Assembly (NCBI GenBank): GCA_964384235.1 | Contig: CAYLJX010000002.1 | Coordinates: 114,660 to 178,659, forward strand | DNA from: an uncultured Bdellovibrionales bacterium | GTDB taxonomy: Bacteria > Patescibacteriota > Minisyncoccia > Moranbacterales > UBA1568 | Length of the DNA stretch: 64,000 bases | Reading direction: 5' to 3' | Shown here: piece after piece, positions 1 to 64,000 of the stretch | Position numbering within the stretch: the first letter of the stretch is position 1 | Layout: each line of letters begins with the position of its first letter | Notes under the pieces: generated by a model | What the model was told of the DNA's origin: nothing | Databases searched by the model: none | The model's input: the letters and a program-made list of their open reading frames with translations, nothing else | Program-made: the position numbers and the translations under genes

Positions 1-1
1 A

Positions 2-166
2 GCGAACGACGCGACGAACACGGAAATCACGAGCGGTCTGAAGGACGGGGACAAGGTAGTGACGCAGACTATCGACGCTTCGGCGTCTTCGTCATCGAGC
101 TCTTCGAACCGGAGTAGCAGCAGCAGCGGACTGAGGATACCTGGTCTTGGCGGTGGCGGAAGGTAA
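2..166 (+). CDS. 5'-truncated C-terminus of an efflux membrane-fusion (MacA/HlyD-family) protein
   Basis: Frame from nt 2 translates to ...TEITSGLKDGDKVVTQTID... followed by a Ser-rich tail and a stop at 164-166. This resembles the C-terminal beta-barrel end of periplasmic adaptor proteins. It lies directly upstream of the ABC ATPase and permease pair. Confidence 0.4.
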   Translation, partial: ANDATNTEITSGLKDGDKVVTQTIDASASSSSSSSNRSSSSSGLRIPGLGGGGR

Positions 167-372
167 TGATTGAAAATAGAATTTTTTCCAGTGAAGTAAT
201 TTTTTTCCGACTCGCCAAACTCGAAGACCTCTTGTTACCGAAAAAATCCGCCCCCGATCAACGGCGGAGAAGCCGATTTTTTCGAACCGAAGAGGTCTTC
301 TCAGACAGTGCCGAGTTCGTCAAAAAATTCTTCTCTGTCAAAAATATTTTCTGATAGAAAGCGAACAGCAGT

Positions 373-1059
373 ATGATCCAGTGCACAGATCTCACGAAGG
401 TATACAGGAACGGCGATGTGGAGACAGCGGCACTCAAAGGCGTTTCCCTTTCGATCGACAAAGGCGAATTCGTCTCCATCGTCGGACCGTCCGGCTCCGG
501 CAAGTCGACCCTCATGCACATCCTCGGGGCGCTCGATACGCCGACGTCAGGGGAATATGTCCTCGACGGCGTACCGGTCTCGCGGATGGACGAGGACGAG
601 CTCTCCGACCTGCGGCGAGACAAGATAGGTTTCGTCTTTCAGGCGTTCAACTTGCTGCCGCGAGCGACCGTGCTCCGGAACGTCATGCTCCCGCTCCTCT
701 ACTCCGACCTCTCCGAGAGCGAGCGGGAGGAACGAGCGCGCGAGGCTTTGCGCTACGCCGGCATGGAAGAGAGCAAGTTCCAGAACCTCTCCAACCAGCT
801 CTCCGGCGGCCAGATGCAACGTGTCGCGATCGCGCGGGCGCTCATCAATCAGCCGTCGATCATCCTCGCCGACGAACCGACCGGCAACCTCGACACCCGG
901 ACGAGCCAGGTCGTGATGGAGACGTTCCGCGAGCTCAACGGGAAGGGTCATACCATCGTGCTCATCACACACGAACCGGAGATAGCGCGCTACGCCGACC
1001 GAACCATATTCGTTCGCGACGGGTTAATAGAAAAAATCGAACGCAATGATATACGCTGA
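373..1059 (+). CDS. ABC transporter ATP-binding protein (MacB/LolD/FtsE-like)
   Basis: Walker A GPSGSGKST, ABC signature LSGGQMQRVAIARAL, Walker B ILADEPTGNLD. Confidence 0.85.
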   Translation: MIQCTDLTKVYRNGDVETAALKGVSLSIDKGEFVSIVGPSGSGKSTLMHILGALDTPTSGEYVLDGVPVSRMDEDELSDLRRDKIGFVFQAFNLLPRATVLRNVMLPLLYSDLSESEREERAREALRYAGMEESKFQNLSNQLSGGQMQRVAIARALINQPSIILADEPTGNLDTRTSQVVMETFRELNGKGHTIVLITHEPEIARYADRTIFVRDGLIEKIERNDIR

Positions 1060-2263
1060 CATCCTCAAGGAAACGTTCTGGTCGCTTGCCGGCAACAAGG
1101 TCCGGTCCGGTTTGACGATCCTCGGTATCGTCATCGGTATCGCCTCGGTCATCACGATGATCGCGATCGGCCAAGGGGCGCAGGCTTCCATCGAGCAGAA
1201 CATCCAGTCCATCGGCTCCAATCTCATCATCGTCTTTCCCGGGGCGCAGCGCGGCGGCGGACTTTCCGGCGGCCGGGGGAGCGCCCAGACGCTCACGCTC
1301 GATGACGCGGAGGCCATCGCCAAGGAAACGCCGTCGGTCAAGGCGGTCGCGCCGGAAGTGACGCGCCGCTACCAGGTCACCGCCCGAGGCAACAACACCA
1401 ACACCCAGGTGATCGGGACAACGACCGACTATCCGACCGTGCGAAACGTCAAAATGAACTTCGGGACATTCGTCACCATGCAACAGATCAAGGGTTCGGC
1501 CAAGGTGGCGGTCTTGGGTCCGACGGCGCGAGACGACCTCTTCGGTGTGAATGCCAATCCGATCGGGCAGACGGTCCGCATCAACAACACCGACTTCCAG
1601 GTCATCGGCGTGGCCCAGAGCAAGGGCGGATCGGGTTTCAATAATCCCGATGACGCCATCTATGTGCCGCTCTCCTCGGCGCAGAACTTCCTTTCCGGAG
1701 ACCAGTATGTCACGTCCATCGGCGTGGCTGCGACGGATCAGAACTCCATGACGGCCGTACAGGACGGGATCACGGCGCTTCTGCGTGAACGGCACCGTAT
1801 CGCTCCCTCGGGACAGGCGGATTTCAACCTCTTGAACCAGACCGACATCGTCGCGACCGCTTCGAGCGTGACGGGTACGTTTACGATCCTCCTCTCTTCC
1901 ATCGCGAGCATCTCGCTTCTGGTCGGCGGCATCGGCATCATGAACATGATGCTCACGACCGTCACCGAACGCACCCGCGAAATCGGCCTCCGCAAGGCGG
2001 TCGGTATCCGCAAGCGTTACATCGAGCTGCAGTTTCTCGCTGAGGCGATCGTGCTCACGCTCCTCGGGGGTGTCATCGGCGTGGTGCTCGGGTGGGGAGC
2101 GTCGCTTCTGGTGGCGCAGTTCGCCGGACTCTCGACGGAAATCTCACTTTCGTCGGTACTCCTGGCCTTCGGGGTTTCGGCGGCGGTCGGTATCGTCTTC
2201 GGCTTCTATCCCGCCCGTCGGGCGAGCGAACTCAAGCCGATCGAGGCTCTGCGGTATGAGTGA
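1046..2263 (+). CDS. ABC transporter permease, FtsX/MacB family
   Basis: N-terminal TM helix, large periplasmic domain, and a C-terminal cluster of 3 TM helices typical of FtsX-like permeases. Overlaps the ATPase gene by 14 nt. Confidence 0.8.
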   Translation: MIYADILKETFWSLAGNKVRSGLTILGIVIGIASVITMIAIGQGAQASIEQNIQSIGSNLIIVFPGAQRGGGLSGGRGSAQTLTLDDAEAIAKETPSVKAVAPEVTRRYQVTARGNNTNTQVIGTTTDYPTVRNVKMNFGTFVTMQQIKGSAKVAVLGPTARDDLFGVNANPIGQTVRINNTDFQVIGVAQSKGGSGFNNPDDAIYVPLSSAQNFLSGDQYVTSIGVAATDQNSMTAVQDGITALLRERHRIAPSGQADFNLLNQTDIVATASSVTGTFTILLSSIASISLLVGGIGIMNMMLTTVTERTREIGLRKAVGIRKRYIELQFLAEAIVLTLLGGVIGVVLGWGASLLVAQFAGLSTEISLSSVLLAFGVSAAVGIVFGFYPARRASELKPIEALRYE

Positions 2264-2373
2264 TGAGATAAGCTCTAGACTTGCTTCTTCGAAAAAATCT
2301 TGGTATCGTATCTTCATCGAATTCCTCTGATTCTTCTAGGAATTTTTTTGTTTGTAAATATCTCGTTGTGAAT

Positions 2374-2766
2374 ATGTCACAGGAAAAACATCAGCATGTG
2401 CGGGTGAAACGGTCGAAGGCGGGTCTCGGACTCTTTGCACGCCGACCGATCAAGAAGGGCGAGACCGTCATCGAGTACATCGGCGAGCGGATCCGGTCAA
2501 GCGAGGGAGACGAGCGTGATAACCGTTACATCTTCAATATCAACACGCGCTTCGACATCGACGGCAGCCCGCGCTACAACACGGCCCGCTACATCAATCA
2601 TTCCTGCCGTCCCAACTGCGAGGCGATCAATCGTCGCGGCCGCATTTTCATCGTGGCCAAGCGCAACATCAAGGAAGGCGAGGAGCTCGCCTACCACTAC
2701 GGCAAGGACCACTTCGAGGGGTACATCAAACCCGCCGGCTGCGTCTGCGTCAAATGTTCTGACTGA
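2374..2766 (+). CDS. SET-domain protein (putative protein-lysine methyltransferase)
   Basis: GLGLFA...KGETVIEYIGE (SET-N), NHSCRPNCE and EELAYHYG motifs. ATG at 2374 inside the longer ORF 2281..2766. Confidence 0.75.
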   Translation: MSQEKHQHVRVKRSKAGLGLFARRPIKKGETVIEYIGERIRSSEGDERDNRYIFNINTRFDIDGSPRYNTARYINHSCRPNCEAINRRGRIFIVAKRNIKEGEELAYHYGKDHFEGYIKPAGCVCVKCSD

Positions 2767-2850
2767 ACAAGAGAGATGGCAGGTTGACACCCGGGAACCG
2801 GAGTGATAGACTTCTTTTCTTCTTTCACAATTTCACCATCGGAGGTTCGT

Positions 2851-3237
2851 ATGACGGATACACAGTTCTTGCGGGTGCTCTCCATCGCGCTCCGCATCCT
2901 GCGGCGCTCGCGGCACGGGACGCGGCCGCGACTGAAGCGACGGGAACGGGCGGTACTTGGGATTCTTATGGATCTTTCGCTCACGAGGCGGATACCTGAG
3001 GCGTATGCCGATATCCATGAGGATTTCGACTACCTGATCAGCATGGCGACATGGGAAGCGGTAGGATCACATGGACGGGCCCTCCCAAGGTTCCATAAGT
3101 ATTTGAGAGTGTACTTGAATCACAGGAACCCAGGAGAAGAGACGAACCTCTATCTCAGTCTGATCCTTCTCGGTGTGCAACACATCGTCGAAGGGGAAGG
3201 GTTGTACATCGCAAACAGTCCACGCAGGAAAGCTTGA
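2851..3237 (+). CDS. hypothetical protein
   Basis: ATG at 2851 preceded by GGAGG 6 nt upstream. No recognisable motifs. Confidence 0.4.
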   Translation: MTDTQFLRVLSIALRILRRSRHGTRPRLKRRERAVLGILMDLSLTRRIPEAYADIHEDFDYLISMATWEAVGSHGRALPRFHKYLRVYLNHRNPGEETNLYLSLILLGVQHIVEGEGLYIANSPRRKA

Positions 3238-3280
3238 AGCATGTCACGAAACATCGGCATGCTTTTTTCTTTTTCTCAAT

Positions 3281-3316
3281 GTTACACATAAACAACGGCC
3301 GTGTGTTATGTGTAAC
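3281..3316. repeat. perfect 11-bp inverted repeat GTTACACATAA / TTATGTGTAAC with a 14-nt loop, between convergent genes
   Basis: Read directly from the sequence. Lies between the 2851..3237 (+) ORF and pyrC (-). Confidence 0.6.
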
Positions 3317-3414
3317 AATACAGAAACTGTCTGAAAAGGAGTTTTGTATAAAAAACAACCCCGGCCCGTGTCTCTGCACGTTTGGTCGGGGGATGAGGCA
3401 CTTTGCCTCGGGGA

Positions 3415-4467
3415 TTAGGCCTGGACTCTCCAGCGAACCACTCCGCCGGCCCGCAGGGGGATGACGACGTCGTTCCCGAAAGGGAGCTCTTCGGGGACTT
3501 TCTGGTCTTCGTGGACGAGCGTGATGGTGTCGGTATTGCGCGGCAGGCCGTAGAAGTCCGGTCCGAAGTGGCTTGCGAACCCTTCTAATTTGTCGAGCTT
3601 CCCGACCGAATCGAACGCTTCGGCGTAGAGTCCCATCGCCGTGTGAGCCGTGTAACAGCCGGCGCAACCGCAGGCAGATTCCTTGGCGCCTTTGGCATGG
3701 GGTGCCGAATCGGTGCCGAGGAAGAACTTCGGATTGCCCGAAGTGGCGGCCACGATGAGAGCTTGACGGTGAGAATCACGTTTCAGGATCGGCTTGCAGT
3801 ACAAATGCGGATTGATCCCGTCAGCGAGCAGGTTGTTCCGATTGGCAATCAGATGATGCGCCGTGATGGTAGCGGCCAATCTGTCGACATCTATCACGAA
3901 TTCCACTGCTTCTTGTGTCGTCACATGTTCCAGGACGATCTTCAGATTGGGGAAGTCGTTGATGAGGGGGCGGAGAACACGGTCGATGAAGACACGCTCA
4001 CGGTCGAAGACGTCCACGTTCGGACTGGTCACCTCGCCGTGGATGAGAAGCGGCATGCCGACTTCCTGCATCTTTTCCAGTACGGCACGGACCTTGCGGA
4101 TATCTGTCACGCCGCCGGCAGAGTTGGTCGTGGCGCCGGCCGGATAGAGCTTGACTGCATGCACGATGCCGCTCTTCTTGGCGAGGACGATCTCATCGGG
4201 CGACGTATTGTCGGTGAGGTAGAGAGTCATGAGCGGTTGGAAGTGATGACCCAAGTCGAGTCTCTTCACTTCGGCGCAGATCGCTTCGTAATACTCCCAT
4301 GCTTGTAGCACGGCCGTGACGGGTATCTTGAGGTTGGGCATGATGATGGCTCGGCCGAACACCCTTGCGGTGTCCGGGAGCACGGCAGCCATTGCGGCTC
4401 CGTAGCGCAGATGCAGATGCCAGTCGTCAGGACGGGTGATGGTGAGGCTATCGACTTTCATTTCCAT
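3415..4467 (-). CDS. pyrC: dihydroorotase (type II, E. coli PyrC-like)
   Basis: [10 protein letters not shown] metal-binding motif. 350 aa, full-length similarity pattern to class II dihydroorotases. Confidence 0.85.
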
Positions 4468-4579
4468 TTGGATCTCCTGTTACAATAGATTGTGAAAGGC
4501 CAATTGGCCGGACAAGGAAAACCCTCGACAAGTGCGAGGATTGGCGGTAGAATAGCACTTTCCAGACGATTGTCAACGT

Positions 4580-5638
4580 ATGAAAATAGCCGTGTTGGTA
4601 TCGGGCGGGGTGGACAGTTCGGTAGCTCTCCGACTCTTGAAGGACGAGGGTCACGAGCTCACCGCCTTTTACCTCAAAATCTGGCTGGAGGACGAATTGT
4701 CCTTCCTGGGCGAGTGCCCATGGGAGGAGGATTTGTCATACGTGCGGGCCGTGTGCGAGGAGGCCGGTGTGCCGCTCGAGGTCGTGCCGTTCCAAAAGGA
4801 GTACTGGGAGGAAGTAGTGGCCTACGTGATCGACGAGGTGCGATCCGGCCGGACGCCCAACCCGGACATGCTCTGTAATGCCCGGATCAAGTTCGGCGCT
4901 TTCTACGAAGCGTTCGGCAGGGACTACGATAAAGTGGCGACGGGGCATTATGCCTGGACAGAGGAGTACGACGGCAAAACGCTTTTGCGCGTGTCTCCCG
5001 ATCCCATCAAAGACCAGACGTATTTTCTTTCGCAGCTTTCACAGGAACAGGTGAGCAAGGCACTCTTTCCGATCGGGAAATATGAGAAGGGTGAGGTGCG
5101 GAAACTCGCCGAAAAGTATCATCTCCCCAACGCCAAACGAAAAGACAGTCAGGGTATCTGCTTCCTCGGTAAGATTCCCTTCGACAGGTTCCTCGAACAC
5201 CATCTGGGCAAGCGGCCGGGAAAGATCATTGAATACGAGACCAAGAAAGTCTTGGGCGAGCACGACGGTTTCTACTATTACACGGTCGGACAGCGGCGCG
5301 GCATCAGATTGTCAGGCGGGCCGTGGTACGTGGTAGGGAAAAATGCCGAGATGAACGAAGTCTACATCTCACACGGCGAGCACTACGCATTGTCTGCGCG
5401 TGATACGTTCGTGGTCGGAGGAGTGAATTGGATTTCAGGAACCGTACCGGAGAACAAAGATCTCATGGTCAAGGTTCGCCACGGTGCCAAGATGTATCCG
5501 GCGACGGTTGAGTTTCTGGAAAACGATAGGCTGAATATAACTTTAAAAGAAAAAGACCCGGGCGTTGCCGCGGGTCAGTTCGCCGTATTATACGACGGGG
5601 AGTATTGTCTTGGAGGGGGAACCATATTGGAAGGTTAA
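4580..5638 (+). CDS. mnmA: tRNA-specific 2-thiouridylase MnmA
   Basis: N-terminal PP-loop AVLVSGGVDSSVA, catalytic Cys region, typical 352-aa length. Confidence 0.85.
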   Translation: MKIAVLVSGGVDSSVALRLLKDEGHELTAFYLKIWLEDELSFLGECPWEEDLSYVRAVCEEAGVPLEVVPFQKEYWEEVVAYVIDEVRSGRTPNPDMLCNARIKFGAFYEAFGRDYDKVATGHYAWTEEYDGKTLLRVSPDPIKDQTYFLSQLSQEQVSKALFPIGKYEKGEVRKLAEKYHLPNAKRKDSQGICFLGKIPFDRFLEHHLGKRPGKIIEYETKKVLGEHDGFYYYTVGQRRGIRLSGGPWYVVGKNAEMNEVYISHGEHYALSARDTFVVGGVNWISGTVPENKDLMVKVRHGAKMYPATVEFLENDRLNITLKEKDPGVAAGQFAVLYDGEYCLGGGTILEG

Positions 5639-5702
5639 AACGGTTAACGGGTTACGAGTTAAAAAGTTAAAAACCTGTTAACCTGTGAACTTGTTAACTG
5701 GA
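5639..5702. repeat. GTTAAC-rich intergenic repeat (copy 1 of 4)
   Basis: aacggttaacgggttacgagttaaaaagttaaaaacctgttaacctgtgaacttgttaactgg. Shares the gttaac, aaaagttaaaa and gtgaac vocabulary with copies at about 21231, 45240 and 47756. Confidence 0.6.
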
Positions 5703-5720
5703 AAACAACAAGCGATTCAT

Positions 5721-6710
5721 ATGTCAATCAGAGAAGAAAAAATCGAATTTTTTGAGAAGCACCTGCTCGACTTTTTCAAGAAGGCCGGGCGGGAACATTT
5801 GCCGTGGAGGAAGAAACAGATTACGGCGTACGAGGTGTGGGTGTCGGAGATCATGCTCCAGCAGACTCAAGTTGCGCGCGTCATCTCGTACTACGAGAAT
5901 TTTTTGAAGCGTTTCCCAACGGTCGAGGAGCTTGCGCAGGCGTCGTGGGAAGAATTTCTCCCGTACTACCAGGGTCTCGGCTACTATGCCCGCGGACGAA
6001 ACATGCTCAAGGCGGCACAGATGGTCGTAAAAGAGTACGATGGAAAATTTCCACGTGACAAGAAACTTCTCGAAAGCATTCCTGGTATCGGTCCCTACAC
6101 GGCCGCGGCCATCATGAGCTTCGCCTACGGTGACGACCATCTGGCGTGGGATACCAATCTTAAGCGGGTAACGGGCAGGTTCTTTTTTGGGAGCAAGGGT
6201 GCGCCGATAGATGAGGCAGAATGGGAAAACCGTCTGACGATAAAGAGGAAAACTCTCAACGCCGCGCTCATGGATTTCGGGAGCGCGATATGCGTCGCCC
6301 GGCCCAAGTGCGGAGCGTGTTCTCTTAAGGAGAAATGTATTTACTACAAGGAGAAAGGGAATCAAGAATCTAGAATCATGAATCAAGAATTAGGAAAAGA
6401 AAAAAATCCAAAAAAAAGAACAGATTGGAAAGAGGCGCGAGCAGTAGTTATCCTGCACGAGAATCATAAGAAGTACTACTCGTCAGTGAAAAAAGAATAC
6501 AAACCGTTCGTCCTTCCGAGCGGGTACAATACGCGCGCGGGTATCAAGAAATATTTCAAGGAGAAACATGGACTCGATCTCTCTGTTCGTCCGCCGCACA
6601 AAAAATCCGTCATCAAGGGAAAACCGACGCTCTTCGTGAACGCTCAGATTCTCCTTGGCGAGCCGAAATTCACTGTGTTCTCGAAAGAGATTTTGATGAG
6701 TGACGAGTAG
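5721..6710 (+). CDS. A/G-specific adenine DNA glycosylase (MutY-family HhH-GPD glycosylase) with a Lys-rich C-terminal extension
   Basis: LQQTQV, HhH-GPD region PGIGPYTAAAIMSFAYG, and 4Fe-4S cysteine cluster CxxxxxxCxxCxxxxxC. ATG at 5721 preferred over the GTG at 5685, which lies inside the repeat. Confidence 0.7.
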   Translation: MSIREEKIEFFEKHLLDFFKKAGREHLPWRKKQITAYEVWVSEIMLQQTQVARVISYYENFLKRFPTVEELAQASWEEFLPYYQGLGYYARGRNMLKAAQMVVKEYDGKFPRDKKLLESIPGIGPYTAAAIMSFAYGDDHLAWDTNLKRVTGRFFFGSKGAPIDEAEWENRLTIKRKTLNAALMDFGSAICVARPKCGACSLKEKCIYYKEKGNQESRIMNQELGKEKNPKKRTDWKEARAVVILHENHKKYYSSVKKEYKPFVLPSGYNTRAGIKKYFKEKHGLDLSVRPPHKKSVIKGKPTLFVNAQILLGEPKFTVFSKEILMSDE

Positions 6711-6784
6711 TGCTATACTTCAAGTAAAGGATTTTTCTGTCAGTAATTTTGACTTTTGCCTTTTGAATTTTGACTTTCTTTCCT

Positions 6785-7840
6785 ATGCAACTCAAATCTC
6801 TCAATGTCTATTTCTTTTTCCTTCTGTTCCTTGGCGTGGGGGCAGTGGTGTTTTTCATCTTTCAGCCGTTCCTGACCGCCATGGTGGCGGCCGCCATTCT
6901 CGCAGCGCTCTTCGAGCCGACCTATGATACTCTCATGCGGTGGACGCGTGACCGTCGGGGAACGAGTGCGCTCCTCACGTGCCTCCTCGTCATCGCGATC
7001 ATCGTGACGCCGGTTTTCTTCGTCCTCAGTCTCGCGATCGGCGAGGCGAGCACGATCTTCCATTCTTTCGGAGAGGAAACGTCTCTCAAAAAATTCATCG
7101 GACAGAGTGTGGATTTTTTTCGCGGCATCCCGTATCTCAATCTGATCGGTGCGGACACGCTCAATCAGGACCGTATCCTGGACGATATCAAGAACCTGTC
7201 CCAGAACGCGCTCGGACTCCTGCAGGCGGCGTACCAGGGCATCACGCATTTCGTCTTCTGGGTGTTCGTGATGTTTTTCACGCTTTTCTATTTCCTCATC
7301 GACGGGCGGCGGGCAGTAGCGTTCCTCATGCGGCTTTCACCGCTTCGCGACGAGCATGACAAGCTCCTCATCAAGAAGTTCGTCTCCATCAGCCGGGCGA
7401 CGCTCAAGGGAACGCTCGTGGTCGGAGTCGTCCAGGGTTTCCTCGGGGGAGTGGCGTTCTGGATAGCAGGGGTCCCCTCGCCAGCCATCTGGGGGCTTAT
7501 CATGGTGCTCTTCTCGATCATTCCTCTCGTGGGGAGCGCGGCGGTGTGGCTGCCCGCCGGACTCATCATGCTGTTCTTGGGGAACATCTGGCAAGGTATC
7601 TTCATCCTGTCGGTCGGGGCGGGCGTGATCTCGCTCATCGACAATATCCTCCGTCCCAAGCTGGTGGGTCGCGACACGCAGATGCATCCGCTCCTGGTCT
7701 TCTTCGCGACGCTCGGCGGTATCGCGTATTTCGGTCTCCCGGGTTTCGTCATCGGTCCGATCATCGTGTCGCTCTTCATGGCGCTCGGCGAGATCTATGG
7801 TATCGAGTTCCGGAAGCAGCTGAAGGAATATAATGAATAG
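6785..7840 (+). CDS. AI-2E family (UPF0118/PerM-like) transporter
   Basis: 8-TM topology, conserved C-terminal block NILRPKLVG...HPLLVFFATLGGIAYFGLPGFVIGP. ATG at 6785; the track ORF begins at a TTG at 6770. Confidence 0.65.
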   Translation: MQLKSLNVYFFFLLFLGVGAVVFFIFQPFLTAMVAAAILAALFEPTYDTLMRWTRDRRGTSALLTCLLVIAIIVTPVFFVLSLAIGEASTIFHSFGEETSLKKFIGQSVDFFRGIPYLNLIGADTLNQDRILDDIKNLSQNALGLLQAAYQGITHFVFWVFVMFFTLFYFLIDGRRAVAFLMRLSPLRDEHDKLLIKKFVSISRATLKGTLVVGVVQGFLGGVAFWIAGVPSPAIWGLIMVLFSIIPLVGSAAVWLPAGLIMLFLGNIWQGIFILSVGAGVISLIDNILRPKLVGRDTQMHPLLVFFATLGGIAYFGLPGFVIGPIIVSLFMALGEIYGIEFRKQLKEYNE

Positions 7841-8684
7841 CTGGCAGTACATTCCCGAACATATCGACCCGATCGCGTTCACGGTCGGGTTTTTGTCTGT
7901 CCGGTGGTATGCTCTTTTTCTCCTGTTCGGGACAGTTCTGGCCTTTGCGGCGCTGCGGTGGGAAGAGAGAAAAAGAAAGAGGGAGGCTTTGTCGGAAGAT
8001 TCGTTGTGGGACCTTCTCTTGTTCGTTTTTCTCGGTGCGATCGTCGGAGGGAGGATCGGGTATGTGCTTTTTTATGATCTCCCATATTTCCTGGATCACC
8101 CTCTGGCCATCGTTTCGCTGTACGACTTCGAGCGAGAGATATGGACAGGGATCGCCGGGATGAGTTTTCATGGTGGTCTTCTCGGTGCAGCTTTGGCTGT
8201 ATTTCTTTTTGTCCGGAAAACGAAAGAAGGTTTTTGGGCGATAGCCGATCGGTTGGCGCTGGTCGCTCCGCTCGGGATCCTTTTCGGTCGGTTAGGAAAT
8301 TTCATGAACGGCGAACTCTACGGTCGGGTGACGGAGAAACCGTGGGGGATGTATTTTTCCTCCTCGGATACACCCTTTCTTCTCCGACACCCGTCACAGC
8401 TCTACGAGGCTCTGTTGGAAGGAGCGGCACTTTTTGTTCTTCTTTTCATCTTGAAAAAGAAAACGAGTCTGGCCCCTGGTTTGCTTGCAGTGATTTTTCT
8501 CATCGGCTACGCGACGATACGTTTCATGGTCGAGTTTTTCCGTGAACCGGATCTGCAGATCGGCGTCGTGTTCTGCGGTCTGACGATGGGGCAAGGGCTC
8601 TCCTTAGGTATGTTTTTCTCTGGAATCGTCCTTTTCGGATGGCTGAGACGGAGAAAACGTGCTATACTGCCCGAAGTAAACTAG
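7833..8684 (+). CDS. lgt: prolipoprotein diacylglyceryl transferase
   Basis: Lgt signature GRLGNFMNGELYG. Polytopic membrane protein. Start overlaps the upstream stop. Confidence 0.8.
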   Translation: MNSWQYIPEHIDPIAFTVGFLSVRWYALFLLFGTVLAFAALRWEERKRKREALSEDSLWDLLLFVFLGAIVGGRIGYVLFYDLPYFLDHPLAIVSLYDFEREIWTGIAGMSFHGGLLGAALAVFLFVRKTKEGFWAIADRLALVAPLGILFGRLGNFMNGELYGRVTEKPWGMYFSSSDTPFLLRHPSQLYEALLEGAALFVLLFILKKKTSLAPGLLAVIFLIGYATIRFMVEFFREPDLQIGVVFCGLTMGQGLSLGMFFSGIVLFGWLRRRKRAILPEVN

Positions 8685-8856
8685 AGCCTATCCCAAAAAT
8701 ATTCTTTGACTGGATTTCCCTGAATTTCGGCTGCAACGTCTTCACCACTCGTCGGAATAAAGCTATTATTCCTCCTCGTGCTTCAACCGTTTCGCTCGAA
8801 ATTCAGAAAAATCGTCCGAAAGCTATTTTTGAGATAAGCTTTATGAAATATTTCTT

Positions 8857-9270
8857 ATGTTTCCAAAAAACATCTGGATCGTGATCGTTCTTGCGCTGGC
8901 GCTCATCGGCGGACTCGTCGTGTGGGGGATGCAGGAAGAAAAGAGCGACGAGACGGCTTCATCCGGCATCACCTACTACTACGGCGAGGGCTGTCCGCAC
9001 TGCAAGGTCATTTCCGAGTTCCTCGAAGCCAACAAGATCGCCGAAAAGGTGCAGTTTACCAAGAAGGAGGTCTGGGCGAACCGCGCCAACGCGCGCGAGA
9101 TGGAAAAGCGTGCCAAGGTCTGCAATCTGGCCTCCAGTGAGACCGGTGTCCCGTTCGTCTTCGACAGGAGCGAGAACAAATGCTATATCGGGGAACCGGA
9201 CGTGAAGGGATTCTTCATGAAAAAGGCCGGCATGGAAACGGAAGCATCGCAGCCTGAAAACAAAGAGTAA
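8857..9270 (+). CDS. membrane-anchored thioredoxin-fold protein with CPHC active site (putative extracytoplasmic thiol-disulfide oxidoreductase)
   Basis: N-terminal TM helix, then YYYGEGCPHCK (CxxC) and a second Cys later. Confidence 0.55.
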   Translation: MFPKNIWIVIVLALALIGGLVVWGMQEEKSDETASSGITYYYGEGCPHCKVISEFLEANKIAEKVQFTKKEVWANRANAREMEKRAKVCNLASSETGVPFVFDRSENKCYIGEPDVKGFFMKKAGMETEASQPENKE

Positions 9271-9477
9271 CGGGTATTCGGTCCCAGGGCCCGCCCGCAA
9301 CGATTCGCGTAGCGATTCGGGCAGGCAAGCCCTGGACTCAATCCCTCCGCGGCCAGCCTCGCCGGCTAGGCGGGCAAGCCGCGGGGTATTGAACCCGATT
9401 TTACCAGCGCTCCGCTCGGAAACGAAAGCAAGCCTTCGTTTCACTCGCTACACTTGGTAATAATCGCATCGCTTTCA

Positions 9478-10443
9478 ATGCAATCGCAATCTTCTTTACA
9501 TCGGAGGGAGAACAGAAGAAGAAAACCGTCGCTCGACATGGTGTCCGGCAGCGGAGTGTCTTCGCGGATGGTGATCCTTCCATCAGGGAAGCGACCGGTA
9601 CAACTGACCGTACCGACACGTCGCGGTCTGGACGGCGCCCACTCCAACCGGTCTTTTCTGGCTGATCTTAAGGGTCAGTCCCCGTGGGATTCCGTCCGTC
9701 GTCTGCGGCGCAAGGCGGAACTTTTTTTCCGACGGACACGGCGGGCGCTTCGGCGGATCACCCCGGATCTCGCCCCTAAAAGGGCACTCTACGCCTCGCT
9801 CATGGGCGGTGTCGCGTTCGGTATCGTCTCCATGGCGTTCATCGAACATTTTTTCGGACCAGGCGTCTTTGCCCGCTCGGGGGAACCGGTCCAGTCTCAG
9901 GCAGTGGAGACGACAGCGGTCGTTCCGGAGACCTCTGTCGTCGCGGATGCGGAGGTCGGGAAAGTTCCGTACGACGGCGAGAGTGATATTTTCCTTGAGT
10001 ATTTCGATGAGGCGGCCAAGGAGGAGTACGAGGACAACATCCGCCGGATCGTGAAGGGCTATCCGATCGAATCGATGCTCCCGTATATCTTCGAGAAGGA
10101 TCGGATCGTCGCCGCTTTCCTCATCGGTATCGCCAAGAAGGAGAGCAACTGGGGCAAGCGCGTGCCGGTCCTCGACGGTCAGGACTGCTTCAATTACTGG
10201 GGGTACCGGGGAGTGCGTCGCATGATGGGAACGGGCGGACACACCTGTTTCAACAGCCGAAAGGATGCCGTGGATACGGTCGCCAAGCGTATCGAGAAGT
10301 TGGTCTATTCGGAGAAGCTCAATACGCCCGAAAAGCTCATCGTGTGGAAATGCGGATTCAGCTGTGCCGGCCACAGCCGGGAGAGCGTCAAGAAATGGAT
10401 CAGTGATGTTGATATGTATTACGAACAGTTGAAGGAAGAATAA
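9478..10443 (+). CDS. membrane-anchored hypothetical protein, paralog A, with a conserved Cys-containing C-terminal domain (possibly a divergent GH73/lysozyme-like fold)
   Basis: TM helix followed by a C-terminal domain of about 150 aa: GYPIESM...IGIAKKESNWGKRVP...DCFNYWGYRG...VWKCGFSCAGHSRESVKKWISDV. This domain is shared with the next gene. First ATG at 9478 (the track ORF starts at a TTG at 9454). Confidence 0.55.
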   Translation: MQSQSSLHRRENRRRKPSLDMVSGSGVSSRMVILPSGKRPVQLTVPTRRGLDGAHSNRSFLADLKGQSPWDSVRRLRRKAELFFRRTRRALRRITPDLAPKRALYASLMGGVAFGIVSMAFIEHFFGPGVFARSGEPVQSQAVETTAVVPETSVVADAEVGKVPYDGESDIFLEYFDEAAKEEYEDNIRRIVKGYPIESMLPYIFEKDRIVAAFLIGIAKKESNWGKRVPVLDGQDCFNYWGYRGVRRMMGTGGHTCFNSRKDAVDTVAKRIEKLVYSEKLNTPEKLIVWKCGFSCAGHSRESVKKWISDVDMYYEQLKEE

Positions 10444-10584
10444 GAGTTTTTGTTTTTTGGTACATTCCCTAAGAAAAGGGAAAATTGAAAAAAGTAAGAG
10501 AATAATATTGCTTTAATAAGCCATTTTTCGTGAGAAAAGAGGCTTTTTTGTTGACGGGAAGGCGGAAATCTGGTATCCTCGGAA

Positions 10585-11400
10585 ATGCACCCTATGGATG
10601 CAAACGACGATAAGGGTAACTTGGGAGGGTACCTGTCACAACTGAAAAGATCGGTTTCAAAGCTGCTCGCACAATCGGGAAGAGACGTCTTCCTTTACGG
10701 CGTGGCGGCTTTTTTCGTTGGGACCGGAACATTGGGAAATTTGCCACCTATAGCCCTTTCCAAGGCTGATCAGGGTCAGGAAACCGCCTTAAAACAGGAC
10801 CAACCGGCGTCTTCGCTCAGTACGGAAGAAGAACTGTGTCTGTGGAAACGGGATCTGGCGTTCTTTTCCCGTCTGGGAGAAGAGGATCTTTACCGGCCGG
10901 AAACGGTCGATTGCAGCCAGGATACGGATCAGGAGGAAAAAGAAGGGGGAAACGCTCTTTCTTCGGAAGAGAAGGATGCGGCAAGTCTGATCGACGGTCT
11001 GGTCGCCGGCTATCCTATCGAGGCCATGACGGATTCGATCGCGAAGTATGACCGTGATATCGCCGGTCTCATCATCGGCATCGCCAAGAAGGAGAGCAAC
11101 TGGGGCAAGCGCGTGCCGCGAGCTTCAGACGGGAGCGACTGTTTCAACTATTGGGGGTACAAGGGTGCGGGGAGCCGCGGGATCGCCATGGGACACGGCT
11201 GTTTCGGCAGTCCCGAGGAAGCGGTCCAGGCCGTCGGGAACCGTCTGACGGAACTCGTCGCGAAACGAAACGCTGATAGCGATCCGAAGAACATGATCGT
11301 CTGGAAGTGCGGATCAAGCTGTGCCGGTCACAGTCCTGAGAGCGTCAAGAAATGGATCAGTGACGTGGAACAATACTATCGTCAGATCGCCAGGAATTGA
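10585..11400 (+). CDS. membrane-anchored hypothetical protein, paralog B of the upstream gene
   Basis: Same C-terminal domain. A 38-nt block atcgccaagaaggagagcaactggggcaagcgcgtgcc is identical in both genes. Confidence 0.55.
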   Translation: MHPMDANDDKGNLGGYLSQLKRSVSKLLAQSGRDVFLYGVAAFFVGTGTLGNLPPIALSKADQGQETALKQDQPASSLSTEEELCLWKRDLAFFSRLGEEDLYRPETVDCSQDTDQEEKEGGNALSSEEKDAASLIDGLVAGYPIEAMTDSIAKYDRDIAGLIIGIAKKESNWGKRVPRASDGSDCFNYWGYKGAGSRGIAMGHGCFGSPEEAVQAVGNRLTELVAKRNADSDPKNMIVWKCGSSCAGHSPESVKKWISDVEQYYRQIARN

Positions 11401-11507
11401 TCGTGATCGATCCAGTTTGGATTTTCGAGGCCGCTCCTGTTCAGGGAGCGGCTTTTTGTTTGGAGTTACGGTATAATATAATAGAATCGTAACTTTTTTC
11501 TTTCGGT

Positions 11508-12443
11508 ATGCTCTGGATACCCGTGGCGCTTCTCGGATACTTTTTTAATGCGGTATCCGCCTTGTTTGACAAATACCTTCTCTCCGATCGGATCCCGACG
11601 CCTTCGGTGTACGCCTTTTTCGTCTCGATCTTCAGTCTGTTCGCATTCCCTTTCGTCTTTTTCGGTTTCCAGTTTTTCGATTGGGAATCGACGATGCTGT
11701 TTCTTCTCTCGGGGGCGCTCTTTCTGTACGGATTGGTCGCGTTTTATGCGGCCGTGAAGCGTCATGAGATCTCCCGTATCGCCCCGTTGGTCGGGGTAGT
11801 CATCTCTTTGGTGGCTCTTCTCTCGGCATCGGTCCCGGCCCTTCCTGAGACGGGGTCGGCGGATTCGATCCAGATGCTCTCGCTCGTTCTGCTCATCGCC
11901 GGCGGATTCCTCATCGCCTTTGATCTGCCGTTCCGTCCCGGTGAACGCATCCCGGTCTATGTACTGGTAGCCGGAGTGCTCATGGCAGTCTCCCTCATCC
12001 TTCTCAAGATCGGATACGCGCAAGCGAATTTCATAAGCGGTCTCGTCTGGTCCCGCCTCGGGATATTCGTGGCAGGCATGAGTCTCTTGCTGGTCCCGGT
12101 GTTCCGGCGAGAGATTCTCTCCGCATGTCGGAAGACGTCGGAGAAACCCCGGGCGAGCGCCGGTACCGGCCTCTGGTTCGTCGTCAACAAGACCTGTGCC
12201 GGTGTCGCGTCGTTTCTCATAAGTTACGCGACGTTCCTGGGTCCGGTCACGTTCGTCCAGGCTCTTTCCGGCATGCAGTATGTGTTTCTCCTGGCGCTCG
12301 CGCTCCCGCTCTCCTTCCGGTTTCCCCGCGTGTTCGACGAGAAGCTCTTCTTCTGGGATTGGTTTCAGAAAGTCATCGCCATCCTCCTGATCGCGTTCGG
12401 TCTCTGGCTTGCCGCGACGAACGGGGTAAAACTCTTGATTTAA
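11508..12443 (+). CDS. polytopic integral membrane protein (DMT/EamA-like, uncertain)
   Basis: About 10 predicted TM helices, no soluble domain. TATAAT at about 11472-11477 upstream. Confidence 0.45.
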   Translation: MLWIPVALLGYFFNAVSALFDKYLLSDRIPTPSVYAFFVSIFSLFAFPFVFFGFQFFDWESTMLFLLSGALFLYGLVAFYAAVKRHEISRIAPLVGVVISLVALLSASVPALPETGSADSIQMLSLVLLIAGGFLIAFDLPFRPGERIPVYVLVAGVLMAVSLILLKIGYAQANFISGLVWSRLGIFVAGMSLLLVPVFRREILSACRKTSEKPRASAGTGLWFVVNKTCAGVASFLISYATFLGPVTFVQALSGMQYVFLLALALPLSFRFPRVFDEKLFFWDWFQKVIAILLIAFGLWLAATNGVKLLI

Positions 12444-12468
12444 GAAGATATGTCTAGCCTAATAAATT

Positions 12469-12616
12469 CTCTCCAGGCAAAGTCTTCCTTTTCGGAGTCG
12501 CTCGCCCGTCCGGCGTACGGGCTCCCTCCTGAAGCTCCTTCGCTCTCCTCCTTGCCAGTCGGAACCATGCCCGCTTTCGGATCTTCAAGACTCCGAAAAG
12601 GAATCTTTGCCTTTCG
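12469..12616 (+). repeat. structured inverted-repeat element, copy 1 (arms about 23 bp, conserved core hairpin)
   Basis: Arms ggcaaagtcttccttttcggagtc ... gactccgaaaaggaatctttgcc. Core has gaggagcgaaggagcttcaggag and hairpin gcccgt-ccggcgt-acgggc. A second copy lies in inverse orientation at about 51291-51440. Confidence 0.6.
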
Positions 12617-12636
12617 TTCATTCCTTATATAAAAAC

Positions 12637-13644
12637 ATGCACCCAGATTGGAAATATCTCTTCAGGATTCTCTACTTTTCGGTATTGTCCGTGCTGTTCG
12701 TCGTGTTTGTGGTGTTCGCGTATTTCAACCTTTCCGGACCGGCACCGCGTGAGGATGCGAAACTTGGCGTCACGTTCTCATCGCGCTACGCCACCGACCT
12801 CGGTCTCGATTGGCACGAGACCTATCTCGCGCTTCTCGATGATATGGGCGTGAAAAAGCTCCGCATCCCGGTGTATTGGGATCTGGTGGAAAAGAATCCG
12901 GGCGAATATGACTATGCCGATGTCGATTGGCAGCTCGATGAGGCGGCGAAACGTCATGCCGATGTGATCCTTTCTATCGGTCAGCGGGTGCCGCGTTGGC
13001 CGGAATGCCATATTCCGCAGTGGGCCATGTCCGATACGGCCATCCGGCAGCAGGCGCTGCTTCGGCACCTGGAGAGAACCGTGGAGCGCTACAGAGACCG
13101 CGGCGAGATCGTCACGTGGCAGGTCGAGAACGAACCGTTCCTGACGTTCTTCGGCGAGTGTCCTCCGCTCCAAAAGGAATTCCTCGAACAGGAAGTGGCG
13201 CTGGTGAAAAATCTCGATACGCGACCGGTGCTCCTCACGGACAGCGGGGAATTGTCGCTGTGGTTCCGGGCGGCCAAGCGAGGCGACGTCTTCGGGACGA
13301 CCATGTACCGGCATATCTACAAGGACGGCATCGGATATTTCACCTATCCCGTGGGACCCAATTTTTTCCTGTTCAAGGAATGGCTGACGCGACTCCTCAC
13401 CGATCAGGAACATTTCCTCGTCATCGAGTTGCAGGCGGAACCGTGGGCCAACGGATGGGTAGGAACCCTGCCGCTTGAGGAGCAATTCCGGACGATGGAC
13501 GAGAAAAAACTTCAGGAGAATGTGGAGTACGCGAAGCGCGTCGGCTTCCCGGAGATCTATCTCTGGGGCGGGGAGTGGTGGTATTTTCTCAAGACAAAAA
13601 AAGACTATCCGGCCGTGTGGGAGACCGCGAAAGAACTGTTTTAG
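12637..13644 (+). CDS. membrane-anchored glycoside hydrolase, clan GH-A (GH42/GH35/GH5-like TIM barrel)
   Basis: N-terminal TM helix. WDLVEKNPGEYDY...DWQLDEA and a putative acid/base motif WQVENEP. ATG at 12637, downstream of the repeat element. Confidence 0.5.
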   Translation: MHPDWKYLFRILYFSVLSVLFVVFVVFAYFNLSGPAPREDAKLGVTFSSRYATDLGLDWHETYLALLDDMGVKKLRIPVYWDLVEKNPGEYDYADVDWQLDEAAKRHADVILSIGQRVPRWPECHIPQWAMSDTAIRQQALLRHLERTVERYRDRGEIVTWQVENEPFLTFFGECPPLQKEFLEQEVALVKNLDTRPVLLTDSGELSLWFRAAKRGDVFGTTMYRHIYKDGIGYFTYPVGPNFFLFKEWLTRLLTDQEHFLVIELQAEPWANGWVGTLPLEEQFRTMDEKKLQENVEYAKRVGFPEIYLWGGEWWYFLKTKKDYPAVWETAKELF

Positions 13645-13648
13645 GATC

Positions 13649-14191
13649 ATGAGTCAGGAATTACGGATCAGGAATGACAGGGAGAAGAGAGATCAGGACC
13701 GGCTGGTGTTGATCGTCCACAATGTCCGAAGCGCCCACAACGTCGGGGCGCTCTTTCGGACGGCGGACGGAGCGGGGGTGCGGAGGATATTCCTCACCGG
13801 GTACACGCCGACACCACCGAAAAAGAACGCACCCTACCTGACCTCGGCTGAAAAGTCTTTCAAAAAGACGGCTCTGGGTGCGGAAGAGGGGATTTCGTGG
13901 AAGAAACAAGCGACGCTCAAGCCGATAGTGGATAGGTTGAGAGCGGAAGGGTTCCGGATCATAGCTTTGGAACAGACAGCCGGGAGTGTCGGATACGATA
14001 CTTTCCCGTATCCCGAACGGGTGGCGCTCGTTGTCGGCAACGAGCCGAACGGTATCGATACCAGGATCCTCAGGCAGTGCGACAGTATCGTGGAAATCCC
14101 GATGCGCGGTATCAAGAATTCCCTCAATGTCGCGGTGGCAGCCGGCGTTGCTCTCTACCGGATTCGGAGTACAATGGAAGAAAAGGGCTAA
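13649..14191 (+). CDS. SpoU/TrmH-family RNA 2'-O-methyltransferase
   Basis: LIVHNVRSAHNVGALFRTADGAGV, ...VVGNEPNGI..., IPMRGIKNSLNVAVAAGVALY (SPOUT knot motifs). Confidence 0.7.
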   Translation: MSQELRIRNDREKRDQDRLVLIVHNVRSAHNVGALFRTADGAGVRRIFLTGYTPTPPKKNAPYLTSAEKSFKKTALGAEEGISWKKQATLKPIVDRLRAEGFRIIALEQTAGSVGYDTFPYPERVALVVGNEPNGIDTRILRQCDSIVEIPMRGIKNSLNVAVAAGVALYRIRSTMEEKG

Positions 14192-14208
14192 AACCAACAC
14201 ATAACCGT

Positions 14209-15558
14209 ATGTCTGTCCGAAGAAGCCGTCTTTCGAGGTCCGAGAAGGAGGTCTTTTTGTTTCTTTTGTTCGTGCTGAGCGCCTTTGTCGGGCTTCGGGC
14301 GGTCCTCGGGGAATCGACCACTTCGACCACTACCTCCACCTCGTCCTCGGGCGAGACGGTCTCTTCGACGAGTACGTCTACAGCCACCTCGACATCGACT
14401 TCTTCCGGAGGAACGGCGACTACAACCACGTCTTCGACGACCTCTTCCGTTTCGGGAACGAATATCACCGTGCCGTTGTCGACATCGCTTTCTTCTCCCA
14501 CGCTTTCCATTCCTACGGTCACCTCGGAGACGTTGCTGAAGCAGCTGGAGGAATCGGGACTTAGCGGAACGGACTCCTCGCTCTCTTCCACTCCGACACC
14601 TTCCGCATCCACTCCGACGATTTCTCCAACTACAACCACTTCTCCGACCTACCAACCGACGACAGTGACCTCCCCGACCTATCAGCAGACACAGACACTG
14701 CCGACGTATCCGACAAATACCGTGTCCGGTCAGTATATGCTCACCCAGCCGGTCGTCGGAACCGAACCGCTTCCGAGACGGCAGGAATGGGAAGGTAGTC
14801 CTCTTTCGGAAATCGAGAAAATACGGAATGCCAAGGAAGCGGAGCAGATATCGAAACCGCTTTCAATCATAGACCGGGCCCGTTTCGAGAATTCCGAGGA
14901 GGACACGGATCATGACGCGATTCCCGACGTCGAGGAGATGCGTCTCGGGACCGACCCGCGTTCAGCGGACACCGATCGTGACGGATATGTCGACGGTGCG
15001 GAGGTCTTCGGTGGATACGACCCCAAGGTTTTTTCTCCGGGCGACGGGCGCGACAAGGTCGTTTTCGAATCCGTGAAGGAGAAAAAGGATGCGGCGCCCC
15101 GCACCGACAGGCAATATACGGTACAGGCAGTGGAGCATGCCGTCTCGACGACGGACCCGACGAAGAGCGTGATACGTCTCTCGGGGAAAGGCGCGCCGAA
15201 CCGCCTGATCACGCTCTATATCTACAGCGATCCGATCATCGTGACGGTCAAGACGGATGCCGAAGGCAACTGGGTCTACGATCTCGACAAAGAACTACCG
15301 GATGGGGACCACGAGGTCTATGTCGCGGTGACGGACAATGTCGGGAAAGTGGCTGCCGTGAGCGAACCGCTTCCCTTCGTCAAGACGGCTCAGGCGGTCA
15401 CGGTGAAACCGACGTCGGCCATGCAGGCGAAACAGAATGTCTCGCCGCTGGAGCGTTCGCGGGCCCGGTTCATCCTGGTCGGTGTCGTCGTGACGCTCAC
15501 GTTCCTGGGGCTGGCGATCGTGTTCATCGGCCGCCGTTCATCCCTTTTCACGCGCTAG
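14209..15558 (+). CDS. Ser/Thr-rich surface protein with thrombospondin-type-3-like Ca-binding DxDxDG motifs and a C-terminal TM anchor
   Basis: Signal/TM at the N-terminus, about 150 aa of S/T/P low complexity, DTDHDAIPDVEEMRLGTDPRSADTDRDGYVDGAEV, and a C-terminal hydrophobic helix before the stop. Confidence 0.5.
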   Translation: MSVRRSRLSRSEKEVFLFLLFVLSAFVGLRAVLGESTTSTTTSTSSSGETVSSTSTSTATSTSTSSGGTATTTTSSTTSSVSGTNITVPLSTSLSSPTLSIPTVTSETLLKQLEESGLSGTDSSLSSTPTPSASTPTISPTTTTSPTYQPTTVTSPTYQQTQTLPTYPTNTVSGQYMLTQPVVGTEPLPRRQEWEGSPLSEIEKIRNAKEAEQISKPLSIIDRARFENSEEDTDHDAIPDVEEMRLGTDPRSADTDRDGYVDGAEVFGGYDPKVFSPGDGRDKVVFESVKEKKDAAPRTDRQYTVQAVEHAVSTTDPTKSVIRLSGKGAPNRLITLYIYSDPIIVTVKTDAEGNWVYDLDKELPDGDHEVYVAVTDNVGKVAAVSEPLPFVKTAQAVTVKPTSAMQAKQNVSPLERSRARFILVGVVVTLTFLGLAIVFIGRRSSLFTR

Positions 15559-15561
15559 GCC

Positions 15562-16920
15562 ATGGTCACGGAGGCGTTCAACAGAGGCATCGAATTCACC
15601 AGGAAGAATCCGACGATTCTTTACTCGCTTTTTTTGATCGTCGCCATCACGGGGGCGCTCTTTTTCAACAGCTACTATTCGCTCCAGAAATTTCAGCTGA
15701 CCGCCGACGCCCTTCTCAAGAGCAAGGCGATCCTGGCTGAGAACGTTTTCCGGGTCGTCGGAGAGGATCTCTTCGCTCAAGTCTCCCGGTTGCAGGAAAA
15801 GCTCGATCGGGTGAAGGAGGAGAACGGCGATGTGACGGAGATCACCGTCTTCGTCCGGGAGTCGGAGAGCGCGTCGTTTCGGGTCGCGGCTTCCACCGAT
15901 CATGAGGGCGTAGGGGAGATGGCCGACGAGACGGCTTTGCCTTACCTCATCGCCTGGCAGGACGCCCGCGTCGTCTCGGCTTTTTTGACGAACGATGACG
16001 ATCGGCGGTACTGGAACGTGGTGAAAAAGGTGACGGATCTGGAAGGGCGGGCCTTGGGGTTGGTGCTGTTTCAGTTGTCCCTGGAAGAGCACGATGCCTT
16101 CGTCGAGAAGGCGATCGATCAGGTGTATCTGGTCGCGATCCTCTCTCTCCTCTTCGTACTCCTGCTTCTGGGAAACCACCTGCGTTTTTTCCGCTATGCC
16201 CTGCGGGCGGCCAAACTGGAAGAGGTGGACCGGATGAAAGACGACTTCATTTCCATGGCGAGCCATGAGCTGAAGACCCCGCTCACCGTGCTTCGCGGCT
16301 ACATCGACCTCCTCCGCAACCAGCCGGAATCGCCGACACCTGAAGCGAAAAAGGAAGTGAAAGGCTATCTGGAAAACATGGACGAATCCATCGGCCGCCT
16401 GAACGTCCTCGTGGAAGACATCCTCAATGTCTCCCGTCTGGAACAGAACCGTCTCCCGATCGTCCTGGAGACGCTCGACCTTTCTCCGATGCTCGGGAAG
16501 CTTTCGCATGAGTTCTCCCTGGTCGCAACGGGGAAATCGCTCGCTTTCGTCTATGAGCCGGTGCCGGTTTCTCCGGTATCGGCCGATCCGGAACGGGTCA
16601 AGCAGATACTCGTGAACCTCCTCGGGAACGCCGTCAAGTATACGATCAAGGGGAAGGTGGAAATGAGCGTCAAGGAAACGGACGAGGAAGTAGTGATCGT
16701 GGTGGCGGACACGGGACTCGGTATCTCTGCGCGGAATATGGAGCATCTGTTCTCGAAGTTCTATCGGGTGAAGACGGCGGATACGGAAAAGATTTCCGGA
16801 ACAGGTCTCGGACTCTGGATTTCCCGGGAGATTGCGCGTAAAATGGGAGGAGACATCACGGTCGAGAGCATCGAGGGCGTCGGGTCACATTTCAGCCTGC
16901 ATCTCAAGAAAAGTTCATAA
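15562..16920 (+). CDS. sensor histidine kinase (no response regulator found in this window)
   Basis: H-box MASHELKTPLTVLRGY. N, G1, G2 boxes: GNAVKYT, DTGLGI, GTGLGLWISREIARKMGG. Two N-terminal TM helices. Confidence 0.8.
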   Translation: MVTEAFNRGIEFTRKNPTILYSLFLIVAITGALFFNSYYSLQKFQLTADALLKSKAILAENVFRVVGEDLFAQVSRLQEKLDRVKEENGDVTEITVFVRESESASFRVAASTDHEGVGEMADETALPYLIAWQDARVVSAFLTNDDDRRYWNVVKKVTDLEGRALGLVLFQLSLEEHDAFVEKAIDQVYLVAILSLLFVLLLLGNHLRFFRYALRAAKLEEVDRMKDDFISMASHELKTPLTVLRGYIDLLRNQPESPTPEAKKEVKGYLENMDESIGRLNVLVEDILNVSRLEQNRLPIVLETLDLSPMLGKLSHEFSLVATGKSLAFVYEPVPVSPVSADPERVKQILVNLLGNAVKYTIKGKVEMSVKETDEEVVIVVADTGLGISARNMEHLFSKFYRVKTADTEKISGTGLGLWISREIARKMGGDITVESIEGVGSHFSLHLKKSS

Positions 16921-16965
16921 AGTCCATCAAGTTTGTAAAGTCCGTAAAGTTTTTTCAGGAAAGAA

Positions 16966-17733
16966 ATGAAAACGAAAAAGAACAACAAAATCGCCATTTT
17001 CGATATCGATGGGACGATCTTCCGCAAAAACCTCCACTTCGAGCTCATCAACGAGCTTGCCTGGCTCAAGGTCTTTCCGAACGAGGTGCGCAATACCCTG
17101 ACGGAGGTATACACGAACTGGATCGAACACGAGGGGACCTACGAGGATTACCGCAAGGCGCTCATCAACCTCTACGCGGAGCATATCAGGGGATGCTCCA
17201 AGGAAGACGTGCTCCGGGCGAGCAAGATCCTCATCCCGTTCCATGCCAAGCGTACCTACATCTTCGCCGAGAAACTTATCGGGAAACTCCGTGACGAGGG
17301 GTATCACCTGATTGCTGTCTCCGGATCGCCCATAGAGGTGGTCGAGGAATACAACAGTCATTATCTGAAATTCGATCACGTGTTCGGGAGTATTTACGGG
17401 TTGGATGGCGAGGACCGTTATACGGGTGAGGCGATTTTTGAGCCGTCCAAGAATAAGGGTGACCTAGTAAAACAGTATGTCTACGAGCACGAATTTTCTC
17501 TCAAAGGATCGTATGGTATCGGGGATACCGAATCCGACATTAGTTTTCTCAAGCTGGTAGAGTATCCGATCGCGTTTAATCCTAACCAGAACCTCAAGGA
17601 GGCAGCGGAAAAGGAGGGTTGGAGAATCATCGTGGAGAAAAAGGATGTCGTGTATGAGATTGACCCATCAAAGAAATCAGGAGGTGCTTTAATTGCGATG
17701 AAACCAAGGAAAACAAAGCAGGTCAATAAGTAA
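16966..17733 (+). CDS. HAD-superfamily hydrolase, subfamily IB (phosphoserine-phosphatase-like)
   Basis: Motif I FDIDGTI, motif II AVSGSP, motif IV GIGDTESD. Confidence 0.65.
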   Translation: MKTKKNNKIAIFDIDGTIFRKNLHFELINELAWLKVFPNEVRNTLTEVYTNWIEHEGTYEDYRKALINLYAEHIRGCSKEDVLRASKILIPFHAKRTYIFAEKLIGKLRDEGYHLIAVSGSPIEVVEEYNSHYLKFDHVFGSIYGLDGEDRYTGEAIFEPSKNKGDLVKQYVYEHEFSLKGSYGIGDTESDISFLKLVEYPIAFNPNQNLKEAAEKEGWRIIVEKKDVVYEIDPSKKSGGALIAMKPRKTKQVNK

Positions 17734-17867
17734 TCATATTTTTTATGAACCTCAATAGCGATATAGATACTTTTGTTCGGAAAACACTCTGGATCTGGTT
17801 GCCATTTTACGCGTTTTTTGAATTAATTCGTGCTGCCGGTGATCGGTTTCGCAAATAGGGGTGGCGT

Positions 17868-18338
17868 ATGGAAGATAAACGTTTTTTCGTAATTTTTTTC
17901 CGTGGCCTGGCACTTCTCTTGTGGATGGGGGTTATTTTTTTGTTTTCGTCGATGCCAGGGAGCGGCGTCATGGAAGAACCGTCATTTGCCTACTATCTTG
18001 AACGCAAGGGAGCGCATGTGATTGAATATCTGGTACTGATGCTCTTGGCTATCCGATGTGCCATAAGCCTTTTCCCGGGAGAGCTATTTTCAAGGATTTT
18101 GATGCTTTCGGGCGTATTTTCGCTTGCTTACGCAGTGACTGATGAATTGCACCAATTCTTCATTCCTTTTCGTGGCGCGAAAATGAGCGACGTAGGATTT
18201 GATTTTCTGGGAATTATCCTTATGGGAATGCTCATGAAGCTTGCATGCGATCCCGCTCGTTCACGCCCGAGGCGGACTTCCGAGCCGAGTCTTGGTAAAC
18301 GGTGCGCATGTCGTGAGCGGCTTCGGTCGCTGCGTTAA
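17868..18338 (+). CDS. VanZ-like family membrane protein
   Basis: 4 TM helices. TDELHQFFIPFRGAKMSDVGFDFLG matches the VanZ DExHQ...R...D...D..G pattern. Confidence 0.5.
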   Translation: MEDKRFFVIFFRGLALLLWMGVIFLFSSMPGSGVMEEPSFAYYLERKGAHVIEYLVLMLLAIRCAISLFPGELFSRILMLSGVFSLAYAVTDELHQFFIPFRGAKMSDVGFDFLGIILMGMLMKLACDPARSRPRRTSEPSLGKRCACRERLRSLR

Positions 18339-18413
18339 GTTAACAGGACGGCGTATTGCTTGTCTGTTGCATGTGGTATTGGTATACTATAAAAAAGAAA
18401 ACAAACACACGGT

Positions 18414-19568
18414 ATGTTCAAAACTCTCTCTCTCTCTCGTTACCTCGTAAAGCTCGGAGTTTTTCTTGTTATCTTGATAGCGACGACTTCCGTCCAGTAT
18501 GTTCTGGCTGGTAACGGCCAGTCCGGTGTCGGCTGGCTCTGGGGCGGAAGTGATACCGGAACCGTAAAAGATGTCGCTGTCGATCCGAGGAACTACGTCG
18601 CCTCCGGTCCCGGTTGGATCAGCCTCAACAGCAGTGATTGCGATGCCGATAACAACGGTTTCGTCGATGTTTCGTGCGGAGGTAACAATACCTCGACGCC
18701 GTCTATCGATTACGGTGTCAATATTCCGTTGGCCGACGGTGTTCTTTCCGGTTATGCCTGGTCGGATCGTTTCGGCTGGATCAGTTTCAACGCGGCGGAT
18801 GTCACTGGCTGCCCGTCGGGTATTTGCAACGCGAGACGGGTCGGAAGCGCCCTCAAAGGCTGGGCGAGGATTCTTTCTTTGAACGGTACCGGCGATTGGA
18901 AGGGATTCGTAGCTATCGATCAGGCGTCGTCCGGCGGGAGCGTCTCATACAGCGGCGTGAATCTCCCGTCCGTGATGATCCAGGCTGATGACACGCTCTC
19001 CGGGTATATCTATTCCGATGAGGTGGGTTGGATAGATGTTTCCAGAGCGAGCATCCGTACCGTCCCCACGCTCCAGCTCTGCCGAGATGGTGGTTCCACT
19101 CCTTTCGCTCAGGGCGGAGAAACCCGATCCCTTGCTCTCAATCTTCAACCCGCCGCCGGATCAACGGCCAATATGACTACTTTTTTTGACACTACTCCGG
19201 ATTGCTTCGGTACCGACGTCACCATGAGGAGCACCTTCACTGATAATGCTGCCTCCTCTGTGGTCACTATCTCTCCCAACGGCTCCAACCCCAACGTCTT
19301 CATGGGGAATGATGTTCCTGGATCCTCAGCGGCCGGCCAGCAGTCCGCTTCAGAAACCGTCACTGTCTTCTACTCCGGTCAGACCATCACCGTTCCCGTT
19401 ACCGTCATCGAGTTCTGCTCCTCAAACTGCACCGCCGCTATCCAGGCTGGTACGTGCCAAGGTCAATTGCCTAACCCGGTGGTTAAGAACAGCTGTGGTG
19501 GCGATGAACTCAGCTGCCTCGGTACCCGTTCCTGCGACTTCAACTGGAAGGAAGTGGCGCCGCAGTGA
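18414..19568 (+). CDS. secreted Cys-rich repeat protein (three GW-type repeats)
   Basis: Signal peptide. Repeats GPGWISLNSSDCDADN, SGYAWSDRFGWISFNAADV, SGYIYSDEVGWIDVS. A (CT)7 tract sits at codons 4-8. Confidence 0.5.
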   Translation: MFKTLSLSRYLVKLGVFLVILIATTSVQYVLAGNGQSGVGWLWGGSDTGTVKDVAVDPRNYVASGPGWISLNSSDCDADNNGFVDVSCGGNNTSTPSIDYGVNIPLADGVLSGYAWSDRFGWISFNAADVTGCPSGICNARRVGSALKGWARILSLNGTGDWKGFVAIDQASSGGSVSYSGVNLPSVMIQADDTLSGYIYSDEVGWIDVSRASIRTVPTLQLCRDGGSTPFAQGGETRSLALNLQPAAGSTANMTTFFDTTPDCFGTDVTMRSTFTDNAASSVVTISPNGSNPNVFMGNDVPGSSAAGQQSASETVTVFYSGQTITVPVTVIEFCSSNCTAAIQAGTCQGQLPNPVVKNSCGGDELSCLGTRSCDFNWKEVAPQ

Positions 19569-19632
19569 ATCTGAAAAAGTCCATAAGGTTTATAAAGTCA
19601 TACAGTAATTAAATTAAGTAACAATGTAATAT

Positions 19633-20268
19633 ATGAAGCTCCTCTTTACAAGAGATTTTGCCTATTGGGGGAAAGTGGTCATTTTCGGTGCCGTCTTGGG
19701 TATCGGACTCCAGTTCGCCCACGCCTGGGTGGCTCCGACTTTGGCCCCGCCCAATGGCAATATCGGGCTTAAGAAATATGTTTCGGATTGCAACCAATTT
19801 GCCGTCAATGGCTGGGAAAGCAAAGATGAATGTCTTAAAGACGGTCGGTGGCATTTGGTGCAGTCGACTTCTGGTGGGGCAAACGCCGATCTTATCGCGG
19901 CGATCGGTAGTGGAGCAGAAATACGGATCACCTATGAGGTGGCCGGTGGCGGGGTTGGAACGGCTACAAGGCAGTGTGCGAATGCGTTTATCTATACGCC
20001 GTATGCCTATTGCCAGGGACCGATGCAGTACGGAGGCTCTGTCACGGATACTATCCCGTCCGGGACCCCAGACTACTATACATTTGACAGCGCCGATCCC
20101 CGGCCGCATGCGACGTGGGGTCACATGGGTCTGAATGTCACTCGTTCTGATGGCAGGGTAAAGGGAACGTCTATCGTTCCTCAGATGGACGGAATGCAGA
20201 GAGCCCAGACGACTCTCATGGAAAACACCGGAAGTGTTCCGAGTCTCAAATGGTATGCGAAATACTAA
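19633..20268 (+). CDS. secreted hypothetical protein
   Basis: Signal peptide with AHA cleavage site. No known motifs. Confidence 0.45.
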   Translation: MKLLFTRDFAYWGKVVIFGAVLGIGLQFAHAWVAPTLAPPNGNIGLKKYVSDCNQFAVNGWESKDECLKDGRWHLVQSTSGGANADLIAAIGSGAEIRITYEVAGGGVGTATRQCANAFIYTPYAYCQGPMQYGGSVTDTIPSGTPDYYTFDSADPRPHATWGHMGLNVTRSDGRVKGTSIVPQMDGMQRAQTTLMENTGSVPSLKWYAKY

Positions 20269-20278
20269 CCCGGAAGAT

Positions 20279-20794
20279 ATGAATACTTCTTGTCTTATAG
20301 GTTCTTTCCGGATTTCAGTGGTCGTTTTTAGTGTACTGTCTCTTCTGGCATTTCTCGCCGTAGCGGTTTTCTTTATGAATCGAGGAGGGGGTGATAGCGC
20401 AAAGGAAAAACAGGCCGATCAGGGGATCGCGTGTGTTAACTGTCCCGTTCCAGGATCAGGACAGGATGTGGCGGCTGCGACGTTTTCAGGGAAGGCAGTC
20501 CGGGTGTCTGAAACCGATATCATCGTGGAAGCGGACGGTGTCACGCCACGAACATTCATGATCGATGCCGGGACCAAGGTATCTCGGGAACAGTGCCGGA
20601 AGCTCTCACCAGAGGAGCAGGAAGCTATCCAGCAGGGAACGGTTGGGGGTGTGGTGTCGACCGAGTCTTGTGAGCGCATAGAGGCGGTGAGAGGTGATAT
20701 CGGTGCCGGGCAGACCGTCGTGATCGTTCTTGGTCAGGCGGCCGGCCAGTCTGAGGTTGCTCGTGAAGTCATCATCGCTTTTGATCGGCAGTAG
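20279..20794 (+). CDS. membrane-anchored hypothetical protein
   Basis: TM helix at aa 10-35. ATG at 20279 in the frame of ORF 20234..20794. Confidence 0.4.
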   Translation: MNTSCLIGSFRISVVVFSVLSLLAFLAVAVFFMNRGGGDSAKEKQADQGIACVNCPVPGSGQDVAAATFSGKAVRVSETDIIVEADGVTPRTFMIDAGTKVSREQCRKLSPEEQEAIQQGTVGGVVSTESCERIEAVRGDIGAGQTVVIVLGQAAGQSEVAREVIIAFDRQ

Positions 20795-20833
20795 GGTTAT
20801 CAGAGTAGCATCTTGTACTAAGAAACAGCAAAA

Positions 20834-20864
20834 AACCTCGCCCTTTCGGAACGAGGTTTTTTGT
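20834..20864. terminator. bidirectional rho-independent terminator between convergent genes
   Basis: aaaaa-cctcg...cgagg-tttttt hairpin with an A-run on one side and a T-run on the other. Confidence 0.55.
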
Positions 20865-20875
20865 TTCGGGAAAGA

Positions 20876-21220
20876 CTATCGCACTTTCTCTACGAAGGCC
20901 TTGAATGTCTCGGGGTGCTCCATGGCCATCTGCGAGAGTACCTTGCGGTCGAGCTCGATGTTCTTGGTCTTCTCAAGGGCGATGAAGGCGCGGTAGGTGA
21001 TTCCGTGCATGCGAAGAGCGGTGTTGAGCCGGGTGATCCAGAGCGAGCGGAAGCTTCGTTTCTTGGCGCGGCGATCGCGGCGGGCATACTTGCCAGCCTT
21101 GATGACGGCCTCTTTGGCTTTGGTAAAAAGCTTCTTGCGTCCCCAGCGGAAGCCCTTGGCTTGTTTCAAAATATTCTTGTGGCGCTTTTTGGTCATGACG
21201 CCACGCTTGACTCGTGCCAT
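20876..21220 (-). CDS. rplT: 50S ribosomal protein L20
   Basis: MARVKRGVMTKKRHKNILKQAKGFRWGRK... is the canonical L20 sequence. Confidence 0.9.
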   Translation of the reverse strand: MARVKRGVMTKKRHKNILKQAKGFRWGRKKLFTKAKEAVIKAGKYARRDRRAKKRSFRSLWITRLNTALRMHGITYRAFIALEKTKNIELDRKVLSQMAMEHPETFKAFVEKVR

Positions 21221-21230
21221 AGTTTTACTT

Positions 21231-21345
21231 CAGTTAATCGGTTGAAGGGTTAACAAGTTCACAGGTTAGCAGATTTTTCGATAAAAAGTCAATTCTTGAA
21301 TCCTTACTTGTAACTTTTTAACCTGTTAACCGGGGAACTGGAATT
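21231..21345. repeat. GTTAAC-rich intergenic repeat (copy 2), between rpmI and rplT
   Basis: gttgaagggttaacaagttcacaggttagc...aactttttaacctgttaaccgggg. Confidence 0.55.
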
Positions 21346-21539
21346 TATGCGTACGGGAGGGCCTTTTTGATGTTCTTTTCGACGGCGGCGTAGACATCCT
21401 GGTCACGGCGCTTGGCACGATTCTGGTTGCCGGTCGCTCGGGAGTTGTAGTGGTTCTGTCCGGTGGCGCGGGTCTTGATCCTGCCGCTGCCGGTCACCTT
21501 CACTTTTTTAGCGATGGACTTCTTCGTCTTCTGCTTCAT
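21345..21539 (-). CDS. rpmI: 50S ribosomal protein L35
   Basis: 64 aa, MKQKTKKSIAKKVKVTGSG...ALPYA. Confidence 0.85.
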   Translation of the reverse strand: MKQKTKKSIAKKVKVTGSGRIKTRATGQNHYNSRATGNQNRAKRRDQDVYAAVEKNIKKALPYA

Positions 21540-21565
21540 ATTCTTTGAATCATTTAATCTCGTTA

Positions 21566-22114
21566 TTATTCTGGGGCTATGAGAACCGTAAACCCCTTCG
21601 GTCCCCGCTTCACCTCTTCTTCGGTACGGTAGGGGAGCGTGATGCTTTTGAGGAAGAGACTGAGGTTTTCTCGGGCCTTGTCGGTCATGGCTTTCTCACG
21701 ACCGCGCAGGAGGATCTCGATGCGTACCTTGTTTCCTTTGCCGAGGAATTTTTCCGCCTGAGTCTTCTTGAACAGGAGATCGTGCTTGTCGGTGCGGAAG
21801 CCGATACGGATGCCCTTGGTCTCGACTTTTTTCTGTTTGGCCTTCTGCTGCTGTTCCTGCTTGGCCTGCCGGTACTGGAGCTTGCCGTAATCGGTGATCT
21901 TGCAGACCGGCGGTGTCGCCAAGGGGGAGACTTCCACGAGGTCGGCTTCCTGTTCCTGGGCGAGGGCGATCGCGGCGGCAGTGTCCATCTCACCGAGGTT
22001 TTCACCGCTTCCATCGATGACCATGACACGCGGAACGAGAATCTGCTCGTTGACGCGCAGTCGCTGGATGATCTGTGGTTTCGGTTTCGGTCTATTGTGA
22101 CGTCTTCGTCTCAT
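21566..22114 (-). CDS. infC: translation initiation factor IF-3
   Basis: INEQILVPRVMVIDGSGENLGEM..., conserved IF-3 N and C domains. ATG at 22114 chosen. The track ORF extends to 22168 and overlaps the tmRNA 3' end. Confidence 0.8.
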   Translation of the reverse strand: MRRRRHNRPKPKPQIIQRLRVNEQILVPRVMVIDGSGENLGEMDTAAAIALAQEQEADLVEVSPLATPPVCKITDYGKLQYRQAKQEQQQKAKQKKVETKGIRIGFRTDKHDLLFKKTQAEKFLGKGNKVRIEILLRGREKAMTDKARENLSLFLKSITLPYRTEEEVKRGPKGFTVLIAPE

Positions 22115-22133
22115 TGTTCCGCGTATTAAAAAG

Positions 22134-22528
22134 TGGAGTTGATGGGAATCGCACCCATGTCCAGGCATGTTTTTCCAAAATAGTCTACAAGCTTAGTGTC
22201 GCTTGGCATGAAAGAGGAGGGTAGAAGCGGACGAAATCCCTCATCAGTCTCTTCTTCTGCAACAGGTCCTGAAAATGAAGAGAAGGAAGATTCTCAGGCT
22301 GCCTCGATGATATGGCACCGGATGACTCGTATCGAGAATAGGAGGTCCGATGGCTCACGCGATTAGGCGCGGGCAAAAGCGAAAGACGGAGCAAACGCCG
22401 AAGCGATCGCGGTCTTGGCCTTGGTGATGAAGTTTGCAGTTATCATCGTGGGAACGAGTTTTACGATCATGTTCCCGAGATCGGCTTGCGTATTTTGAAA
22501 GTACATCCTGTCGAGTCTAGACAACCCC
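22134..22528 (-). ncRNA. ssrA: tmRNA (SsrA)
   Basis: On the minus strand. 5' end GGGGUUGUCUAGACUCGACAGG (tRNA-like 5' half). 3' end ACAUGGGUGCGAUUCCCAUCAACUCCA: T-arm plus acceptor strand pairing with the 5' GGGGUUG, giving a G3:U70 pair. Internal candidate tag frame GCA AAC ... GCC TAA. Directly downstream of smpB on the same strand. Confidence 0.55.
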
Positions 22529-22707
22529 TTGGTCATTGCAATAGGCGTGTTGCCATTGTGATGACTGAGCGATAGTGTAGAATGCGGTTTTTCTTTTTGG
22601 ATTGCTCAAATTTTAAATTTCTAATTTCAAATTTCTAAACAAAACCGAATGACTGAATGTCTGAAACATTAAAAATTCGGACTTGATTCAAAATTCTGAA
22701 TTCAAAA

Positions 22708-23154
22708 TTAGAAATTCTTTAAAGCTCGCTCGATCTTTCGTTTCGCTTCACGCTTCCCGATGTCCGAGCGCTTGTCGTAGGCTTTTTTCCCCTTGCCCAC
22801 GGCAAACTCCAACTTGACGAGTTGTTTCTTAGTATACAGTCGAATGGGCACTAAAGTCAAGCCTTCGACGCGTGATTTTCCTATCAGAGAGCGGATTTCC
22901 CGACGACGGAGGAGGAGTTTTCTGGAACGAGTGTCTTCGTGCCTCGTGTCCCGGTGGGCATGTTGATAACGAGGGATGAGGGCATTGGTGAGGTAGAGTT
23001 CGCTTCCTTTGACCGTGACAAAGGCTCCTTTGAGGCTTGCATGTCCAGTTTTGACGGATTTTACCTCGGCTCCGGTCAATACCAAACCCGCCTCATATCG
23101 ATCAGAGAGGGCATAATCGAAACTCGCTCGTTTGTTGGTAGCAATGACTTTCAT
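22708..23154 (-). CDS. smpB: SsrA-binding protein SmpB
   Basis: MKVIATNKRASFDYALSDRYEAGLVLTGAEVKSVK... ATG at 23154 within ORF 22708..23268. Confidence 0.85.
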   Translation of the reverse strand: MKVIATNKRASFDYALSDRYEAGLVLTGAEVKSVKTGHASLKGAFVTVKGSELYLTNALIPRYQHAHRDTRHEDTRSRKLLLRRREIRSLIGKSRVEGLTLVPIRLYTKKQLVKLEFAVGKGKKAYDKRSDIGKREAKRKIERALKNF

Positions 23155-23274
23155 AGTATCTAGTATGTAGTATTGGGTATTTAGGGGGAAGGAGCAAGGG
23201 TGATTGACTTGATATGGGAAAAATAGTACTATACCAAGTCGAAGATCACTTCGACTCTTCTTTATCAACTCACC

Positions 23275-23697
23275 GTGGGGAAAGTCATGAAAATAGATGC
23301 GGGTGATGTAGGGACGGTGCTGGGTGCTCTCATGTTGGGGAGTCTGGCAGCTGAAGATCCTCCGCCAGTCTGGTGGAAAAAAACCATGAATAAACTGCTG
23401 TGGACGTCACTGGTCGGGCTTGTCTTGATCGCTGACGTGGTAGTCGGCGTACTCACGTTCTGTGCCAGTGAATACCTCTTGGCGCAGGTGGCATCGCAGT
23501 ACGCGTTCATCGCCGGCTTTCAGGAATTTTTTTCGCCGTACGGATCCGTTGTCTTTGCCCTGCTGTGTGGTGTCGGGCTCCTGCTCTTGCAGATTGGGGC
23601 AACTGTCGCAATCTGGTTCTGGGTGGAGGATATGTCTCCGGCACCTGTTTCTGGTCGGGACATGACCAACCTCTCATCTTTCCGGTGCTCGGGCTGA
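23275..23697 (+). CDS. hypothetical membrane protein
   Basis: Three hydrophobic helices, no motifs. Confidence 0.3.
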   Translation: MGKVMKIDAGDVGTVLGALMLGSLAAEDPPPVWWKKTMNKLLWTSLVGLVLIADVVVGVLTFCASEYLLAQVASQYAFIAGFQEFFSPYGSVVFALLCGVGLLLLQIGATVAIWFWVEDMSPAPVSGRDMTNLSSFRCSG

Positions 23698-23791
23698 TTC
23701 CTCTGGTGCTGGCTGTTTATCGCTGCCGCATACCCTCTCGTGGGCGTGCGGCAGTTTTCTTTTTGGCTTTTTTCGGCTACGATGGGAAAGT

Positions 23792-25414
23792 ATGAAGATT
23801 CTGATCGAGAAACAATTGAGAGAAGCGATACGGGCATTGCAGGAAACAGGGATACTTCCTGCTTTTGATGTTCCTGGAATCCGTGTGGAGCGGCCCAAGG
23901 ACGATCAGTTCGGGGAGTATACGACCAATGTCGCATTGATGATCTCGAAGCAGGCAGGAAAGAGCCCGAGGGAGATAGCGGAAAAAATCAGAGAACAGCT
24001 AACAGAGAACAGTGAGCAGAATACTCTTTTTGAGAAAGTGGAAGTCGCAGGGCCGGGACATCTGAATTTTTATCTGTCGCAGGAGGCGCTCACGAACGTC
24101 GTGCGGGAGGTTTTGGAAAAAGGAGGATCATTCGGTGATTCGAATATCGGCGTAGGGGAGAAAGTGAACAACGAATTTATTTCGGCCAATCCGACGGGAC
24201 CCTTGCATCTTGGCAATGGCCGTGGCGGATTTTATGCCGATTCACTCTCGCGCGTCTTGCGAAAGAGCGGCTATGACGTGACGAACGAATACTATATCAA
24301 CGACGCCGGCGAGCAGGTGATGAAACTGGGGCATAGTGTCTTAAAGGACAGCGAGGCAGTCTATGGCGGCGACTATATCGACGCGCTCAATGAACAGCTA
24401 ACAGCGAACAGTGAACAGAAAAACCTGAATGCGAAAGAAATTGGGGAGTGGGCGGCGGAGATCGTGATGGAGGAGATGGTCAAGAAGACACTCTCTGAAC
24501 AGATGGCTATCTCGTTTGATGTTTTCACGTCAGAGAAGAAGGATGTCGTGGAGAAAGGTTTCGTAGACAAGGCTATCGAGATTTTCAAAGAAAAAGGGCT
24601 AGCGTTCGAAGAAGAGGGGGCACTTTGGCTTCGTACCACCGAGTTCGGTGACGACAAGGACCGCGTGCTCGTGAAGCAAGACGGCTCTCGGACGTACTTC
24701 GCTTCCGACTGTGGATACATCTTGCAGAAAATAGAGCGTGACTTTACGAGACTCATCGAGACATGGGGCGCTGACCATCACGGCTATGTGGCGCGTTTCA
24801 AGGCAGCAGCACAGGCGCTCGGGTTTCAGGGGAAAATCGATTTCCTTCTTGTTCAGCTCGTGAAGCTCGTCAAGGACGGCGTCGAGGTGAGGATGAGCAA
24901 GCGTGCCGGCAACGTGGTGACGATCGACGAGCTCATCGAGACGGTCGGGCACGACGTGGCGCGGTTCTTTTTCCTTATGTACGCGCCGGAGACACATATG
25001 AACTTCGATCTCGGGCTCGCCGAGGAGCGCTCCGCCAAGAACCCGGTCTTCTACGTGCAGTATGCGCACGCGAGGCTCGCGAGTATTCTGCGCAAAGCCG
25101 AGGAGGAAGGATTCGTATCGGACGGCGCCGACCTCTCCCTTCTTATGCATCCCAAGGAGCGTGAACTCATGCGCGAGCTCCTCTTTTTTCCGGAACTCGT
25201 CGAGACAGTCTCGGAAGACTTTTCCGTGCACAAGCTGCCGCAGTATGCTATCCGTCTTGCCGACAAGCTCCATTCTTTCTATGATGAGTGTCGGGTGCTC
25301 GATGCCGAGAATCAGTCTCTCTCGGCGGCACGCCTCGAACTCATCCGTTCTGTCAAGATCGTCCTCGGTGAAACCCTCTCCCTCATGGGTATCGACGCCC
25401 CGGAGAGGATGTAA
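23792..25414 (+). CDS. argS: arginyl-tRNA synthetase
   Basis: ANPTGPLHLGNGRG (HIGH-class motif), class I ArgRS domain order, 540 aa. Confidence 0.9.
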   Translation: MKILIEKQLREAIRALQETGILPAFDVPGIRVERPKDDQFGEYTTNVALMISKQAGKSPREIAEKIREQLTENSEQNTLFEKVEVAGPGHLNFYLSQEALTNVVREVLEKGGSFGDSNIGVGEKVNNEFISANPTGPLHLGNGRGGFYADSLSRVLRKSGYDVTNEYYINDAGEQVMKLGHSVLKDSEAVYGGDYIDALNEQLTANSEQKNLNAKEIGEWAAEIVMEEMVKKTLSEQMAISFDVFTSEKKDVVEKGFVDKAIEIFKEKGLAFEEEGALWLRTTEFGDDKDRVLVKQDGSRTYFASDCGYILQKIERDFTRLIETWGADHHGYVARFKAAAQALGFQGKIDFLLVQLVKLVKDGVEVRMSKRAGNVVTIDELIETVGHDVARFFFLMYAPETHMNFDLGLAEERSAKNPVFYVQYAHARLASILRKAEEEGFVSDGADLSLLMHPKERELMRELLFFPELVETVSEDFSVHKLPQYAIRLADKLHSFYDECRVLDAENQSLSAARLELIRSVKIVLGETLSLMGIDAPERM

Positions 25415-25431
25415 AACAAAAAGTTTTTCTC

Positions 25432-25590
25432 ATGTTTTTTCTCCTTTCGACCGAACACAAGAAAAAATACAAGAAGAAGCGCGGGTTCGACGAAGACCTG
25501 CTCGGTTTCATCGTGAAGGCTGTCGGATCAGTCTCCTTGTTCGTCGTCGTGGCTGTCGGGTTGGATATCTACCGTCTGTTGCGCTGATTC
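25432..25590 (+). CDS. small tail-anchored membrane protein (52 aa), hypothetical
   Basis: ATG at about 25432. Lys-rich N-terminus and C-terminal TM helix GFIVKAVGSVSLFVVVAVGLDIY. Not in the ORF track (shorter than 60 aa). Confidence 0.25.
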
Positions 25591-25599
25591 TCTTTTCGT

Positions 25600-26169
25600 A
25601 TGGCAGAAAAAAACATCACGTTCTTTCTGGTGCGTCACGGCGAGGCGGAGCAGAACGTGTCCGGTATCGCGAGCTCGTGGCCGGAGACGCGCGAATTCCA
25701 TCTGACGGAAAAAGGTCGGAAGCAGATCGAAGCAGTGGCCGATCTTCTCTCCGGGAAACATATCGACAGGATCTTCTCGTCGCCGATCTGTCGGACGCGC
25801 GAGACGGCGGAAATGATCGCTGAAGCGACGGGTGCATCTGTCGAGTTCGATGAACGTCTGCGTGAGACAGGCCTCGGTATCTTCAATGGTCGGCCGGTCA
25901 GCGAATTCTTCGAAAAGTACTCTCCAGAAGCACGTATCAGTCCCGATCCGGCCGACGGCGTGGAGAGCTACATCGATATGCGCGCGCGCCTCACGCATTT
26001 CCTCGATGATATCAAGGAGAAATGTATCGGCCAGAGTGTCATCATCGTGTCGCATGGCGATCCGCTCGAGCAGCTCCATGGCATCCTCACGAACGAGGCT
26101 CCCGGCCGCTCGGCCACCGGCTGGTACGCCGAAAAGGGGAGTTGTACGGAAGTGACATGGAGATTCTAA
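25600..26169 (+). CDS. histidine phosphatase family protein (phosphoglycerate-mutase-like)
   Basis: LVRHGEAEQN catalytic RHG motif, second His region IVSHGD. Confidence 0.7.
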   Translation: MAEKNITFFLVRHGEAEQNVSGIASSWPETREFHLTEKGRKQIEAVADLLSGKHIDRIFSSPICRTRETAEMIAEATGASVEFDERLRETGLGIFNGRPVSEFFEKYSPEARISPDPADGVESYIDMRARLTHFLDDIKEKCIGQSVIIVSHGDPLEQLHGILTNEAPGRSATGWYAEKGSCTEVTWRF

Positions 26170-26642
26170 CCATCAAGATCCAAAAGAGTATGCTGTATTC
26201 CGAATACCGACAATTGTCTTCCGATGACGCATGTCATTTCTGTGACCCGGAGGACCGGGCGTTCGTCGAGAATGCGGACGCCTTCCTCACCTATGCCATC
26301 GCCCCGTATCATGAACATCACCTCCTTGTGATCCCCAAGCGGCACCGGGCGTCGTTTCTCGAGATGGAACGGGGGGAATTCGATCAGGTGTGGGACCTCA
26401 TCCGCAAGGGCGCGGCCATACTCCTCGAACTGGGATACGAGACCTACACCGTCATTGTCCGGGAAGGCAAGAACGCCGCCAAGAGCATGGAGCACCTGCA
26501 CTATCATCTCATTCCCAACAACCGCATCGGTGATCTCGACCATGCGGGACAAGGCCGATCCGTCATGGAGGCTTCGCAGATCGACCAGGTATCGCGAGAC
26601 GTCCGGGAAGCCATGGATCGGTTGAAATTCAACGGCATCTAA
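26157..26642 (+). CDS. HIT-family hydrolase
   Basis: Histidine triad HLHYHLIP. ATG at 26157, overlapping the upstream gene's end. Confidence 0.7.
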   Translation: MEILTIKIQKSMLYSEYRQLSSDDACHFCDPEDRAFVENADAFLTYAIAPYHEHHLLVIPKRHRASFLEMERGEFDQVWDLIRKGAAILLELGYETYTVIVREGKNAAKSMEHLHYHLIPNNRIGDLDHAGQGRSVMEASQIDQVSRDVREAMDRLKFNGI

Positions 26643-26659
26643 GGTTGCTTTTTCTTTTG

Positions 26660-26940
26660 GCGGGTGATACAGTGGCGGTACAATATTTGAAAGGCGATGA
26701 AGGGATCATCCTCCTGGAGCTCCAAGAAGAAAGCCTTTGCGGCGAGTAGAACTTGGCGGGCACGCCCGTAACAGCCGGAATGAAGGGTATTTTGTATTAT
26801 GTATTTTGTATTATGTATTCCTTATACATAATACTTGATACCAGATACTTCATACCGAACTGAGGTGGTACCACGCTCCGACTCCTTATCGGTCGTTCAG
26901 CGTCCTTAGCACAGAGCGTGTTAAGGATTTTTTGTTTTTA
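26660..26940 (+). promoter_or_regulatory. candidate T-box riboswitch leader (Ile-specific) with intrinsic terminator, upstream of ileS
   Basis: T-box core match AGGUGGUACCACGC at about 26863-26876 (consensus AGGGUGGNACCGCG). Candidate specifier AUC-A at about 26704-26711. Downstream terminator ccttagcac-agagc-gtgttaagg plus T-run at about 26904-26939. The motif 3' half cacgctc can pair with gagcgtg inside the terminator. Confidence 0.4.
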
Positions 26941-26945
26941 TAATT

Positions 26946-29900
26946 ATGTCATTCAAAAAAGTTCCGTCGCAGGTGAGTTTTCCGAAATTGGAGGAGGAGG
27001 TCCTCAAGTATTGGGAGGAGAACAAGATCTTCGAGAAGTCGGTGGAGAAAAATCCCGAGGACAAGACGTTCATTTTTTACGAAGGGCCGCCGACGGCTAA
27101 TGGCAAGCCGGGACTTCATCATGTCCTCGCACGCTCGTTCAAGGACATCATCCCGCGCTACAAGACGATGAAAGGTTATCGTGTCGAGCGCAAGGCCGGC
27201 TGGGACACGCACGGGTTGCCGGTGGAACTCCAGGTGGAAAAAGCACTCGGCCTCAGGAACAAACAGGACATCGAGAATATCGTGCCGGGCGATGCGCGGG
27301 CGAGTGTCATCGAGTTCAACAAGAAGTGCAAGGAATCCGTGTGGGAGTACCGCGACCTCTGGGAGAAGCTCACGCGGCGCATGGGTTATTGGGTCGATAT
27401 GGAACACCCGTACGTGACGTACGAGAACGAATACATCGAGTCGGTGTGGTGGCAGCTCGCGCAGGTCGCGGCACTGAAAAACGAGAAAGGGGAATCTTAT
27501 CTCTACAAGGGACACAAAGTCGTTCCGTACTGCTACCGCTGCGGAACAGCGCTCTCCTCGCACGAGGTGGCGCAGGGGTATCAGACTGTGAAGGATAATT
27601 CAGTGTATGTGAAATTCCAGTTAACAGCGAACAGCGAACAGAAAACGGAAAACAAGACATATCTTTTGGCATGGACCACTACGCCTTGGACTTTACCAGG
27701 AAACGCGGCTTTAGCTGTAAAAAAAGATGAAGTCAAATATATAACACTTGAAACTGAAGCTGATACGTCAAATTTAAAAAAAGGCGATCAAGTAGTCTTT
27801 GCTTTTACCCATGAGATATTAGGACGTGTTTTAGGTGATAATTTTAAGGAATTTCATAAGAGTAACCATGATTTATTGAATGCTGTTCCTGAGGCATACG
27901 AAACAGAAACCGGTGTGAGATATAAAGTTATAGGATTATGTGATGGGAATGAATTGTTAGGAAAACTATACGAACCTCTTTACGAAACCACAGGAAAAGA
28001 TGCGGAGAAATGTTACAGAGTGGTGGCGGGGGATTTCGTCACGACGACCGATGGTACGGGGATCGTGCACATCGCGCCGGCGTTCGGTGAGGATGATGCC
28101 AACGTCGGCAAGGAGAACGGTCTGCCGACGCTCCTGACTGTAGAGACGGACGGAACGCTCATGAAAGGTTTCGGTCTGCCGGGTGAGGGGATTCCGGTCA
28201 AGAAAAAGAACGACAAGAACCGCTATGCCGTGGACGATCTCATCATCGAGGACCTGAAACAGCGAGGACTGTTTTTCAATGAAGAAGTGTATGAGCATGA
28301 GTACCCGTTCTGCTGGCGTTGTGACACGCCGCTTATCTACTTCGCCAAGCCGTCGTGGTTCATCCGAATGGGTGAGCTTCGGGACGAACTCGTAAAGAAC
28401 AACGAGAGTATCACCTGGGTGCCGGAACATATCAAGGAAGGGCGCTTCGGCGAGTGGTTGCGCGGCGTGAAGGATTGGGCCATCTCACGTGAACGTTACT
28501 GGGGTACGCCGCTTCCCATTTGGGAATGTGACACGTGTGATACACGGAAAGTGATTTCTTCGACTGACGAACTGACGAAATTTTCCGGTAAGAAACTCGA
28601 AGATGTGCATAAGCCGTACATTGATGATGTGACGTGGTCATGCGAATGCGGTGGTACGATGAAACGGACGCCGGAAGTGCTCGACGTGTGGTTCGATTCC
28701 GGCGCGATGCCCTTGGCGCAGTTTACCTATCCGGAGCAGTCCGATGCGGTGGTCAAGGAAAAAATCGAATCCGGGAAATATTTCCCGGCGGACTATATCT
28801 GCGAGGCGATCGACCAGACGAGAGGGTGGTTCTATACGCTCCATGCCATCGCGACGCTTCTCAATAAGGCCGGGAAAGTGCCGGTAGGCAACGCCTACAA
28901 GAACGTCATCTGTCTCGGGCACGTGCTCGACGCGCAGGGCAAAAAGATGTCCAAGTCCAAGGGGAATGTCATCGATCCGTTCCAGATGTTTGAGGAATAC
29001 GGTGCCGATCCCTTGCGCTGGATGCTCTTCTCGATCAATCAGCCGGGACTACCGAAGCGTTTCGACGTGAAGGGGATGCGCGACGTGCAGAACCGCGTGT
29101 TCCGTATGCTCTGGAACTCGTACTCGTTCTTCATGACGTATGCGGCAATCGACGGTTGGCAGCCAAAAGCTACAAGCCACAAGCCACAAGCTACAAGCTT
29201 GCTCGACCGATGGATCGTTTCGGAATTACAGATGCTTATTAGGGGGGTCGATGGATCGCTTGCTGCTTATGATGTCTATACACCGACCAAGAAGATCGAG
29301 GTGTTCATTGATAATCTCTCCAATTGGTACATCCGTCGGAGCCGCGACCGCTTCTGGAAATCAGATGATGATACTGACAAGAACCAGGCATATCAGACGC
29401 TCTATGATGTGCTCGTGACGCTCTCGAAATTGATGGCCCCGTTCACGCCGTTCGTCGCCGAAGAAATCTATAGGGGATTAACAGGAAAAGAGTCCGTACA
29501 TCTCGCAGACTGGCCGGAGGCGGATGAAAAATTGATTGATGAAAACCTGAATGAAGAGATGCAACACGCCAGATTTATTGTGACGATGGGATTGAAAGTC
29601 CGCGCCGATGAAAAAATTAAAGTTCGTCAGCCACTTCAGAAAATAACAGCACGCCCGCTTGAGAAGGAACTGCAAGGAATTGTGTTGGATGAACTGAATG
29701 TGAAGGAATATGTCGAGCGTAAGGAAATGAACGAACTAGTTGAACTTGATCTGACTCCCAATGATGATCTTAGACTCGAGGGTGAGATGAATGAGATCAA
29801 CCGGGCAATCCAGGATGGCCGCAAGAAGGCGGAGTTTAATGTGGAGGACCGGATCGTACTCGGCTATCAGGGAAAGGAGGAAGTTTTTGAGAAGTTCGGT

Positions 29901-30020
29901 GATGAGATTGCAAAGAAAATCCTCGCGACGGAAGTAAAGAATGAAAATCTCACCGACGCCGAATACTCCGGAACGGTCGAAATCGAAGGAGAATCATTCT
30001 TGTTCTGGCTCAAACGGTAG
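26946..30020 (+). CDS. ileS: isoleucyl-tRNA synthetase
   Basis: PPTANGKPGLHHVLARSFKDI (HIGH-like region), KMSKSKGN, editing CP1 domain, 1024 aa. Confidence 0.9.
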   Translation: MSFKKVPSQVSFPKLEEEVLKYWEENKIFEKSVEKNPEDKTFIFYEGPPTANGKPGLHHVLARSFKDIIPRYKTMKGYRVERKAGWDTHGLPVELQVEKALGLRNKQDIENIVPGDARASVIEFNKKCKESVWEYRDLWEKLTRRMGYWVDMEHPYVTYENEYIESVWWQLAQVAALKNEKGESYLYKGHKVVPYCYRCGTALSSHEVAQGYQTVKDNSVYVKFQLTANSEQKTENKTYLLAWTTTPWTLPGNAALAVKKDEVKYITLETEADTSNLKKGDQVVFAFTHEILGRVLGDNFKEFHKSNHDLLNAVPEAYETETGVRYKVIGLCDGNELLGKLYEPLYETTGKDAEKCYRVVAGDFVTTTDGTGIVHIAPAFGEDDANVGKENGLPTLLTVETDGTLMKGFGLPGEGIPVKKKNDKNRYAVDDLIIEDLKQRGLFFNEEVYEHEYPFCWRCDTPLIYFAKPSWFIRMGELRDELVKNNESITWVPEHIKEGRFGEWLRGVKDWAISRERYWGTPLPIWECDTCDTRKVISSTDELTKFSGKKLEDVHKPYIDDVTWSCECGGTMKRTPEVLDVWFDSGAMPLAQFTYPEQSDAVVKEKIESGKYFPADYICEAIDQTRGWFYTLHAIATLLNKAGKVPVGNAYKNVICLGHVLDAQGKKMSKSKGNVIDPFQMFEEYGADPLRWMLFSINQPGLPKRFDVKGMRDVQNRVFRMLWNSYSFFMTYAAIDGWQPKATSHKPQATSLLDRWIVSELQMLIRGVDGSLAAYDVYTPTKKIEVFIDNLSNWYIRRSRDRFWKSDDDTDKNQAYQTLYDVLVTLSKLMAPFTPFVAEEIYRGLTGKESVHLADWPEADEKLIDENLNEEMQHARFIVTMGLKVRADEKIKVRQPLQKITARPLEKELQGIVLDELNVKEYVERKEMNELVELDLTPNDDLRLEGEMNEINRAIQDGRKKAEFNVEDRIVLGYQGKEEVFEKFGDEIAKKILATEVKNENLTDAEYSGTVEIEGESFLFWLKR

Positions 30021-30083
30021 AAAAGAAAAAAGACGGGCACGTTGGCTCGTCTGGTCATGGACCGAAAGGAAGAAAGGGTGATC

Positions 30084-30488
30084 TCAGGCGTTTGCCGAGA
30101 GATGAATTGTCATGGCTTCCCCGGTCGGTCTGAAGGCATGGAACTTCATGTTGAGAGTGACCGTGATTCGGAAGGAAGAAGTGCGAGAAGCCTTCTCACA
30201 GTATTCGATCAGATCCGCGACGCTGGTGATTGTCGTCAGTCTTATCTTGAACTGGTTCTCGTTTACATGGCGTACCGGGATCGTCGTCCCTCGGTGGCCG
30301 GGTCGCGGCTGGATGTAGAGTTCGGCTGTCGGGTTTGGTGATAGCGAGATACGTTTCAATCGTCCCTGCATGAACGCCATGGCGTGATCGGGATTGCTGT
30401 CCCTGAAGAGGGTCTTCTCACAGCTGGTCATCGGGTTCTTTTCTCTTACCTCATAAGGGCTTCCAGGGTCTTTTTTGGTAATGTACAT
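30084..30488 (-). CDS. hypothetical protein
   Basis: 134-aa ORF convergent with ileS. No motifs. Confidence 0.3.
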   Translation of the reverse strand: MYITKKDPGSPYEVREKNPMTSCEKTLFRDSNPDHAMAFMQGRLKRISLSPNPTAELYIQPRPGHRGTTIPVRHVNENQFKIRLTTITSVADLIEYCEKASRTSSFRITVTLNMKFHAFRPTGEAMTIHLSANA

Positions 30489-30559
30489 GATGACTCTCCT
30501 TTCGGTGACATCGGTTTGATGCTACCCTTCTTGTGTAAAATAACTTTCAGAAACTGTCA

Positions 30560-31282
30560 ATGGAACTCCGATATACCGCCGTCGTCTTGAGGAAAAAGGA
30601 GGTCGGGGAGACCGACCGGCTGTATACCTTGTACACGAAGGAGCAGGGGAAGGTGCAGGTGACGGGCAAGGGCGTGAGGAAGCCCGCGGCCAAGCTCGCC
30701 GGGCAGCTCGAGACGCTCACACAAGGACTCGTCATCGTGGAAAAAGGACGCGGCCGAGGACAGATCTCGGGCGCGCTCGCGGAGAACTATTTTTTCTCGG
30801 TCCGGAGCGATGTGGAGGCGCTTCGGCGTGTTTTGGAGACGACCGATATGTTCGAGCGCCTGGTCGGGTTCGACGAACCGGACGCGGAACTCTTTTCGCT
30901 TCTCCAGACATTCCTGGAACAAAGCGACGTACTCGCGGTGGAAGGAAAATCCGACAAAGTGACGCTCCTTTCGGAGGGATTTCTCTTTCAGTTGTTCGCG
31001 CATCTCGGGTACCGGATAGAGACGGGGGTGTGCGCGGTCTCGGGGGAGAAGCTCCGACCGGGCGGACGATACTTCTTCAGTCCTGACGCGGGAGGCATGG
31101 TCTCGGAGCGGTACGGTTCGCAGGCCAAGAGCGTCTTTCCCGTTCGGGAGAATACCGTCAAGCTCATCCGGCTGTTTCTCGGCAACCGTTTGGAAGCGCT
31201 CCCGCGCGTTCAGGCTGAGACAAAGGACTTGCGGGAGGTGTATCAGGTAGCGCAGCGATTCTATCAGTGGATCCTGAGGTAG
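30560..31282 (+). CDS. recO: DNA repair protein RecO
   Basis: N-terminal OB-fold pattern ...AVVLRKKEVGETDRLYTLYTKEQGKV..., Cys-containing C-terminal region CAVSGEKL, about 240 aa. Confidence 0.55.
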   Translation: MELRYTAVVLRKKEVGETDRLYTLYTKEQGKVQVTGKGVRKPAAKLAGQLETLTQGLVIVEKGRGRGQISGALAENYFFSVRSDVEALRRVLETTDMFERLVGFDEPDAELFSLLQTFLEQSDVLAVEGKSDKVTLLSEGFLFQLFAHLGYRIETGVCAVSGEKLRPGGRYFFSPDAGGMVSERYGSQAKSVFPVRENTVKLIRLFLGNRLEALPRVQAETKDLREVYQVAQRFYQWILR

Positions 31283-31391
31283 GGTTGACTTTTTAGCTGT
31301 TCGGAGGTATAACAGAGTACTGTCGTTTAACAATTGATTTGGCTCATCCAAGCCATATCCGGTTCCAACCTGGTTCAGAGAGGAGAGAAAC

Positions 31392-32345
31392 ATGAACCGA
31401 TTCTGGGAAAGTCCGCTGATGGTACCGATCGTGCTGTTTTCGGTGTTCATAGTCGTGGCGGCGTATCTGTTCCATCGTCCCGCTGTCTCGGCTGTGCCAG
31501 AGACACAGCGTATGGTCCAAGGCCCCGTCGCTCCGCTGGTGATTTCGATCACTGGCACCGGCAGGGACGGAAGCGAAAAGAAACACACGGTGCGGAAAGG
31601 GGACACCCTGACCAGACTGACGCTTCGCTTCTGCGGCAACCTCGGCGCGATGGCGGGTGTGATCCGTGACAACGGTATCAAAAACCCTCATCGTATATTC
31701 ATCGATCAATCGCTCACCTTCAAATGTGAGCATGCTGTTTCCCCGGAACAGGTAAAGAAAGAAAGTGCTTCTCCGGGGAAGTTCGCCAGCAGTGGTGGAG
31801 CTTCTCAGGACAAGCGTATTTCAAATTCTGTCCTGGAAAGGAAGCTTCGCTTCCGCCAAGAGCTCCTCGCTCGCTTGGATCTCGCGGATCCCGACTGCCT
31901 GTATGCGAAACACTCAGGCACGTGGAAGGTGAACACGCTCGCGCGCGTCGTCTGCATCCGCAAGAACTACGGCGAAACCATCGAGCGGGCGGCCAAGGAG
32001 CACAAGCTCCCGGTCAACCTGCTCTATGCCATCGTCCATCAGGAGTCCAAGGGACAGCCTGACGCCGTGTCACCCACCGGGTGCAAGGGCATCATGCAGT
32101 TCGAGAGTCGGACTGCCAGAGGCTATGGCGTCACGGACGTCTTCGATCCCTTCGTGAGCATACCGAAGGGAGCGCACGTCCTCGCGGACTACATGCGGTT
32201 CTGGAAGAACGACCTCGATCGAGGTATCGCTTCCTACAACGTCGGTCCCCGGATGGTCGGCACGCGAGGCTTCGATGCAGGCCGCTTCCCGTACACCGAG
32301 AGTGTGCGGCGAGTTTGGCGGCTCATCGATTCGATGCCAGGATGA
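31392..32345 (+). CDS. membrane-bound lytic transglycosylase with LysM domain (MltD-like)
   Basis: LysM HTVRKGDTLTRLTLRFCGN. SLT catalytic region LLYAIVHQESKGQPDAVSPTGCKGIMQF. Confidence 0.75.
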   Translation: MNRFWESPLMVPIVLFSVFIVVAAYLFHRPAVSAVPETQRMVQGPVAPLVISITGTGRDGSEKKHTVRKGDTLTRLTLRFCGNLGAMAGVIRDNGIKNPHRIFIDQSLTFKCEHAVSPEQVKKESASPGKFASSGGASQDKRISNSVLERKLRFRQELLARLDLADPDCLYAKHSGTWKVNTLARVVCIRKNYGETIERAAKEHKLPVNLLYAIVHQESKGQPDAVSPTGCKGIMQFESRTARGYGVTDVFDPFVSIPKGAHVLADYMRFWKNDLDRGIASYNVGPRMVGTRGFDAGRFPYTESVRRVWRLIDSMPG

Positions 32346-32504
32346 CCACGTATTTTCTCTGCCGGATAAAAAGGTGTTCCGCACGTACGAAAGTACGGCG
32401 AGGACATGGGTCAGGGAGAATGGAAAGAATTTTTAAGGGAATGTTCCCTTCAGCCCGTTACCGTGAGCGCATCGCGCCGGTAGCGGGTTTTCGTTTGTCT
32501 CGAC

Positions 32505-34487
32505 ATGCGTATTTTGGTAAAATACGGACACAAAACACAAACTTTCCCTTACGAATTTATGAGTCTACAAGAACTGAACGACGAGCTGCATGGACGCGAG
32601 GTGCACCGCCGCGTGCATGAGGCCATTCCCTACGATCCGGCGGTCGAACCGGAAAAACCGGAAGTGGTAGGACAATTCCAGACGACGGAAGAGTGGCAGA
32701 ATCCCGTTTTGGGGACGACGCCCGATACTCTTGCGGCGGAAGCGGAACAGGAAAGAAAGAAACGCCGATATATCGCCTTGGGACTCGGCGGTGTAGCACT
32801 CCTCCTGCTCTTGGTAGGGGCCGCTTGGAAGATCCACTCAATGATCTTCGACGAGGCGCGCGTTTCGGTCGCCATCGCCGGCCCCAAGAGCGTGGCGAGC
32901 GCCGAGACGGTAAGCTTCACTTTGAGCTATGGCAACGACAACTGGTCCTCGCTCGACGATGCGGTGCTGGTGCTCACGTATCCGGAATCCTTCCACCCGG
33001 AAGAGGACGGCAAGATCAAGGTGACGGGACTGCGGGCGGAAATCCCTGTGGGAGACATCAAGAGCAACAGTAACGGCAAAGTGGTCGTCTCCGGCAAGTT
33101 CTACGGCTCCAAGGGCGACCTCGGTTATCTCAAGGCGACACTTCAGTACCTGCCGACCAACGTGACGAGCCGTCTCGAGACATCGGCGCAGTTCGGGGTG
33201 AGTGTCGCTTCTTCGCCGCTCTCGCTCGAGCTCACCGCGCCGCAGGAGCTCGCTTCCGGTCAGGATGTCGAATACGTGATCGACTATGGCAACCAGAGCG
33301 GGATGCCGTTTTCCAACCTCCGGGTGAAGGTTGATTATCCGGCCGGCTTCCGATTCGTTTCGGCGGAGCCTCGTCCGAGCGAAGGGGAGGGCATGTGGAA
33401 TGTCGGTACGCTCTCCGGGAACGCTGGGAACAAGATCCGGATCCGCGGGACGCTTTCCGGCTCCCGTGACGAGCACAAGCGCGTGCATGCCCGGATCGGC
33501 TACGTCCAGGGCAACGGCAACTTCGTGGTCTACAGCGAGAACGAACGCTCTACCCGCATCATCGCTTCGCCACTCTCCATCTATCAGACGATGAACGGCG
33601 AGGTGGATGCGACCGCGACACCGGGAGACCTCCTGCAGTATGTCATCCGCTACCGGAACGACGGCAACATCGGCGTCCGCGACACGATCGTGACCTTCAT
33701 GGTCGATTCGCCGCTCCTCGACTATACCAAGCTCTCCCTCACGAAAGGCGCCTACGACCCTTCGCGCAAGATGATCGTATGGAAGGCTTCCGATATCCCG
33801 ACCCTGAGGAATCTCGAGCCCGGACAGGAAGGTCAGATCGAATTCTCCGTGCCGGTGCGTGCCGATGTCCAGGCGAGCGGGGAGACCAGGAATTTCTCCG
33901 TGCGTTCCGTCGCGACTATCGACAGTCCCGACGTGCCGACGCCCATCGGGTCCAACAAGATCATCTCGAGCAACACGCTCATCGTGAAGCTCTCCTCCCT
34001 CATCACGCTCGACCTCAAGGGATATTATGAGGACGCAGTCTTTCCCAATAGCGGTCCGGTGCCACCGGTGGTCGGACAGACGACCTCGTACACCATGCAC
34101 CTCAGGGTGACCAATTCCTCGAACGATATTCGGGACACGCGCGTTTCCATTGTGCTCCCGACGGGTATCAAGTATACTGGCAAAGTTTCGCCGGAGAGCG
34201 AGACGGTCCGTTTCAACGAACGTACGAGCGAGATTGTCTGGGAACTCGGATCGGTTGCGGCGGGCAGTGCCGGGACGAGAGAGCTGGTGTTCCAGGTTTC
34301 CACGACGCCGGACCCGAGCCTGACCGGCAAGGCGGTCGATCTCGTGAAATCGGTGACGTTCACGGCGGACGATCTCTTCACGAACAAGGAAATTCGCAAG
34401 GAAACGGGAACCAAGAACAACTATCTCGAGGAAGACAAGACGATCGCCGGCAAGACGAATCAGGTGCAACCGGCGCCAGCCTCATGA
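32505..34487 (+). CDS. large cell-surface protein with DUF11-type (conserved repeat domain) repeats, N-terminal TM anchor
   Basis: TM helix near aa 95-115. Multiple beta-rich repeats such as GQDVEYVIDYGNQSGMPFSNLRVKVDYPAGFRFVS and GDLLQYVIRYRNDGNIGVRDTIVT. Confidence 0.5.
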   Translation: MRILVKYGHKTQTFPYEFMSLQELNDELHGREVHRRVHEAIPYDPAVEPEKPEVVGQFQTTEEWQNPVLGTTPDTLAAEAEQERKKRRYIALGLGGVALLLLLVGAAWKIHSMIFDEARVSVAIAGPKSVASAETVSFTLSYGNDNWSSLDDAVLVLTYPESFHPEEDGKIKVTGLRAEIPVGDIKSNSNGKVVVSGKFYGSKGDLGYLKATLQYLPTNVTSRLETSAQFGVSVASSPLSLELTAPQELASGQDVEYVIDYGNQSGMPFSNLRVKVDYPAGFRFVSAEPRPSEGEGMWNVGTLSGNAGNKIRIRGTLSGSRDEHKRVHARIGYVQGNGNFVVYSENERSTRIIASPLSIYQTMNGEVDATATPGDLLQYVIRYRNDGNIGVRDTIVTFMVDSPLLDYTKLSLTKGAYDPSRKMIVWKASDIPTLRNLEPGQEGQIEFSVPVRADVQASGETRNFSVRSVATIDSPDVPTPIGSNKIISSNTLIVKLSSLITLDLKGYYEDAVFPNSGPVPPVVGQTTSYTMHLRVTNSSNDIRDTRVSIVLPTGIKYTGKVSPESETVRFNERTSEIVWELGSVAAGSAGTRELVFQVSTTPDPSLTGKAVDLVKSVTFTADDLFTNKEIRKETGTKNNYLEEDKTIAGKTNQVQPAPAS

Positions 34488-34491
34488 CACT

Positions 34492-35610
34492 ATGTGGGAA
34501 GAACAAGGAAGAACAGGAACCAAGCGTTACGGAATGTTGAAAACGAGGGGAGGAGTGATACCCACTCCTTTTTTCATGCCGGATGCGACGAGGGCGTCGG
34601 TGCGGGGACTTTCCAAGGACGATCTGAACACGGTCGGCGTATGGCCGATGGTGGTGAATACGTACCATCTCATGCTTCAGCCGGGCGTTGAATTGATCAA
34701 ACAAGCGGGAGGCACGCATCGTTTCATGAACTCTGACGGACCGCTCCTCTCTGATTCCGGCGGGTACCAGGTCTACTCGCTCATTCACAAGAATCCGGAA
34801 CTGGGAAAGATCACCGAAGAGGGGGCGGAGTTTCGCTCGCCTCTTGATGGTCGCAAGCATCTCCTGACGCCGGAGCGTTCCATCGGGATCCAGTTCGATC
34901 TCGGCGTCGACATGATGGTCTGTCTCGATGACCCGCGCCCCAATGATGCGCCACGGGAAGAGATCGTGGCCGCGGTGGACCGTACGATCCGCTGGGCGAA
35001 GCGGTGCAAGGAAGAGTACGACAGACAAGTGGTCGCGCGCGGAATGAATGATGAGGCAAGACCGCTCCTCTTCGGTGTGGTACAGGGCGGGATGCTCGTG
35101 GAAGAACGGAAGCGCTGTGCCGAGGGGCTGGTCGCGATCGGTTTCGACGGGTACGGTTTCGGTGGTCGGCATGTGGACGGTGACGGCCGATTTCTCGAGG
35201 AGATCGTCAGGGAGACCGCGTCGTTCATCCCGGAAGACAAACCGCGTTTCGCGCTCGGGGTCGGGACGCCTCAGGATATCGTGCGCTGCCATGCGCTCGG
35301 ATGGGACATGTTTGACTGCGTCATCCCCACCCGTGAAGGAAGACACGGCCGTTTGTTCGTGTTTAACCCACAAGCTACCAGCTACCAGCTACAAGCTGAT
35401 TTCTACGAAACGATCAATATCACGAACGAACAGTACAAGGATGACTTCGCGCCGGTGGATGCAGCATGCGATTGTCTCCTGTGTACGAAATACACCAAAG
35501 CGTATCTCAAACATCTTTTCAAAGTAGCTGACCCGCTCGCCGGCCGTCTCGCTTCGATGCACAACTTGCGCTTCTATATGAAGCTGATGGAAAAACTCCG
35601 GGAGGAGTAA
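34492..35610 (+). CDS. tgt: queuine tRNA-ribosyltransferase
   Basis: LGVGTPQDIVRCHALGWDMFDCVIPTREGRHG and C-terminal Zn site CDCLLC...H. Confidence 0.85.
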   Translation: MWEEQGRTGTKRYGMLKTRGGVIPTPFFMPDATRASVRGLSKDDLNTVGVWPMVVNTYHLMLQPGVELIKQAGGTHRFMNSDGPLLSDSGGYQVYSLIHKNPELGKITEEGAEFRSPLDGRKHLLTPERSIGIQFDLGVDMMVCLDDPRPNDAPREEIVAAVDRTIRWAKRCKEEYDRQVVARGMNDEARPLLFGVVQGGMLVEERKRCAEGLVAIGFDGYGFGGRHVDGDGRFLEEIVRETASFIPEDKPRFALGVGTPQDIVRCHALGWDMFDCVIPTREGRHGRLFVFNPQATSYQLQADFYETINITNEQYKDDFAPVDAACDCLLCTKYTKAYLKHLFKVADPLAGRLASMHNLRFYMKLMEKLREE

Positions 35611-35879
35611 TACTAAATCTCGAAGCTTCTCTTCCTTTTTCGAACATTATGCCTCGCTCGGTCACACGCACGATGAAGCCGTCGCTAGAAAACGAGCGTG
35701 ACGCGTGGCTTAGTTAGCAGGACAGCGAGTTTTGTCGACGGTGAGTCGATGCGTGTTCGAGGAGTCAGACGTGAGAAAAAGGAAGAGAAGCGGAGAGAAA
35801 TGGAGAAAAAGGATGGAATGAAAAAAGGCAGCCCGGAGGTTGCCTTCTCTTGGTTCGGTCTTTGCCGAGCTTATCGTTC

Positions 35880-36071
35880 TTACTTCACCCGCCACTCGTG
35901 CCCGCAGGAACAATGGGCAGTCACCGCGACGACCGCGTTGTTCTTACCGCGAACGTTTGTCGTTTGGACGCCGAAACGTCCGCAATTCGGGCAGGCGTTC
36001 AGGGGTTCCACCGTGAGCTGCTTCTTGAACGGCTTGAATGCCGTTACTACTCCCTTTGTGATTGCGTTCAC
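35880..36071 (-). CDS. small zinc-ribbon protein (63 aa; CPNCG...CSCGH), GTG start
   Basis: Four Cys in CxxC...CxC. Own terminator hairpin ggcagcccggaggttgcc plus U-run at about 35821-35844 on the minus strand. Confidence 0.4.
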   Translation of the reverse strand: MNAITKGVVTAFKPFKKQLTVEPLNACPNCGRFGVQTTNVRGKNNAVVAVTAHCSCGHEWRVK

Positions 36072-36270
36072 TTTTTATTACTCCTTCCTTGTTGACTGAT
36101 TTGTAGGTGGATGGCGGATAGGGCGGTCCCTATCCTTTTGTTAAAAAGCAGAGTGAAACGGTACAACTATGATATTATACTCTTAGTCAGGGGTTTTGTC
36201 AAGATTTGTGCTTTACAATCGCGTAATAAAAGGCTAAGATAAGGCATCTAACGGCTTTCCAATAACCACT

Positions 36271-37686
36271 ATGTCGCAAGAAAATAACGCGCAACTGATG
36301 GACAAGATCGTCTCTCTCGCCAAGCGCCGAGGATTCGTGTTTCCGTCATCGGAAATCTACGGCGGTTTCGCGGCGGTCTATGACTTCGGACCGTATGGCG
36401 TGGAGCTCGCCAAGAACATCCGCGAGGCGTGGTGGAAGGCGATGGTGTACGAACACGACAACATCGTCGGGCTCGACAGCGCCATCTTCATGCATCCGAA
36501 GGTCTGGGAAGCATCCGGTCATGTCGGCGGTTTCAGCGATCCTTTGGCTGAGTGCAAGGAGTGTCATACCCGCGTGCGCGTCGATCATCTCCTCGAAGAA
36601 GCGGGTGTCTTCGCGGACGAAAAGATGAGTGAGACGGAAATCAATGAACTCTTTCGGTCCGTCCGTGACAAAGTGAAGTGTCCCAAGTGCGGTAACAAAA
36701 ACTTCTCCGACGCCAAGAAGTTCAATCTCCTCGTCAAATCGAATCTCGGAAACTTCACTGGCGATTGGAATGACAACCCGACCTACCTGCGTGGCGAGAC
36801 GTGCCAGGGTATCTATGTCAATTTCAAGAACGTGCTCGATTCGTCCCGCGTCAAGGTACCCTTCGGCATCGCACAGATCGGCAAGGCGTTCCGCAACGAA
36901 ATCACGGCGCGGCAGTTCATCTTCCGCAAGCGCGAGTTCGAACAGATGGAGATGCAGTACTTCGTCCGACCGGAAGAAGCCGAAGCGACCTACGAGGAGT
37001 GGCGCAAGAAGCGTTTTCAGTACTATCTCGACCTCGGATTGAAAGCGGAAAATCTCCGCTGGCACGAGCATGAGAACCTCGTCTTCTATGCCAAGGCGGC
37101 CTGGGATATCGAGTATAACTTTCCCTTCGGCTTCAAGGAGCTCGAAGGTATCCACAACCGAAGCGATTACGACCTCACGCAGCATTCCAAATTCTCCGGT
37201 GTCGATCTTTCCTATCGTGACCCGCAGACCGGCGAGAAGTATATCCCGTGGATCGTGGAAACGTCGGTCGGTCTCGATCGGACGTTCCTCGCGGTGTTGA
37301 CCGATGCGTACACGGAGGAACAAGTCGGGGAGGGTGACACTCGTGTCGTCCTGAAATTTCCGAAGTCGCTCGCGCCGGTACAGGTGGCGGTGTTCCCGCT
37401 TCTCAAGAACAAGCCGGAGCTCGTGGAGAAGGCACGCGAGGTATACACCATGCTCAAGAAGGAGTTCCGCTCTGAATGGGATGACAATGGTAATGTCGGC
37501 AAGCGCTACCGCCGTCAGGACGAGATCGGCACACCGTACTGCGTCACCATCGACTTCGACACGTTGGGTGCTGGCACGGATGCATCCCTTACCGGTACCG
37601 TCACCGTCCGCGACCGCGACACGATGCAGCAGACCCGTATCGCCATCGCTGACTTGCAGAAGTATTTTTCCGAGAACCTCTCGTAA
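36271..37686 (+). CDS. glyQS: glycyl-tRNA synthetase, dimeric class II type
   Basis: FVFPSSEIYGGFAAVYDFGPYGVELAKNIREAWW, class II motifs 2 and 3 (FRNEITARQFIFRKREFEQMEMQYF). Confidence 0.9.
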   Translation: MSQENNAQLMDKIVSLAKRRGFVFPSSEIYGGFAAVYDFGPYGVELAKNIREAWWKAMVYEHDNIVGLDSAIFMHPKVWEASGHVGGFSDPLAECKECHTRVRVDHLLEEAGVFADEKMSETEINELFRSVRDKVKCPKCGNKNFSDAKKFNLLVKSNLGNFTGDWNDNPTYLRGETCQGIYVNFKNVLDSSRVKVPFGIAQIGKAFRNEITARQFIFRKREFEQMEMQYFVRPEEAEATYEEWRKKRFQYYLDLGLKAENLRWHEHENLVFYAKAAWDIEYNFPFGFKELEGIHNRSDYDLTQHSKFSGVDLSYRDPQTGEKYIPWIVETSVGLDRTFLAVLTDAYTEEQVGEGDTRVVLKFPKSLAPVQVAVFPLLKNKPELVEKAREVYTMLKKEFRSEWDDNGNVGKRYRRQDEIGTPYCVTIDFDTLGAGTDASLTGTVTVRDRDTMQQTRIAIADLQKYFSENLS

Positions 37687-37783
37687 AAAGTAGAACCACC
37701 ACTCGTCCGAAAAAATCGGACAACGTAGATTAGATTTTCAGATATACCTGATACATACTACGTAATACATAATACTGACGGGA

Positions 37784-39055
37784 ATGAAATACCAGAAACA
37801 CACGTTGAAGAACGGGTTGCGGGTGATCCTCGCGCCGATGCAGGAGACGGAGACGGCGACGGTCATCGTCATGACGGGTGTCGGCTCGCGCTACGAGACG
37901 AGGCAGGAGAACGGTCTCGCACACTTTCTCGAGCATATGTTCTTCAAGGGAACCGAGAAGCGTCCGACCGCCATGGACATTTCCAAGGAGCTCGACGCCA
38001 TCGGGGCCGAGTACAACGCCTACACCGGCAAGGACCGCACGGCCTACTACGCCAAGGTGGAGGCGCACCATTGGGAGACGGCGCTCGACGTGGTGAGCGA
38101 CCTCTTCCTCAATGCCAAGATCGAACAGGAGGAGATCGATCGCGAACGCGGTCCGGTCATTCAGGAGCTCAACATGTACGAGGACACGCCCATGCGTCAC
38201 ATCGGTGATCTCTGGGAACTTCATCTCTACGGCGACCATCCCTTGGGCTGGGAGATCATCGGACCCAAGGAAAATCTCCGGCGGTTCCAGCGCCAGGACT
38301 TTATCAAGTACCTGAGCCGCGGCTACGTAGCCGAGAACGTCGTCATCGGCGTCGCCGGAAAGATCGATCCCAAGAAAGTAAAGAAAGAGATCGAAAAGCA
38401 TTTCGCAAAGATCCGCACCGGTAAGAAACCGACCTTCAAGAAAGCGGATGACAAACAGTCGAAACCCGGTCTCTATATCCAGCACAAGAAGACCGACCAG
38501 ACTCACATGATCCTCGGCGTACGCTCCTATGATATGTACCACAAGGACCGCTACGTCCTCTCGGTACTCTCGACGATCCTCGGCGGGGGGATGTCCTCGC
38601 GGCTCTTCATGGCGGTGCGTGAGCGAAGAGGTTTGGCTTACAGTGTGCACACCATGGTGGAGAACTACCACGACGCCGGCTATCTCGCCACGCAGTGCGG
38701 TGTGGAGCATGAGAATCTCGAGCAGACCATCCGGGTCATCCTCGACGAGTACCGACAGATCGCGACGGAGCTGGTCGACAAGGAAGAGCTCAAGAAGGCC
38801 AAAGAATACATCAAGGGCAAGATGGCGATGAGCTTCGAGGGGTCGGACGACGTGGCGGAGTACCTCGTCACGCAGGAAACCATTCGAAACGAGATCGTCC
38901 TCCCCAAGGAAAAACGGAAAATGATCGACCAGGTGACGGCGGAGGACGTACTCCGCGTCGCCAAGGATATCTTCGTCAATAAGAGATTGAATTTGGCGAT
39001 CATCGGCCCGCACGCGTCCGAAGCGAAGCTTCGGAAAATATTGAATGTAGAATAG
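37784..39055 (+). CDS. M16-family (pitrilysin-like) zinc peptidase
   Basis: Inverted zinc motif HFLEHMFFKGT (HxxEH) and downstream E. Confidence 0.8.
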   Translation: MKYQKHTLKNGLRVILAPMQETETATVIVMTGVGSRYETRQENGLAHFLEHMFFKGTEKRPTAMDISKELDAIGAEYNAYTGKDRTAYYAKVEAHHWETALDVVSDLFLNAKIEQEEIDRERGPVIQELNMYEDTPMRHIGDLWELHLYGDHPLGWEIIGPKENLRRFQRQDFIKYLSRGYVAENVVIGVAGKIDPKKVKKEIEKHFAKIRTGKKPTFKKADDKQSKPGLYIQHKKTDQTHMILGVRSYDMYHKDRYVLSVLSTILGGGMSSRLFMAVRERRGLAYSVHTMVENYHDAGYLATQCGVEHENLEQTIRVILDEYRQIATELVDKEELKKAKEYIKGKMAMSFEGSDDVAEYLVTQETIRNEIVLPKEKRKMIDQVTAEDVLRVAKDIFVNKRLNLAIIGPHASEAKLRKILNVE

Positions 39056-39089
39056 ATTGTCATTCCCGCGGAGACGGGAATCCAGGAAT

Positions 39090-40115
39090 ATGACGATTGA
39101 TGAAAGAGTAGAAACCGGAACCAAGCTTCTCATCCGTGCGGCGCTCATCGTGGCAGGGATTTACGTTCTTTACCTCATCCGGGACGTGGTGTTGTTGACG
39201 CTCTTCGCGGTGCTCGCGGCAGCGGCACTCGCGCCGCTTATCGTCAAACTCTCCCGGTATGGTCTCTCCCGGACGGCTTCCGTGATCATCGTCTATATGG
39301 TGATCTTTCTCGGTGGGACGGCGCTTCTTATCGCATTCCTGCCGGTACTCTTCTCCGAAATCAAGGAATTTCTCTCGAATTGGCCCAAGTATGCCGAGAG
39401 CATAGGAGGGATGCTTGCTGGGTGGGAATCATATTTTCACAGTATCGGTATCGGTTTCGAGAAGGAAGTCTTTTTTCAGGACATCGAGCAGAGCGTGACG
39501 GAAACGGTGGGGAATCTCTTCTCGACGACACTCAGTCTTTTCCAGGGGTTCATACACTTCATCGGGTTCTTCTTCCTCTCGCTCTATCTCTCCCTCGAGG
39601 AGCGCGGTATCGAGAAATTCTTCCTGCTCCTCACGCCGGAGCATTACCATGAGCACGCGCTTTCGATCGTCTCACGGATGCGTGACAAGGCGAGCCAGTG
39701 GCTCTTCGGGCAGACGCTTCTCATCCTCATCGCGTTCGGCATCTACGCTATCGGGCTCTCCGCCATCGGTATTCCCTACGCGCTCGCCATCGCGCTCTTC
39801 GGCGCTCTCATGGAGATCCTGCCGTATATCGGACCGGTGCTCGCGGCTATCCCGGCCATCCTCTCGGGACTTTTCGTCTCGCCGGGTCTCGCCATCGCGG
39901 CACTGGTGTTCTATATCATCGCGCATCAGCTCGAGGCTCACATCATCGCGCCGCAGGTCATGAAACGATCTGCCTCGCTCAATCCGGTGGCCTTCATCAT
40001 CGCGGTCCTGGTAGGCGCACAGCTCGGCGGTCCCTTGGGCATCGTCCTCGCGGTCCCGATCACGATGATGATGACGGTGTTCGTGGACGATCTTCTTATC
40101 AAGCGAAACGCGTAA
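39090..40115 (+). CDS. AI-2E family transporter (second copy)
   Basis: Polytopic. C-terminal block IAHQLEAHIIAPQVMKRSASLNPVAFIIAVLVGAQLGGPLGIVLAVP. ATG at 39090 within the TTG-initiated track ORF. Confidence 0.65.
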   Translation: MTIDERVETGTKLLIRAALIVAGIYVLYLIRDVVLLTLFAVLAAAALAPLIVKLSRYGLSRTASVIIVYMVIFLGGTALLIAFLPVLFSEIKEFLSNWPKYAESIGGMLAGWESYFHSIGIGFEKEVFFQDIEQSVTETVGNLFSTTLSLFQGFIHFIGFFFLSLYLSLEERGIEKFFLLLTPEHYHEHALSIVSRMRDKASQWLFGQTLLILIAFGIYAIGLSAIGIPYALAIALFGALMEILPYIGPVLAAIPAILSGLFVSPGLAIAALVFYIIAHQLEAHIIAPQVMKRSASLNPVAFIIAVLVGAQLGGPLGIVLAVPITMMMTVFVDDLLIKRNA

Positions 40116-40118
40116 CGT

Positions 40119-40799
40119 ATGGAATCTTCCGGAACACTGTTTGTTGTCGCGACGCCGATCGGCAACCTCGGAGACATCACGCTTCGCGCGCTCGAGACGT
40201 TCAAGTCCGTTGATGCGATCCTCTGCGAGGACACGCGCGTGACGGGGAAACTTTTGAAACACTACGAGATCTCCAAGCCGCTCGTCTCGTGCCACGAGCA
40301 TACCGACCGGGAGAAACTCGGGAGCCTTGTGGAGCGGATGCAGCGAGGGGAAAACATGGCGCTCGTCACCGACGCCGGGACGCCGGGACTCTCCGATCCG
40401 GGGAACCTCCTCGTGTCGCTCGCGCGGGAGGGAGAGATAGCAGTCGTGCCGATCCCGGGTGTGTCGGCCCTCGGGGCGATCGTCTCGGTCGCGGGGATCG
40501 ATATGCGCGAATTTCTTTTCAAGGGGTTCCCGCCCCACAAGAAGGGACGGCAGACGTTTTTCACGGAAGTGGCAGAGAGCCAGGTACCGGTCGTCTACTA
40601 CGACTCCGTGCACCGTGTGGTCAAGAATATGGAACTCCTTTCGACGCTCGCACCGGAGAAAAGGGTGATCATCGGCCGAGAACTGACCAAGATGTTCGAG
40701 GAAGTCACGACAGGGAGCGTCGTCGAGGCCAAAGAGTTTTTTGAAAAGAATCAGGGGAAAGTGAAAGGAGAATTCGTCGTGATAGCGTATAATAAATGA
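40119..40799 (+). CDS. rsmI: 16S rRNA (cytidine1402-2'-O)-methyltransferase
   Basis: LFVVATPIGNLGDITLRALETFKSVDAILCEDTR (tetrapyrrole-methylase-fold RsmI signature). Confidence 0.75.
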   Translation: MESSGTLFVVATPIGNLGDITLRALETFKSVDAILCEDTRVTGKLLKHYEISKPLVSCHEHTDREKLGSLVERMQRGENMALVTDAGTPGLSDPGNLLVSLAREGEIAVVPIPGVSALGAIVSVAGIDMREFLFKGFPPHKKGRQTFFTEVAESQVPVVYYDSVHRVVKNMELLSTLAPEKRVIIGRELTKMFEEVTTGSVVEAKEFFEKNQGKVKGEFVVIAYNK

Positions 40800-40844
40800 T
40801 GAAGCCCGGCGTTCGTTTGAACATTCCGGGCTCCGGGTCACTCG

Positions 40845-41005
40845 ACGAGGCTGATCACCCAGTCGAGTCCGATGGTGAGGCCGCCGCCTACGACGACCAT
40901 CAGAGTGATGAGGCCGCCGACAAGTAGGAGAGCCTTGGTCAACGGGGACATCTCGCGGCGGGTTTGGTTGGACTCCCTCCAGCCGCGATTGTGCATCAGA
41001 TTCAT
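40845..41005 (-). CDS. small hydrophobic protein (about 53 aa), hypothetical
   Basis: Minus-strand ORF MNLMHNRGWRESNQTRREMSPLTKALLLVGGLITLMVVVGGGLTIGLDWVISLVE, convergent between rsmI and metG. Shorter than the track threshold. Confidence 0.25.
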
Positions 41006-41098
41006 TTTCTGCCTCCTCGTTGGTTGCGCTAAAAGGTACTGCTATACTACAAAACAATCCATTATACACCTAAAATCCGTAAAAGTCAAGCAGAGAAT

Positions 41099-42556
41099 AT
41101 GGAAAATACCGAAAATAAGCCAGCCCGCATCGCTACGCGAAGCGTTGCTGGCGGGCCATTTTTTATTACGACACCCATCTATTACGTGAACGGGCGGCCC
41201 CATATCGGCCATGCCTATACGACCGTGGCGGCGGACTGTCTCGCTCGGTTCAAACGTCTTCAGGGGGAAGAAATCTTCTTCTCGACGGGAACGGACGAGC
41301 ACGGGATGAAGATACAGAAAAAGGCCGAGGAAGAAGGGAAAGAGACAAGTGTCTTCGTCGACGGGATCGCGGAAACGTTCCGAGACCTCTGGGAGAAACT
41401 CGGTATCAGCTATACGCGGTTCATCCGCACGACCGAGCCGGCACACAAGGCAGCGGTACAAAAGGTGCTCCAGGATTTCTATGACCGTGGCATCATCTAC
41501 AAGGGTTTTTACGAGGGACTCTACTGCGCCGGCTGCGAACAGTTCAAGATCGCGGACGATCTGGTCGATGGCAAGTGTCCCGACCATGGCACCGTTCCGG
41601 AGCTCATGAAAGAGGAGAGCTACGTCATGAAGATGACCGTCATGCAGGACGAGCTCATCCGAAGAATCGAGCAGGACGAGCTGTATGTCGCACCGGAGAA
41701 ATACAAGACGGAAATATTGTCTTTCCTCAAAGGCGAACGGCTCGAGGATATCTCCATCTCACGCAAGAACGTCCGGTGGGGGATACCGCTTCCTTTCGAT
41801 GGGACGCATACGACGTACGTGTGGGTGGACGCTTTCCTTAATTACCTCACGGTGCTCGGTTGGGACGGGAACAGGGAGAGCGTTCCGCGAGAGTGGCCGG
41901 CCGACGTGCAGTTCATCGGCAAGGATATCCTCCGCGTGCATGCCACCATCTGGCCGGTGATTCTCATGCACCTCGGGTTCCCCACGCAGAAAGTCCTCTT
42001 CACGCACGGATTCATCCTCTCCGGTGGCAAGAAGATGAGCAAGACCCTCGGGAACGTCATCTCACCCGACGAGATGATCGAGCGCTTCGGTGCCGACGGG
42101 ACGAGGTACCTCCTCATGAGTGCCGGACGTTTCGGTGAGGATATCGATTTGACGCTTGAGCGCGCGACGGAGAAATACAACGCCGACCTCGCGAACGGTC
42201 TCGGCAACCTGGTTTCGCGCGTGATGAAGCTCGCGGAGAGTTCATCGAACGTAAGCTATCCGCTCGTCACGGGATGGCCTGAGGAGTTCGTCCTGTATAT
42301 GGGCGCGTGCTCCCTGTATGAGGCGCTCGAATCCGTGATGGACCGGGTGCGCGCCATGAACAAGAAGATCGACGACGCCAAACCATGGGTCTTAGTGAAA
42401 GAAGACAAACCGAAATTCGAGGAAGTCATGAACGGGTTCCTCGCCGAACTCAACGAACTCTCGTTCCTGCTGCAGCCGTTCCTCCCGGAAACCGCCCAAA
42501 AAATCCAAACCGCCCTCACGGAAGGCAAAACCGAACCACTTTTTAAGAGAATCTAG
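41099..42556 (+). CDS. metG: methionyl-tRNA synthetase
   Basis: PIYYVNGRPHIGHAYT (HIGH), KMSKTLGN, Zn-knuckle CAGCEQF...CPDHG. Confidence 0.9.
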   Translation: MENTENKPARIATRSVAGGPFFITTPIYYVNGRPHIGHAYTTVAADCLARFKRLQGEEIFFSTGTDEHGMKIQKKAEEEGKETSVFVDGIAETFRDLWEKLGISYTRFIRTTEPAHKAAVQKVLQDFYDRGIIYKGFYEGLYCAGCEQFKIADDLVDGKCPDHGTVPELMKEESYVMKMTVMQDELIRRIEQDELYVAPEKYKTEILSFLKGERLEDISISRKNVRWGIPLPFDGTHTTYVWVDAFLNYLTVLGWDGNRESVPREWPADVQFIGKDILRVHATIWPVILMHLGFPTQKVLFTHGFILSGGKKMSKTLGNVISPDEMIERFGADGTRYLLMSAGRFGEDIDLTLERATEKYNADLANGLGNLVSRVMKLAESSSNVSYPLVTGWPEEFVLYMGACSLYEALESVMDRVRAMNKKIDDAKPWVLVKEDKPKFEEVMNGFLAELNELSFLLQPFLPETAQKIQTALTEGKTEPLFKRI

Positions 42557-42560
42557 AGAC

Positions 42561-42656
42561 ATGTAGAAAGTATCATGTAGTATGTATCATGTATGGGATA
42601 GAATGCGTGATACCGAATACAAGATACTTGATACATAATACGATATACATAATACG
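42561..42656. repeat. GTAT/ATAC-rich intergenic repeat (one of six copies)
   Basis: catgtagaaagtatcatgtagtatgtatcatgtatgggatagaatgcgtgataccgaatacaagatacttgatacataatacgatatacataatacg. Shares TACATAATAC / GTATTATGTA and GATACCGAATAC modules with copies at about 23156, 26789, 37741, 48755 and 57118. Confidence 0.55.
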
Positions 42657-43502
42657 ATGCTTGATATCCATACCCATCTCTATTGGAAGGACTTCGATGA
42701 GGATCGGGACGATGTCGTCCTGCGGGCGAGGGCGGCCGGCGTGTCGAAGATGATCTCCGTCGGGACGGATATGGAGACGAGCCGGCAGGCTATCCAGATA
42801 GCGGAGGCGCATGAGGGGATATGGGCGAGTATCGGTATTCATCCGCACGAGTTCAACGAGTCCGAGATTTCCCATCTGGAATCCTGGGGGAAGGAATTGC
42901 GGGAGCTTGCGAAGCACCCGAAAGTCATCGGCATAGGCGAGTGCGGCTTGGACTACTTCGGACGCGACCGGGAGGTATCCGACGATGCGAAAGCCAGACA
43001 GAAGGCGGCTTTCCTCATGCAGCTGGAGCTCGCTTCGGAACTCGACCTGCCTCTCATCATCCATACCCGCCCCTCCTCGGATACTCAGGATGCTTACGAA
43101 GATGTCTTTGGTATTTTGAAAGCTAATGCAGCTAGTGAAGCTAGGAAGCTAAAAGCTGTCTTACATTGCTACCAAGGCGATATTGAAGTCACCAAAAAGT
43201 TCCTCGAACTGCCGAACGTGTACTTCTCCTTTGCCGGGAATATTACCTATCCGGTGAAACAGGCGCTCGTCGGAACCAAGGATGACCTTACGGAAACCGT
43301 AAAACTCGTGCCACTCGAGAGACTCTTCACCGAGACGGATTGCCCCTTCCTTGCGCCGCAGGCGAAGCGGGGAGAGCGCAACGAGCCGAGCTTCGTGCAG
43401 TACGTCGTGGAAAAGGCGGCGGAACTGCATGGTACGGATATGGACGGCATCGCGTCGCAGACCGAGCGGAATTTCGAGCGCGTGTTCGGTGTGGTATCAT
43501 GA
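42657..43502 (+). CDS. tatD: TatD-family metal-dependent DNase/hydrolase
   Basis: MLDIHTHLYWKDF (HxH), downstream His/Glu/Asp ligands, 281 aa. Confidence 0.8.
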   Translation: MLDIHTHLYWKDFDEDRDDVVLRARAAGVSKMISVGTDMETSRQAIQIAEAHEGIWASIGIHPHEFNESEISHLESWGKELRELAKHPKVIGIGECGLDYFGRDREVSDDAKARQKAAFLMQLELASELDLPLIIHTRPSSDTQDAYEDVFGILKANAASEARKLKAVLHCYQGDIEVTKKFLELPNVYFSFAGNITYPVKQALVGTKDDLTETVKLVPLERLFTETDCPFLAPQAKRGERNEPSFVQYVVEKAAELHGTDMDGIASQTERNFERVFGVVS

Positions 43503-43517
43503 GTACGTGTAACTCTT

Positions 43518-43958
43518 TTGAAACGATCTATGTTTGGAAGACTTTTTGGGAAAAAATCTGAAGTTCCAGCAAACGGAATGGAAAAACCGAAGCTGGTGCA
43601 GCCCGGGGAAGTGTCAGAACCGCAAGGCAAGGTGGAAGATAGGATTCTTCGCAGGGAAATCCCGGCTCATAACCCAGGGTTTGATGATACGGATCTGACA
43701 AAGCAAGGGGAAGAGGAACAAGCCGGAGCAAAAGATTCGATCTACGAGCTCCCGACGAGGGACAAGATATATAAGGATTGGCAAAAAGGAGCGGCGGATA
43801 CGACTCCTCCGGAGGAAGGTGCAAATGCTCATGTGGAACTTCCAGCTGCAGGGGAGGACACGAGGGTCGAGAGGGAGAAATTATTGGATCGCATCCGGGG
43901 AATGAAGACTGACTTGCCGGAAAAGAGTGATGACACGGATAAAAGGCTCGCCGCATAG
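43518..43958 (+). CDS. hypothetical charged low-complexity protein
   Basis: No motifs. Highly charged E/K/D-rich. Confidence 0.35.
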   Translation: MKRSMFGRLFGKKSEVPANGMEKPKLVQPGEVSEPQGKVEDRILRREIPAHNPGFDDTDLTKQGEEEQAGAKDSIYELPTRDKIYKDWQKGAADTTPPEEGANAHVELPAAGEDTRVEREKLLDRIRGMKTDLPEKSDDTDKRLAA

Positions 43959-44107
43959 CCTGAAATATCTCGGAGGTTTGACGGTTTTCGTTTTCGGACG
44001 TATACTGGAAGCGCTTTTTTGAAGGCGTGAAGCCTTACAAAAGCGCTTTTTTGTTTAGCCGTATTCTCGTTGTCGGTTGTGAGTTGTAAGTCGTGAGTCA
44101 TTAAGAC

Positions 44108-44860
44108 ATGGAAGTCTCGATTGCTGCGGAAAAACTGTTCAGTCTGGGGAACTTTCCGGTGACCAACGCCTTTTTCATCGGTCTTTTGGTGAGTTTTATT
44201 CTCATCGTCGCGACGCAGCTTGTGGTCCGCAGGAAGCGGTTGGTGCCGCGCGGCCTCCAGAACGTCTTTGAGCTCGTACTGGAAGGACTCCTCTCCCTCA
44301 TCGAAGGCGTGACGCAGGACAAGGCGCAGGCCAAGAAGTTTTTTCCTCTCATCGTGACCATTTTCCTCTTTGTCCTGCTCTCCAACTGGGTCGGTCTCCT
44401 GCCGGGCATGGGGACGGTCGGCCTCGCGCATGGCGAGGGAGAACACGCGACGATCATCCCGTTCCTGCGGAGCACCTCGGCCGATCTCAACTTCACCATG
44501 GCGCTCTCGCTCATCGCGGTCCTGACGACGCAGTTCACCGGGATCGCCGCACTCGGTGTCGTGCGGTACGGCAAGAAATTCCTCGTGAGTCCCTTCCACA
44601 AGCCGTACGGTCTCGGTACCTTCATGGGACTCCTGGAGCTTATCAGTGAGTTCGCCAAGTTTCTCTCCTTTTCCTTCCGTCTGTTCGGCAATATCTTCGC
44701 CGGCGAGATCCTCCTTACGGTGATGCTCCATCTGGTGCCGTACTTCCTGCCGCTCCCGTTCCTTTTTCTCGAGATCTTCGTCGGGTTCATCCAGGCGGTG
44801 GTCTTTGCGATGCTGACCTTGGTGTTCATGAAGATGGCGACACTCGAAGCGGAACACTAA
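44108..44860 (+). CDS. atpB: ATP synthase F0 subunit a
   Basis: FRLFGNIFAGEILL with the conserved Arg, 5 TM helices. Confidence 0.85.
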   Translation: MEVSIAAEKLFSLGNFPVTNAFFIGLLVSFILIVATQLVVRRKRLVPRGLQNVFELVLEGLLSLIEGVTQDKAQAKKFFPLIVTIFLFVLLSNWVGLLPGMGTVGLAHGEGEHATIIPFLRSTSADLNFTMALSLIAVLTTQFTGIAALGVVRYGKKFLVSPFHKPYGLGTFMGLLELISEFAKFLSFSFRLFGNIFAGEILLTVMLHLVPYFLPLPFLFLEIFVGFIQAVVFAMLTLVFMKMATLEAEH

Positions 44861-44930
44861 AAAAGAAGTCAAAAGTCAAAGGTGAAAAGTCAAAAGTCCA
44901 AGTCGAAATTCAAAAGTTTGAATTGAAAAA
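44861..44930. repeat. AAAGTC(A/C) direct-repeat tract between atpB and atpE
   Basis: aaaaagaagtcaaaagtcaaaggtgaaaagtcaaaagtccaagtcgaaattcaaaagtttgaattg. Related tracts at about 6746-6778 (inverted), 16921-16950 and 19571-19600. Confidence 0.5.
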
Positions 44931-44999
44931 TATGGACAAGAGTAGAAAAACGCTCTACAATGGGAAATCAGTAATCAAATAAGTAATCAGTTTTAATAA

Positions 45000-45233
<234 letters not shown>

Positions 45234-45239
45234 GATTAT

Positions 45240-45312
45240 TATCCGGTTAAAAAGTTAAAAGGTTAACAGGTTTAGGAATCCAAACCCGTTAACTCGTTAA
45301 CCTGCAACTGTC
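45240..45312. repeat. GTTAAC-rich intergenic repeat (copy 3), between atpE and atpF
   Basis: atccggttaaaaagttaaaaggttaacaggtttaggaatccaaacccgttaactcgttaacctgcaactg. Confidence 0.55.
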
Positions 45313-45325
45313 TAACTGAATCATC

Positions 45326-45814
45326 ATGGAAGCGCTCGCAAATCTCGGTGTCGATTGGAAGCTGTTCCTGGCGCAGGTCGTCAACTTCGTCGTGCTTCTC
45401 TTTATCCTGCGCCGGTATGCCTACCGGCCGATGCTTGAGTTTCTCGAGAAGCGGAGCTCCCGTATCGAACAGGGACTGAAGGACGCCGAGGCGGCCCAGG
45501 CGAAGCTTCGGGAGATGGAAGAGAAGGAGAAAGAAGTACTCTCTGCCGCTCGTCATGAGGCCAAGGGTATCCTCACCGCGGCTGAAGAGACTGCCAAGAA
45601 GCATGGCGAAACGATCGTCGCCAAGACGGAGGCGGAGGTGAAGCGCATGCTCGCGGAAGCCGAGAAGAAGATCGCTGAGGAAAAGGAGAAGCTCCTCGCG
45701 GAAGCGAAGCAGGAAATCGCCGAGACGGTGATGCTTGCGGTAGAAAAGGTGGTGCGCGAGAAAGTGGATACGACCAAGGACAAGGAACTCATCGAAACCG
45801 CGATACGCTCATGA
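45326..45814 (+). CDS. atpF: ATP synthase F0 subunit b
   Basis: N-terminal TM helix then long coiled coil, typical b subunit. Confidence 0.8.
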   Translation: MEALANLGVDWKLFLAQVVNFVVLLFILRRYAYRPMLEFLEKRSSRIEQGLKDAEAAQAKLREMEEKEKEVLSAARHEAKGILTAAEETAKKHGETIVAKTEAEVKRMLAEAEKKIAEEKEKLLAEAKQEIAETVMLAVEKVVREKVDTTKDKELIETAIRS

Positions 45815-46209
45815 GACCGACAGCAGCCCAGTATGCCAAGACTCTCAAGGCTCTTTCCCAGGAAGGTGGCTCCGATGCGGTGATGCTCGTCAAGGATTTT
45901 CTCTCGATGCTCAAGCGGCGTGGGGAAATGAAGAAGCTTGGGAGCATCCTGAAGTATCTCGAAAAGCTGGAGCAGGAAGAGAAGAATGAGATTTCCGTCA
46001 CAGCAACACTCGCACATGAGACCGACGAGACGATGAAGCAGACAATCGCTTCTCAGGCAAAAAAACTGTTTCCCGGAAAGAATGTTTCGCTCGAGTATGC
46101 TCTCGACCCGGCCCTTATCGGCGGTGTCAGACTCCGCACAGACGAAACTTTGTATGATGCCAGTGTGGCTGCGAATCTTCGCGCTTTGAAAAAAACTTTG
46201 GTTAATTAA
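45811..46209 (+). CDS. atpH: ATP synthase F1 delta subunit (short form)
   Basis: Position between b and alpha. C-terminal IGGVRLRTDETLYDASV matches the delta/OSCP C-terminus. Confidence 0.7.
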   Translation: MRPTAAQYAKTLKALSQEGGSDAVMLVKDFLSMLKRRGEMKKLGSILKYLEKLEQEEKNEISVTATLAHETDETMKQTIASQAKKLFPGKNVSLEYALDPALIGGVRLRTDETLYDASVAANLRALKKTLVN

Positions 46210-46255
46210 TTCTCTCTTTTCTCTAAAATTCCTAACCTCCTAACTCCTTCCCCAT

Positions 46256-47755
<1,500 letters not shown>

Positions 47756-47822
47756 CAGTTAACAAGTTAAAAGGTTAACAGCTTAAGAAAGCTTGTTAAC
47801 TTGTGAACTCGTTAACCGAATA
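47756..47822. repeat. GTTAAC-rich intergenic repeat (copy 4), between atpA and atpG
   Basis: cagttaacaagttaaaaggttaacagcttaagaaagcttgttaacttgtgaactcgttaaccg. Confidence 0.55.
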
Positions 47823-47833
47823 ACTGAAGGATT

Positions 47834-48754
47834 ATGGCTTCAGCTCGTGACATCCGACGGCGAATAAAGGGCGTGAAATCCACCGGCAAGATCACCCGGG
47901 CGATGGAGATGATTTCGGCCGTCAAGATGCGCAAGGCCGTGAGTTCGGTGCTCGCCATCCGTCCGTATGCCCAAGGGGCGATTGGGATGCTTCAGCGGCT
48001 TTCCCAGGCGGTCGGCAATGAACAGCATCCGCTTCTCATGGAACGACCGGTAAAGAAAGAACTCTACGTCGTCATCGCCTCCAATCGAGGTCTCTGCGGC
48101 GCGTTCAACGCCCAGATCGGGAAGCGTCTGCGCCAGGTCCTCCTCGAGGATACCGGTCGGGACCGGGTCTTCATTACGATCGGGAAGAAGGCAGACGCCA
48201 TGGTGCGTCGTGTCCAGGGAGAAACCATCGCGTCGTTTCCGGACGTGCTCAACGCCCTCAAGGCGGAGGACCTTCGGCCGGTGGCGCGCGTCATCATGGA
48301 CGAGTTCGAGGCGAAACGCGTCGACCGCGTGGTGATGGTGTACACGGATTTCGTCTCGATGCTCTCGCAGGAGGTGAAGGTCCGGGCGCTCCTCCCGGTC
48401 GCGATCAAGGACACGAGGAAGGCCTTGAACGAAATGGGAGAAATGAGTGAAAAGGGAGAAACGGGAGACGAAAAAGGGAAGGGCGGCATGCAAGCCGAGT
48501 ATCTGATCGAGCCGAGTGCCAAGAAGGTATTGTGGCGGATGATTCCGCGGCTCATCGAGATGGAACTCTATCATGCCGTTCTCGAGAGCAACGCCTCGCA
48601 GGAGTCGGCCCGGATGATGGCCATGCGCAACGCGACCGACGCCGCCAAGGAAATGGTGGCCGACCTCACGCTCGCCTACAACCAGGTCCGTCAGGGCAAG
48701 ATCACGCAGGAAATCGCCGAGCTCTCGGCGGGTATGGCGGCTGTCTCGAAATAG
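47834..48754 (+). CDS. atpG: ATP synthase F1 gamma subunit
   Basis: MASARDIRRRIKGVKSTGKITRAMEMISAVKMRKA N-terminus and conserved C-terminal helix. Confidence 0.85.
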   Translation: MASARDIRRRIKGVKSTGKITRAMEMISAVKMRKAVSSVLAIRPYAQGAIGMLQRLSQAVGNEQHPLLMERPVKKELYVVIASNRGLCGAFNAQIGKRLRQVLLEDTGRDRVFITIGKKADAMVRRVQGETIASFPDVLNALKAEDLRPVARVIMDEFEAKRVDRVVMVYTDFVSMLSQEVKVRALLPVAIKDTRKALNEMGEMSEKGETGDEKGKGGMQAEYLIEPSAKKVLWRMIPRLIEMELYHAVLESNASQESARMMAMRNATDAAKEMVADLTLAYNQVRQGKITQEIAELSAGMAAVSK

Positions 48755-48903
48755 TATTCAGTATTTCGTATATCGTATGGCGTATTCCGGTACGTGATGC
48801 GAGATACCAGATACCGAATCTGGAAGGAATTTTAAAAAAGCACGCAGAAATGATTCAAGACAGTCCGCGTTGCGAACTGTCTTGTCGAGAGGGGTGGCCG
48901 TGG

Positions 48904-49125
48904 TCAATCCTGCTTCATGGAGGGCGATGGCAATAAGACCAGGGCGATGGCTGTGGCCAGCATCAGCGCGAAGAACGCCATGTTGAGCGGGACCGGATAC
49001 ATCGGCTGATGACTCACCCAGAGCATGGGCGCGTAGGTCCACAGGAAGCTGACACCGAAAAGAACCAGGAGAATGCAGGCGATCCAGAGGACTACCCGGA
49101 AGAGTTTGAACATGATGATCTCCAA
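48904..49125 (-). CDS. small two-TM membrane protein (73 aa) encoded antisense between atpG and atpD
   Basis: GGAG RBS 6 nt before the ATG. Two hydrophobic helices. Own hairpin terminator caagacag...ctgtcttg at about 48856-48884 followed by a U-run on the minus strand. Confidence 0.4.
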   Translation of the reverse strand: MEIIMFKLFRVVLWIACILLVLFGVSFLWTYAPMLWVSHQPMYPVPLNMAFFALMLATAIALVLLPSPSMKQD

Positions 49126-49241
49126 TTTTTCAGAAGGAACGATTATCGTTATATACCGCTACGTGTCTCCTGTCCCTGTAGTACTCCCAAAAGTGAAAAA
49201 CGTCAATACTTCATATCATAACTAATCAGGATTTCCTTTAA

Positions 49242-50639
<1,398 letters not shown>

Positions 50640-50641
50640 GT

Positions 50642-51094
50642 ATGTCTCTTATAAAGTTCAAAATCGTTACTCCCGAACGCACGGTGGTGGAACAGGAGGT
50701 CTACCAGGCGACGCTGCCGGTCGAGGGGGGAGAAGTGACCATCCTGCCGGAGCATATGCCGTACATCGGGGCGCTCAAGGCGGGGGAGATCATCTTGCGC
50801 CGCACGCAGGGCGGCGAGGAGGAGAGCCTCGCGACGTCAGGCGGCTTCGCGGAGTTTCATGACAATACCCTCTCCATCCTCGCGGATACGGCTGAGCGTG
50901 CCGAGGAGATCGATCTTGCGCGTGCCGAAGAGGCGAGGAAGCGCGCCGAGAAGCTCAAGGAAGAGCGACATCTCATGGACGACGAGGAATATGCCCGCAC
51001 CGCGGCCGCGATCGAGAAGGAACTGGCCCGCGTACGTGTCGCCCGCAAGCACCGTTCCAGACCAGGTTTCTCCACCAACGGAGATTCTCTTTAG
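50642..51094 (+). CDS. atpC: ATP synthase F1 epsilon subunit
   Basis: N-terminal beta-sandwich KFKIVTPERTVVEQEV and C-terminal helical hairpin. Confidence 0.8.
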   Translation: MSLIKFKIVTPERTVVEQEVYQATLPVEGGEVTILPEHMPYIGALKAGEIILRRTQGGEEESLATSGGFAEFHDNTLSILADTAERAEEIDLARAEEARKRAEKLKEERHLMDDEEYARTAAAIEKELARVRVARKHRSRPGFSTNGDSL

Positions 51095-51290
51095 AGGACA
51101 TTCCCTCCTTTCCTCCAGCAACCTCCTTTCTCGACCCGCTCACTCACTCCAACCCCATATGTGATAGCCTCCGTTTTGCAGTAGTCGTTTCGTTCGCTTA
51201 GTACAAATTTTGTCTTTGAAACAAGAGGAGGCCGATGGCACAAAATTTGTAAGGGTCTCGAAAAGAGTTGCTGTTCGGAAAGGAGAAACT

Positions 51291-51440
51291 CGGAAGGCAA
51301 AGATTCCTTTTCGGAGTCTTGAAGATCCGAAAGCGGGCATGGACTCCGAGCGAAGTCGAGGAGGAGCGAAGGAGCTTCAGGAGTGAGGTTGCACGCCGGG
51401 CAACCGAGCGACTCCGAAAAGGAAGACTTTGCCTGGAGAG
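51291..51440 (-). repeat. structured inverted-repeat element, copy 2 (inverse orientation relative to the copy at 12469-12616)
   Basis: Terminal 50 nt on each side are nearly identical to the reverse complement of copy 1. The core hairpin ggttgc-acgccgg-gcaacc replaces gcccgt-ccggcgt-acgggc, with compensatory changes. Confidence 0.6.
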
Positions 51441-51522
51441 AGAAGATTGCTTATAGAGTATTTCAAGAGTAGAATGAAAGCGTGAACAGGAATGTTCGCG
51501 CTTTTCCATTAAACAAAACTGT

Positions 51523-52521
51523 ATGCAACCAGCCGTGCAGAAGGTAGCCAAGGGGGTATTGATCGGGGTACTCGGACTGTTTCTCGTGGGACTTCTCGTT
51601 TTCTTCATGACCGTTCTCTTCGGTCAGCCTGGAAACTTCCGTATGACGGGAGACGGGTCGGTGTCATCGGGAACGATGATGGTGCAGCCGGAGATCGGAG
51701 GGATGGGTCGGGGCGGCATGGGCGGTGACATGATGACCGATGAAGGAGCGGCACCGATGTTCGAGGGCAAGATGGCGCTCGGTGCTCCGGAAGGCGTTTC
51801 CTTTGATATGGCACCGGTTGCCGAGGAAACCGTTCCGGCTGACAAGAGAGTGATGAAGGACGGTTCGCTCGATATCCGGGTCCGGAGTGCCGACGAAGCG
51901 GCCGAGAATATCCGAAAGGTCGCCGAAGCGAAAGGCGGATCGGTGCAGCAGTCGAATTTCTGGCAGATGACCGACAACGTGAAGACCGGTTCCGTCACCG
52001 TCAAGGTGCCTGTGGACAGGTTCGAGGAGACGTTCGCGGAGCTAAAGAAGGTCGCGACGTTCGTCGTGAGCGAGAACATGTCGGGAAGCGACGTGACGGA
52101 GCAGTTCATCGACCTCAAGGCACGGCTCGACAACAAGAAGGCCCAGGAGCAGGCCCTCCAAGCTCTCCTCACCCGGGCCGAGAAGGTGAGCGATGTGATC
52201 GACGTGACACGCGAGCTCGGCAAGGTGCGCGCGGAGATCGAATCGCTCGAAGGACAGATGCGGTATCTCAGCAATCAGACCGATATGGCCTCCATCACGG
52301 TGTCGCTCACGGAGGATGCACGTATCACGCCGGACGGCAGTTTCCGTCCCGGGCAGTCGTTCGCCGATGCGCTCAAGCAGCTCATCTGGAGCCTCGGGAA
52401 GATAGCGACCGGACTCATGCTGTTCCTGATCGTCGCGGTGCCGATCTTCCTCGTCTTCGGTCTCGTCTTCTGGGTCATCTTCATCATCGTCCGCAAGGTC
52501 GTGATGAAGTTCTGGAAGTGA
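51523..52521 (+). CDS. DUF4349-like membrane protein (N- and C-terminal TM helices flanking a coiled-coil/beta domain)
   Basis: Architecture and central region LDIRVRSADEAAENIRKVAEAKGGSV...FIDLKARLDNKKAQEQAL...LGKVRAEIESLEGQMRYLSNQTDMASITVSL. Confidence 0.45.
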   Translation: MQPAVQKVAKGVLIGVLGLFLVGLLVFFMTVLFGQPGNFRMTGDGSVSSGTMMVQPEIGGMGRGGMGGDMMTDEGAAPMFEGKMALGAPEGVSFDMAPVAEETVPADKRVMKDGSLDIRVRSADEAAENIRKVAEAKGGSVQQSNFWQMTDNVKTGSVTVKVPVDRFEETFAELKKVATFVVSENMSGSDVTEQFIDLKARLDNKKAQEQALQALLTRAEKVSDVIDVTRELGKVRAEIESLEGQMRYLSNQTDMASITVSLTEDARITPDGSFRPGQSFADALKQLIWSLGKIATGLMLFLIVAVPIFLVFGLVFWVIFIIVRKVVMKFWK

Positions 52522-52602
52522 CGTAAAAAAGTCTGTAAAAAAATTGAAGCGCGCTCCGGCTGATGCCGAGGCGCGCTTTGTCGTTGGGAAGTGAAGAACA
52601 GG

Positions 52603-53037
52603 CTAGTCTGAAAAGAACCCGCTCTTCTTGATGAAGTTCTCCCATGCTGCGTCGCAGGATTCTGATGTCGCGACGCGATGGTGTACGGCGAGCATATCCT
52701 TCTTGTGCCAAGAGCAGTAGGCCTCCTTGGTCATGCGAACATGTTGCGTTTCCAGGATGATGAATTCCTGTTCATGGGGGAGAAGAGCTTCGTTAACCAG
52801 GAGGGTATCCCAGTGTGCGGTGCATTCTACCCACCTCTCTCCCACATGATGACCGCACACGTCGCTTCTTGATTTCAGGGCCCGGAAGGTATACGATATG
52901 TCGTTGGTGTCTTCCGTAAGGAGCAGTGTGATCCATTTCTTTTCTGCTCCCGGAGGAGTAGCCGTGGTTCCGGCGTGAGCCGAGAACGCGAAGGACAAGA
53001 GTACAACAAACATCGCGAGCAGACGGTTCATGTACAT
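52603..53037 (-). CDS. secreted hypothetical protein (signal peptide, 4 Cys)
   Basis: MYMNRLLAMFVVLLSFAFSAHA signal peptide. No motifs. Confidence 0.4.
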   Translation of the reverse strand: MYMNRLLAMFVVLLSFAFSAHAGTTATPPGAEKKWITLLLTEDTNDISYTFRALKSRSDVCGHHVGERWVECTAHWDTLLVNEALLPHEQEFIILETQHVRMTKEAYCSWHKKDMLAVHHRVATSESCDAAWENFIKKSGFFSD

Positions 53038-53193
53038 CCCTTTCTTGAGAGTGGGTTGGTGGGGCGGGTTGGTAAAGGTCAGAGATACATTATATCCCGA
53101 AACACGGATCAGTCAAGGGTCGCGGTCGGATCGCTTGAAAGAACGGGACGGATTGGGTAGAGTAGAAATACTCGAAAAGATAACATTTCGCAT

Positions 53194-55632
53194 ATGTCCA
53201 AGTCGTACAACCCCAAGTCCATCGAGGGAAAATGGCAGAAAACATGGGAGAAACAAGGTATCTATCGGCAATACAAGCGGTCGAAAAAGTTCTACGTGCT
53301 CGATATGTTTCCCTATCCGTCGGGCGCAGGGCTCCATGTCGGCCATCCCAAGGGTTACATCGCGACGGACGTGGTAGCACGAATGAAACAACTGCAGGGC
53401 TACGGCGTGCTCCATCCGATGGGATGGGATGCGTTCGGATTGCCGGCGGAGCAGTTCGCCATCAAGAACAAGGTCCATCCGGAAATCGCCGTGAGAAAGA
53501 ACGTCGCGACGTTCAAGAAACAGCTCGCGAAGATCGGTTTCACATACGACTGGGAGCGCGAGATCAACACGACCGACCCGGAGTACTACCGGTGGACGCA
53601 GTGGATCTTTCTCCAACTCTGGAAGAAAGGACTGGCCTACGAGTCATACGATCCGATCAACTGGTGTCCGTCGTGCCAGACGGGACTCGCGAACGAGGAT
53701 CTGGAGCAGGGGAAGTGCGAGCGCTGTGCCAGTGTCGTCGAGAAGAAACCGATGCGACAGTGGGTGCTCGCGATGACCAGGTACGCTGACCGGCTGCTCA
53801 AGGACCTGGATACGCAGAAACTCGAGTGGAGCGAATCGATCAAGGAACAGCAGCGCAACTGGATCGGACGGAGCGAAGGGATGCTTTTTACGTCGCCGAT
53901 CAAGGATAGTGACCTGAAGATCCAGACATTCAGTGCTCATTTTGAAGCATTTCGTGCCGACACATTCGTAGTGATTGCCCCTGATCATCCGATGCTTCCG
54001 AAGCTGCTTGATGGCGTAAAGGACAAGGAAAAAATCCTTCAAGTCTGTTCCGAGATGATCAGGAAACGCGAAGCGGCAGGATATGAGAATCAGAAGGAGA
54101 TCGAAGGGGTATTTACCGGACGACACACGGTGGATCCGGTCGGAAACGGAGAGCTTCCTATCTGGGTAGCGAGCTATGCTTTGGCTGAATATGGTACGGG
54201 TATCGTGAAGTGCTCAGCACACGATGAGCGTGATTTCGCTTTCGCGAAGAAATACGGGATCCGATTGAAACCGGTATTGTTTCCGGAAGATCTGATAGAA
54301 AGGAAAAAAGTCGAGAATCTGGAATATTGCTACAGTGATATGTCGCAGGGGGTTCTGACGGAGCCGGTGGAGTTCAATGGGAAAAAATCAGGCGAGTCCC
54401 GGCAGGAGATTATAGGGTATCTTGCGAAGAATAAGCTTGCCGCAAAGAAAGTCTCCTACAAGATGCGTGACTGGACGTTCTCGCGGCAGCGATACTGGGG
54501 CGAGCCGATTCCGCTCATTTATTGTGAGAAGTGCGGAGTCGTGCCGGTGCCGGAAAAGGATCTACCGGTGCTCCTTCCGAAGGTGAAATCGTATGAGCCG
54601 ACAGGGACGGGAGAATCGCCGCTTGCCAACATCACCAAGTGGGTGAATGTACGGTGTCCGAAGTGCAAGGGCAAGGCTAAGCGAGAAACGAATACCATGC
54701 CGCAGTGGGCGGGGTCCTGCTGGTACTACCTGCGCTACATCGATCCCAAGAGCCGGAAAGCGCTCGTCGACAAGAAGTTAGAGAAGAAGATGATGCCGGT
54801 CGACGTCTATGTCGGCGGGACGGAGCATGCCACGAGGCACCTCCTCTATGCGCGTTTTTGGCACAAATTCCTCTATGATATCAAGGCGGTTTCCGGCAAG
54901 GAGCCTTTCAAGAAGCTCGTTAATCAGGGACTCATCCTTGCTTCCGACGGGCGCAAGATGTCTAAGCGCTGGGGGAATGTCATCAATCCTGACGATATGA
55001 TCGATCAGTTCGGCGCGGACGCATTCCGACTTTATGAGATGTTCATGGGACCGTTCACACAATCGATCGCGTGGAATACGGACGGTGTGGTGGGAACACG
55101 CAGATTTCTGGAGAAGGTGTGGAAACTTCGGGATCGAATATCGAATATCGAATATCGAATATCGAATAAAGATACGGAAACCCTCCTTCACAAGACTATC
55201 AAGAGTGTTACCGAAGATATTGAGGACTTCAAATTCAATACCGCGGTCAGCAGTCTGATGATCTTGGTGAATGCCCTGGAAAAAGAAACCAATATTTCAC
55301 ATTCTACATTCAATATTCTTCTTATCCTTCTCTCTCCGTTTGCGCCGCATATCGCGGAGGAACTCTGGTATGAAATGGGGAACAAGAAGTCCATCTTTCT
55401 TGCCGAGTGGCCGAAGTGGGATAAGCGAAAAATCGTCGCCGAGACGGTGAAGATCGCCGTGCAGGTAAATGGCAAGGTGCGTGCGACGGTCGAGGTGGAA
55501 AGCGGAGCGACAGAAGAGGTAGTGAAAGCGCTCGCGCTCGCCGATACGAACGTCCAAGCGCACGTGGCCGGCAAAGAAATCCGCAAAGCGATCTATGTCC
55601 CCGGGAGAATACTGAATCTGGTGGTTATGTGA
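53194..55632 (+). CDS. leuS: leucyl-tRNA synthetase
   Basis: FPYPSGAGLHVGHPKGY (HIGH), KMSKRWGN, CP1 editing domain, 812 aa. Confidence 0.9.
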   Translation: MSKSYNPKSIEGKWQKTWEKQGIYRQYKRSKKFYVLDMFPYPSGAGLHVGHPKGYIATDVVARMKQLQGYGVLHPMGWDAFGLPAEQFAIKNKVHPEIAVRKNVATFKKQLAKIGFTYDWEREINTTDPEYYRWTQWIFLQLWKKGLAYESYDPINWCPSCQTGLANEDLEQGKCERCASVVEKKPMRQWVLAMTRYADRLLKDLDTQKLEWSESIKEQQRNWIGRSEGMLFTSPIKDSDLKIQTFSAHFEAFRADTFVVIAPDHPMLPKLLDGVKDKEKILQVCSEMIRKREAAGYENQKEIEGVFTGRHTVDPVGNGELPIWVASYALAEYGTGIVKCSAHDERDFAFAKKYGIRLKPVLFPEDLIERKKVENLEYCYSDMSQGVLTEPVEFNGKKSGESRQEIIGYLAKNKLAAKKVSYKMRDWTFSRQRYWGEPIPLIYCEKCGVVPVPEKDLPVLLPKVKSYEPTGTGESPLANITKWVNVRCPKCKGKAKRETNTMPQWAGSCWYYLRYIDPKSRKALVDKKLEKKMMPVDVYVGGTEHATRHLLYARFWHKFLYDIKAVSGKEPFKKLVNQGLILASDGRKMSKRWGNVINPDDMIDQFGADAFRLYEMFMGPFTQSIAWNTDGVVGTRRFLEKVWKLRDRISNIEYRISNKDTETLLHKTIKSVTEDIEDFKFNTAVSSLMILVNALEKETNISHSTFNILLILLSPFAPHIAEELWYEMGNKKSIFLAEWPKWDKRKIVAETVKIAVQVNGKVRATVEVESGATEEVVKALALADTNVQAHVAGKEIRKAIYVPGRILNLVVM

Positions 55633-55707
55633 GACAGAGAAACGGAAAGGAATTATCCCCGTTTCTTTTCCGGATTCAAAATTCTATATTCGATATTCTA
55701 TTCATAT

Positions 55708-56415
55708 ATGCAAGCAGTGATACTGGCGGCAGGACGAGGGACACGGATGGGGACATTGACCGACGAGATTCCCAAACCGATGCTTCCGCTTTTCGACAAA
55801 CCGATGCTCGAGTGGAAACTGGAGATGCTTCCTGGTGACATCGACGAAGTGGTGTTGGTGGTCGGCTATCTCGGTGAAACGGTCCGAGAATACTTCGGTG
55901 ACCAATGGAAGAGCCGTAAGATCCGGTATGTCGAGCAGAAAGAGCTTAACGGAACGGGCGGAGCGATTCTTCTGACACGCGATCTCGTACGGGGGAAGTT
56001 TCTCGTCACGATGGGAGACGATCTCTATACCCGCGAGGATCTGGAAGCGCTTGGACGTCATGATCTCTCGGTGCTCGCCTATCGTACCGACGAGGCCGAG
56101 CACTACGGACTTCTGGATACGGATGAAACAGGCAACCTCGCGAGCGTCATCGAGCGGCCGCACGATCGGACGGAAGGATTCGTCAACGCGGCGGCCTATA
56201 TCCTCGATGGGCGGATATTCAGCGAACCGCTGGTGCGGATCAGTGAGAAGGAACACGGTCTCCCACAGATGCTCGTCGAACTCGGCAAGAAATATCCGGT
56301 GAAAGTCGTCGTGACGGAGAGGTGGCAGCCGGTCGGCAAGCCGGAGGATATCGCTTTGGGGGAAGAGTTTCTGCGAAAACACTGGATACATGACAGCGGC
56401 GATGAGATTGGATAG
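55708..56415 (+). CDS. sugar-phosphate nucleotidyltransferase (NTP-transferase domain)
   Basis: AVILAAGRGTRMG...PKPMLP signature. Confidence 0.7.
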   Translation: MQAVILAAGRGTRMGTLTDEIPKPMLPLFDKPMLEWKLEMLPGDIDEVVLVVGYLGETVREYFGDQWKSRKIRYVEQKELNGTGGAILLTRDLVRGKFLVTMGDDLYTREDLEALGRHDLSVLAYRTDEAEHYGLLDTDETGNLASVIERPHDRTEGFVNAAAYILDGRIFSEPLVRISEKEHGLPQMLVELGKKYPVKVVVTERWQPVGKPEDIALGEEFLRKHWIHDSGDEIG

Positions 56416-56439
56416 AATAGATAAGAGACCAAATCGCTT

Positions 56440-57117
56440 TTGTCTATGAAAACCACTATCCCACAATTTCTTCCGCTCGATCGGCCGCTTATCATCTTCG
56501 ACTTGGAAACGACAGGACTTGGGGCCGGCGAGGACAAGATCCTCGAACTCGCCTACGAGAAGATCTTGCCGGACGGTGAGATCATCGAGAGGGTGCAGCG
56601 TTTCAACCCGGGGAAACATATCCCGGAGGAAGCGAGCCGCATCAACGGCATCTACGACCAGGACGTGGCGGATGCTCCGAGTTTTGCGACGCTCTGCTAC
56701 GAGCTCTGGAACATGTTCGAGGGATCGGATGTCGGCGGATTCAACGTGCTCGGGTTCGACTTGCCGTTTCTCAAGGGCGAGTTCGGAAGCGTCGGCAAGA
56801 ATTTCGATTTCACCCAGAAGCGCATCCTCGACGCCAAGATCCTCTATCACAAGATGGAAGCCAAGGATATGTTCGCGCCGAGAAACCTCTCCGCCGCGTA
56901 CAGGCTCTACTGCGGCAAGGATCATACCTCGGCCCATACCGGGGCGGGGGACGTGCGCGTGACGGTGGAAGTGCTGGAGAAACAGCTCGAGAAGTATCCG
57001 GAATTCCGCAGCTGGGACTACATCGCGGAACTGAACGGCAACAAGAAGCTTCAGGAATCGATCAGGACGGAACATGCTCCGGTCGCGGAAGCCAGTCTGT
57101 TCGGTTCGTTGTTTTAG
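56440..57117 (+). CDS. DEDDh 3'-5' exonuclease (DNA polymerase III epsilon-like)
   Basis: Exo I FDLETTGL, Exo II GFNVLGFDLPFL, Exo III HTGAGD. Confidence 0.7.
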   Translation: MSMKTTIPQFLPLDRPLIIFDLETTGLGAGEDKILELAYEKILPDGEIIERVQRFNPGKHIPEEASRINGIYDQDVADAPSFATLCYELWNMFEGSDVGGFNVLGFDLPFLKGEFGSVGKNFDFTQKRILDAKILYHKMEAKDMFAPRNLSAAYRLYCGKDHTSAHTGAGDVRVTVEVLEKQLEKYPEFRSWDYIAELNGNKKLQESIRTEHAPVAEASLFGSLF

Positions 57118-57225
57118 CGTATCTAGTATCTAGTATCTTGTATTATGTATTGGGTATGATATATTGAATTTTTTTTCCATACATAATACAAAATACATAC
57201 TACATAATACATACTCCTTACTACG

Positions 57226-57993
57226 ATGGATTTCATCGACGCTCTCATTCTCGGTATCGTTGAGGGGCTGACGGAGTTTCTGCCGGTCTCTTCGACCGGG
57301 CATCTCATCCTTGCCTCGGAACTTCTGAAGATTCCTCAGACGGAGTTTTTGAAAACGTTTGAGGTGTCTATTCAATTGGGAGCGATTCTCGCGGTCGTGG
57401 CGCTCTATTGGAGGAAGCTCCTCCTTGATCGGCGCATCATGGAACGTCTCATCGTCGCGCTTCTTCCGGCCCTCGGTGTCGGATTTCTCTTTTATGCGTC
57501 GATCAGAAAGTTGTTCGAATCGGAGATGACGGTCGTCGTGGCGCTTCTTATCGGCGGTATCCTGCTCATTCTCTTCGAGTGGTTTCACAAGGGTAAGGAA
57601 GGTGAGGTGGAAGACCTCTCAGCACTTCCCTACCGGACGGCTTTTCTCATCGGTCTTTTCCAGGCGCTTGCGGTCATTCCAGGCGTGTCGCGGGCAGGAG
57701 CGACGATCCTTGGCGGGTTGCTCCTCGGTCTCAAGCGCACGGCCATCGTGGAGTTCTCGTTTCTTCTCGCCGTACCGACCATGGTGGCGGCGACCGGACT
57801 CGATCTCATGAAAAACGCCGCTTCGTTCTCATCGGCGGATTTCCACCTGCTTCTCGTCGGCTTCGTTGTCTCTTTCATGGTAGCGATCGCGGCGATCAAG
57901 TTTCTTCTGCGGTTCGTCCAGTCACATACCTTCATTCCGTTCGGGGTGTACCGTATCCTGGCAGCTCTGGCGTTTTTCTTTCTCGTCTTGTAG
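57226..57993 (+). CDS. uppP: undecaprenyl-diphosphate phosphatase
   Basis: GIVEGLTEFLPVSSTGHLIL and PGVSRAGATI motifs. Confidence 0.85.
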   Translation: MDFIDALILGIVEGLTEFLPVSSTGHLILASELLKIPQTEFLKTFEVSIQLGAILAVVALYWRKLLLDRRIMERLIVALLPALGVGFLFYASIRKLFESEMTVVVALLIGGILLILFEWFHKGKEGEVEDLSALPYRTAFLIGLFQALAVIPGVSRAGATILGGLLLGLKRTAIVEFSFLLAVPTMVAATGLDLMKNAASFSSADFHLLLVGFVVSFMVAIAAIKFLLRFVQSHTFIPFGVYRILAALAFFFLVL

Positions 57994-58027
57994 AATATCT
58001 TTTCTCTGAATATTCACTGTCCGCCGT

Positions 58028-58900
58028 ATGACCGTCGCTTCCAGAGCCTACAGAAGAATGGCCAAGCCGCTCCTTGGGAAACCGATCGCTGAGCGGATAC
58101 TTCATGATGTCAAAACGCGTATTTCTACGTCGGGAAAGATGCCGGGTCTCGCGGTCATCCTGGTGGGGGACGATACGCCGTCGCAGATCTATGTCGGTCT
58201 GAAGGAGCGGGCCGCCGAGGAGGTGGGTATCCGGTTCGAGCGGTATGAGTTTCCTCGGACCGCTTCCAAAGAAGAAATTTTTTCCTGTATCGACGAGCTC
58301 AACGCGCGTGATGATATCCATGGCATCATCGTACAGCTGCCGCTCCCGATCGGTTTTCCGACGGACGAAACGATAGCCCGTATCGATCCGAAAAAGGATA
58401 CGGACGGTTTTCACAAGGAGACGCTCCGACGATTTCTACGAGGTGACGCTGCTGCCTGCCCGGTCTTTCCTCGGGCGGTCGTGGAGCTCTTGCGTTCGAG
58501 CGGGGAATCGCTCGAGGGAGAGTACGCCGTAGTCATCGTCAATTCGGAACTTCTTGGTGAAGTGATGGTACAGGCCCTGCGGTTCGAGGGATTGGACGCG
58601 GCATATATCTTGAGTCTGCATGCGTCGGCGGTCGTCGCAGAGGCGACAAAGCGGGCCCGGGTCGTGGTCACCGCCTGCGGCAGCATCAATTCGCTTCGCG
58701 GTACGATGCTCGATGAGGATGCGATCGTCATCGATGGCGGTATCAGCCGTTTCAACGGGAAGGTCGTGGGGGATATCGATCCGAAAACGGTCATTCGGAA
58801 AGCCGCGTATTACTCTCCGGTACCAGGCGGCGTCGGACCGGTCACGGTCGCGACGCTCCTCGCCCGCGTGACGGATGCCGCTCTAAAAGAGGAATCTTGA
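58028..58900 (+). CDS. folD: bifunctional methylenetetrahydrofolate dehydrogenase/cyclohydrolase
   Basis: PGLAVILVGDDTPSQIYV, GIIVQLPLP, and C-terminal PVPGGVGPVTVA. Confidence 0.85.
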   Translation: MTVASRAYRRMAKPLLGKPIAERILHDVKTRISTSGKMPGLAVILVGDDTPSQIYVGLKERAAEEVGIRFERYEFPRTASKEEIFSCIDELNARDDIHGIIVQLPLPIGFPTDETIARIDPKKDTDGFHKETLRRFLRGDAAACPVFPRAVVELLRSSGESLEGEYAVVIVNSELLGEVMVQALRFEGLDAAYILSLHASAVVAEATKRARVVVTACGSINSLRGTMLDEDAIVIDGGISRFNGKVVGDIDPKTVIRKAAYYSPVPGGVGPVTVATLLARVTDAALKEES

Positions 58901-58933
58901 CAGTAAAAGAGCGAATCGGCATACTCGAAAAAT

Positions 58934-59016
58934 GCCGCGGTGGTGGAATGGTAGACACACGGGACTCAAAATCCCGCGATAGCAATATCATGAGAGTTCG
59001 AGTCTCTCCCGCGGCA
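58934..59016 (+). tRNA. tRNA-Leu (anticodon CAA), long variable arm
   Basis: GCCGCGG acceptor, 3-bp D-stem, anticodon loop CUCAAAA, long extra arm, T-arm GAGAG-TTCGAGT-CTCTC, acceptor CCGCGGC plus A. CCA not encoded. Confidence 0.7.
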
Positions 59017-59023
59017 CACCTGA

Positions 59024-59047
59024 TCCCTTCCAGAAAGGGATTTTTTT
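59024..59047 (+). terminator. rho-independent terminator after tRNA-Leu
   Basis: tccctt-ccaga-aaggga followed by ttttttt. Confidence 0.6.
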
Positions 59048-59179
59048 ATCCAAAAAACACTGATTGATAATCGTTCGTCAATGGAATATAATAGCAATGA
59101 GCGGTTAGCGTCTAGCGATAAGTTTTTTGCTACCCGCTTTTAACTGAGTGCTGCACGCTCGACGCTGAACGCTGTTTTT

Positions 59180-59971
59180 ATGGCTAAAGTCATCGGTTTC
59201 GTCAATCAGAAGGGCGGGGTAGGCAAGACCACTTCGACGATCAACGTGGCCACGTATCTCGCTGAGGCCGGGAAGAAGGTGCTCCTGGTGGATCTCGATC
59301 CGCAGGGGAACGCTTCGTCTGGTCTCGGTATCGATGCCAAGAGCCTGGAGAAGAACCTCTATCATGCCATGATCCTCGGGCTGCCGCCGCAAGAGATCAT
59401 CCTGCGCACAGGTACCGAGAGACTCCATATCATCCCGGCCGCGCAGGATCTGGCGGGTGCGGAGATCGAGATGGTACATCTGGAAAATCGCGAGTTTCGG
59501 CTGCATCACGTGCTTCGTCAGGTGCGTCCGTACTACGATTACATCCTGATCGACAGTCCGCCCAGTCTCGGGCTTCTCACGATCAACGGTCTCGTCGCTT
59601 CCGACGAGGTGGTGATCCCGGTACAGACGGAGTATTATGCGCTCGAGGGGCTTTCCCAGCTTTTGGGGACGATCGAGCTCGTCCGCGAGCATATCCAGCC
59701 GAACCTCAAGATCATGGGAGCGCTCCTGACGCTGTATGACCGCCGGAATCGTCTGGCGCGACAGGTGGTCAACGAGGTGCGAGCGCATTTTCCTGGCCCG
59801 GTGTTCGAGGATGTCGTCCCGCGTTCGGTTCGTCTGGCGGAGGCACCGAGTTATGGCAAGTCTATCCTGGATTTCGATGCATTCTCCAAAGGCGCCCGCG
59901 CCTACAAAGGTGTCGTCCGCGAGATGATCGCCCGGGAAGAAGAGGAGAAGAAGAAGTTAAAGGTACTCTAA
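59180..59971 (+). CDS. parA: chromosome-partitioning ATPase ParA/Soj
   Basis: Deviant Walker A NQKGGVGKTT. Confidence 0.85.
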   Translation: MAKVIGFVNQKGGVGKTTSTINVATYLAEAGKKVLLVDLDPQGNASSGLGIDAKSLEKNLYHAMILGLPPQEIILRTGTERLHIIPAAQDLAGAEIEMVHLENREFRLHHVLRQVRPYYDYILIDSPPSLGLLTINGLVASDEVVIPVQTEYYALEGLSQLLGTIELVREHIQPNLKIMGALLTLYDRRNRLARQVVNEVRAHFPGPVFEDVVPRSVRLAEAPSYGKSILDFDAFSKGARAYKGVVREMIAREEEEKKKLKVL

Positions 59972-59975
59972 CGAT

Positions 59976-60932
59976 ATGGCGCAACAATACGGACTGGGAC
60001 GGGGGCTCGCCTCACTCATCCCGCCCAAAAAGAAAGACGAGAAAAAAGACGAGACGAGATCCGCTTCCCCGTTCACCCCGGAGGAACTGGCTTCGCATCC
60101 GTCATCCGCTTCGGTGGTACCTCCCACTGTGGTATTGCCGGAGAACCACAGCACGTCGATTTTGGAAGTCCCCATCGGAAAGATCGTCCCCAATCCGCAC
60201 CAGCCGCGTCTCCATTTCGATGAGGAGAAGCTTGATGAGCTCGCCCAGTCGATCAGGGAGCACGGCATCCTGCAGCCGCTGGTGGTGACGAAGAACGGAA
60301 TCGATGGCTATGAGCTTATCGCTGGAGAACGTCGTTTCCAGGCCGCCAAGCGGGCTGGTCTCGGCACGGTACCGGTTGTGGTGCGCGACGTTCAGGAACA
60401 ACAGAAACTCGAGCTTGCTATCATTGAAAATACCCAGCGGCACAATCTTAATCCGATCGAGGAGGCCAAGGCGTATGCTCGGCTCATCGAAGAATTTGGT
60501 CTGCACCAGGAAGAAGTAGCCAAGAAGATGGGCAAGAGCCGGAGTTCCGTCGCCAACACGCTCCGTCTCCTGCATCTTCCGATAGAGATCCAGCGTGCGG
60601 TAGCGGAAGGTAAGATCAGTGAAGGTCATGCCAAGGCGCTTCTCGCTATCGAGAACCCGGAGAAACAGCGCGCGGTGTTCGACCTCATCATCAAGGAAGA
60701 GCTCACGGTACGGGAAACGGAAATGAAAGTACGGACGGTAGCTGTCAAACCGCATGTGCGGAGCACGGCCGTGGCGAGCCCGGAGATCGCTGCTCGTGCG
60801 GAGCACCTCATGCAGCTCCTCGGGACCAAAGTGAAGATCGCTCCTTCCGGAAAAGGTGGTCGTATCGTCATCGAATATTACTCACCGGAAGAACTGGAAG
60901 GGTTGTTTCAAAAGTTAGGGAACGGTGAATAA
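59976..60932 (+). CDS. parB: chromosome-partitioning protein ParB/Spo0J
   Basis: ParB box GERRFQAAKRAGL, HTH region, arginine patch. Confidence 0.85.
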   Translation: MAQQYGLGRGLASLIPPKKKDEKKDETRSASPFTPEELASHPSSASVVPPTVVLPENHSTSILEVPIGKIVPNPHQPRLHFDEEKLDELAQSIREHGILQPLVVTKNGIDGYELIAGERRFQAAKRAGLGTVPVVVRDVQEQQKLELAIIENTQRHNLNPIEEAKAYARLIEEFGLHQEEVAKKMGKSRSSVANTLRLLHLPIEIQRAVAEGKISEGHAKALLAIENPEKQRAVFDLIIKEELTVRETEMKVRTVAVKPHVRSTAVASPEIAARAEHLMQLLGTKVKIAPSGKGGRIVIEYYSPEELEGLFQKLGNGE

Positions 60933-60978
60933 TGCGTAGTGAGCAGAAAACATCGTCGAAAATCAGGAGCATGCAAAA

Positions 60979-61003
60979 GGAGCCGGTGGGCTCCTTTTTC
61001 TTT
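60979..61003. terminator. bidirectional rho-independent terminator between parB and the convergent manC-like gene
   Basis: aaaa-ggagcc-ggtg-ggctcc-ttttt. Confidence 0.6.
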
Positions 61004-61034
61004 GTCACGTACTAGTCACTACAAACTACTCACT

Positions 61035-62138
61035 CTACAGATAGAGTTCTTTCCCTTCCATTTTGAGTTTCTCGATCAGTTTCTTGATCTCTCCAGAGAC
61101 TTCGCTACGGCGGGCGACGAGGAGTGTGTCGTCGGTGTCGATGATGACGAGATCCCGGATCCCGAGCGTTGCGACGAGGCGGCTGTTGGCGAAGACGAGC
61201 GAATCCTTGCTTCCGAGATCGAGGTGGTTGCCGCGGGTGATCATCTCGCCGCCGGTCTTTTCCTGGAGGAAATCAAAGAGCGTTCCCCAGGAGCCGACGT
61301 CGCTCCATTTGAGTGGACTCGGGATGACGAGGCGTGTCTCGGGGGAGAGCTTCTCGACGATGAGTGTGTCGATCGGCTCGCTCGGCGTTTGTCCGTAGAG
61401 GTCTTCAAGGATTTTTTCGGTGAGTGTCCCGGCTTTCTGATGTTCAGAAATGCGTTTCATCGCCTCATGGAGTTCGGGGGAACACTTGGCCGTCCATTCC
61501 GCGAACGTGGCGGCGGAGAAGATGAAGTACCCGGCGTTCCAGAGGTATTCCCAGCCGGCGAGGTATTCCTCGGCGGTCTTCTGATCAGGTTTTTCCTTGA
61601 ACGCGTCGACAAGAAAGACCCGCTTTTCCTGACTGTTGGCCTTTTTCAGTTCCTTGCCCATCTTGATATAGCCGAGGCCGGTGTCGGGACGGGTCGGGTT
61701 GATACCGATGACCACGAGCCGGTCTTTGTGTTTGGAAACCGTTTCCAAGGCGGCCGTGATGGTGGTTACGAACTCGCCGGTGTTCTCGATGGCATGATCG
61801 GAGGCGATGGTCGCGACGATGGCCGAGGGGTCTCGGGACCGAAGCGTTTCGGCGACGAGGGCGATGGCGGGCGCGGTATTGCGGCTTTTCGGTTCGAGGA
61901 TGAGTTGGTCCTCGGTAAGGGAGGAGAGCTGTTCGAGGACGAGCTCGGCACAGGCCTTGGTCGTCGAGACGAAAATGTGGTCCTCAGGGACGACCTTGGA
62001 GATCCGGTCGAAGGTTTCCTGGATCATGGTCCGTGACGAGGTGAAGCGCTGAAACTGCTTGGGGGTGTCCTTGCGCGAGAGCGGCCAGAGGCGGGTGCCG
62101 GAACCGCCCGCCATAATGACGGCGTAGAAATGATCCAT
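61035..62138 (-). CDS. mannose-1-phosphate guanylyltransferase (NTP-transferase family)
   Basis: MDHFYAVIMAGGSGTRLWPLSR...KQF N-terminus typical of ManC/GMP. Confidence 0.75.
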   Translation of the reverse strand: MDHFYAVIMAGGSGTRLWPLSRKDTPKQFQRFTSSRTMIQETFDRISKVVPEDHIFVSTTKACAELVLEQLSSLTEDQLILEPKSRNTAPAIALVAETLRSRDPSAIVATIASDHAIENTGEFVTTITAALETVSKHKDRLVVIGINPTRPDTGLGYIKMGKELKKANSQEKRVFLVDAFKEKPDQKTAEEYLAGWEYLWNAGYFIFSAATFAEWTAKCSPELHEAMKRISEHQKAGTLTEKILEDLYGQTPSEPIDTLIVEKLSPETRLVIPSPLKWSDVGSWGTLFDFLQEKTGGEMITRGNHLDLGSKDSLVFANSRLVATLGIRDLVIIDTDDTLLVARRSEVSGEIKKLIEKLKMEGKELYL

Positions 62139-62530
62139 AGGGAAGAGTTAGCTTTTAGACATCTTTACAGTATACGAAAGTTCCAAAAAAAGGCAATGTT
62201 TGTTAGGTCGCAGGCGTTTTTCGTGAGTTTAAGACAGTTTTTTAGGGTAATGTGGGTATGAGTTTGAGATGATGAAAATCCCGAGCACTTCTTTGAAAGG
62301 AGAGGTGCCTTAGTTTTTACTTAATTCTCTTGACGCTGTTTCGTCGATTGAACATTTTCTTATTTGCAGTGCAGGGCTTATTATAAGGCAACTCAAAACA
62401 GACAAGATTGGAATTGTAGAAATAAAGACTTTCTTTTGGAAAGCGTCGTTTTATGGTAAAATTTCTTTTGTGAAGGGGAAAGGAAATCTTTTGAAAAAGG
62501 GAAATTTGGTGTCTAGGGGGTGATTGTGTT

Positions 62531-63238
62531 ATGGCAGACGTGTTCGCTCCAGAGGTGATGCCGGAGCGTAAGGGAGGAATCTTGCAAAGGGTGTGGCAGA
62601 GGGGGAGATGGATCCTTCTCCTGGTAGTTTTTGTCTTGTTCGGATTCAGCGGATACCTCTGGTGGCAGCGCGGCCAGTCGGTACCAGAAACGGTTGAGAT
62701 ACCGGAAGAGAAAACCGTGACGGAGAGCAAGTCGAGTCTCGTTCCCTCCGAAGCGCTGATTGAAACGGAACCACTTCCGCTCTTTGGTGATGGAAACTAC
62801 AAGAGCGAAAATTTTCAGGTAGGAGAAGTGGCGATTGGTGGCGAGGCGGAATTTCTTTTGTCGGAAGACAGTCCCGAGCCGCTCTCTATCGAGGACGTGC
62901 GAGGCGAGGCATTCACCGAAAAAAATAAGCCGGAGGTGCGTCTCGTCCTCTCCTGGAAGACCAACAAGCTTGCCCTCTCTCAAATTTCTTATTCCAAGGG
63001 GGTGGGTCAACCCGCCAAGTCGATCCAGGAAGATGATTACAGTCTCAGTCATAGCGTCGTCATCCCGGGATTGGATCAGGCCTCGACCTATGTCTACACC
63101 ATTACGGGGCAGGACCGTTACGGGAACGAAGTGACAAGCGAGGCGCATGCGGTGTATACAGGATCACGGACGGTATCGCTCTTTGACCTCATCGCGGACG
63201 CCGTGGGCGAGGTGTTCGGATGGGCGGTGAAGAAATAA
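62531..63238 (+). CDS. membrane-anchored hypothetical protein (beta-rich extracytoplasmic domain)
   Basis: TM helix aa 27-45. No motifs. Confidence 0.35.
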   Translation: MADVFAPEVMPERKGGILQRVWQRGRWILLLVVFVLFGFSGYLWWQRGQSVPETVEIPEEKTVTESKSSLVPSEALIETEPLPLFGDGNYKSENFQVGEVAIGGEAEFLLSEDSPEPLSIEDVRGEAFTEKNKPEVRLVLSWKTNKLALSQISYSKGVGQPAKSIQEDDYSLSHSVVIPGLDQASTYVYTITGQDRYGNEVTSEAHAVYTGSRTVSLFDLIADAVGEVFGWAVKK

Positions 63239-63342
63239 TGCTTTAGTTTTGTTTGGACTCATTAACCCTCTAGTCTTTAAAGAGAGTAAAGAGATGTAAT
63301 TCAAGATAAAAAACAGCTGTTGACAGGGTATGAAAACCATTT

Positions 63343-63369
63343 TTGATACGCGGAAAATCGTGGTATAAT
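63343..63369 (+). promoter_or_regulatory. sigma-70-like promoter with extended -10 (TTGATA ... TGgTATAAT)
   Basis: TGGTATAAT at about 63361-63369. TTGATA about 15 nt upstream. A perfect TTGACA also lies at about 63320-63325. ATG of the downstream ORF is at 63396. Confidence 0.5.
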
Positions 63370-63395
63370 TTCAGAGATATCCCGGTTGAAATGAC

Positions 63396-64000
63396 ATGCC
63401 GTTATATGTAAAAAATAAAAACCGAAAAACAGCATACCAAGTCCTCTTGATCGCAGTCGCGATAGGGACGTTATTTACAGGGTGGTACAATTTACGGCCT
63501 GTTTTTGCGCAGTCCGTCGAGGACTCTATTCGGCAGATTTCGCTTTCAGCATCGCTTTTTAACAATGAAGGACGCATTATTACTAATGGTACGTACGAAG
63601 TACGCTTTGGTATTTATACCAAAGACCGTACTTCAGCAGATCCGTATCCTTCCAATACCGACGGGGGAAGCCGTCTGTGGGAGGAGACGCAGACCGTGAC
63701 CGTAAAGAACGGTATCTTCCGGGTCTTTCTCGGGTCAGTGAACGCCTTTCCGGAAAGCCTTGATTTTGAGAACGGGGAGTACTATGTCGGGATGCGTATC
63801 GGGACCGATTCAGAAATGGTGCCTCGCAAAAAACTCGGGTCGGTGCCTCGTGCGCTCAATGCTGAGCGCTTGCAGGGCCGGAAGATCGGTACGGTACAAG
63901 GCGATATCGTGACGCTTGGCAAGGGCAACAAGATTGATATCAAGCAGCTACCGACCGGCGAGGGAGACAAGCAGTTGGTCCTAGGGAACGATCCCCGGTT
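63396..64000 (+). CDS. 3'-truncated secreted/membrane-anchored hypothetical protein
   Basis: ATG at 63396. Open frame runs to the window end. N-terminal TM/signal VLLIAVAIGTLFTGWY. Confidence 0.45.
   Translation, partial: MPLYVKNKNRKTAYQVLLIAVAIGTLFTGWYNLRPVFAQSVEDSIRQISLSASLFNNEGRIITNGTYEVRFGIYTKDRTSADPYPSNTDGGSRLWEETQTVTVKNGIFRVFLGSVNAFPESLDFENGEYYVGMRIGTDSEMVPRKKLGSVPRALNAERLQGRKIGTVQGDIVTLGKGNKIDIKQLPTGEGDKQLVLGNDPR

Follow-up and report, generated by a model that had tools for sequence, protein, structure and literature searches.

Which regulatory RNA precedes the isoleucyl-tRNA synthetase gene (ileS) of a Moraniibacteria-like bacterium of the Patescibacteria/CPR, and through which output would it act on that gene? 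We analysed a stretch of 64,000 nucleotides (the window), in which the ileS leader occupies positions 26690-26939 of the + strand, directly 5′ of the gene (26946-30020). A preliminary description had proposed an isoleucine-specific T-box with competing terminator and antiterminator upstream of ileS, and this proposal is upheld by homology and covariation across 23 leaders and by the energetics of both folds. Hence, we predict that the leader functions as a tRNA-Ile-specific T-box riboswitch with a terminator as its output, with a probability of roughly 0.8. Its build is unusual, since an ultrashort tRNA-reading stem, as in actinobacterial translational switches, is joined to a classic transcription terminator.

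The gene and the start of its transcript

26657 to 26684, + strand: promoter-like site, TTGGCG and TACAAT with a 16-nt spacer (consensus scan, 9 of 12 matches)
26946 to 30020, + strand: ileS, the regulated gene, encoding a 1024-aa isoleucyl-tRNA synthetase of the type with a C-terminal DUF5915

The identification of the downstream gene as ileS holds, as its product scores 936 bits against TIGR00392 (cut-off, 621 bits) and carries the domains tRNA-synt_1, Anticodon_1 and DUF5915. The promoter-like site would put the start of the transcript a few nucleotides 5′ of the base of Stem I, with the consensus scan yielding it at chance level (one site found, 0.9 expected). Hexamers resembling a -10 element were seen by eye 5 to 11 nt 5′ of the Stem I GGC in four relatives (L001, TACAAT; L082, TATAAT; L003, TATACT; L093, TATAAT).

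A leader family below the Rfam threshold

At the Rfam gathering score (93 bits), RF00230 gave no match in the window and no T-box match in 20 related loci. The covariance-model check proposed earlier thus failed at the threshold and succeeded below it, since a focused search aligned the full length of the model with 26688-26910 (37 bits, E = 7.9e-7). The score is only 37 bits because 6 nt stand in place of 76 model positions in the distal Stem I. The Kribbella leaders L054, L062 and L076 also fell below the cut-off as controls, as did L015, L025 and L070, whereas the canonical ileS T-boxes L039, L042, L044 and L125 passed it at 99-140 bits. As known short-Stem-I controls fail and canonical ones pass, the cut-off is uninformative for divergent leaders outside the Firmicutes, and annotation at that threshold overlooks the leader of the window as well as the Kribbella leaders and the 19 CPR-type leaders that were scanned.

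A covariance model derived from six relatives, the window not being among them (R1), matched the window over its full length, at 26690-26909, with 103.6 bits and an E value of about 1e-26. On 19 other ileS leaders of Moraniibacteriota/Patescibacteria type it scored 34-145 bits, on actinobacterial Kribbella leaders 56-63 bits (again over the full model length) and on canonical long-Stem-I ileS T-boxes 15-29 bits. A common architecture is found in 19 homologous leaders from Moraniibacteriota/Patescibacteria MAGs and metagenome contigs. Its decoding elements are a K-turn, a 4-bp Stem I whose terminal loop reads NN-AUC-N, Stem II with an S-turn and the IIA/B pseudoknot; downstream of these come Stem III, which varies, the UGGU bulge and a terminator hairpin with a U-run directly behind it.

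In a model-based alignment of 23 natural sequences, which avoids pairing-picked strands and is biased towards the model's own structure, 95.4% of the cells pair and 20 of the 28 pairs show compensatory changes. Shuffles pair in 77.9%, none of 500 reaching the natural value, and slid controls pair in 39-49%. A hand-trimmed core alignment agrees with this result, the Stem I strands and 2 of the 17 Stem II offsets having been picked by pairing ability in the trimmed alignments.

An ultrashort Stem I with AUC in its loop

26694 to 26720, + strand: ultrashort Stem I (Rfam alignment, family covariation)
26694 to 26695 with 26719 to 26720, + strand: Stem I basal helix, G26694-C26720 and C26695-G26719
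26696 to 26701, + strand: K-turn-like GAUGAA, opposite GGA at 26716-26718
26702 to 26705 with 26712 to 26715, + strand: Stem I 4-bp helix, GGGA with UCCU
26706 to 26711, + strand: Stem I terminal hexaloop, UCAUCC
26708 to 26710, + strand: specifier codon AUC (Ile), loop positions 3-5 (family alignment)

Within the family, the 4-bp helix occurs as GGGA/UCCU, GGAG/CUCC, GAGG/CCUC, AGAG/CUCU and GGGG/CCCC, with compensatory changes in all four pairs and 98.9% of the cells paired, and all six seed sequences have the same G and A in the K-turn. The 4-bp stem was not recovered by thermodynamic folding, whether of the whole leader or of Stem I alone, and we therefore relied on the comparative evidence for it. 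What folding yields instead is a GAUGA/UCAUC hairpin, in which the specifier would be hidden and which is no better than the folds of shuffled sequence.

In 22 of the 23 model-aligned leaders, AUC has an identical place in the loop, and by eye the loop of the misaligned 23rd (L052) contains it as well. The register is fixed by L001, whose loop (UGAUCC) holds one AUC only. An AUC-A at 26705-26708 had been put forward as the specifier in the preliminary description; this tetranucleotide is present, but the specifier lies 3 nt downstream in the hexaloop, and the earlier register was rejected by the family alignment, in which A26705 closes Stem I. Of 17 CPR-type leaders, most have a purine 3′ of the specifier (A in 11, G in 3), and the three with a C are the window (C26711), L001 and L012. 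According to a review, a purine after the specifier is conserved in characterised T-boxes. The C of the window departs from this, which we count against our best explanation.

No long Stem I was found in the window, nor an internal specifier loop, nor the AG bay and distal loop that form the elbow-docking double T-loop platform. The window has a short Stem I, a specifier in the terminal loop, a basal K-turn and ileS as its gene, as in the ultrashort class.

Stem II, a pseudoknot and a heptad hairpin as Stem III

26722 to 26756, + strand: Stem II (folding, covariation)
26722 to 26726 with 26752 to 26756, + strand: Stem II basal helix, CCAAG with CUUGG
26727 to 26732 and 26744 to 26751, + strand: S-turn strands, AAGAAA and GAGUAGAA
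26733 to 26735 with 26741 to 26743, + strand: Stem II distal helix, GCC with GGC
26757 to 26776, + strand: IIA/B pseudoknot with the F-box-like CCCGUAACAG (pairing versus slid controls)
26757 to 26759 with 26766 to 26768, + strand: IIA, CGG with CCG
26763 to 26765 with 26774 to 26776, + strand: IIB, G26764-C26775 and C26765-G26774, the third pair (C26763/C26776) being a mismatch in the window
26786 to 26856, + strand: Stem III, a 71-nt hairpin (folding, position in relatives)

Stem II as drawn is the thermodynamic fold, at -8.2 kcal/mol and 81% of the ensemble, with compensatory changes in 5 of 5 basal and 4 of 4 distal pairs; its S-turn motifs, AAGAAA and GAGUAGAA, are nearly invariant in the family. 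For IIA/B, 95.8% of the cells pair, as opposed to 20-51% in slid controls, and the outer IIB pair of relatives takes GC, CG, AU and GU forms. Covariation support for the pseudoknot is modest, with compensatory changes in two of the three IIB pairs. The window hence carries the Stem II S-turn and IIA/B pseudoknot of the ultrashort class with one mismatch in IIB, and 26722-26776 is wholly assigned to these two elements.

The hairpin that follows consists of GUAUnnn heptads in its 5′ arm and nnnAUAC heptads in its 3′ arm, folds at -26.1 kcal/mol (z = -3.9) and is flanked by the purine-rich GGAAUGAAG (26777-26785) and GAACUGAGG. The GTAT/ATAC repeat had been noticed earlier as an oddity in the middle of the leader; the repeat is indeed there, and it is Stem III itself. 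At the same position, relatives carry short GC hairpins (L001, L003, L009, L082, L088) or heptad hairpins with the units GUAU (L008, L012, L052), AGCU (L087) or UAGUU (L112). The relatives' loci, which we examined for other heptad hairpins, are almost entirely coding.

The window contains arrays of the GTAT type in four further intergenic regions as well, and three of these arrays end 1-12 nt before a start codon; the repeat unit varies between genomes while its position in the leader is constant. These observations would fit a separate genome-wide element, promoter-associated or protein-binding, that serves as a second input or rides along as a neutral passenger and is not simply Stem III. 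We consider this unlikely, as the hairpin replaces Stem III exactly and keeps the usual purine-rich flanks, most relatives do without a GTAT-heptad hairpin, and the length and sequence of Stem III are free in T-boxes. Moreover, the identity with Stem III is in line with a related T-box in which a Stem III lengthened by 11 bp improved tRNA binding (ultrashort ileS T-box paper).

Two exclusive folds in front of ileS

26860 to 26909, + strand: antiterminator (minimum-energy fold, Rfam alignment, covariation)
26863 to 26876, + strand: T-box sequence, AGGUGGUACCACGC
26860 to 26865 with 26904 to 26909, + strand: A1, CUGAGG with CCUUAG
26866 to 26872, + strand: 7-nt bulge, UGGUACC
26866 to 26869, + strand: UGGU of the bulge (GGUGGUACC identical in 20 of 20 CPR-type leaders parsed)
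26873 to 26877 with 26899 to 26903, + strand: A2, ACGCU with AGCGU, with an extra hairpin cap at 26878-26898
26902/3 to 26927/8, + strand: intrinsic terminator hairpin, 10-11 bp, loop AGAGC
26903 to 26912 and 26918 to 26927, + strand: terminator strands, UCCUUAGCAC and GUGUUAAGGA
26928 to 26939, + strand: U-run UUUUUUGUUUUU (U6GU5), directly 3′ of the hairpin

The T-box core recognised in the preliminary description stands: AGGUGGUACCACGC with its UGGU makes up the 5′ strand of an antiterminator whose 7-nt bulge contains UGGN. Taken alone, 26856-26910 adopts the antiterminator as its minimum-energy fold, which has -16.1 kcal/mol and accounts for 65% of the ensemble. Covariation is seen in the outer pair of A1 and in the inner pair of A2, and the Rfam alignment puts 26860-26909 on the T-box antiterminator. 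The bulge sequence GGUGGUACC recurs in the Kribbella leaders. Bacterial tRNA-Ile usually has A73 as its discriminator; no tRNA-Ile gene was found in the window or in 27 loci. By analogy with the established T-box mechanism (reviews), UGGU is expected to pair with the 3′ ACCA of an uncharged tRNA with discriminator A.

Upon including the sequence up to 26940, the unconstrained minimum of 26856-26940 becomes the terminator fold, at -23.9 kcal/mol compared to -18.2 kcal/mol for the antiterminator. CCUUAG (26904-26909) belongs to both folds, as the 3′ strand of A1 and as the start of the terminator 5′ strand, and the relatives' overlap is likewise a shared CCUU(A/C/G)N, the 3′ strand of A1. This layout, with a mutually exclusive terminator that is the more stable fold in the window, is kept in 20 of 20 leaders. 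Competition had earlier been attributed to cacgctc (26872-26878) and gagcgtg (26914-26920), which are complementary but do not form the conserved switch, as their pairing was rejected at -17.3 kcal/mol against -23.9 kcal/mol for the terminator fold and is not the overlap of the relatives.

The terminator hairpin and U-run, both described before, were confirmed: the hairpin folds at -14.7 kcal/mol (z = -4.5), none of 200 shuffles folds as well, and it shows compensatory changes in 5 of 9 pairs with 96.7% of the cells paired. Each of the 20 CPR-type leaders has an equivalent hairpin, with a U-run that abuts it or lies close behind. Hairpin and U-run thus make up the intrinsic terminator that class I T-boxes use as expression platform. 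With the U-run placed directly after the hairpin, RNA polymerase would stop 7-18 nt before the ileS start codon; 6 nt (AUAAUU) lie between the U-run and the AUG. No Shine-Dalgarno (SD) sequence was found before ileS, and the SD sequestrator/antisequestrator output of the ultrashort class was not found in the window, which offers neither SD nor anti-SD for it; GGAG, GAGG or AGGA lies upstream of only about 6 of the 44 long ORFs of the window.

Could the T-box act on translation, alone or besides transcription, with its OFF hairpin hindering 30S loading on the SD-less A/U-rich region? This would parallel the actinobacterial ultrashort ileS T-boxes, as the decoding half belongs to a class described as translational, and the hairpin (26903-27) ends only 18 nt 5′ of the start codon; in L093, a divergent relative, GGAG precedes the ATG at a distance of 10 nt. 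We regard it as quite improbable, however, since SD/anti-SD pairing is absent from the window and its close relatives, the AUG and the A/U tract lie outside the hairpin, and the U-run found in 20 of 20 leaders is a signature of intrinsic termination that the Kribbella sequestrators lack. Furthermore, another gene sits between T-box and ileS in several relatives, indicating that control there is exerted on the transcript and not on ileS initiation. An output by transcription termination, as opposed to translational occlusion, is therefore what we infer.

How the switch would work

We propose that the K-turn and the 4-bp helix would present AUC (26708-26710) in the terminal hexaloop to the GAU anticodon, with the Stem II S-turn and the IIA/B pseudoknot standing in for the missing elbow-docking platform. 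The long Stem III (the GTAT-heptad hairpin) would be followed by the antiterminator, in which the UGGU bulge would pair with the free ACCA of uncharged tRNA-Ile. If no tRNA stabilised this structure, CCUUAG (26904-26909) would leave A1 and join the more stable terminator (26903-26927). As the terminator would form unless tRNA stabilised the antiterminator, low charging of tRNA-Ile would give read-through and more IleRS; both the binding of tRNA and the response to charging are predicted. According to a review, T-boxes that act on transcription depend on the platform of a long Stem I to capture tRNA quickly. Lacking this platform, the co-transcriptional switch proposed here might be inefficient or operate in another way.

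The window deviates from its family at three points, namely the C after the specifier, the C/C mismatch in IIB and the large insertions in Stem III and A2. Such deviations might mark a T-box relic in decay, in which tRNA binding has been lost and the terminator is now constitutive or leaky. This is very improbable, as all helices of the window are intact and the leader scores 103.6 bits on the family model, while the C after AUC or the heptad Stem III recurs in L001, L012 and L008, whose other helices show compensatory changes. A constitutive terminator before an essential aminoacyl-tRNA synthetase gene of single-copy type would presumably also be costly. A reading as a canonical class I T-box, whose long Stem I would span about 26690-26790, as the preliminary description had it, and hold AUC-A in an internal loop, is hardly credible, for although RF00230 aligned over its full length and AUC-A is present at 26705-26708, the reading is contradicted by the 76 absent distal Stem I positions, by the assignment of that stretch to Stem I (26694-26720) and the covarying Stem II (26722-26756) and IIA/B (26757-26776), by A26705 as the closing pair of the covarying 4-bp helix, and by a score of 37 bits as opposed to 99-140 bits for canonical ileS T-boxes.

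Relation to known T-box classes

The T-box that we propose shares its decoding half with the ultrashort (US) Stem I ileS T-boxes of M. smegmatis, M. tuberculosis (PDB 6UFG/6UFH) and N. farcinica (6UFM), an actinobacterial class described as translational in the literature, which cites Sherwood, Grundy & Henkin (2015) for it. Both regulate ileS and present AUC in the terminal hexaloop of a 4-bp Stem I with a K-turn; they also have in common the Stem II S-turn, the GGUGGUACC bulge and inserted sequence in Stem III and A2. In Stem I, GGGG-nnAUCA-CCCC of Kribbella compares with GGGA-UCAUCC-UCCU of the window, with A and C, respectively, after the specifier. The two differ in host (Actinobacteria versus Patescibacteria/CPR) and in output: the window has an intrinsic terminator and U-run without an SD, whereas Actinobacteria have an SD sequestrator/antisequestrator without a U-run, the Kribbella leaders pairing GAAGGA with an anti-SD strand. 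In IIA/B, the family of the window has CGGGnnnnCCCGUAAYAG, and the Kribbella region looks different.

With canonical class I T-boxes (RF00230; B. subtilis tyrS/glyQS; L039, L042, L044, L125), the window shares the T-box sequence, the 7-nt bulge of the antiterminator, the reuse of the antiterminator 3′ strand in a terminator, the U-run, an OFF default and the layout of Stem II, IIA/B and Stem III. It differs from them by the absence of the distal Stem I, with no AG bay, distal loop or double T-loop elbow platform, and by a specifier in a terminal instead of an internal loop. T-boxes with a Stem I of intermediate length, mentioned in a review, can be likened to the relatives L008, L083 and L106, in which a small extra hairpin lies 5′ of AUC in the Stem I loop. 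Their Stem I is slightly longer and still without a platform, while the window has a plain hexaloop.

Implications

Two groups of T-boxes are commonly distinguished: those that act on transcription have a long Stem I that docks the tRNA elbow, and those that act on translation (actinobacterial ileS) have a short one. Reviews put this split down to kinetics, since a decision at a terminator is held to call for rapid capture of the tRNA. Here, an ultrashort decoding module is coupled to an intrinsic terminator, and the bacteria concerned make little use of Shine-Dalgarno sites. If the predicted working is true, Stem I length and regulatory mode would be linked by history and not by mechanism. 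The leaders extend the host range of T-boxes to the Patescibacteria/CPR, and a search of the available literature for T-boxes in Patescibacteria, the Candidate Phyla Radiation or Parcubacteria found no report. The abstract of Sherwood et al. from 2015 reportedly calls "many" of the actinobacterial short-Stem-I leaders translational, a wording by which a few transcriptional short-Stem-I T-boxes may already have been noted.

A further-reaching idea, which we put forward tentatively and think more likely wrong than right by a wide measure, is that the T-box of CPR leaders takes a co-transcriptional, kinetically limited decision without an elbow-docking platform, and that, in several lineages, genome-specific heptad hairpins (GTATnnn, elsewhere AGCTnnn or TAGTTnn) have been co-opted as an extended Stem III. 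Such a Stem III, if co-opted, could raise the affinity for tRNA, lengthen the decision window or bind a factor as a second input. If true, this would overturn the view of a long Stem I as essential for transcriptional T-boxes and would also tie a genome-wide repeat family to the tuning of a riboswitch. The shortest members of the family (L001, L082 and L088, about 150 nt) would offer a compact transcriptional tRNA sensor for engineering.

A T-box leader with an ultrashort Stem I precedes ileS

We found the ileS leader to be a T-box that joins an ultrashort-Stem-I (US) decoding domain to an intrinsic terminator, a combination shared by the members of a CPR clade; its function is a prediction based on sequence, on conserved structure and on how T-boxes are known to work. 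A HIT-domain ORF (26022-26642) is followed, after a 303-nt spacer (26643-26945), by a class I synthetase ORF of 1024 aa (26946-30020), which is IleRS (TIGR00392, 936 bits; cut-off 621). The preliminary description, which had proposed that ileS is preceded by a T-box specific for Ile and switching between terminator and antiterminator, was correct in kind, and its T-box core and terminator with U-run lie where listed here. The anatomy is other than it had assumed, which is what makes the leader interesting.

Features of the leader and of related arrays
26690-26939 (+): predicted Ile T-box leader
26786-26856: GTAT/ATAC repeat, a 71-nt hairpin
26860-26865 with 26904-26909: antiterminator helix A1, CUGAGG with CCUUAG
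26863-26876: T-box core AGGUGGUACCACGC
Between A1 and A2: antiterminator bulge UGGUACC
Antiterminator helix A2: ACGCU paired to AGCGU, with an extra hairpin as its cap
26902/3-26927/8: terminator hairpin, 10-11 bp, -14.7 kcal/mol, z = -4.5
26928-26939: U-run U6GU5, directly 3' of the terminator hairpin
37751-37775, 42570-42655, 48754-48815, 57119-57213: further intergenic GTATnnn/nnnATAC arrays
37784, 42657, 57226: ATG start codons after arrays (M16-type peptidase, TatD-like, UppP-like)

At the gathering score, Rfam returned only tmRNA and tRNA-Leu in the window and no T-box. The check with RF00230 proposed in the preliminary description gave, in a focused search of 26600-27000, a full-length match (26688-26910, model positions 1-219) of 37 bits (E = 7.9e-7), against a curated cut-off of 93 bits. 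The low score arises because 6 nt stand in for the entire distal Stem I (76 model positions) and Stem III holds an insertion of about 55 nt. R1, a covariance model built from six relatives with the window excluded and Stem III kept unstructured, matched 26690-26909 over its full length at 103.6 bits (E about 1e-26). The same model gave 34-145 bits for 19 other CPR-type leaders (18 at 64-145, L112 at 33.7), 56-63 bits for four actinobacterial Kribbella ileS leaders and 15-29 bits for canonical long-Stem-I ileS T-boxes. The canonical leaders pass the Rfam threshold (99-140 bits), which missed all 19 CPR-type leaders scanned as well as the Kribbella leaders. Three of the latter (L054, L062 and L076, about 1264-1446) are short-Stem-I leaders under the RF00230 gathering score, and annotation at the Rfam threshold therefore misses the known US class too.

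In a model-based alignment of 23 natural sequences, standard pairs fill 95.4% of cells, compared with 77.9% in shuffles (0 of 500 as high as observed) and 39-49% in slid-partner controls, and compensatory double changes occur in 20 of 28 pairs, among them every pair of Stems I and II. The same outcome came from a hand-trimmed core alignment of 17 leaders, for which the strands of Stem I and two offsets of Stem II had been selected for being able to pair.

The nearest IleRS genes (60-71% identity) belong to Candidatus Moraniibacteriota/Patescibacteria MAGs, with further ones from a metagenome scan, and GGUGGUACCACG lies 5' of ileS in loci L001-L004, L006, L008, L009, L012, L052, L082-L085, L087, L088, L091, L106, L112 and L127. 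All of these share one plan, which runs from a K-turn-like base (GCGAUGAA ... GGAGC) through a 4-bp helix closing the loop NN-AUC-N, a 5-bp basal Stem II helix at fixed offset (strands AAGAAA and GAGUAGAA), the IIA/B pseudoknot region CGGGnnnnCCCGUAAYAG and a variable Stem III to AGGUGGUACCACG, a variable A2 helix, CGUCCUU and a hairpin with a U-run abutting or close behind. Support for the IIB helix is modest: its outer pair occurs as GC, CG, AU and GU among the leaders and is a C/C mismatch in the window.

Three aminoacyl-tRNA synthetase genes lie inside 14 kb, for ArgRS (23792-25414), IleRS and a probable GlyRS (36271-37686, labelled by its sequence only); among these three, a T-box match by Rfam or R1 occurs at ileS only. 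In its Rfam alignment, the tmRNA gene (22131-22528, minus strand, 106.7 bits) carries a long insertion in the region that follows the resume codon; the gene was not reported by ARAGORN.

Specifier register and Stem III

In the model alignment, 22 of the 23 leaders carry AUC at one common position of the loop, and the loop of L001 (UGAUCC) contains a single AUC, which fixes the register and therefore places the window specifier at AUC 26708-26710 in the hexaloop UCAUCC. The AUC-A specifier proposed earlier (26705-26708) thus keeps its amino acid, Ile, but not its register, as it is ruled out by the family register and by the pairing of A26705 with U26712, which closes the Stem I helix. The window, L001 and L012 have C directly 3' of the specifier, and the remaining 14 CPR-type leaders have a purine, the type of base that characterised T-boxes retain there (review). 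The K-turn strand GAUGA complements UCAUC of the specifier loop (26696-26710), so that Stem I taken alone has a minimum-energy fold in which the specifier is buried; this fold is no better than that of shuffled sequence (z = +0.5).

The GTAT/ATAC repeat is indeed present in mid-leader; rather than an odd insert, it takes the exact place of Stem III, with flanks (...AAUGAAG / hairpin / GAACUGAGGUGG) that agree with those of relatives in which a GC hairpin of 5-9 bp serves as Stem III (L001, L003, L009, L082, L088). Other relatives have at this place a GUAU-heptad hairpin (L008 116-190, L012 about 140-203, L052 1350-1429) or a hairpin of other heptads (AGCUnnn in L087 1255-1326, UAGUUnn in L112 1324-1388), which suggests that genome-specific repeat families turn over at a fixed leader position. 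As T-boxes conserve neither the length nor the sequence of Stem III, and an 11-bp extension of Stem III in the M. smegmatis US T-box tightened tRNA binding ~6-fold (preprint), a long Stem III is tolerated and could be beneficial.

Four further intergenic sites of the window hold GTATnnn arrays, which make this a genome-wide element. Three of the four end 1-12 nt 5' of a real gene's start codon, and where the spacer is ATA, the ATAC arm gives CATAAT, resembling a -10 element, every 7 nt; the arrays may be tied to promoters or to leaderless mRNAs. Other arrays of 7-8 nt period, some of them neighbouring arrays whose units are reverse-complementary, consist of GTTAAnnn/nnnTTAAC, TTGACnn/AAGTCAA and TCAAATT/ATTCAAA (5657-5698, 45245-45302, 47758-47816; 6747-6777, 44866-44917; 22606-22717). 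With several array units in the window, periodic arrays seem to be a general trait of this genome.

A predicted switch through CCUUAG, probably by transcription attenuation

Taken alone, 26856-26910 folds into the antiterminator (-16.1 kcal/mol). Upon inclusion of the downstream sequence, the minimum becomes the terminator fold (-23.9 kcal/mol, against -18.2 with the antiterminator enforced), and therefore OFF is the default and the antiterminator requires outside stabilisation, a prediction in line with the established T-box mechanism. The two exclusive folds envisaged in the preliminary description hold up, but the proposed cacgctc/gagcgtg pairing is rejected as the switch, reaching only -17.3 kcal/mol when enforced; CCUUAG is instead the element common to antiterminator and terminator, and the A2 hairpin can remain in both states. 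A terminator hairpin occurs in 20 of 20 relatives (-5 to -18 kcal/mol), with the U-run abutting or closely behind, and in 13 comparable leaders its pairing fills 96.7% of cells, with compensatory changes in 5 of 9 pairs.

Translational occlusion is a minor alternative for the output. The Kribbella leaders share the ultrashort Stem I (GGGG-nnAUCA-CCCC) but end in ...CCCUUCGUCG...CGACGAAGGA(n)AUG without a U-run, a Shine-Dalgarno (SD) sequestrator. No SD-like sequence lies between U-run and AUG (UUUUUAUAAUU AUG) in the window and close relatives. Such sites seem to be little used in this organism, judging from a crude count with uncurated starts, in which about 6 of 44 long ORFs of the whole window have GGAG, GAGG or AGGA <=18 nt 5' of ATG. 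T-box and ileS are separated by one or two unrelated ORFs in L001, L008, L012, L085, L088 and L091, so control there must act on the transcript, and these ORFs would be co-regulated by tRNA-Ile charging. Given the lack of an SD, the U-run terminator and the intervening ORFs of relatives, transcription attenuation is the favoured prediction. The intervening ORFs (L001 981-1487, L085 348-1466, L088 224-1483, L091 1071-1382; about 205-230 aa plus 169-170 aa in L008 and L012) include one with an HD-like motif, one with a seemingly NUDIX-like N-terminus, one with a hydrophobic N-terminus and small ORFs, labels taken from N-termini read by eye.

Relation to known T-boxes

Transcriptional T-boxes generally need a long Stem I with a double T-loop platform, and ultrashort Stem I's belong to translational, mostly actinobacterial T-boxes, a difference attributed to the fast tRNA capture required before RNA polymerase gets to the terminator (review). 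The US class has been defined as translational and ileS-specific (preprint). TBDB ran its class II model only on Actinobacteria and truncated class I hits, and surveyed T-box hosts are Firmicutes, Actinobacteria, Chloroflexi, Deinococcus-Thermus and a few Proteobacteria. Our literature search found no paper pairing a T-box with Patescibacteria, CPR or Parcubacteria. The window leader resembles US T-boxes in decoding but has no sequestrator, and resembles class I T-boxes in output but has no platform; as read from its sequence, it would combine US-like decoding with class I-like output, one defining feature of each class being missing. The abstract of Sherwood et al. 2015 reportedly calls "many" of the short-Stem-I leaders translational, and a transcriptional one may therefore have been mentioned before. 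A more divergent short-Stem-I ileS leader, L093 (1290-1480; CCGG-CCAUCA-CCGG, bulge in GCGAUGGUACC; 43 bits on R1), has a U-run as well as GGAG 10 nt 5' of the ATG.

Follow-up and report, generated by a model that had tools for sequence, protein, structure and literature searches.

Heptad-spaced GTAT/ATAC palindromic arrays in a Patescibacteria genome and their resemblance to REP, RPE and STRR elements

Heptanucleotide repeats between genes have been recognised since 1990, and since 2007 it has been clear that bacterial genomes contain them in excess; we know of no explanation that has been given for either the repeats or their excess. The named STRR units of cyanobacteria are CCCCAGT, TTGGTCA and CAACAGT, none of which is of a GTAT type. 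Inverted arrays of STRR heptanucleotides are possible hairpins between co-transcribed cyanobacterial genes such as hupS/hupL (PMC2670836), and a paper title places an STRR inside a helix of the RNase P RNA gene (Vioque, 1997, title in PMC2858038). Rickettsia palindromic elements (RPE) occupy spacers and are also inserted, with the reading frame kept, in conserved protein genes that are unrelated to one another, where the added peptide falls at tolerant positions (PMC10969869), and REP sequences are imperfect palindromes of 20-40 bp that carry a single GTAG or CGTC end tag (PMC3733652). TAACTGA repeats occur as 2-6 copies in forward orientation in Beggiatoaceae, cyanobacteria and Bacteroidetes (MacGregor, 2015; PMC4679880), and the heterogeneous (GGGANTN)n repeats of Xanthomonas are intergenic heptads with conserved and free positions (PMC4692102).

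In the stretch of Patescibacteria DNA analysed here (64 kb, hereafter the window), an earlier note had flagged six copies of a GTAT/ATAC-rich family that was described as a combination of inverted units and GATACC(A/G)(A/G)ATAC units. The repeat is present at all six places, and the repeats prove to be genuine copies of a short palindromic DNA element that has hardly been described. The two kinds of unit, however, give way to a simpler and stricter rule: all six loci are strictly 7-nt-periodic arrays of (GTATNNN)n and/or (ATACNNN)n, in each of which the core GTAT (or ATAC) recurs every 7 nt exactly and the three bases between cores are free. The arms are as follows.

23156-23180, minus strand: smpB single arm, four GTAT on the plus strand, four ATAC on the minus strand
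26787-26818, plus strand: ileS left arm, five GTAT, the 5' half of a hairpin
26819-26823, plus strand: loop of the ileS hairpin, between the two arms
26824-26855 (to 26858 with tails), plus strand: ileS right arm, five ATAC, the 3' half of the hairpin
37744-37775 (to 37778 with its tail), plus strand: M16 peptidase single arm, five ATAC units, the third being CTAC
42563-42594, plus strand: tatD left arm, five units (GTAG, GTAT, GTAG, GTAT, GTAT)
42610-42655, plus strand: tatD right arm, seven ATAC, paired with 42563-42594
48754-48785, plus strand: atpG left arm, five GTAT
48790-48817, plus strand: atpG right arm, degenerate (GTAC, ATGC, ATAC, ATAC)
57119-57157, plus strand: uppP left arm, six GTAT
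57179-57214, plus strand: uppP right arm, five to six ATAC units, one of them CTAC

Allowing at most one mismatch, the pattern ATACNNNATACNNNATAC has 35 matches on both strands of the window, of which only one falls outside the six loci, whereas 0.03 are expected from dinucleotide-preserving shuffles; plain AT-rich composition, which the earlier note had named as the observation that would undo its claim, is thereby rejected as the source of the motif. Over 46 units, the core positions carry 1.5-2.0 bits of information and the tail positions 0.1-0.5 bits, which corresponds to a core identity of ~96% and to tails that are near saturation. The window holds 25 heptad regions in total, including further heptad families, some of which lie inside aminoacyl-tRNA synthetase loops. 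The variable loops of IleS, ArgRS, TGT and LeuRS carry such non-GTAT families, and the inserts in ORFs of the window belong to these other families only, with no GTAT-type copy inside any ORF.

Most copies lie close to stop or start codons, and the genes next to them differ from site to site. The smpB copy, which reads ATACCCA, ATACTAC, ATACTAG and ATAC on the minus strand, ends 1 nt before the smpB ATG (23154-23152); it therefore faces smpB and is not, as previously proposed, upstream of the gene at 23275, which has a promoter of its own (TTGACT-17-TACTAT). The M16 array lies within the spacer between glyS and the M16 peptidase gene and stops 8 nt short of the ATG at 37784; it is identical in three other assemblies. 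At tatD, the left arm begins 6 nt past the metG stop codon (42554-42556) and the right arm ends 1 nt before the ATG at 42657. The 48754 arm overlaps the end of the atpG stop codon by one base, its first G, and the facing arm (48790-48817) looks toward the 3' end of a small minus-strand membrane ORF (48904-49113) between atpG and atpD, so that this copy sits between convergent genes. The left uppP arm is 43 nt upstream of a minus-strand gene (55702-57075), and 11 nt separate the end of the right arm from the uppP ATG at 57226. The statement that the copies are mostly found just upstream of start codons thus holds for four of the six loci, and the 48754 copy is upstream of no start at all, while a gene end or intra-operon spacer adjoins the copy at five of the six.

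The copies are lineage-specific. Four relatives (Moranbacteria) lack them in the orthologous spacers, apart from remnants at smpB, where one relative (L127) has a degenerate ATAC heptad array and another (L125) a single unit. The glyS-M16 spacer is 2-20 nt long in the relatives, and the copies adjoin start codons because the gap that the element occupies is no longer than this in those genomes. The relatives have 1-3 heptad regions per 22-23 kb, compared with 25 in the 64 kb of the window.

The likeness to STRR lies in a 7-nt tandem unit, in several families per genome and in dispersed, mostly intergenic copies. STRR have near-perfect named units and an open-ended copy number, whereas here only four of the seven positions are kept and the arrays stop at five units; the fixed order of the arms and the Patescibacterium host also differ. 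As far as its title tells, the STRR in the RNase P RNA parallels a copy in the window that takes the place of a T-box stem, described below. RPE are likewise short, palindromic, multi-copy and found in a reduced genome, and the GTAT/ATAC copies in PilD, SerRS, transketolase and GT4 genes and in T-box stem III recall their behaviour rather than indicating sequence membership; RPE, however, are ~100-150 bp long with a full-length consensus and no 7-nt substructure, whereas our copies have only the cores in common. REP/BIME elements are also high-copy extragenic palindromes of operon spacers and gene 3' ends that are rarely found between divergent genes, form stem-loops in mRNA, contain a conserved tetranucleotide and leave no target duplication. 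A REP-like family had been one of the suggested identities and is the closest of them, in that a multi-copy palindrome occupies transcribed spacers and gene 3' ends, but size and the GTAG tag do not agree: REP stems are G+C-rich, while the present element measures 70-100 bp, is rich in A+T, forms a bulged stem, repeats GTAT about five times per arm and has no conserved tag in the flank. A RAYT (Y1 HUH transposase) gene was not found among the ~50 ORFs of the window, and neither was any other transposase, HUH nuclease or reverse transcriptase. Like TAACTGA repeats, our arrays include heptamer direct repeats near starts that lack a canonical ribosome-binding site, with unrelated downstream genes and a patchy phylogenetic distribution, but in TAACTGA conservation covers the whole heptamer and inverted pairs are almost absent (one indirect repeat), and here it is confined to the core, with arms regularly in inverted pairs. 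The Xanthomonas (GGGANTN)n repeats resemble ours in that most arrays have about four units, some arrays are in inverted arrangement, and length and sequence vary between close species; they are G-rich and quadruplex-capable, and neither a fixed arm order nor copies in ORFs have been reported for them.

The same rules recur in a further sample of ~240 loci from genomes and metagenomes. One 802-kb contig (JBAZVQ010000001.1) contains three pairs within 8 kb. The GTAT arm precedes the ATAC arm in 17 + 120 pairs and the reverse order was seen in none, and the loop of the pairs ranges over 0-35 nt with no preferred length or register. Heterogeneous GTAT/ATAC arrays number 206 at five units vs 16 at six, and those with other cores 52 vs 3; GAATC, AACAG, AGCYAC, TTTTGAC, AGCG and, in other genomes, dozens more follow the same 7-nt rule of at most five units. 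Tails are complementary in register between arms (48% vs 33%, z ~14, 138 pairs), which indicates that the arms are related as inverted repeats. Flanking direct repeats were not above the shuffled control in 130 pairs, and there was neither an extension of the stem into the flanks beyond control nor a conserved loop or flank motif in the pairs. A viral collection gave no match in either arm order. The tails differ between the copies of one genome, which have only cores in common; this, together with the lack of a target-site duplication, rejects a MITE.

In other Patescibacteria the element is also found in frame, within linkers of PilD, SerRS, transketolase and a GT4 glycosyltransferase. Two PilD copies are orthologous to each other, with 65-73% identity in their flanks; they retain 40 of 40 core bases and the 5+5 cores, including bases at codon third positions, while the tails differ at 9 of 24 bases. 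Judged from these sequences, the retention of the cores speaks for selection that acts on the sequence as such, or for some maintenance process. This bears directly on the possibility that the arrays are ordinary heptanucleotide microsatellites, produced by neutral and unconstrained replication slippage. Such an origin would suit the restriction of the excess to period 7 (47 matches vs 0-3 for other periods in the window; 241 vs 0-15 in 120 other loci), the existence of several families, some inside ORFs, and the greater likeness of neighbouring tails (46% identical vs 34% permuted, p = 0.007), and over-representation of heptamer SSRs is mentioned in a passage of PMC4692102 that cites Mrazek (2007). 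Neutral decay cannot, however, give cores of ~96% identity beside near-saturated tails, nor would it explain why heterogeneous arrays stop at five units when perfect microsatellites in the same loci reach 20-50, why more than 130 pairs all have the same arm order, or why orthologous copies hold 5+5 cores between diverged flanks. The neutral reading is already disfavoured and we consider it improbable.

The copy upstream of ileS lies in a regulatory leader with the following features.

26657-26684, plus strand: promoter of the ileS leader, TTGGCG-16-TACAAT
26688-26940, plus strand: T-box-like ileS leader, with AUC in a short stem I, a GGTGGTACCACG box and a terminator
26902-26938, plus strand: terminator of the ileS leader, found by the terminator scan

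Positions 26688-26910 match Rfam family RF00230 with 37 bits (E = 8e-7 in a 401-nt search), which is below the gathering score of 93; apart from this sub-threshold match, the comparison with Rfam families returned only spurious matches to miRNA precursors that arise from the hairpin. Four genomes share the AUC in the short stem I, the GGTGGTACCACG box and the terminator, and the T-box-like leader is conserved in three relatives (L124, L125 and L126). The promoter, the T-box match and the terminator together place the 26787-26858 copy inside the leader, at the position of stem III, where the three relatives have a short ordinary stem. At the level of sequence, the copy thus replaces stem III of a T-box-like leader and is shown to lie in a leader that would be transcribed with its host gene; the other copies are probably transcribed with theirs as well.

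The computed folds of the paired copies are more stable than expected (z = -3.1 to -6.2), with -26.1 kcal/mol for the ileS pair (z = -6.2) and -27.9 kcal/mol for the atpG-side pair at 48754-48817 (z = -4.3). The predicted hairpin is long and bulged, with 4-5-bp helices separated by 3x3 internal loops, and in the tatD hairpin the last three or four ATAC units remain unpaired. Lone AUAC arms are G-poor and computed to be unstructured, as seen for M16 and for the tatD ATAC arm on its own (-1.6 kcal/mol, z = +1.6). Among mismatches between arms on the sense strand, G.U (69) was not in significant excess over A.C (57), so selection for an RNA hairpin is not demonstrated.

Shared promoter or UP-like elements had been among the functions proposed for the family. 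A consensus scan for promoters and terminators, which covered two regions of the window, found no -35/-10 pair at 16-18 bp inside any array of these regions; the canonical pairs lie outside the arrays (23204-23232, 26657-26684 and 41089-41061), and a canonical promoter precedes the ileS copy. Convergent genes flank the 48754 copy, and in the related loci pairs are found in 11-13 convergent vs 3-5 divergent contexts over the counts made. Among 54 fully defined contexts of pairs, 40 were co-directional, 11 convergent and 3 divergent, and a gene end was present in 51; the arms come within 0-11 nt of stop codons and 0-13 nt of starts. The promoter proposal therefore does not hold. An intrinsic terminator is also rejected, as no terminator-like site (a G+C-rich stem followed by a U tract) was found at any array in the regions scanned, and the same scan detected the true terminator of the T-box leader.

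A narrower form of the promoter idea is that the units act as tandem -10-like elements for leaderless or short-leader mRNAs, nATACT resembling TATAAT at A2 and T6 and the last unit lying 5-7 nt ahead of the start codon. The gap between array end and ATG does cluster at 0-1 and 6-8 nt, T follows ATAC in all six cases at the 7-nt distance and opens the tail more often than any other base across genomes (45%), and CATACT or AATACT stands 7 nt before the ATG of smpB and M16. Within the window, however, A is as frequent as T after ATAC, the T-box copy is internal to a transcript, the GTAT arms of co-directional pairs face gene 3' ends, and pairs lie between convergent genes (11-13) and copies inside ORFs. 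Canonical TTGACT-17-TA...T promoters are present elsewhere in the window, and 101 gene starts of the clade show no upstream TANNNT peak at -12/-13, which speaks against a leaderless -10 signature there. We regard this possibility as very unlikely.

Binding sites for a regulator were also suggested, and operator arrays for a dsDNA-binding regulator or nucleoid protein, with the paired arms as symmetric half-sites, would suit the symmetric 5+5 layout with its variable spacer, the conserved cores, and the lack of a G.U excess, which fits symmetry at the DNA level. Seven base pairs is, however, not the helical repeat, so that successive cores would fall on different faces of the helix, and the loop varies over 0-35 nt without favouring any length or register. 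Orthologous sites of the relatives are without copies, and copies occur inside ORFs. The genes that flank the window copies are unrelated housekeeping genes, and a regulon is ruled out by the unrelated downstream genes in 24 cases, identified by eye from translations (secY, miaB, prfA, ruvX, tsaD, fabD, rpiB, tatD, parB, lgt, msrA, cysS and others). The suggestion of regulator sites is thus not borne out and the operator model is very unlikely; we conclude that the elements are neither promoters nor operator sites. TIGR arrays were likewise rejected, having another period and other motifs, whereas our copies are dispersed beside housekeeping genes, and no Nop-domain ORF was seen in the window.

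Factors that read short motifs at regular spacing on RNA are known: HutP recognises UAG at intervals of 7 nt, and TRAP recognises repeats of GAG/UAG. The arrays could accordingly be platforms for a periodic RNA- or ssDNA-binding factor with about five equivalent sites, one 4-nt core per 7 nt, such as an oligomeric ring or a multi-domain OB-fold/KH protein that, near starts, would control translation or the fate of the mRNA. Conservation confined to the cores with free spacers, the sharp maximum at five units and the cores kept at synonymous positions in the PilD orthologues are consistent with this, as is the strand-specific placement of single arrays, with sense ATAC found 0-15 nt before an ATG in 14 of 67 compared with 3 of 72 for GTAT (p = 0.0035); lone GTAT arms near stop codons showed only a trend (15/67 vs 8/72, p = 0.11). 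The genes next to start-proximal ATAC arrays in the window, smpB (1 nt), tatD (1 nt), M16 (8 nt) and uppP (11 nt), also lack a Shine-Dalgarno sequence, and S1, Csp or CsrA has been suggested for the similar TAACTGA repeats (PMC4679880). On the other hand, the many cores that obey the same rule would call for many specificities in genomes of ~1 Mb, copies lie within coding regions and between convergent genes, and the strand bias is also expected from a fixed arm order combined with the filling of spacers. We consider a binding platform rather unlikely.

The explanation that we prefer, which we hold with about even confidence, is that the six loci belong to one family of short palindromic insertion-type repeats, similar in kind to REP, RPE and STRR, that is passively transcribed. 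A full copy comprises about five GTATNNN units, an A/T-rich loop of 0-35 nt and about five NNNATAC units in fixed order, with half copies also occurring, and its cores and 7-nt spacing are retained while the 3-nt tails drift. In a compact Patescibacteria genome, the copies occupy the few spots that tolerate 70-100 extra bases, namely very short intergenic spacers and the dispensable stem of the ileS T-box leader; the copies touch stop and start codons because such tolerant sites are very short gene spacers. A pair would then yield an intercistronic or 3'-terminal stem-loop, as for REP, RPE and STRR, a lone arm would provide a structure-free leader before a start codon without a Shine-Dalgarno sequence, and a copy in a gene would encode an extra surface peptide. 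The copies may have arisen by local 7-nt duplication, of which the likeness of neighbouring tails would be a signature, with inverted duplication, or by a single-strand- or hairpin-dependent insertion that leaves no target duplication. Several observations weigh against this explanation: decay would be expected of a passive passenger, but the cores are almost invariant beside tails near saturation and are kept in the orthologous PilD copies; the copies of one genome differ in their tails, which is not as in a classical mobile element; the ~50 ORFs of the window include no transposase, HUH nuclease or reverse transcriptase; target-site duplications and an excess of G.U mismatches are lacking; and the explanation does not account for the sharp limit of five units.

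A more speculative possibility, which we consider doubtful, is that the arrays are 'counted' repeats, an undescribed class with five units per arm (a 4-nt core plus three free bases) and fixed polarity, written or kept by a core-only mechanism across Patescibacteria, Chloroflexota, Bacteroidota and cyanobacteria. The writer could be a stuttering, microhomology-realigning or short-template polymerase that makes arrays de novo, and the keeper could be selection by a five-site periodic nucleic-acid-binding factor. Such a class would reshape spacers, RNA stems and protein linkers.

What is new in these arrays is a set of rules: four of seven positions constrained, a stop at five units, one arm order and no target duplication. 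They also provide natural experiments, in the form of a stand-in for T-box stem III and of in-frame copies in essential proteins whose cores are intact at synonymous sites, and they confound motif-based prediction of promoters and regulons as well as the calling of gene starts. Should the cores have a dedicated writer or reader, the rules define a precise substrate with which to find it. For the Patescibacteria, whose genomes are thought to be minimal, these elements represent a lineage-specific source of spacers, RNA stems and linker peptides.

Reading the sequence at each of the six regions where the earlier note had described GTAT/ATAC-rich copies confirmed that the repeat is present and the feature real. 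The two kinds of unit that it distinguished are facets of a single rule: each array consists of four to seven copies of GTAT (plus strand) or of the complementary ATAC, set exactly 7 nt apart, with the three intervening bases variable. Information content, computed from 46 units, is 1.5-2.0 bits at the positions of the 4-nt core and 0.1-0.5 bits at those of the 3-nt tail. ATACNNNATACNNNATAC, with at most one mismatch, has 35 matches on both strands of the window versus 0.03 expected from dinucleotide-preserving shuffles, all except one within the six loci. At window loci with both arrays, GTAT lies to the left of ATAC, which makes the arms inverted repeats of each other. The contexts below come from protein-family scans of the neighbouring ORFs:

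23156, minus strand: lone arm of four ATAC units, 1 nt before the smpB start
26787/26824: pair inside the T-box-like ileS leader
37744: lone arm in the spacer between glyS and the M16 peptidase gene, 8 nt before the ATG
42563/42610: pair filling the metG-tatD spacer, from 6 nt past the stop codon to 1 nt before the start codon
48754/48790: pair beginning with the final base of the atpG stop and facing the 3' end of a small membrane ORF on the minus strand
57119/57179: pair between uppP and a divergent gene without assigned function

The 23156 copy had been assigned to the gene at 23275, which does not hold, since the promoter of that gene (TTGACT-17-TACTAT) sits between the gene and the arm. 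A tmRNA gene (22131-22528; Rfam, 107 bits; not reported by ARAGORN) lies directly downstream of smpB (22708-23154) on the minus strand, an arrangement kept in four of four relatives. The 48754 pair is upstream of nothing, because it faces the 3' end of the minus-strand ORF that separates atpG from atpD. This ORF (48904-49113) encodes 69 hydrophobic residues, has a GGAG ribosome-binding site, splits the ATP synthase operon and carries a hairpin at its 3' end (about 48858-48884).

GTAT/ATAC is only one of several heptad families. When the window was searched blindly for tetramers of any sequence recurring four times with constant spacing, period 7 gave 47 cases, against 0-3 for periods 5, 6 and 8-12. 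Other heptad cores included GAATC, TTTTGAC, AATTT, ATTC, AACAG, AGCYAC, ATCGAAT and an AGCG/CGCT inverted pair. The arrays are:

6359-6390, 6747-6772, 22609-22635, 22686-22716, 44862-44925, 55674-55698 and 59100-59173: 7-nt arrays with cores GAATCNN, TTTTGNN, AATTTNN, ATTCNNN, AAGTCAA and AGCG/ACGCT
23994-24012 and 24393-24418: in-gene arrays, ArgRS
27623-27641 and 29167-29198: in-gene arrays, IleS
35373-35397: in-gene array, TGT
55133-55168 and 55301-55318: in-gene arrays, LeuRS

The GAATCNN array spans the start of ORF 6378, the AAGTCAA array lies between atpB and atpE, the AGCG/ACGCT inverted pair lies between tRNA-Leu and parA, and the AATTT array, which separates smpB from the tmRNA gene, recurs in one related Moranbacteria locus (L125, 3786-3812). 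Inside ORFs, ArgRS has two AACAG arrays, IleS has both AACAG and AGCYAC arrays, TGT has AGCYAC, and in LeuRS (ATCGAAT)5 occupies the linker that joins the catalytic domain to the anticodon-binding domain. Alignment of IleS, ArgRS and TGT places their arrays, which encode short peptides such as QLTANSEQK and KATSHKPQATS, in loops that vary in length among relatives. Inverted repeats with a GTTAA(C) core and a period of about 8-9 nt were also seen at 5633-5684 (upstream of ORF 5685) and 45244-45318 (atpE-atpF). Two side observations concern the window itself: parA and parB (59180-60932) adjoin tRNA-Leu, the plus strand is richer in G than in C throughout, and the window may lie near the replication origin; 2281-2766 encodes a 161-aa SET-domain protein (Pfam E = 3e-25), seemingly unusual in a small Patescibacteria genome.

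IleS homologues assign the window to Candidatus Moranbacteria / Moraniibacteriota, a Patescibacteria lineage. Four syntenic loci from relatives were compared with the window (IleS identity 81, 77, 71 and 67%). Their glyS-M16 spacers measure 2-20 nt; in front of smpB, a degenerate array of ATAC heptads occurs in L127 and a single unit in L125, with no ATAC unit in the others of the four. Period-7 regions number 25 in the 64-kb window versus 1-3 per 22-23 kb in the relatives. This presence and absence indicates that the window copies are young on the scale of the clade and are not conserved regulatory sites. The T-box-like ileS leader (26657-26940), whose very short stem I carries AUC, is conserved in four Moranbacteria together with its promoter (in the window TTGGCG-16-TACAAT, 26657-26684) and terminator. 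Its match to the Rfam T-box model spans 26688-26910 (37 bits, E = 8e-7, under the gathering score of 93 bits) and contains the heptads as a large insertion at the stem III position; a canonical terminator follows at 26902-26938. Three relatives share the -10 box, the short stem I with its AUC, GGTGGTACCACG and the terminator, with a short ordinary hairpin where the window leader has a 72-nt heptad hairpin. The leader may be a Patescibacteria T-box variant missed by the current Rfam model; in L125 an additional ORF stands between it and ileS. The earlier proposals of a promoter, UP element or operator are unsupported, given a copy inside a transcript, a convergent site, absence from the matching sites of relatives and the unrelated housekeeping genes that lie downstream of the arrays.

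Folded computationally as RNA, the four window pairs reach -22 to -28 kcal/mol (z = -3.1 to -6.2), with core helices of 4-5 bp separated by small internal loops. Lone ATAC arms were computed to be unstructured (tatD arm, -1.6 kcal/mol, z = +1.6), and the start codons of M16 and smpB to lie in open stretches of their leaders. Between metG and tatD, the left arm with its five units is predicted to pair with the initial units of the right arm, which has seven, so that about 30 nt before the tatD AUG would stay free.

Scanning species-representative genomes for five ATAC heptads gave at least 120 loci, with many of the matches listed in Patescibacteria, Chloroflexota, Bacteroidota and cyanobacteria; metagenomes were scanned for four GTAT heptads, a gap and four ATAC heptads, and a viral collection had no match to either arm order. 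Among the metagenome matches listed, pairs with fully defined contexts were co-directional in 40 cases, convergent in 11 and divergent in 3, in agreement with the genome loci, with a stop codon 0-11 nt from one arm and a start codon 0-13 nt from the other. Lone arms adjoining a start codon favour the ATAC sense (14/67 versus 3/72, p = 0.0035); the corresponding preference for GTAT arms behind stop codons reaches significance only with pairs included. Because arm order is fixed and the element fills a spacer once only a few nucleotides long, these biases need not reflect function at start codons. Array-adjacent genes in the window lack a Shine-Dalgarno sequence, but its use is weak across the whole clade. 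In the window and the four related loci it precedes a minority of genes, and (T/C)CT stands directly before many ATGs (such as ttctATG, tcctATG, acctATG).

For 28 of the 129 evaluable pairs among the matches listed, one reading frame or another continues without a stop for 120 nt or more to either side; some of these frames are spurious antisense ORFs and several are real:

prepilin peptidase PilD: copy inside the A24 domain
SerRS: copy in the N-terminal arm
transketolase: copy in the linker between domains
GT4 glycosyltransferase: copy in a linker

Two further host genes resemble UvrA and FtsK by eye. The heptads encode V-S-S-I-K-Y-Q ... N-T-K-Y-x-I-P. Two orthologous PilD genes, with flanks 65-73% identical, each carry a 5+5 copy with a 14-nt loop, in which 40/40 core bases are the same and 9/24 tail bases and most loop bases differ.

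Near-perfect cores next to saturated tails argue against plain slippage, as do the limit of five units, the fixed polarity of the arms and the recurrence of the rule with unrelated cores. Among the matches listed, heterogeneous arrays are commonest at five units and drop sharply beyond that, both for GTAT/ATAC (206 with five units, 16 with six) and for other cores (52 and 3), which no search pattern had selected, whereas perfect heptamer microsatellites in the same loci extend smoothly to 20-50 units; the would-be sixth unit resembles the core at about chance rate, and 45% of four-unit arrays have a degenerate fifth. GTAT comes first in 17 + 120 listed pairs and the opposite order in none. The 120 listed genome loci hold 241 arrays at period 7 versus 0, 3, 15 and 4 at periods 5, 6, 8 and 9, about half of the 241 with non-ATAC cores, and inverted 5+5 pairs with other cores in two loci (L043, 5860-5927, GATTGCA/AAATCTK; L154, 4247-4333, ATTAGNN/CTAATNN) make the five-plus-five architecture independent of GTAT. 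In register, 48% of tail positions are complementary between the two arms, versus 33% when permuted (z about 14), and the sense strand shows no preference for G.U over A.C (69 versus 57). Loops of the listed pairs are A/T-rich, 0-35 nt long and without preferred length or register, and their flanks have no conserved motif and no target-site duplication above a shuffled control. These regularities leave room for a core-reading factor or core-templating synthesis.

The nearest precedents are cyanobacterial STRRs, start-proximal TAACTGA heptamers (PMC4679880), the heterogeneous Xanthomonas (GGGANTN)n repeats (PMC4692102), REP/BIME and Rickettsia palindromic elements (RPEs). The GTAT/ATAC element resembles them in position and tolerance, but departs from each family in the sequence-level features tested; its in-gene copies behave like those of RPEs (PMC10969869). 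Searches of a literature with few subscription journals gave no description of GTAT-core 5+5 heptad pairs, of a five-unit limit or of such elements in Patescibacteria, an absence that is weak evidence. The element is specific, multi-copy, lineage-specific and palindromic, with a strict internal rule; its copies include one that takes the place of a stem in a transcribed leader, one at a convergent 3' end and several that occupy spacers, and in relatives some are in frame within proteins. Copies would be transcribed passively, and if they act at all, a lone arm may serve as a structure-free leader and a pair as a bulged intercistronic or terminal hairpin, a kind of role proposed for STRR hairpins (PMC2670836) and REPs (PMC3733652).

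Follow-up and report, generated by a model that had tools for sequence, protein, structure and literature searches.

The stretch of DNA analyzed here, 64 kb in length (hereinafter, the window), encodes an isoleucyl-tRNA synthetase (IleRS) and a queuine tRNA-ribosyltransferase (Tgt), each with a short tandem array embedded in the coding sequence; the ileS gene contains a second such array:

26946..30020, + strand: ileS, type-2 isoleucyl-tRNA synthetase, 1024 aa, intact ORF
27623..27653, + strand: second ileS array, AACAGCG AACAGCG AACAGAA AACGGAA AAC, residues 226-236
29161..29199, + strand: ileS linker array, AGCCAAA AGCTACA AGCCACA AGCCACA AGCTACA AGCT, residues 739-751 (QPKATSHKPQATS)
34492..35610, + strand: tgt, queuine tRNA-ribosyltransferase; start at 34576 in other assemblies, giving 344 aa
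35370..35397, + strand: tgt array, ACAAGCT ACCAGCT ACCAGCT ACAAGCT, coding for most of PQATSYQLQA

The homologs of the ileS product are IleRS of Candidatus Moranbacteria, with the Pfam domains PF00133, PF08264 and PF19302, and the Tgt of the window matches the Z. mobilis Tgt structures with E = 4e-83. The stretches singled out in the original prediction, CAGCCAAAAGCTACAAGCCACAAGCCACAAGCTACAAGCTTG in ileS (translated QPKATSHKPQATSL) and CCCACAAGCTACCAGCTACCAGCTACAAGCTGAT in tgt (translated PQATSYQLQAD), are present with the sequences and translations that had been quoted, and both are indeed in frame in conserved enzymes, within ORFs that are intact (26946-30020 for ileS, 34492/34576-35610 for tgt). 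The unit, which had been described as hexamer-like, is instead a heptamer. The self-identity of the ileS linker array is 0.74 at lag 7 vs 0.23 at lag 6, and that of the tgt array is 0.63 vs 0.15; TRF assigns period 7 to both, with 5.4 copies and 87% matches in ileS (29161-29198) and 3.6 copies and 94% matches in tgt (35373-35397). The arrays can be written as AAGCYAC x5.4 (29161-29199) and ACMAGCT x4 (35370-35397), and both pass as heptanucleotide SSRs, with at least three head-to-tail 7-nt copies. Because the unit is 7 nt long, each array is read in all three frames, so that the encoded peptides are not visibly repetitive; these peptides are under low constraint.

The ileS linker array recurs without change in four assemblies obtained independently from other samples (L001-L004), as does the tgt array in three of them (L001-L003), and therefore the arrays are not assembly artefacts. 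No copy-number variation was detected among these contigs, which are nearly clonal (at most 4 SNPs in 10 kb relative to the window, outside a mosaic argS tract) and hence uninformative in this respect. The exact IleRS and Tgt proteins are encoded on 4-6 contigs, and the respective 90% protein clusters are single-member, with no length variants. Between species, the IleRS and Tgt loops vary in unit and copy number.

Abundance and diversity of the period-7 arrays

Arrays of period 7 are strongly over-represented in the window, with 17 arrays vs 1.6 in dinucleotide shuffles at a score of at least 8, and 14 vs 0.2 at a score of at least 10. Periods 4-6 and 9-12 are near expectation, with a small excess for periods 6 and 14 (2 vs 0.0 each); the excess at period 8 (4 vs 0.1 at a score of at least 10) comes from a separate GTTAAMAR octamer hairpin element. 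Approximately 10 of the arrays are intergenic and approximately 7 are genic, though about 90% of the window codes for protein; the array density is about 15 times higher in intergenic DNA than in genes. The genic arrays are found in argS, ileS (twice), leuS, tgt, a glycosylase gene and one unknown ORF, and tRNA-handling enzymes host 5 of these ~7 arrays. The arrays outside ileS and tgt are as follows:

6359..6390, + strand: glycosylase array, GAATCAA x4.6, C-terminal part of the HhH-GPD glycosylase ORF
24393..24418, + strand: argS array, AACAGCT AACAGCG AACAGTG AACAG, unit as in the ileS array at 27623
26787..26856, + strand: inverted array pair, GTATTWT x4.7 followed by ATACnnn units, intergenic, ~90 nt upstream of ileS
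55133..55168, + strand: leuS array, ATCGAAT x5.1, TRF 100% matches, coding for ISNIEYRISN
57119..57213, + strand: inverted array pair, GTATCTA... and ATACATA..., intergenic
6747-6777, 22608-22635, 23154-23173, 37745-37775, 42560-42658, 44866-44917, 48753-48785, 55674-55698: further intergenic arrays

Intergenic arrays are located directly 5' of the start codons of smpB (23154), the M16 peptidase gene (37745) and tatD (42631). The inverted pair upstream of ileS is a periodic hairpin (RNA fold of -29.8 kcal/mol, z = -3.8, matched by 0/200 shuffles). RNA folding of the ileS and tgt arrays with their flanks yielded no significant structure compared to shuffles (z = -0.4 and -1.7), and no inverted repeats are present within the ileS linker and tgt arrays. 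An Rfam scan of the window detected just tmRNA and one tRNA, with no match at or near the arrays.

High period-7 counts were obtained for the window and for L014, L019, L023, L028, L052 and L058; the counts are near zero in most of the other Moranbacteria loci. The loci from other phyla contain 0-2 arrays each, with the exception of L052, which is labelled Planctomycetota and contains 6 arrays. There is no single motif among these arrays: 96 arrays fall into 68 canonical unit classes, and some units are shared by genomes that are not related, AAAAGTC by four and both AATTTCC and AAGAATC by several. The distribution of the array lengths shows a hump at 25-32 nt, not a monotonic decay.

When aligned in register, the ileS linker and tgt arrays agree at 24 of 28 bases; they have the AGCTACA unit in common, and their unit variants follow the same A-B-B-A order. 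The pattern ACAAGCYACMAGC, with at most one mismatch, has 7 matches in the window, all of them within these two arrays, vs 0.12 expected, a count reached in 0/100 shuffles. The nucleotide-level similarity that was originally proposed for the two arrays is thus borne out, but it is weak evidence of a relationship: the best window of 18/21 matches is attained equally by 2.25% of the array pairs from unrelated genomes. Among the 105 array pairs of the window, 5 match at 18/21 vs 2.4 expected, and when all array pairs were compared, a special two-gene ileS/tgt family was not significant within the window. Accordingly, the claim of a distinctive repeat family had to be abandoned, these being 2 of about 17 period-7 arrays with many different units. 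In a comparison pooled over 138 loci and confounded by base composition, 18/21 identity is reached about threefold more frequently within a genome (9.4% of the cases, >300 nt apart) than between genomes (3.0%; P = 2e-6). Altogether, unit sharing between ileS and tgt exceeds the background only weakly.

Genic arrays occupy loops of large enzymes

In large enzymes, the genic arrays coincide precisely with the loops that join regular secondary-structure elements, and they overwrite or lengthen these loops with a small net change in length. In the AlphaFold model of IleRS (mean pLDDT 85.9, pTM 0.80), residues 739-751 are predicted to lie within a coil (737-751) that is flanked by helices 708-736 and 752-773, and the block of 10 residues 741-750 has a mean pLDDT of 61 vs 91-96 in the neighbouring blocks. 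The original prediction implied that the repeat segments are missing from orthologs in distant lineages. This does not hold for ileS: the linker was found in 120/120 orthologs and in the solved IleRS structure (PDB 8c8u) and is just 2 aa longer in the window, which rules out an insertion; judging from the alignment, the array overwrites a pre-existing loop. A period-7 signal was detected in the same linker of the relatives L005, L007, L015, L023, L095, L125, L138, L151 and L158, with orthologous arrays composed of CAGCYAA and ACAAGNN units, and spans lineages with 63-78% protein identity.

The second ileS array takes the place of a loop that is retained in most orthologs as xGQKIGDFTTDxK. The encoded residues 226-236 are modelled as the coil of a hairpin turn (227-237) that joins strands 212-226 and 238-244; pLDDT falls below 50 for residues 230-234. 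According to the Pfam coordinates, the leuS array is located in the interdomain linker, with the catalytic and anticodon-binding domains on either side, and comparison with PDB 3ziu revealed no net insertion; we interpret this linker and that of IleRS as homologous. At the site of the argS array, the near-identical strain L003 carries GGCAAAA x4, within a diverged tract.

For tgt, the implied lineage specificity fared better. The array is located inside a 13-aa extension between ...FTWD and GPINI that is missing from the solved Z. mobilis Tgt, and the closest relatives carry other sequences at this site. The array-coded residues are placed in a beta-hairpin turn by alignment to the solved Tgt. 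Among 69 distinct Moranbacteria loops, the shortest versions of this hairpin loop have 7 aa and the longest 55 aa; the minimal form is exemplified by LWKTESP in L007. In the loops longer than 15 aa, the best period is 7 in 28/44 cases (64%) vs 54/880 (6%) of the length-matched control segments, and lag-7 self-identity of at least 0.5 is found in 39% of the loops vs 0.2% of the controls. The units differ by lineage (ACMAGCT in the window, AAAGTAC/AAATTTC in L006, CAAAAYC in L009, CGAAART in L012, AATTTCY in L018 and L058), amounting to at least about 10 distinct unit types within one hairpin, and most of the other long Tgt loops of the relatives contain palindromic elements in frame. At a given array site, a relative may have another unit, lack an array altogether or carry a palindromic element in its place. 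Several Tgt arrays of the relatives look like the local ancestral sequence (CGAAA...). Given that Tgt loop arrays are present even in loci that contain no other arrays in 5-20 kb, the Tgt site appears to be a strong hot spot.

The Tgt loop content differs even between very close relatives. Across 600 nt upstream of the Tgt loop, and more than 400 nt on its downstream side, L143 and L152 show 100% identity. In between, a patch of ~170 nt, with synonymous differences in its flanks, holds loop alleles that differ completely; this mosaic could be a metagenome assembly chimera.

Origin of the genic arrays

Given the 7-nt period, the non-repetitive peptides and the differing units in the loops of relatives, the arrays appear to have originated at the DNA level rather than at the peptide level. 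The likely scenario is that the ileS and tgt segments are heptanucleotide SSRs that arose in the DNA and were retained, through selection, where a loop is permissive. The host, a Candidatus Moranbacteria (CPR) genome, would have a strong, 7-nt-specific tendency toward short (4-5 unit), imperfect arrays. Replication slippage or unequal exchange between units would create the arrays and keep them homogeneous, and homologous recombination would sometimes import patches; purifying selection would then purge the variants that break the frame or disturb the structure, so that in-frame arrays in permissive loops remain. The sole proposal in the literature for the specificity of 7 nt is the polymerase footprint. 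Within IleRS and Tgt, the arrays as such are probably functionless. A function is conceivable for some arrays, as many intergenic ones adjoin start codons or form hairpins.

Several features of the data sit uneasily with this scenario. Slippage by one unit is a frameshift, which would be lethal in an essential gene present as a single copy; to build up an array of 4-5 units, several units would have to be added at once or from a template, or the frame would have to be restored by compensating changes, and no such event was seen directly. The hump at 25-32 nt hints at a characteristic size that is not predicted by plain slippage. The persistence of period 7 in the IleRS linker needs concerted evolution or constraint, and, as a hot spot, the Tgt loop goes well beyond what neutral tolerance by itself readily accounts for.

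The frame problem of a heptamer array within an essential gene would be solved if the arrays were copied from each other in blocks, by template switching or ectopic gene conversion between permissive sites, and thus formed a small dispersed repeat family. The resemblance between the ileS linker and tgt arrays in unit, register and order fits this possibility, as do the AACAGCG unit common to the argS and ileS arrays, the replacement of loop sequence with little net length change, and the excess of 18/21 identity within genomes. However, differences in base composition between genomes can account for much of this excess, and the surplus of similar pairs in the window is small. Furthermore, the ileS array is old, as indicated by the orthologous period-7 arrays in relatives, and the tgt array is lineage-specific; the similarity of several Tgt arrays of relatives to the local ancestral sequence favours origin in place. 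On balance, copying appears fairly unlikely.

We also regard as unlikely, and slightly more so, a scenario in which a 7-nt-specific repeat-writing process operates in some CPR together with loop-cassette recombination, rewriting exposed loops of essential tRNA enzymes. The process could be a property of the replication or repair machinery, with the Tgt beta-hairpin and the linker between the catalytic and anticodon domains of IleRS and LeuRS as its sites. The loops would then be hypervariable modules, not passive junk, possibly under diversifying selection or with motifs bound by a protein.

Another possibility is that the 7-nt motifs, including the genic copies, are functional sites for a single-strand-binding protein (S1-like or cold-shock-like) that would read ~7 nt per domain and affect translation or mRNA stability. 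Many intergenic arrays are located directly upstream of start codons (smpB, M16 peptidase, tatD), some form strong periodic hairpins, such as that upstream of ileS, the arrays have a characteristic size of ~25-32 nt, certain units are shared by unrelated genomes, and a comparable role has been proposed for the TAACTGA repeats of Beggiatoaceae (PMC4679880). Nevertheless, this explanation is quite improbable because the many unit classes include no single motif, the genic arrays lack significant structure and lie precisely on protein loops, as a filter acting at the protein level predicts, and relatives have other units, no array or a palindromic element at the same site.

The loops could also be hypervariable because tRNA enzymes are under diversifying selection at exposed positions, such as might be imposed by a toxin or inhibitor, with repeats and recombination just supplying the variation. 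This would be in line with the wide length range of the Tgt loop, its turnover between very close relatives, including the completely different alleles of L143 and L152 within identical flanking DNA, and the preponderance of tRNA-handling enzymes among the hosts of the genic arrays. However, Tgt and the aminoacyl-tRNA synthetases are cytoplasmic housekeeping enzymes, and we know of no antagonist that acts at these loops. The loops contain selfish or slippage-type DNA (heptamer arrays, palindromes) rather than point-mutational diversity, the L143/L152 mosaic might be chimeric, and the enrichment in aminoacyl-tRNA synthetases is a post hoc observation that fits the many permissive loops of these large genes. 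Accordingly, this explanation is highly improbable.

Phase variation, chance and assembly artefact can practically be dismissed: although contingency loci use unit lengths not divisible by 3 and short repeats can be mis-assembled, ileS and tgt are essential, their arrays are short, imperfect and located mid-gene in loops, identical and in frame in all assemblies examined, with no length variants in the 90% clusters, and the 7 matches to ACAAGCYACMAGC far exceed the chance expectation. A phase-variable contingency locus was rejected on these grounds; such loci carry a frame-shifting SSR in a dispensable gene, usually with a surface or restriction-modification function, or in its promoter, and occur as on and off alleles in populations.

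If, as we favour, the arrays are DNA-level SSRs retained in permissive loops, each surviving genic array has passed a strict filter on reading frame and structure. The arrays would then show where the loops of IleRS, LeuRS, ArgRS and Tgt naturally tolerate insertions, and would provide a system for counting the gain, homogenisation and replacement of one loop across lineages. Array segments inflate the length variation and the low-complexity content of CPR proteins, and in the alignment, annotation and modelling of these proteins, such segments should be treated as DNA-repeat-derived.

Comparison with known repeat systems

Heptamer arrays are already known in cyanobacteria, Xanthomonas and Beggiatoaceae. 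For CPR, we found no description in literature searches; those that covered CPR, Patescibacteria and Parcubacteria, for tandem as well as heptamer repeats, returned nothing relevant besides the papers on Borgs. Borg tandem repeats resemble the arrays of the window in being pervasive in genes as well as in intergenic DNA, in adding loop or disordered residues where they are genic, and in turning over rapidly; unlike the window arrays, the genic repeats of Borgs are perfect, with units divisible by 3, and make true amino-acid repeats (PMC9879509). Borg-type amino-acid repeats were rejected for the window since the unit is 7 nt long and imperfect, and KATSHKPQATS and PQATSYQLQA are not tandem repeats. 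The Rickettsia palindromic elements (RPEs), a class of selfish DNA, are similar in that repeats of non-protein origin are found in frame at permissive sites of housekeeping enzymes, but they are palindromic mobile elements of ~100-150 bp that form conserved families (PMC10969869), whereas the window arrays are tandem, 28-39 nt long and without inverted repeats. With folding no better than that of shuffles, in-frame palindromic elements of the RPE or MITE type were rejected as well.

The TAACTGA direct repeats of marine Beggiatoaceae and of some cyanobacteria and Bacteroidetes comprise 2-6 copies and are in many cases located directly 5' of start codons, similar to several intergenic arrays of the window (PMC4679880). 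In that case, this one unit is dominant, and its stop codons in the forward orientation exclude it from ORFs in that orientation (PMC4679880); in the window, there is no dominant unit, and the genic arrays are stop-free and translated. The STRR (short tandemly repeated repetitive) heptamers of heterocystous cyanobacteria (Mazel et al., 1990, J Bacteriol 172:2755, as cited in PMC4692102), together with the GGGAATC and GGGGAYT repeats of Xanthomonas and Nostoc, resemble the window arrays in having several unit families per genome, some as inverted pairs (PMC4692102). These repeats consist of a few to tens of heptamers, with length and sequence at each locus varying between related species; each genome has a small set of defined units, often rich in G, and the repeats are essentially intergenic (PMC4692102). 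In contrast, the window arrays have many units, mostly A/C-rich on the coding strand, with 3-5.5 units per array and a substantial share coding. Thus, assignment to the STRR family was rejected: the units are ACAAGCY/ACCAGCT, the host is Candidatus Moranbacteria and the arrays are coding. The defined STRR units, from the 1990 work of Mazel and colleagues, are reportedly CCCCAGT, TTGGTCA and CAACAGT.

[quoted passage not shown] As summarized in the same two papers, these long SSRs of prokaryotes, similar to the arrays of the window, consist of tandem 7-nt units, are patchily distributed across lineages and are mostly intergenic, period 7 being the one over-represented class. The 2007 survey antedates the CPR genomes and reportedly noted that genic repeats mostly have units divisible by 3. 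In contrast, the 7-nt arrays of the window are in frame in essential enzymes, and many lineages have such arrays in the same loops.

Heptanucleotide arrays in ileS, tgt and the rest of the window

The two repeats at issue lie in frame within intact ORFs, ileS (26946-30020) and tgt (34492/34576-35610), and the sequences and translations originally quoted for them were both found in the window as given. The unit had been described as hexamer-like; it is actually 7 nt long, TRF giving period 7 for both arrays (5.4 copies at 29161-29198 in ileS; 3.6 copies at 35373-35397 in tgt). In register, the arrays read:

29161-29199, (+), ileS array, AGCCAAA AGCTACA AGCCACA AGCCACA AGCTACA AGCT
35370-35397, (+), tgt array, ACAAGCT ACCAGCT ACCAGCT ACAAGCT

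All seven matches of a degenerate two-unit pattern in the window fall inside these two arrays, compared with 0.12 expected from shuffles. As the 7-nt unit is not a multiple of three, all three frames are used in the translation of each array, so that the encoded peptides, KATSHKPQATS and PQATSYQLQA, are not tandem repeats; they have short fragments in common, such as ATS and QA.

These arrays are part of a window-wide period-7 feature. A period scan of the window, which has a GC content of 54% and is placed by IleRS homologs in Candidatus Moranbacteria/Moraniibacteriota, a CPR lineage, detected 17 period-7 arrays at a score of at least 8 (1.6 in dinucleotide shuffles) and 14 at a score of at least 10 (0.2 in shuffles); other periods were near expectation, save period 8, owing to a separate octamer element. 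The units are diverse (GAATCAA, AAGTCAA, AAATTTC, AACAGCG, ATCGAAT, GTATTWT, ATACATA and others). About seven arrays are genic (HhH-GPD glycosylase, argS, ileS twice, tgt, leuS and an ORF of no known identity at 43829-44872) and about 10 are intergenic which, with roughly 90% of the window coding, amounts to an about 15-fold depletion in genes. By a post hoc count, tRNA-handling enzymes (argS, ileS twice, leuS, tgt) host five of the approximately seven genic arrays. Across the heptamer-rich loci (the window and relative loci L014, L019, L023, L028, L052, L058 and L095), array lengths after shuffle subtraction form a hump at 25-32 nt (3.5-4.5 units), with few arrays longer than 36 nt. Certain units recur across unrelated genomes, examples being AAAAGTC (the window, L019, L022 and L028) and AATTTCC (L007, L018, L019; also the Tgt loops of L091, L144 and L153).

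Relative loci were collected by exact-protein look-ups (syntenic loci L001-L006) and by collection scans with IleRS (L007-L086) and Tgt (L087-L166). Array density, 0.22 per kb in the window, is also high in the Moranbacteria-like L014, L023 and L058, in L019 and L028 from other CPR, and in L052, whereas most of the remaining Moranbacteria loci have a density near zero; loci from other phyla carry 0-2 arrays each, except L052 (labelled Planctomycetota), with six. This lineage-patchy distribution suggests a genome-specific process.

Exact copies of the IleRS and Tgt proteins are encoded on 4-6 contigs, and each protein is the sole member of its 90% cluster. Other assemblies of the same population carry identical copies of the ileS array (L001-L004) and of the tgt array (L001-L003; L004 stops before tgt), but these contigs are nearly clonal with the window, showing no more than 4 SNPs per about 10 kb outside a tract of ~600 nt in argS, and hence provide little power to see copy-number polymorphism. 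The argS tract (about 24389-25000) holds 146 of the 150 mismatches of L003 and 31 of the 33 mismatches of L004 to the window, and its diverged L003 version opens with GGCAAAA x4 where the window has AACAGCK x3.7, which suggests a mosaic or recombinant allele.

The original prediction further joined the ileS and tgt arrays into one family. Their nucleotide similarity stands, with 24 of 28 bases matching in register and the A-B-B-A order of unit variants common to both, but the family status is weak: a best-window match of 18/21, reached in 2.25% of comparisons between arrays of different genomes, is attained by five of the 105 pairs in the window against 2.4 expected. In a pooled comparison of 138 dereplicated loci, similar pairs were about three times more frequent within genomes (9.4%, >300 nt apart) than between genomes (3.0%; P = 2e-6), a difference that base composition confounds. 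Given the weak excess in the window and this confounding, an ileS-tgt family, produced for example by templated copying, is only possible.

Loops of IleRS, LeuRS and Tgt

In an AlphaFold model of IleRS (66 homologs as input; pLDDT 85.9, pTM 0.80), the flagged array encodes residues 739-751, inside a coil (737-751) that connects helix 708-736 to helix 752-773; mean pLDDT is 61 in the 10-residue block 741-750 and 91-96 in the adjacent blocks. The ortholog alignment proposed as a check on the original prediction gave a split answer. The IleRS linker is present in all 120 orthologs and, 2 aa shorter, in the solved type-2 IleRS 8c8u, so the array overwrites an existing loop, and its interpretation as an insertion is ruled out; the tgt array, by contrast, lies within a 13-aa hairpin-turn extension relative to Z. 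mobilis Tgt (FTWD--GPINI). Two further arrays occupy synthetase loops:

27623-27653, (+), second ileS array, encoding residues 226-236
55133-55168, (+), leuS array, perfect ATCGAAT x5.1, between the catalytic and anticodon-binding domains

Residues 226-236 form a turn joining strands 212-226 and 238-244 in the model (pLDDT <50), and the array replaces a loop kept in most orthologs as xGQKIGDFTTDxK. Comparison of LeuRS with the 3ziu structure reveals no net insertion at the array site; we read the LeuRS linker as a homologue of the array-bearing IleRS linker. Of all arrays in the window, the leuS one looks youngest.

The IleRS linker of L005 (78% amino acid identity) carries an orthologous array of equal length with five units (AAGATAC AAGTAAC AAGATAC AAGCTAC AAACTTA), that of L006 (81%) none. 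Period-7 signal in this linker is also detectable in L007, L015, L023, L095, L125 (CAGCCAA CAGCTAA CAGCCAA CAGTCAA), L138, L151 (AACCAAC x5) and L158, which points to an old, repeatedly re-homogenised array or at least a recurrent site. Separately, some Moranbacteria IleRS homologs (P0060, P0075, P0080, P0095, P0103, P0110 and P0019; 1150-1210 aa) contain an extra His_Phos_1 (PF00300) or NUDIX (PF00293) domain; the window has a separate His_Phos_1 gene just upstream of ileS, suggesting gene fusion in these relatives.

The Tgt hairpin is a strong hot spot for arrays, even at loci without other arrays. The 69 distinct loops range from 7 aa (L007, LWKTESP, without a repeat) to 55 aa; among those longer than 15 aa, the best self-similarity period is 7 nt in 28 of 44 (64%), compared to 6% of 880 control segments of matched length drawn from the same genes, and lag-7 identity reaches at least 0.5 in 39% versus 0.2%. 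The units vary by lineage (ACMAGCT in the window; elsewhere AAAGTAC/AAATTTC, CAAAAYC, CGAAART, GTCGAAA, CAACTGA-like, GAATCTC, AAAATCA, GTTAAAA and AATTTCC, the last widespread), at least about 10 types being counted by eye. About 10 other long Tgt loops carry in-frame palindromic, REP- or MITE-like elements which, together with those in IleRS linkers, resemble the Rickettsia RPEs:

Tgt loop, palindromic elements translated in frame: L018, L091, L128, L129, L133, L138, L141, L151, L152, L154, L157
IleRS linker, palindromic elements translated in frame: P0033, P0041, P0073, L100

The encoded peptides include ...SREGGNP...LDPRVKPEDD, ...VIPGLIRDPDSGSEAGMT..., ...LDSRLREND... and PLKKGEKKSSPF.KGGLEGD. 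In a rough NJ tree of Tgt, loop content differs between very close relatives; near-identical or sister pairs with entirely different loops are L143/L152, L144/L158 and L095/L100. The sequences of L143 and L152 show 100% identity for 600 nt on the upstream side of the loop and for >400 nt on the downstream side, and differ in a patch of ~170 nt, one carrying a heptamer array and the other a palindromic element, with synonymous differences in the patch flanks; the patch is either a short recombination tract (a cassette-like exchange) or an assembly chimera.

Intergenic arrays and hairpin elements

Several intergenic arrays adjoin start codons, as do the TAACTGA repeats of Beggiatoaceae, or form inverted pairs:

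23154-23173, array ending within a few bases of the predicted start of smpB
37745-37775, the same, M16 peptidase
42631-42658, the same, tatD
6747-6777, the same, AI-2E transporter
26787-26856, 57119-57213 and 42560-42658, inverted array pairs in the window
L058 4493-4572; L052 1277-1402, 2275-2389 and 4568-4630, inverted array pairs in relatives

The inverted pairs fold as periodic hairpins, with 5-bp helices alternating with 2-nt internal loops (-29.8 kcal/mol, z = -3.8, for the pair upstream of ileS), and could be leader or terminator elements. A similar inverted pair is located upstream of ileS in L058. The octamer element is distinct: about three tandem GTTAAMAR units and, after a short loop, about three octamers in inverted orientation form a hairpin of roughly 55-60 nt, and the pattern yields 16 matches (0.21 expected) at four sites:

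5657-5699, 21241-21330, 45246-45301 and 47757-47816, intergenic GTTAAMAR octamer elements

A tmRNA gene (22131-22528, (-); Rfam, 106.7 bits) adjoins smpB (22708-23154, (-)); their spacer holds a heptamer array, AAATTTC x4.

Origin of the arrays and comparison with known repeats

The observations fit DNA-level heptanucleotide SSRs filtered by selection: such arrays would form at the DNA level, and selection would leave them in loops. Compatible with this origin are the 7-nt period combined with non-repetitive peptides, the different units in the same loop across lineages, the strong genic depletion with exact confinement to loop residues, and the absence of significant RNA structure at the genic ileS and tgt arrays (z = -0.4 and -1.7). 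Given that single-unit steps shift the frame of an essential gene, the birth of a 4-5 unit array would require multi-unit or templated events.

The limited collection of literature searched yielded nothing relevant on heptamer arrays in CPR. Heptanucleotide repeats are over-represented in many bacteria, and slippage tied to the polymerase footprint has been proposed as the explanation (Mrazek et al., 2007, as relayed in PMC4692102 and PMC4679880); the known examples are the cyanobacterial STRR, the GGGAATC repeats of Xanthomonas and the TAACTGA repeats of Beggiatoaceae. Selfish repeats tolerated in frame within housekeeping genes are exemplified by the Rickettsia RPEs (PMC10969869). The kind of element is already known. 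By the literature searched, its occurrence in a CPR host, its location in frame within essential tRNA enzymes and the repeated replacement of sequence in particular loops are apparently undescribed.
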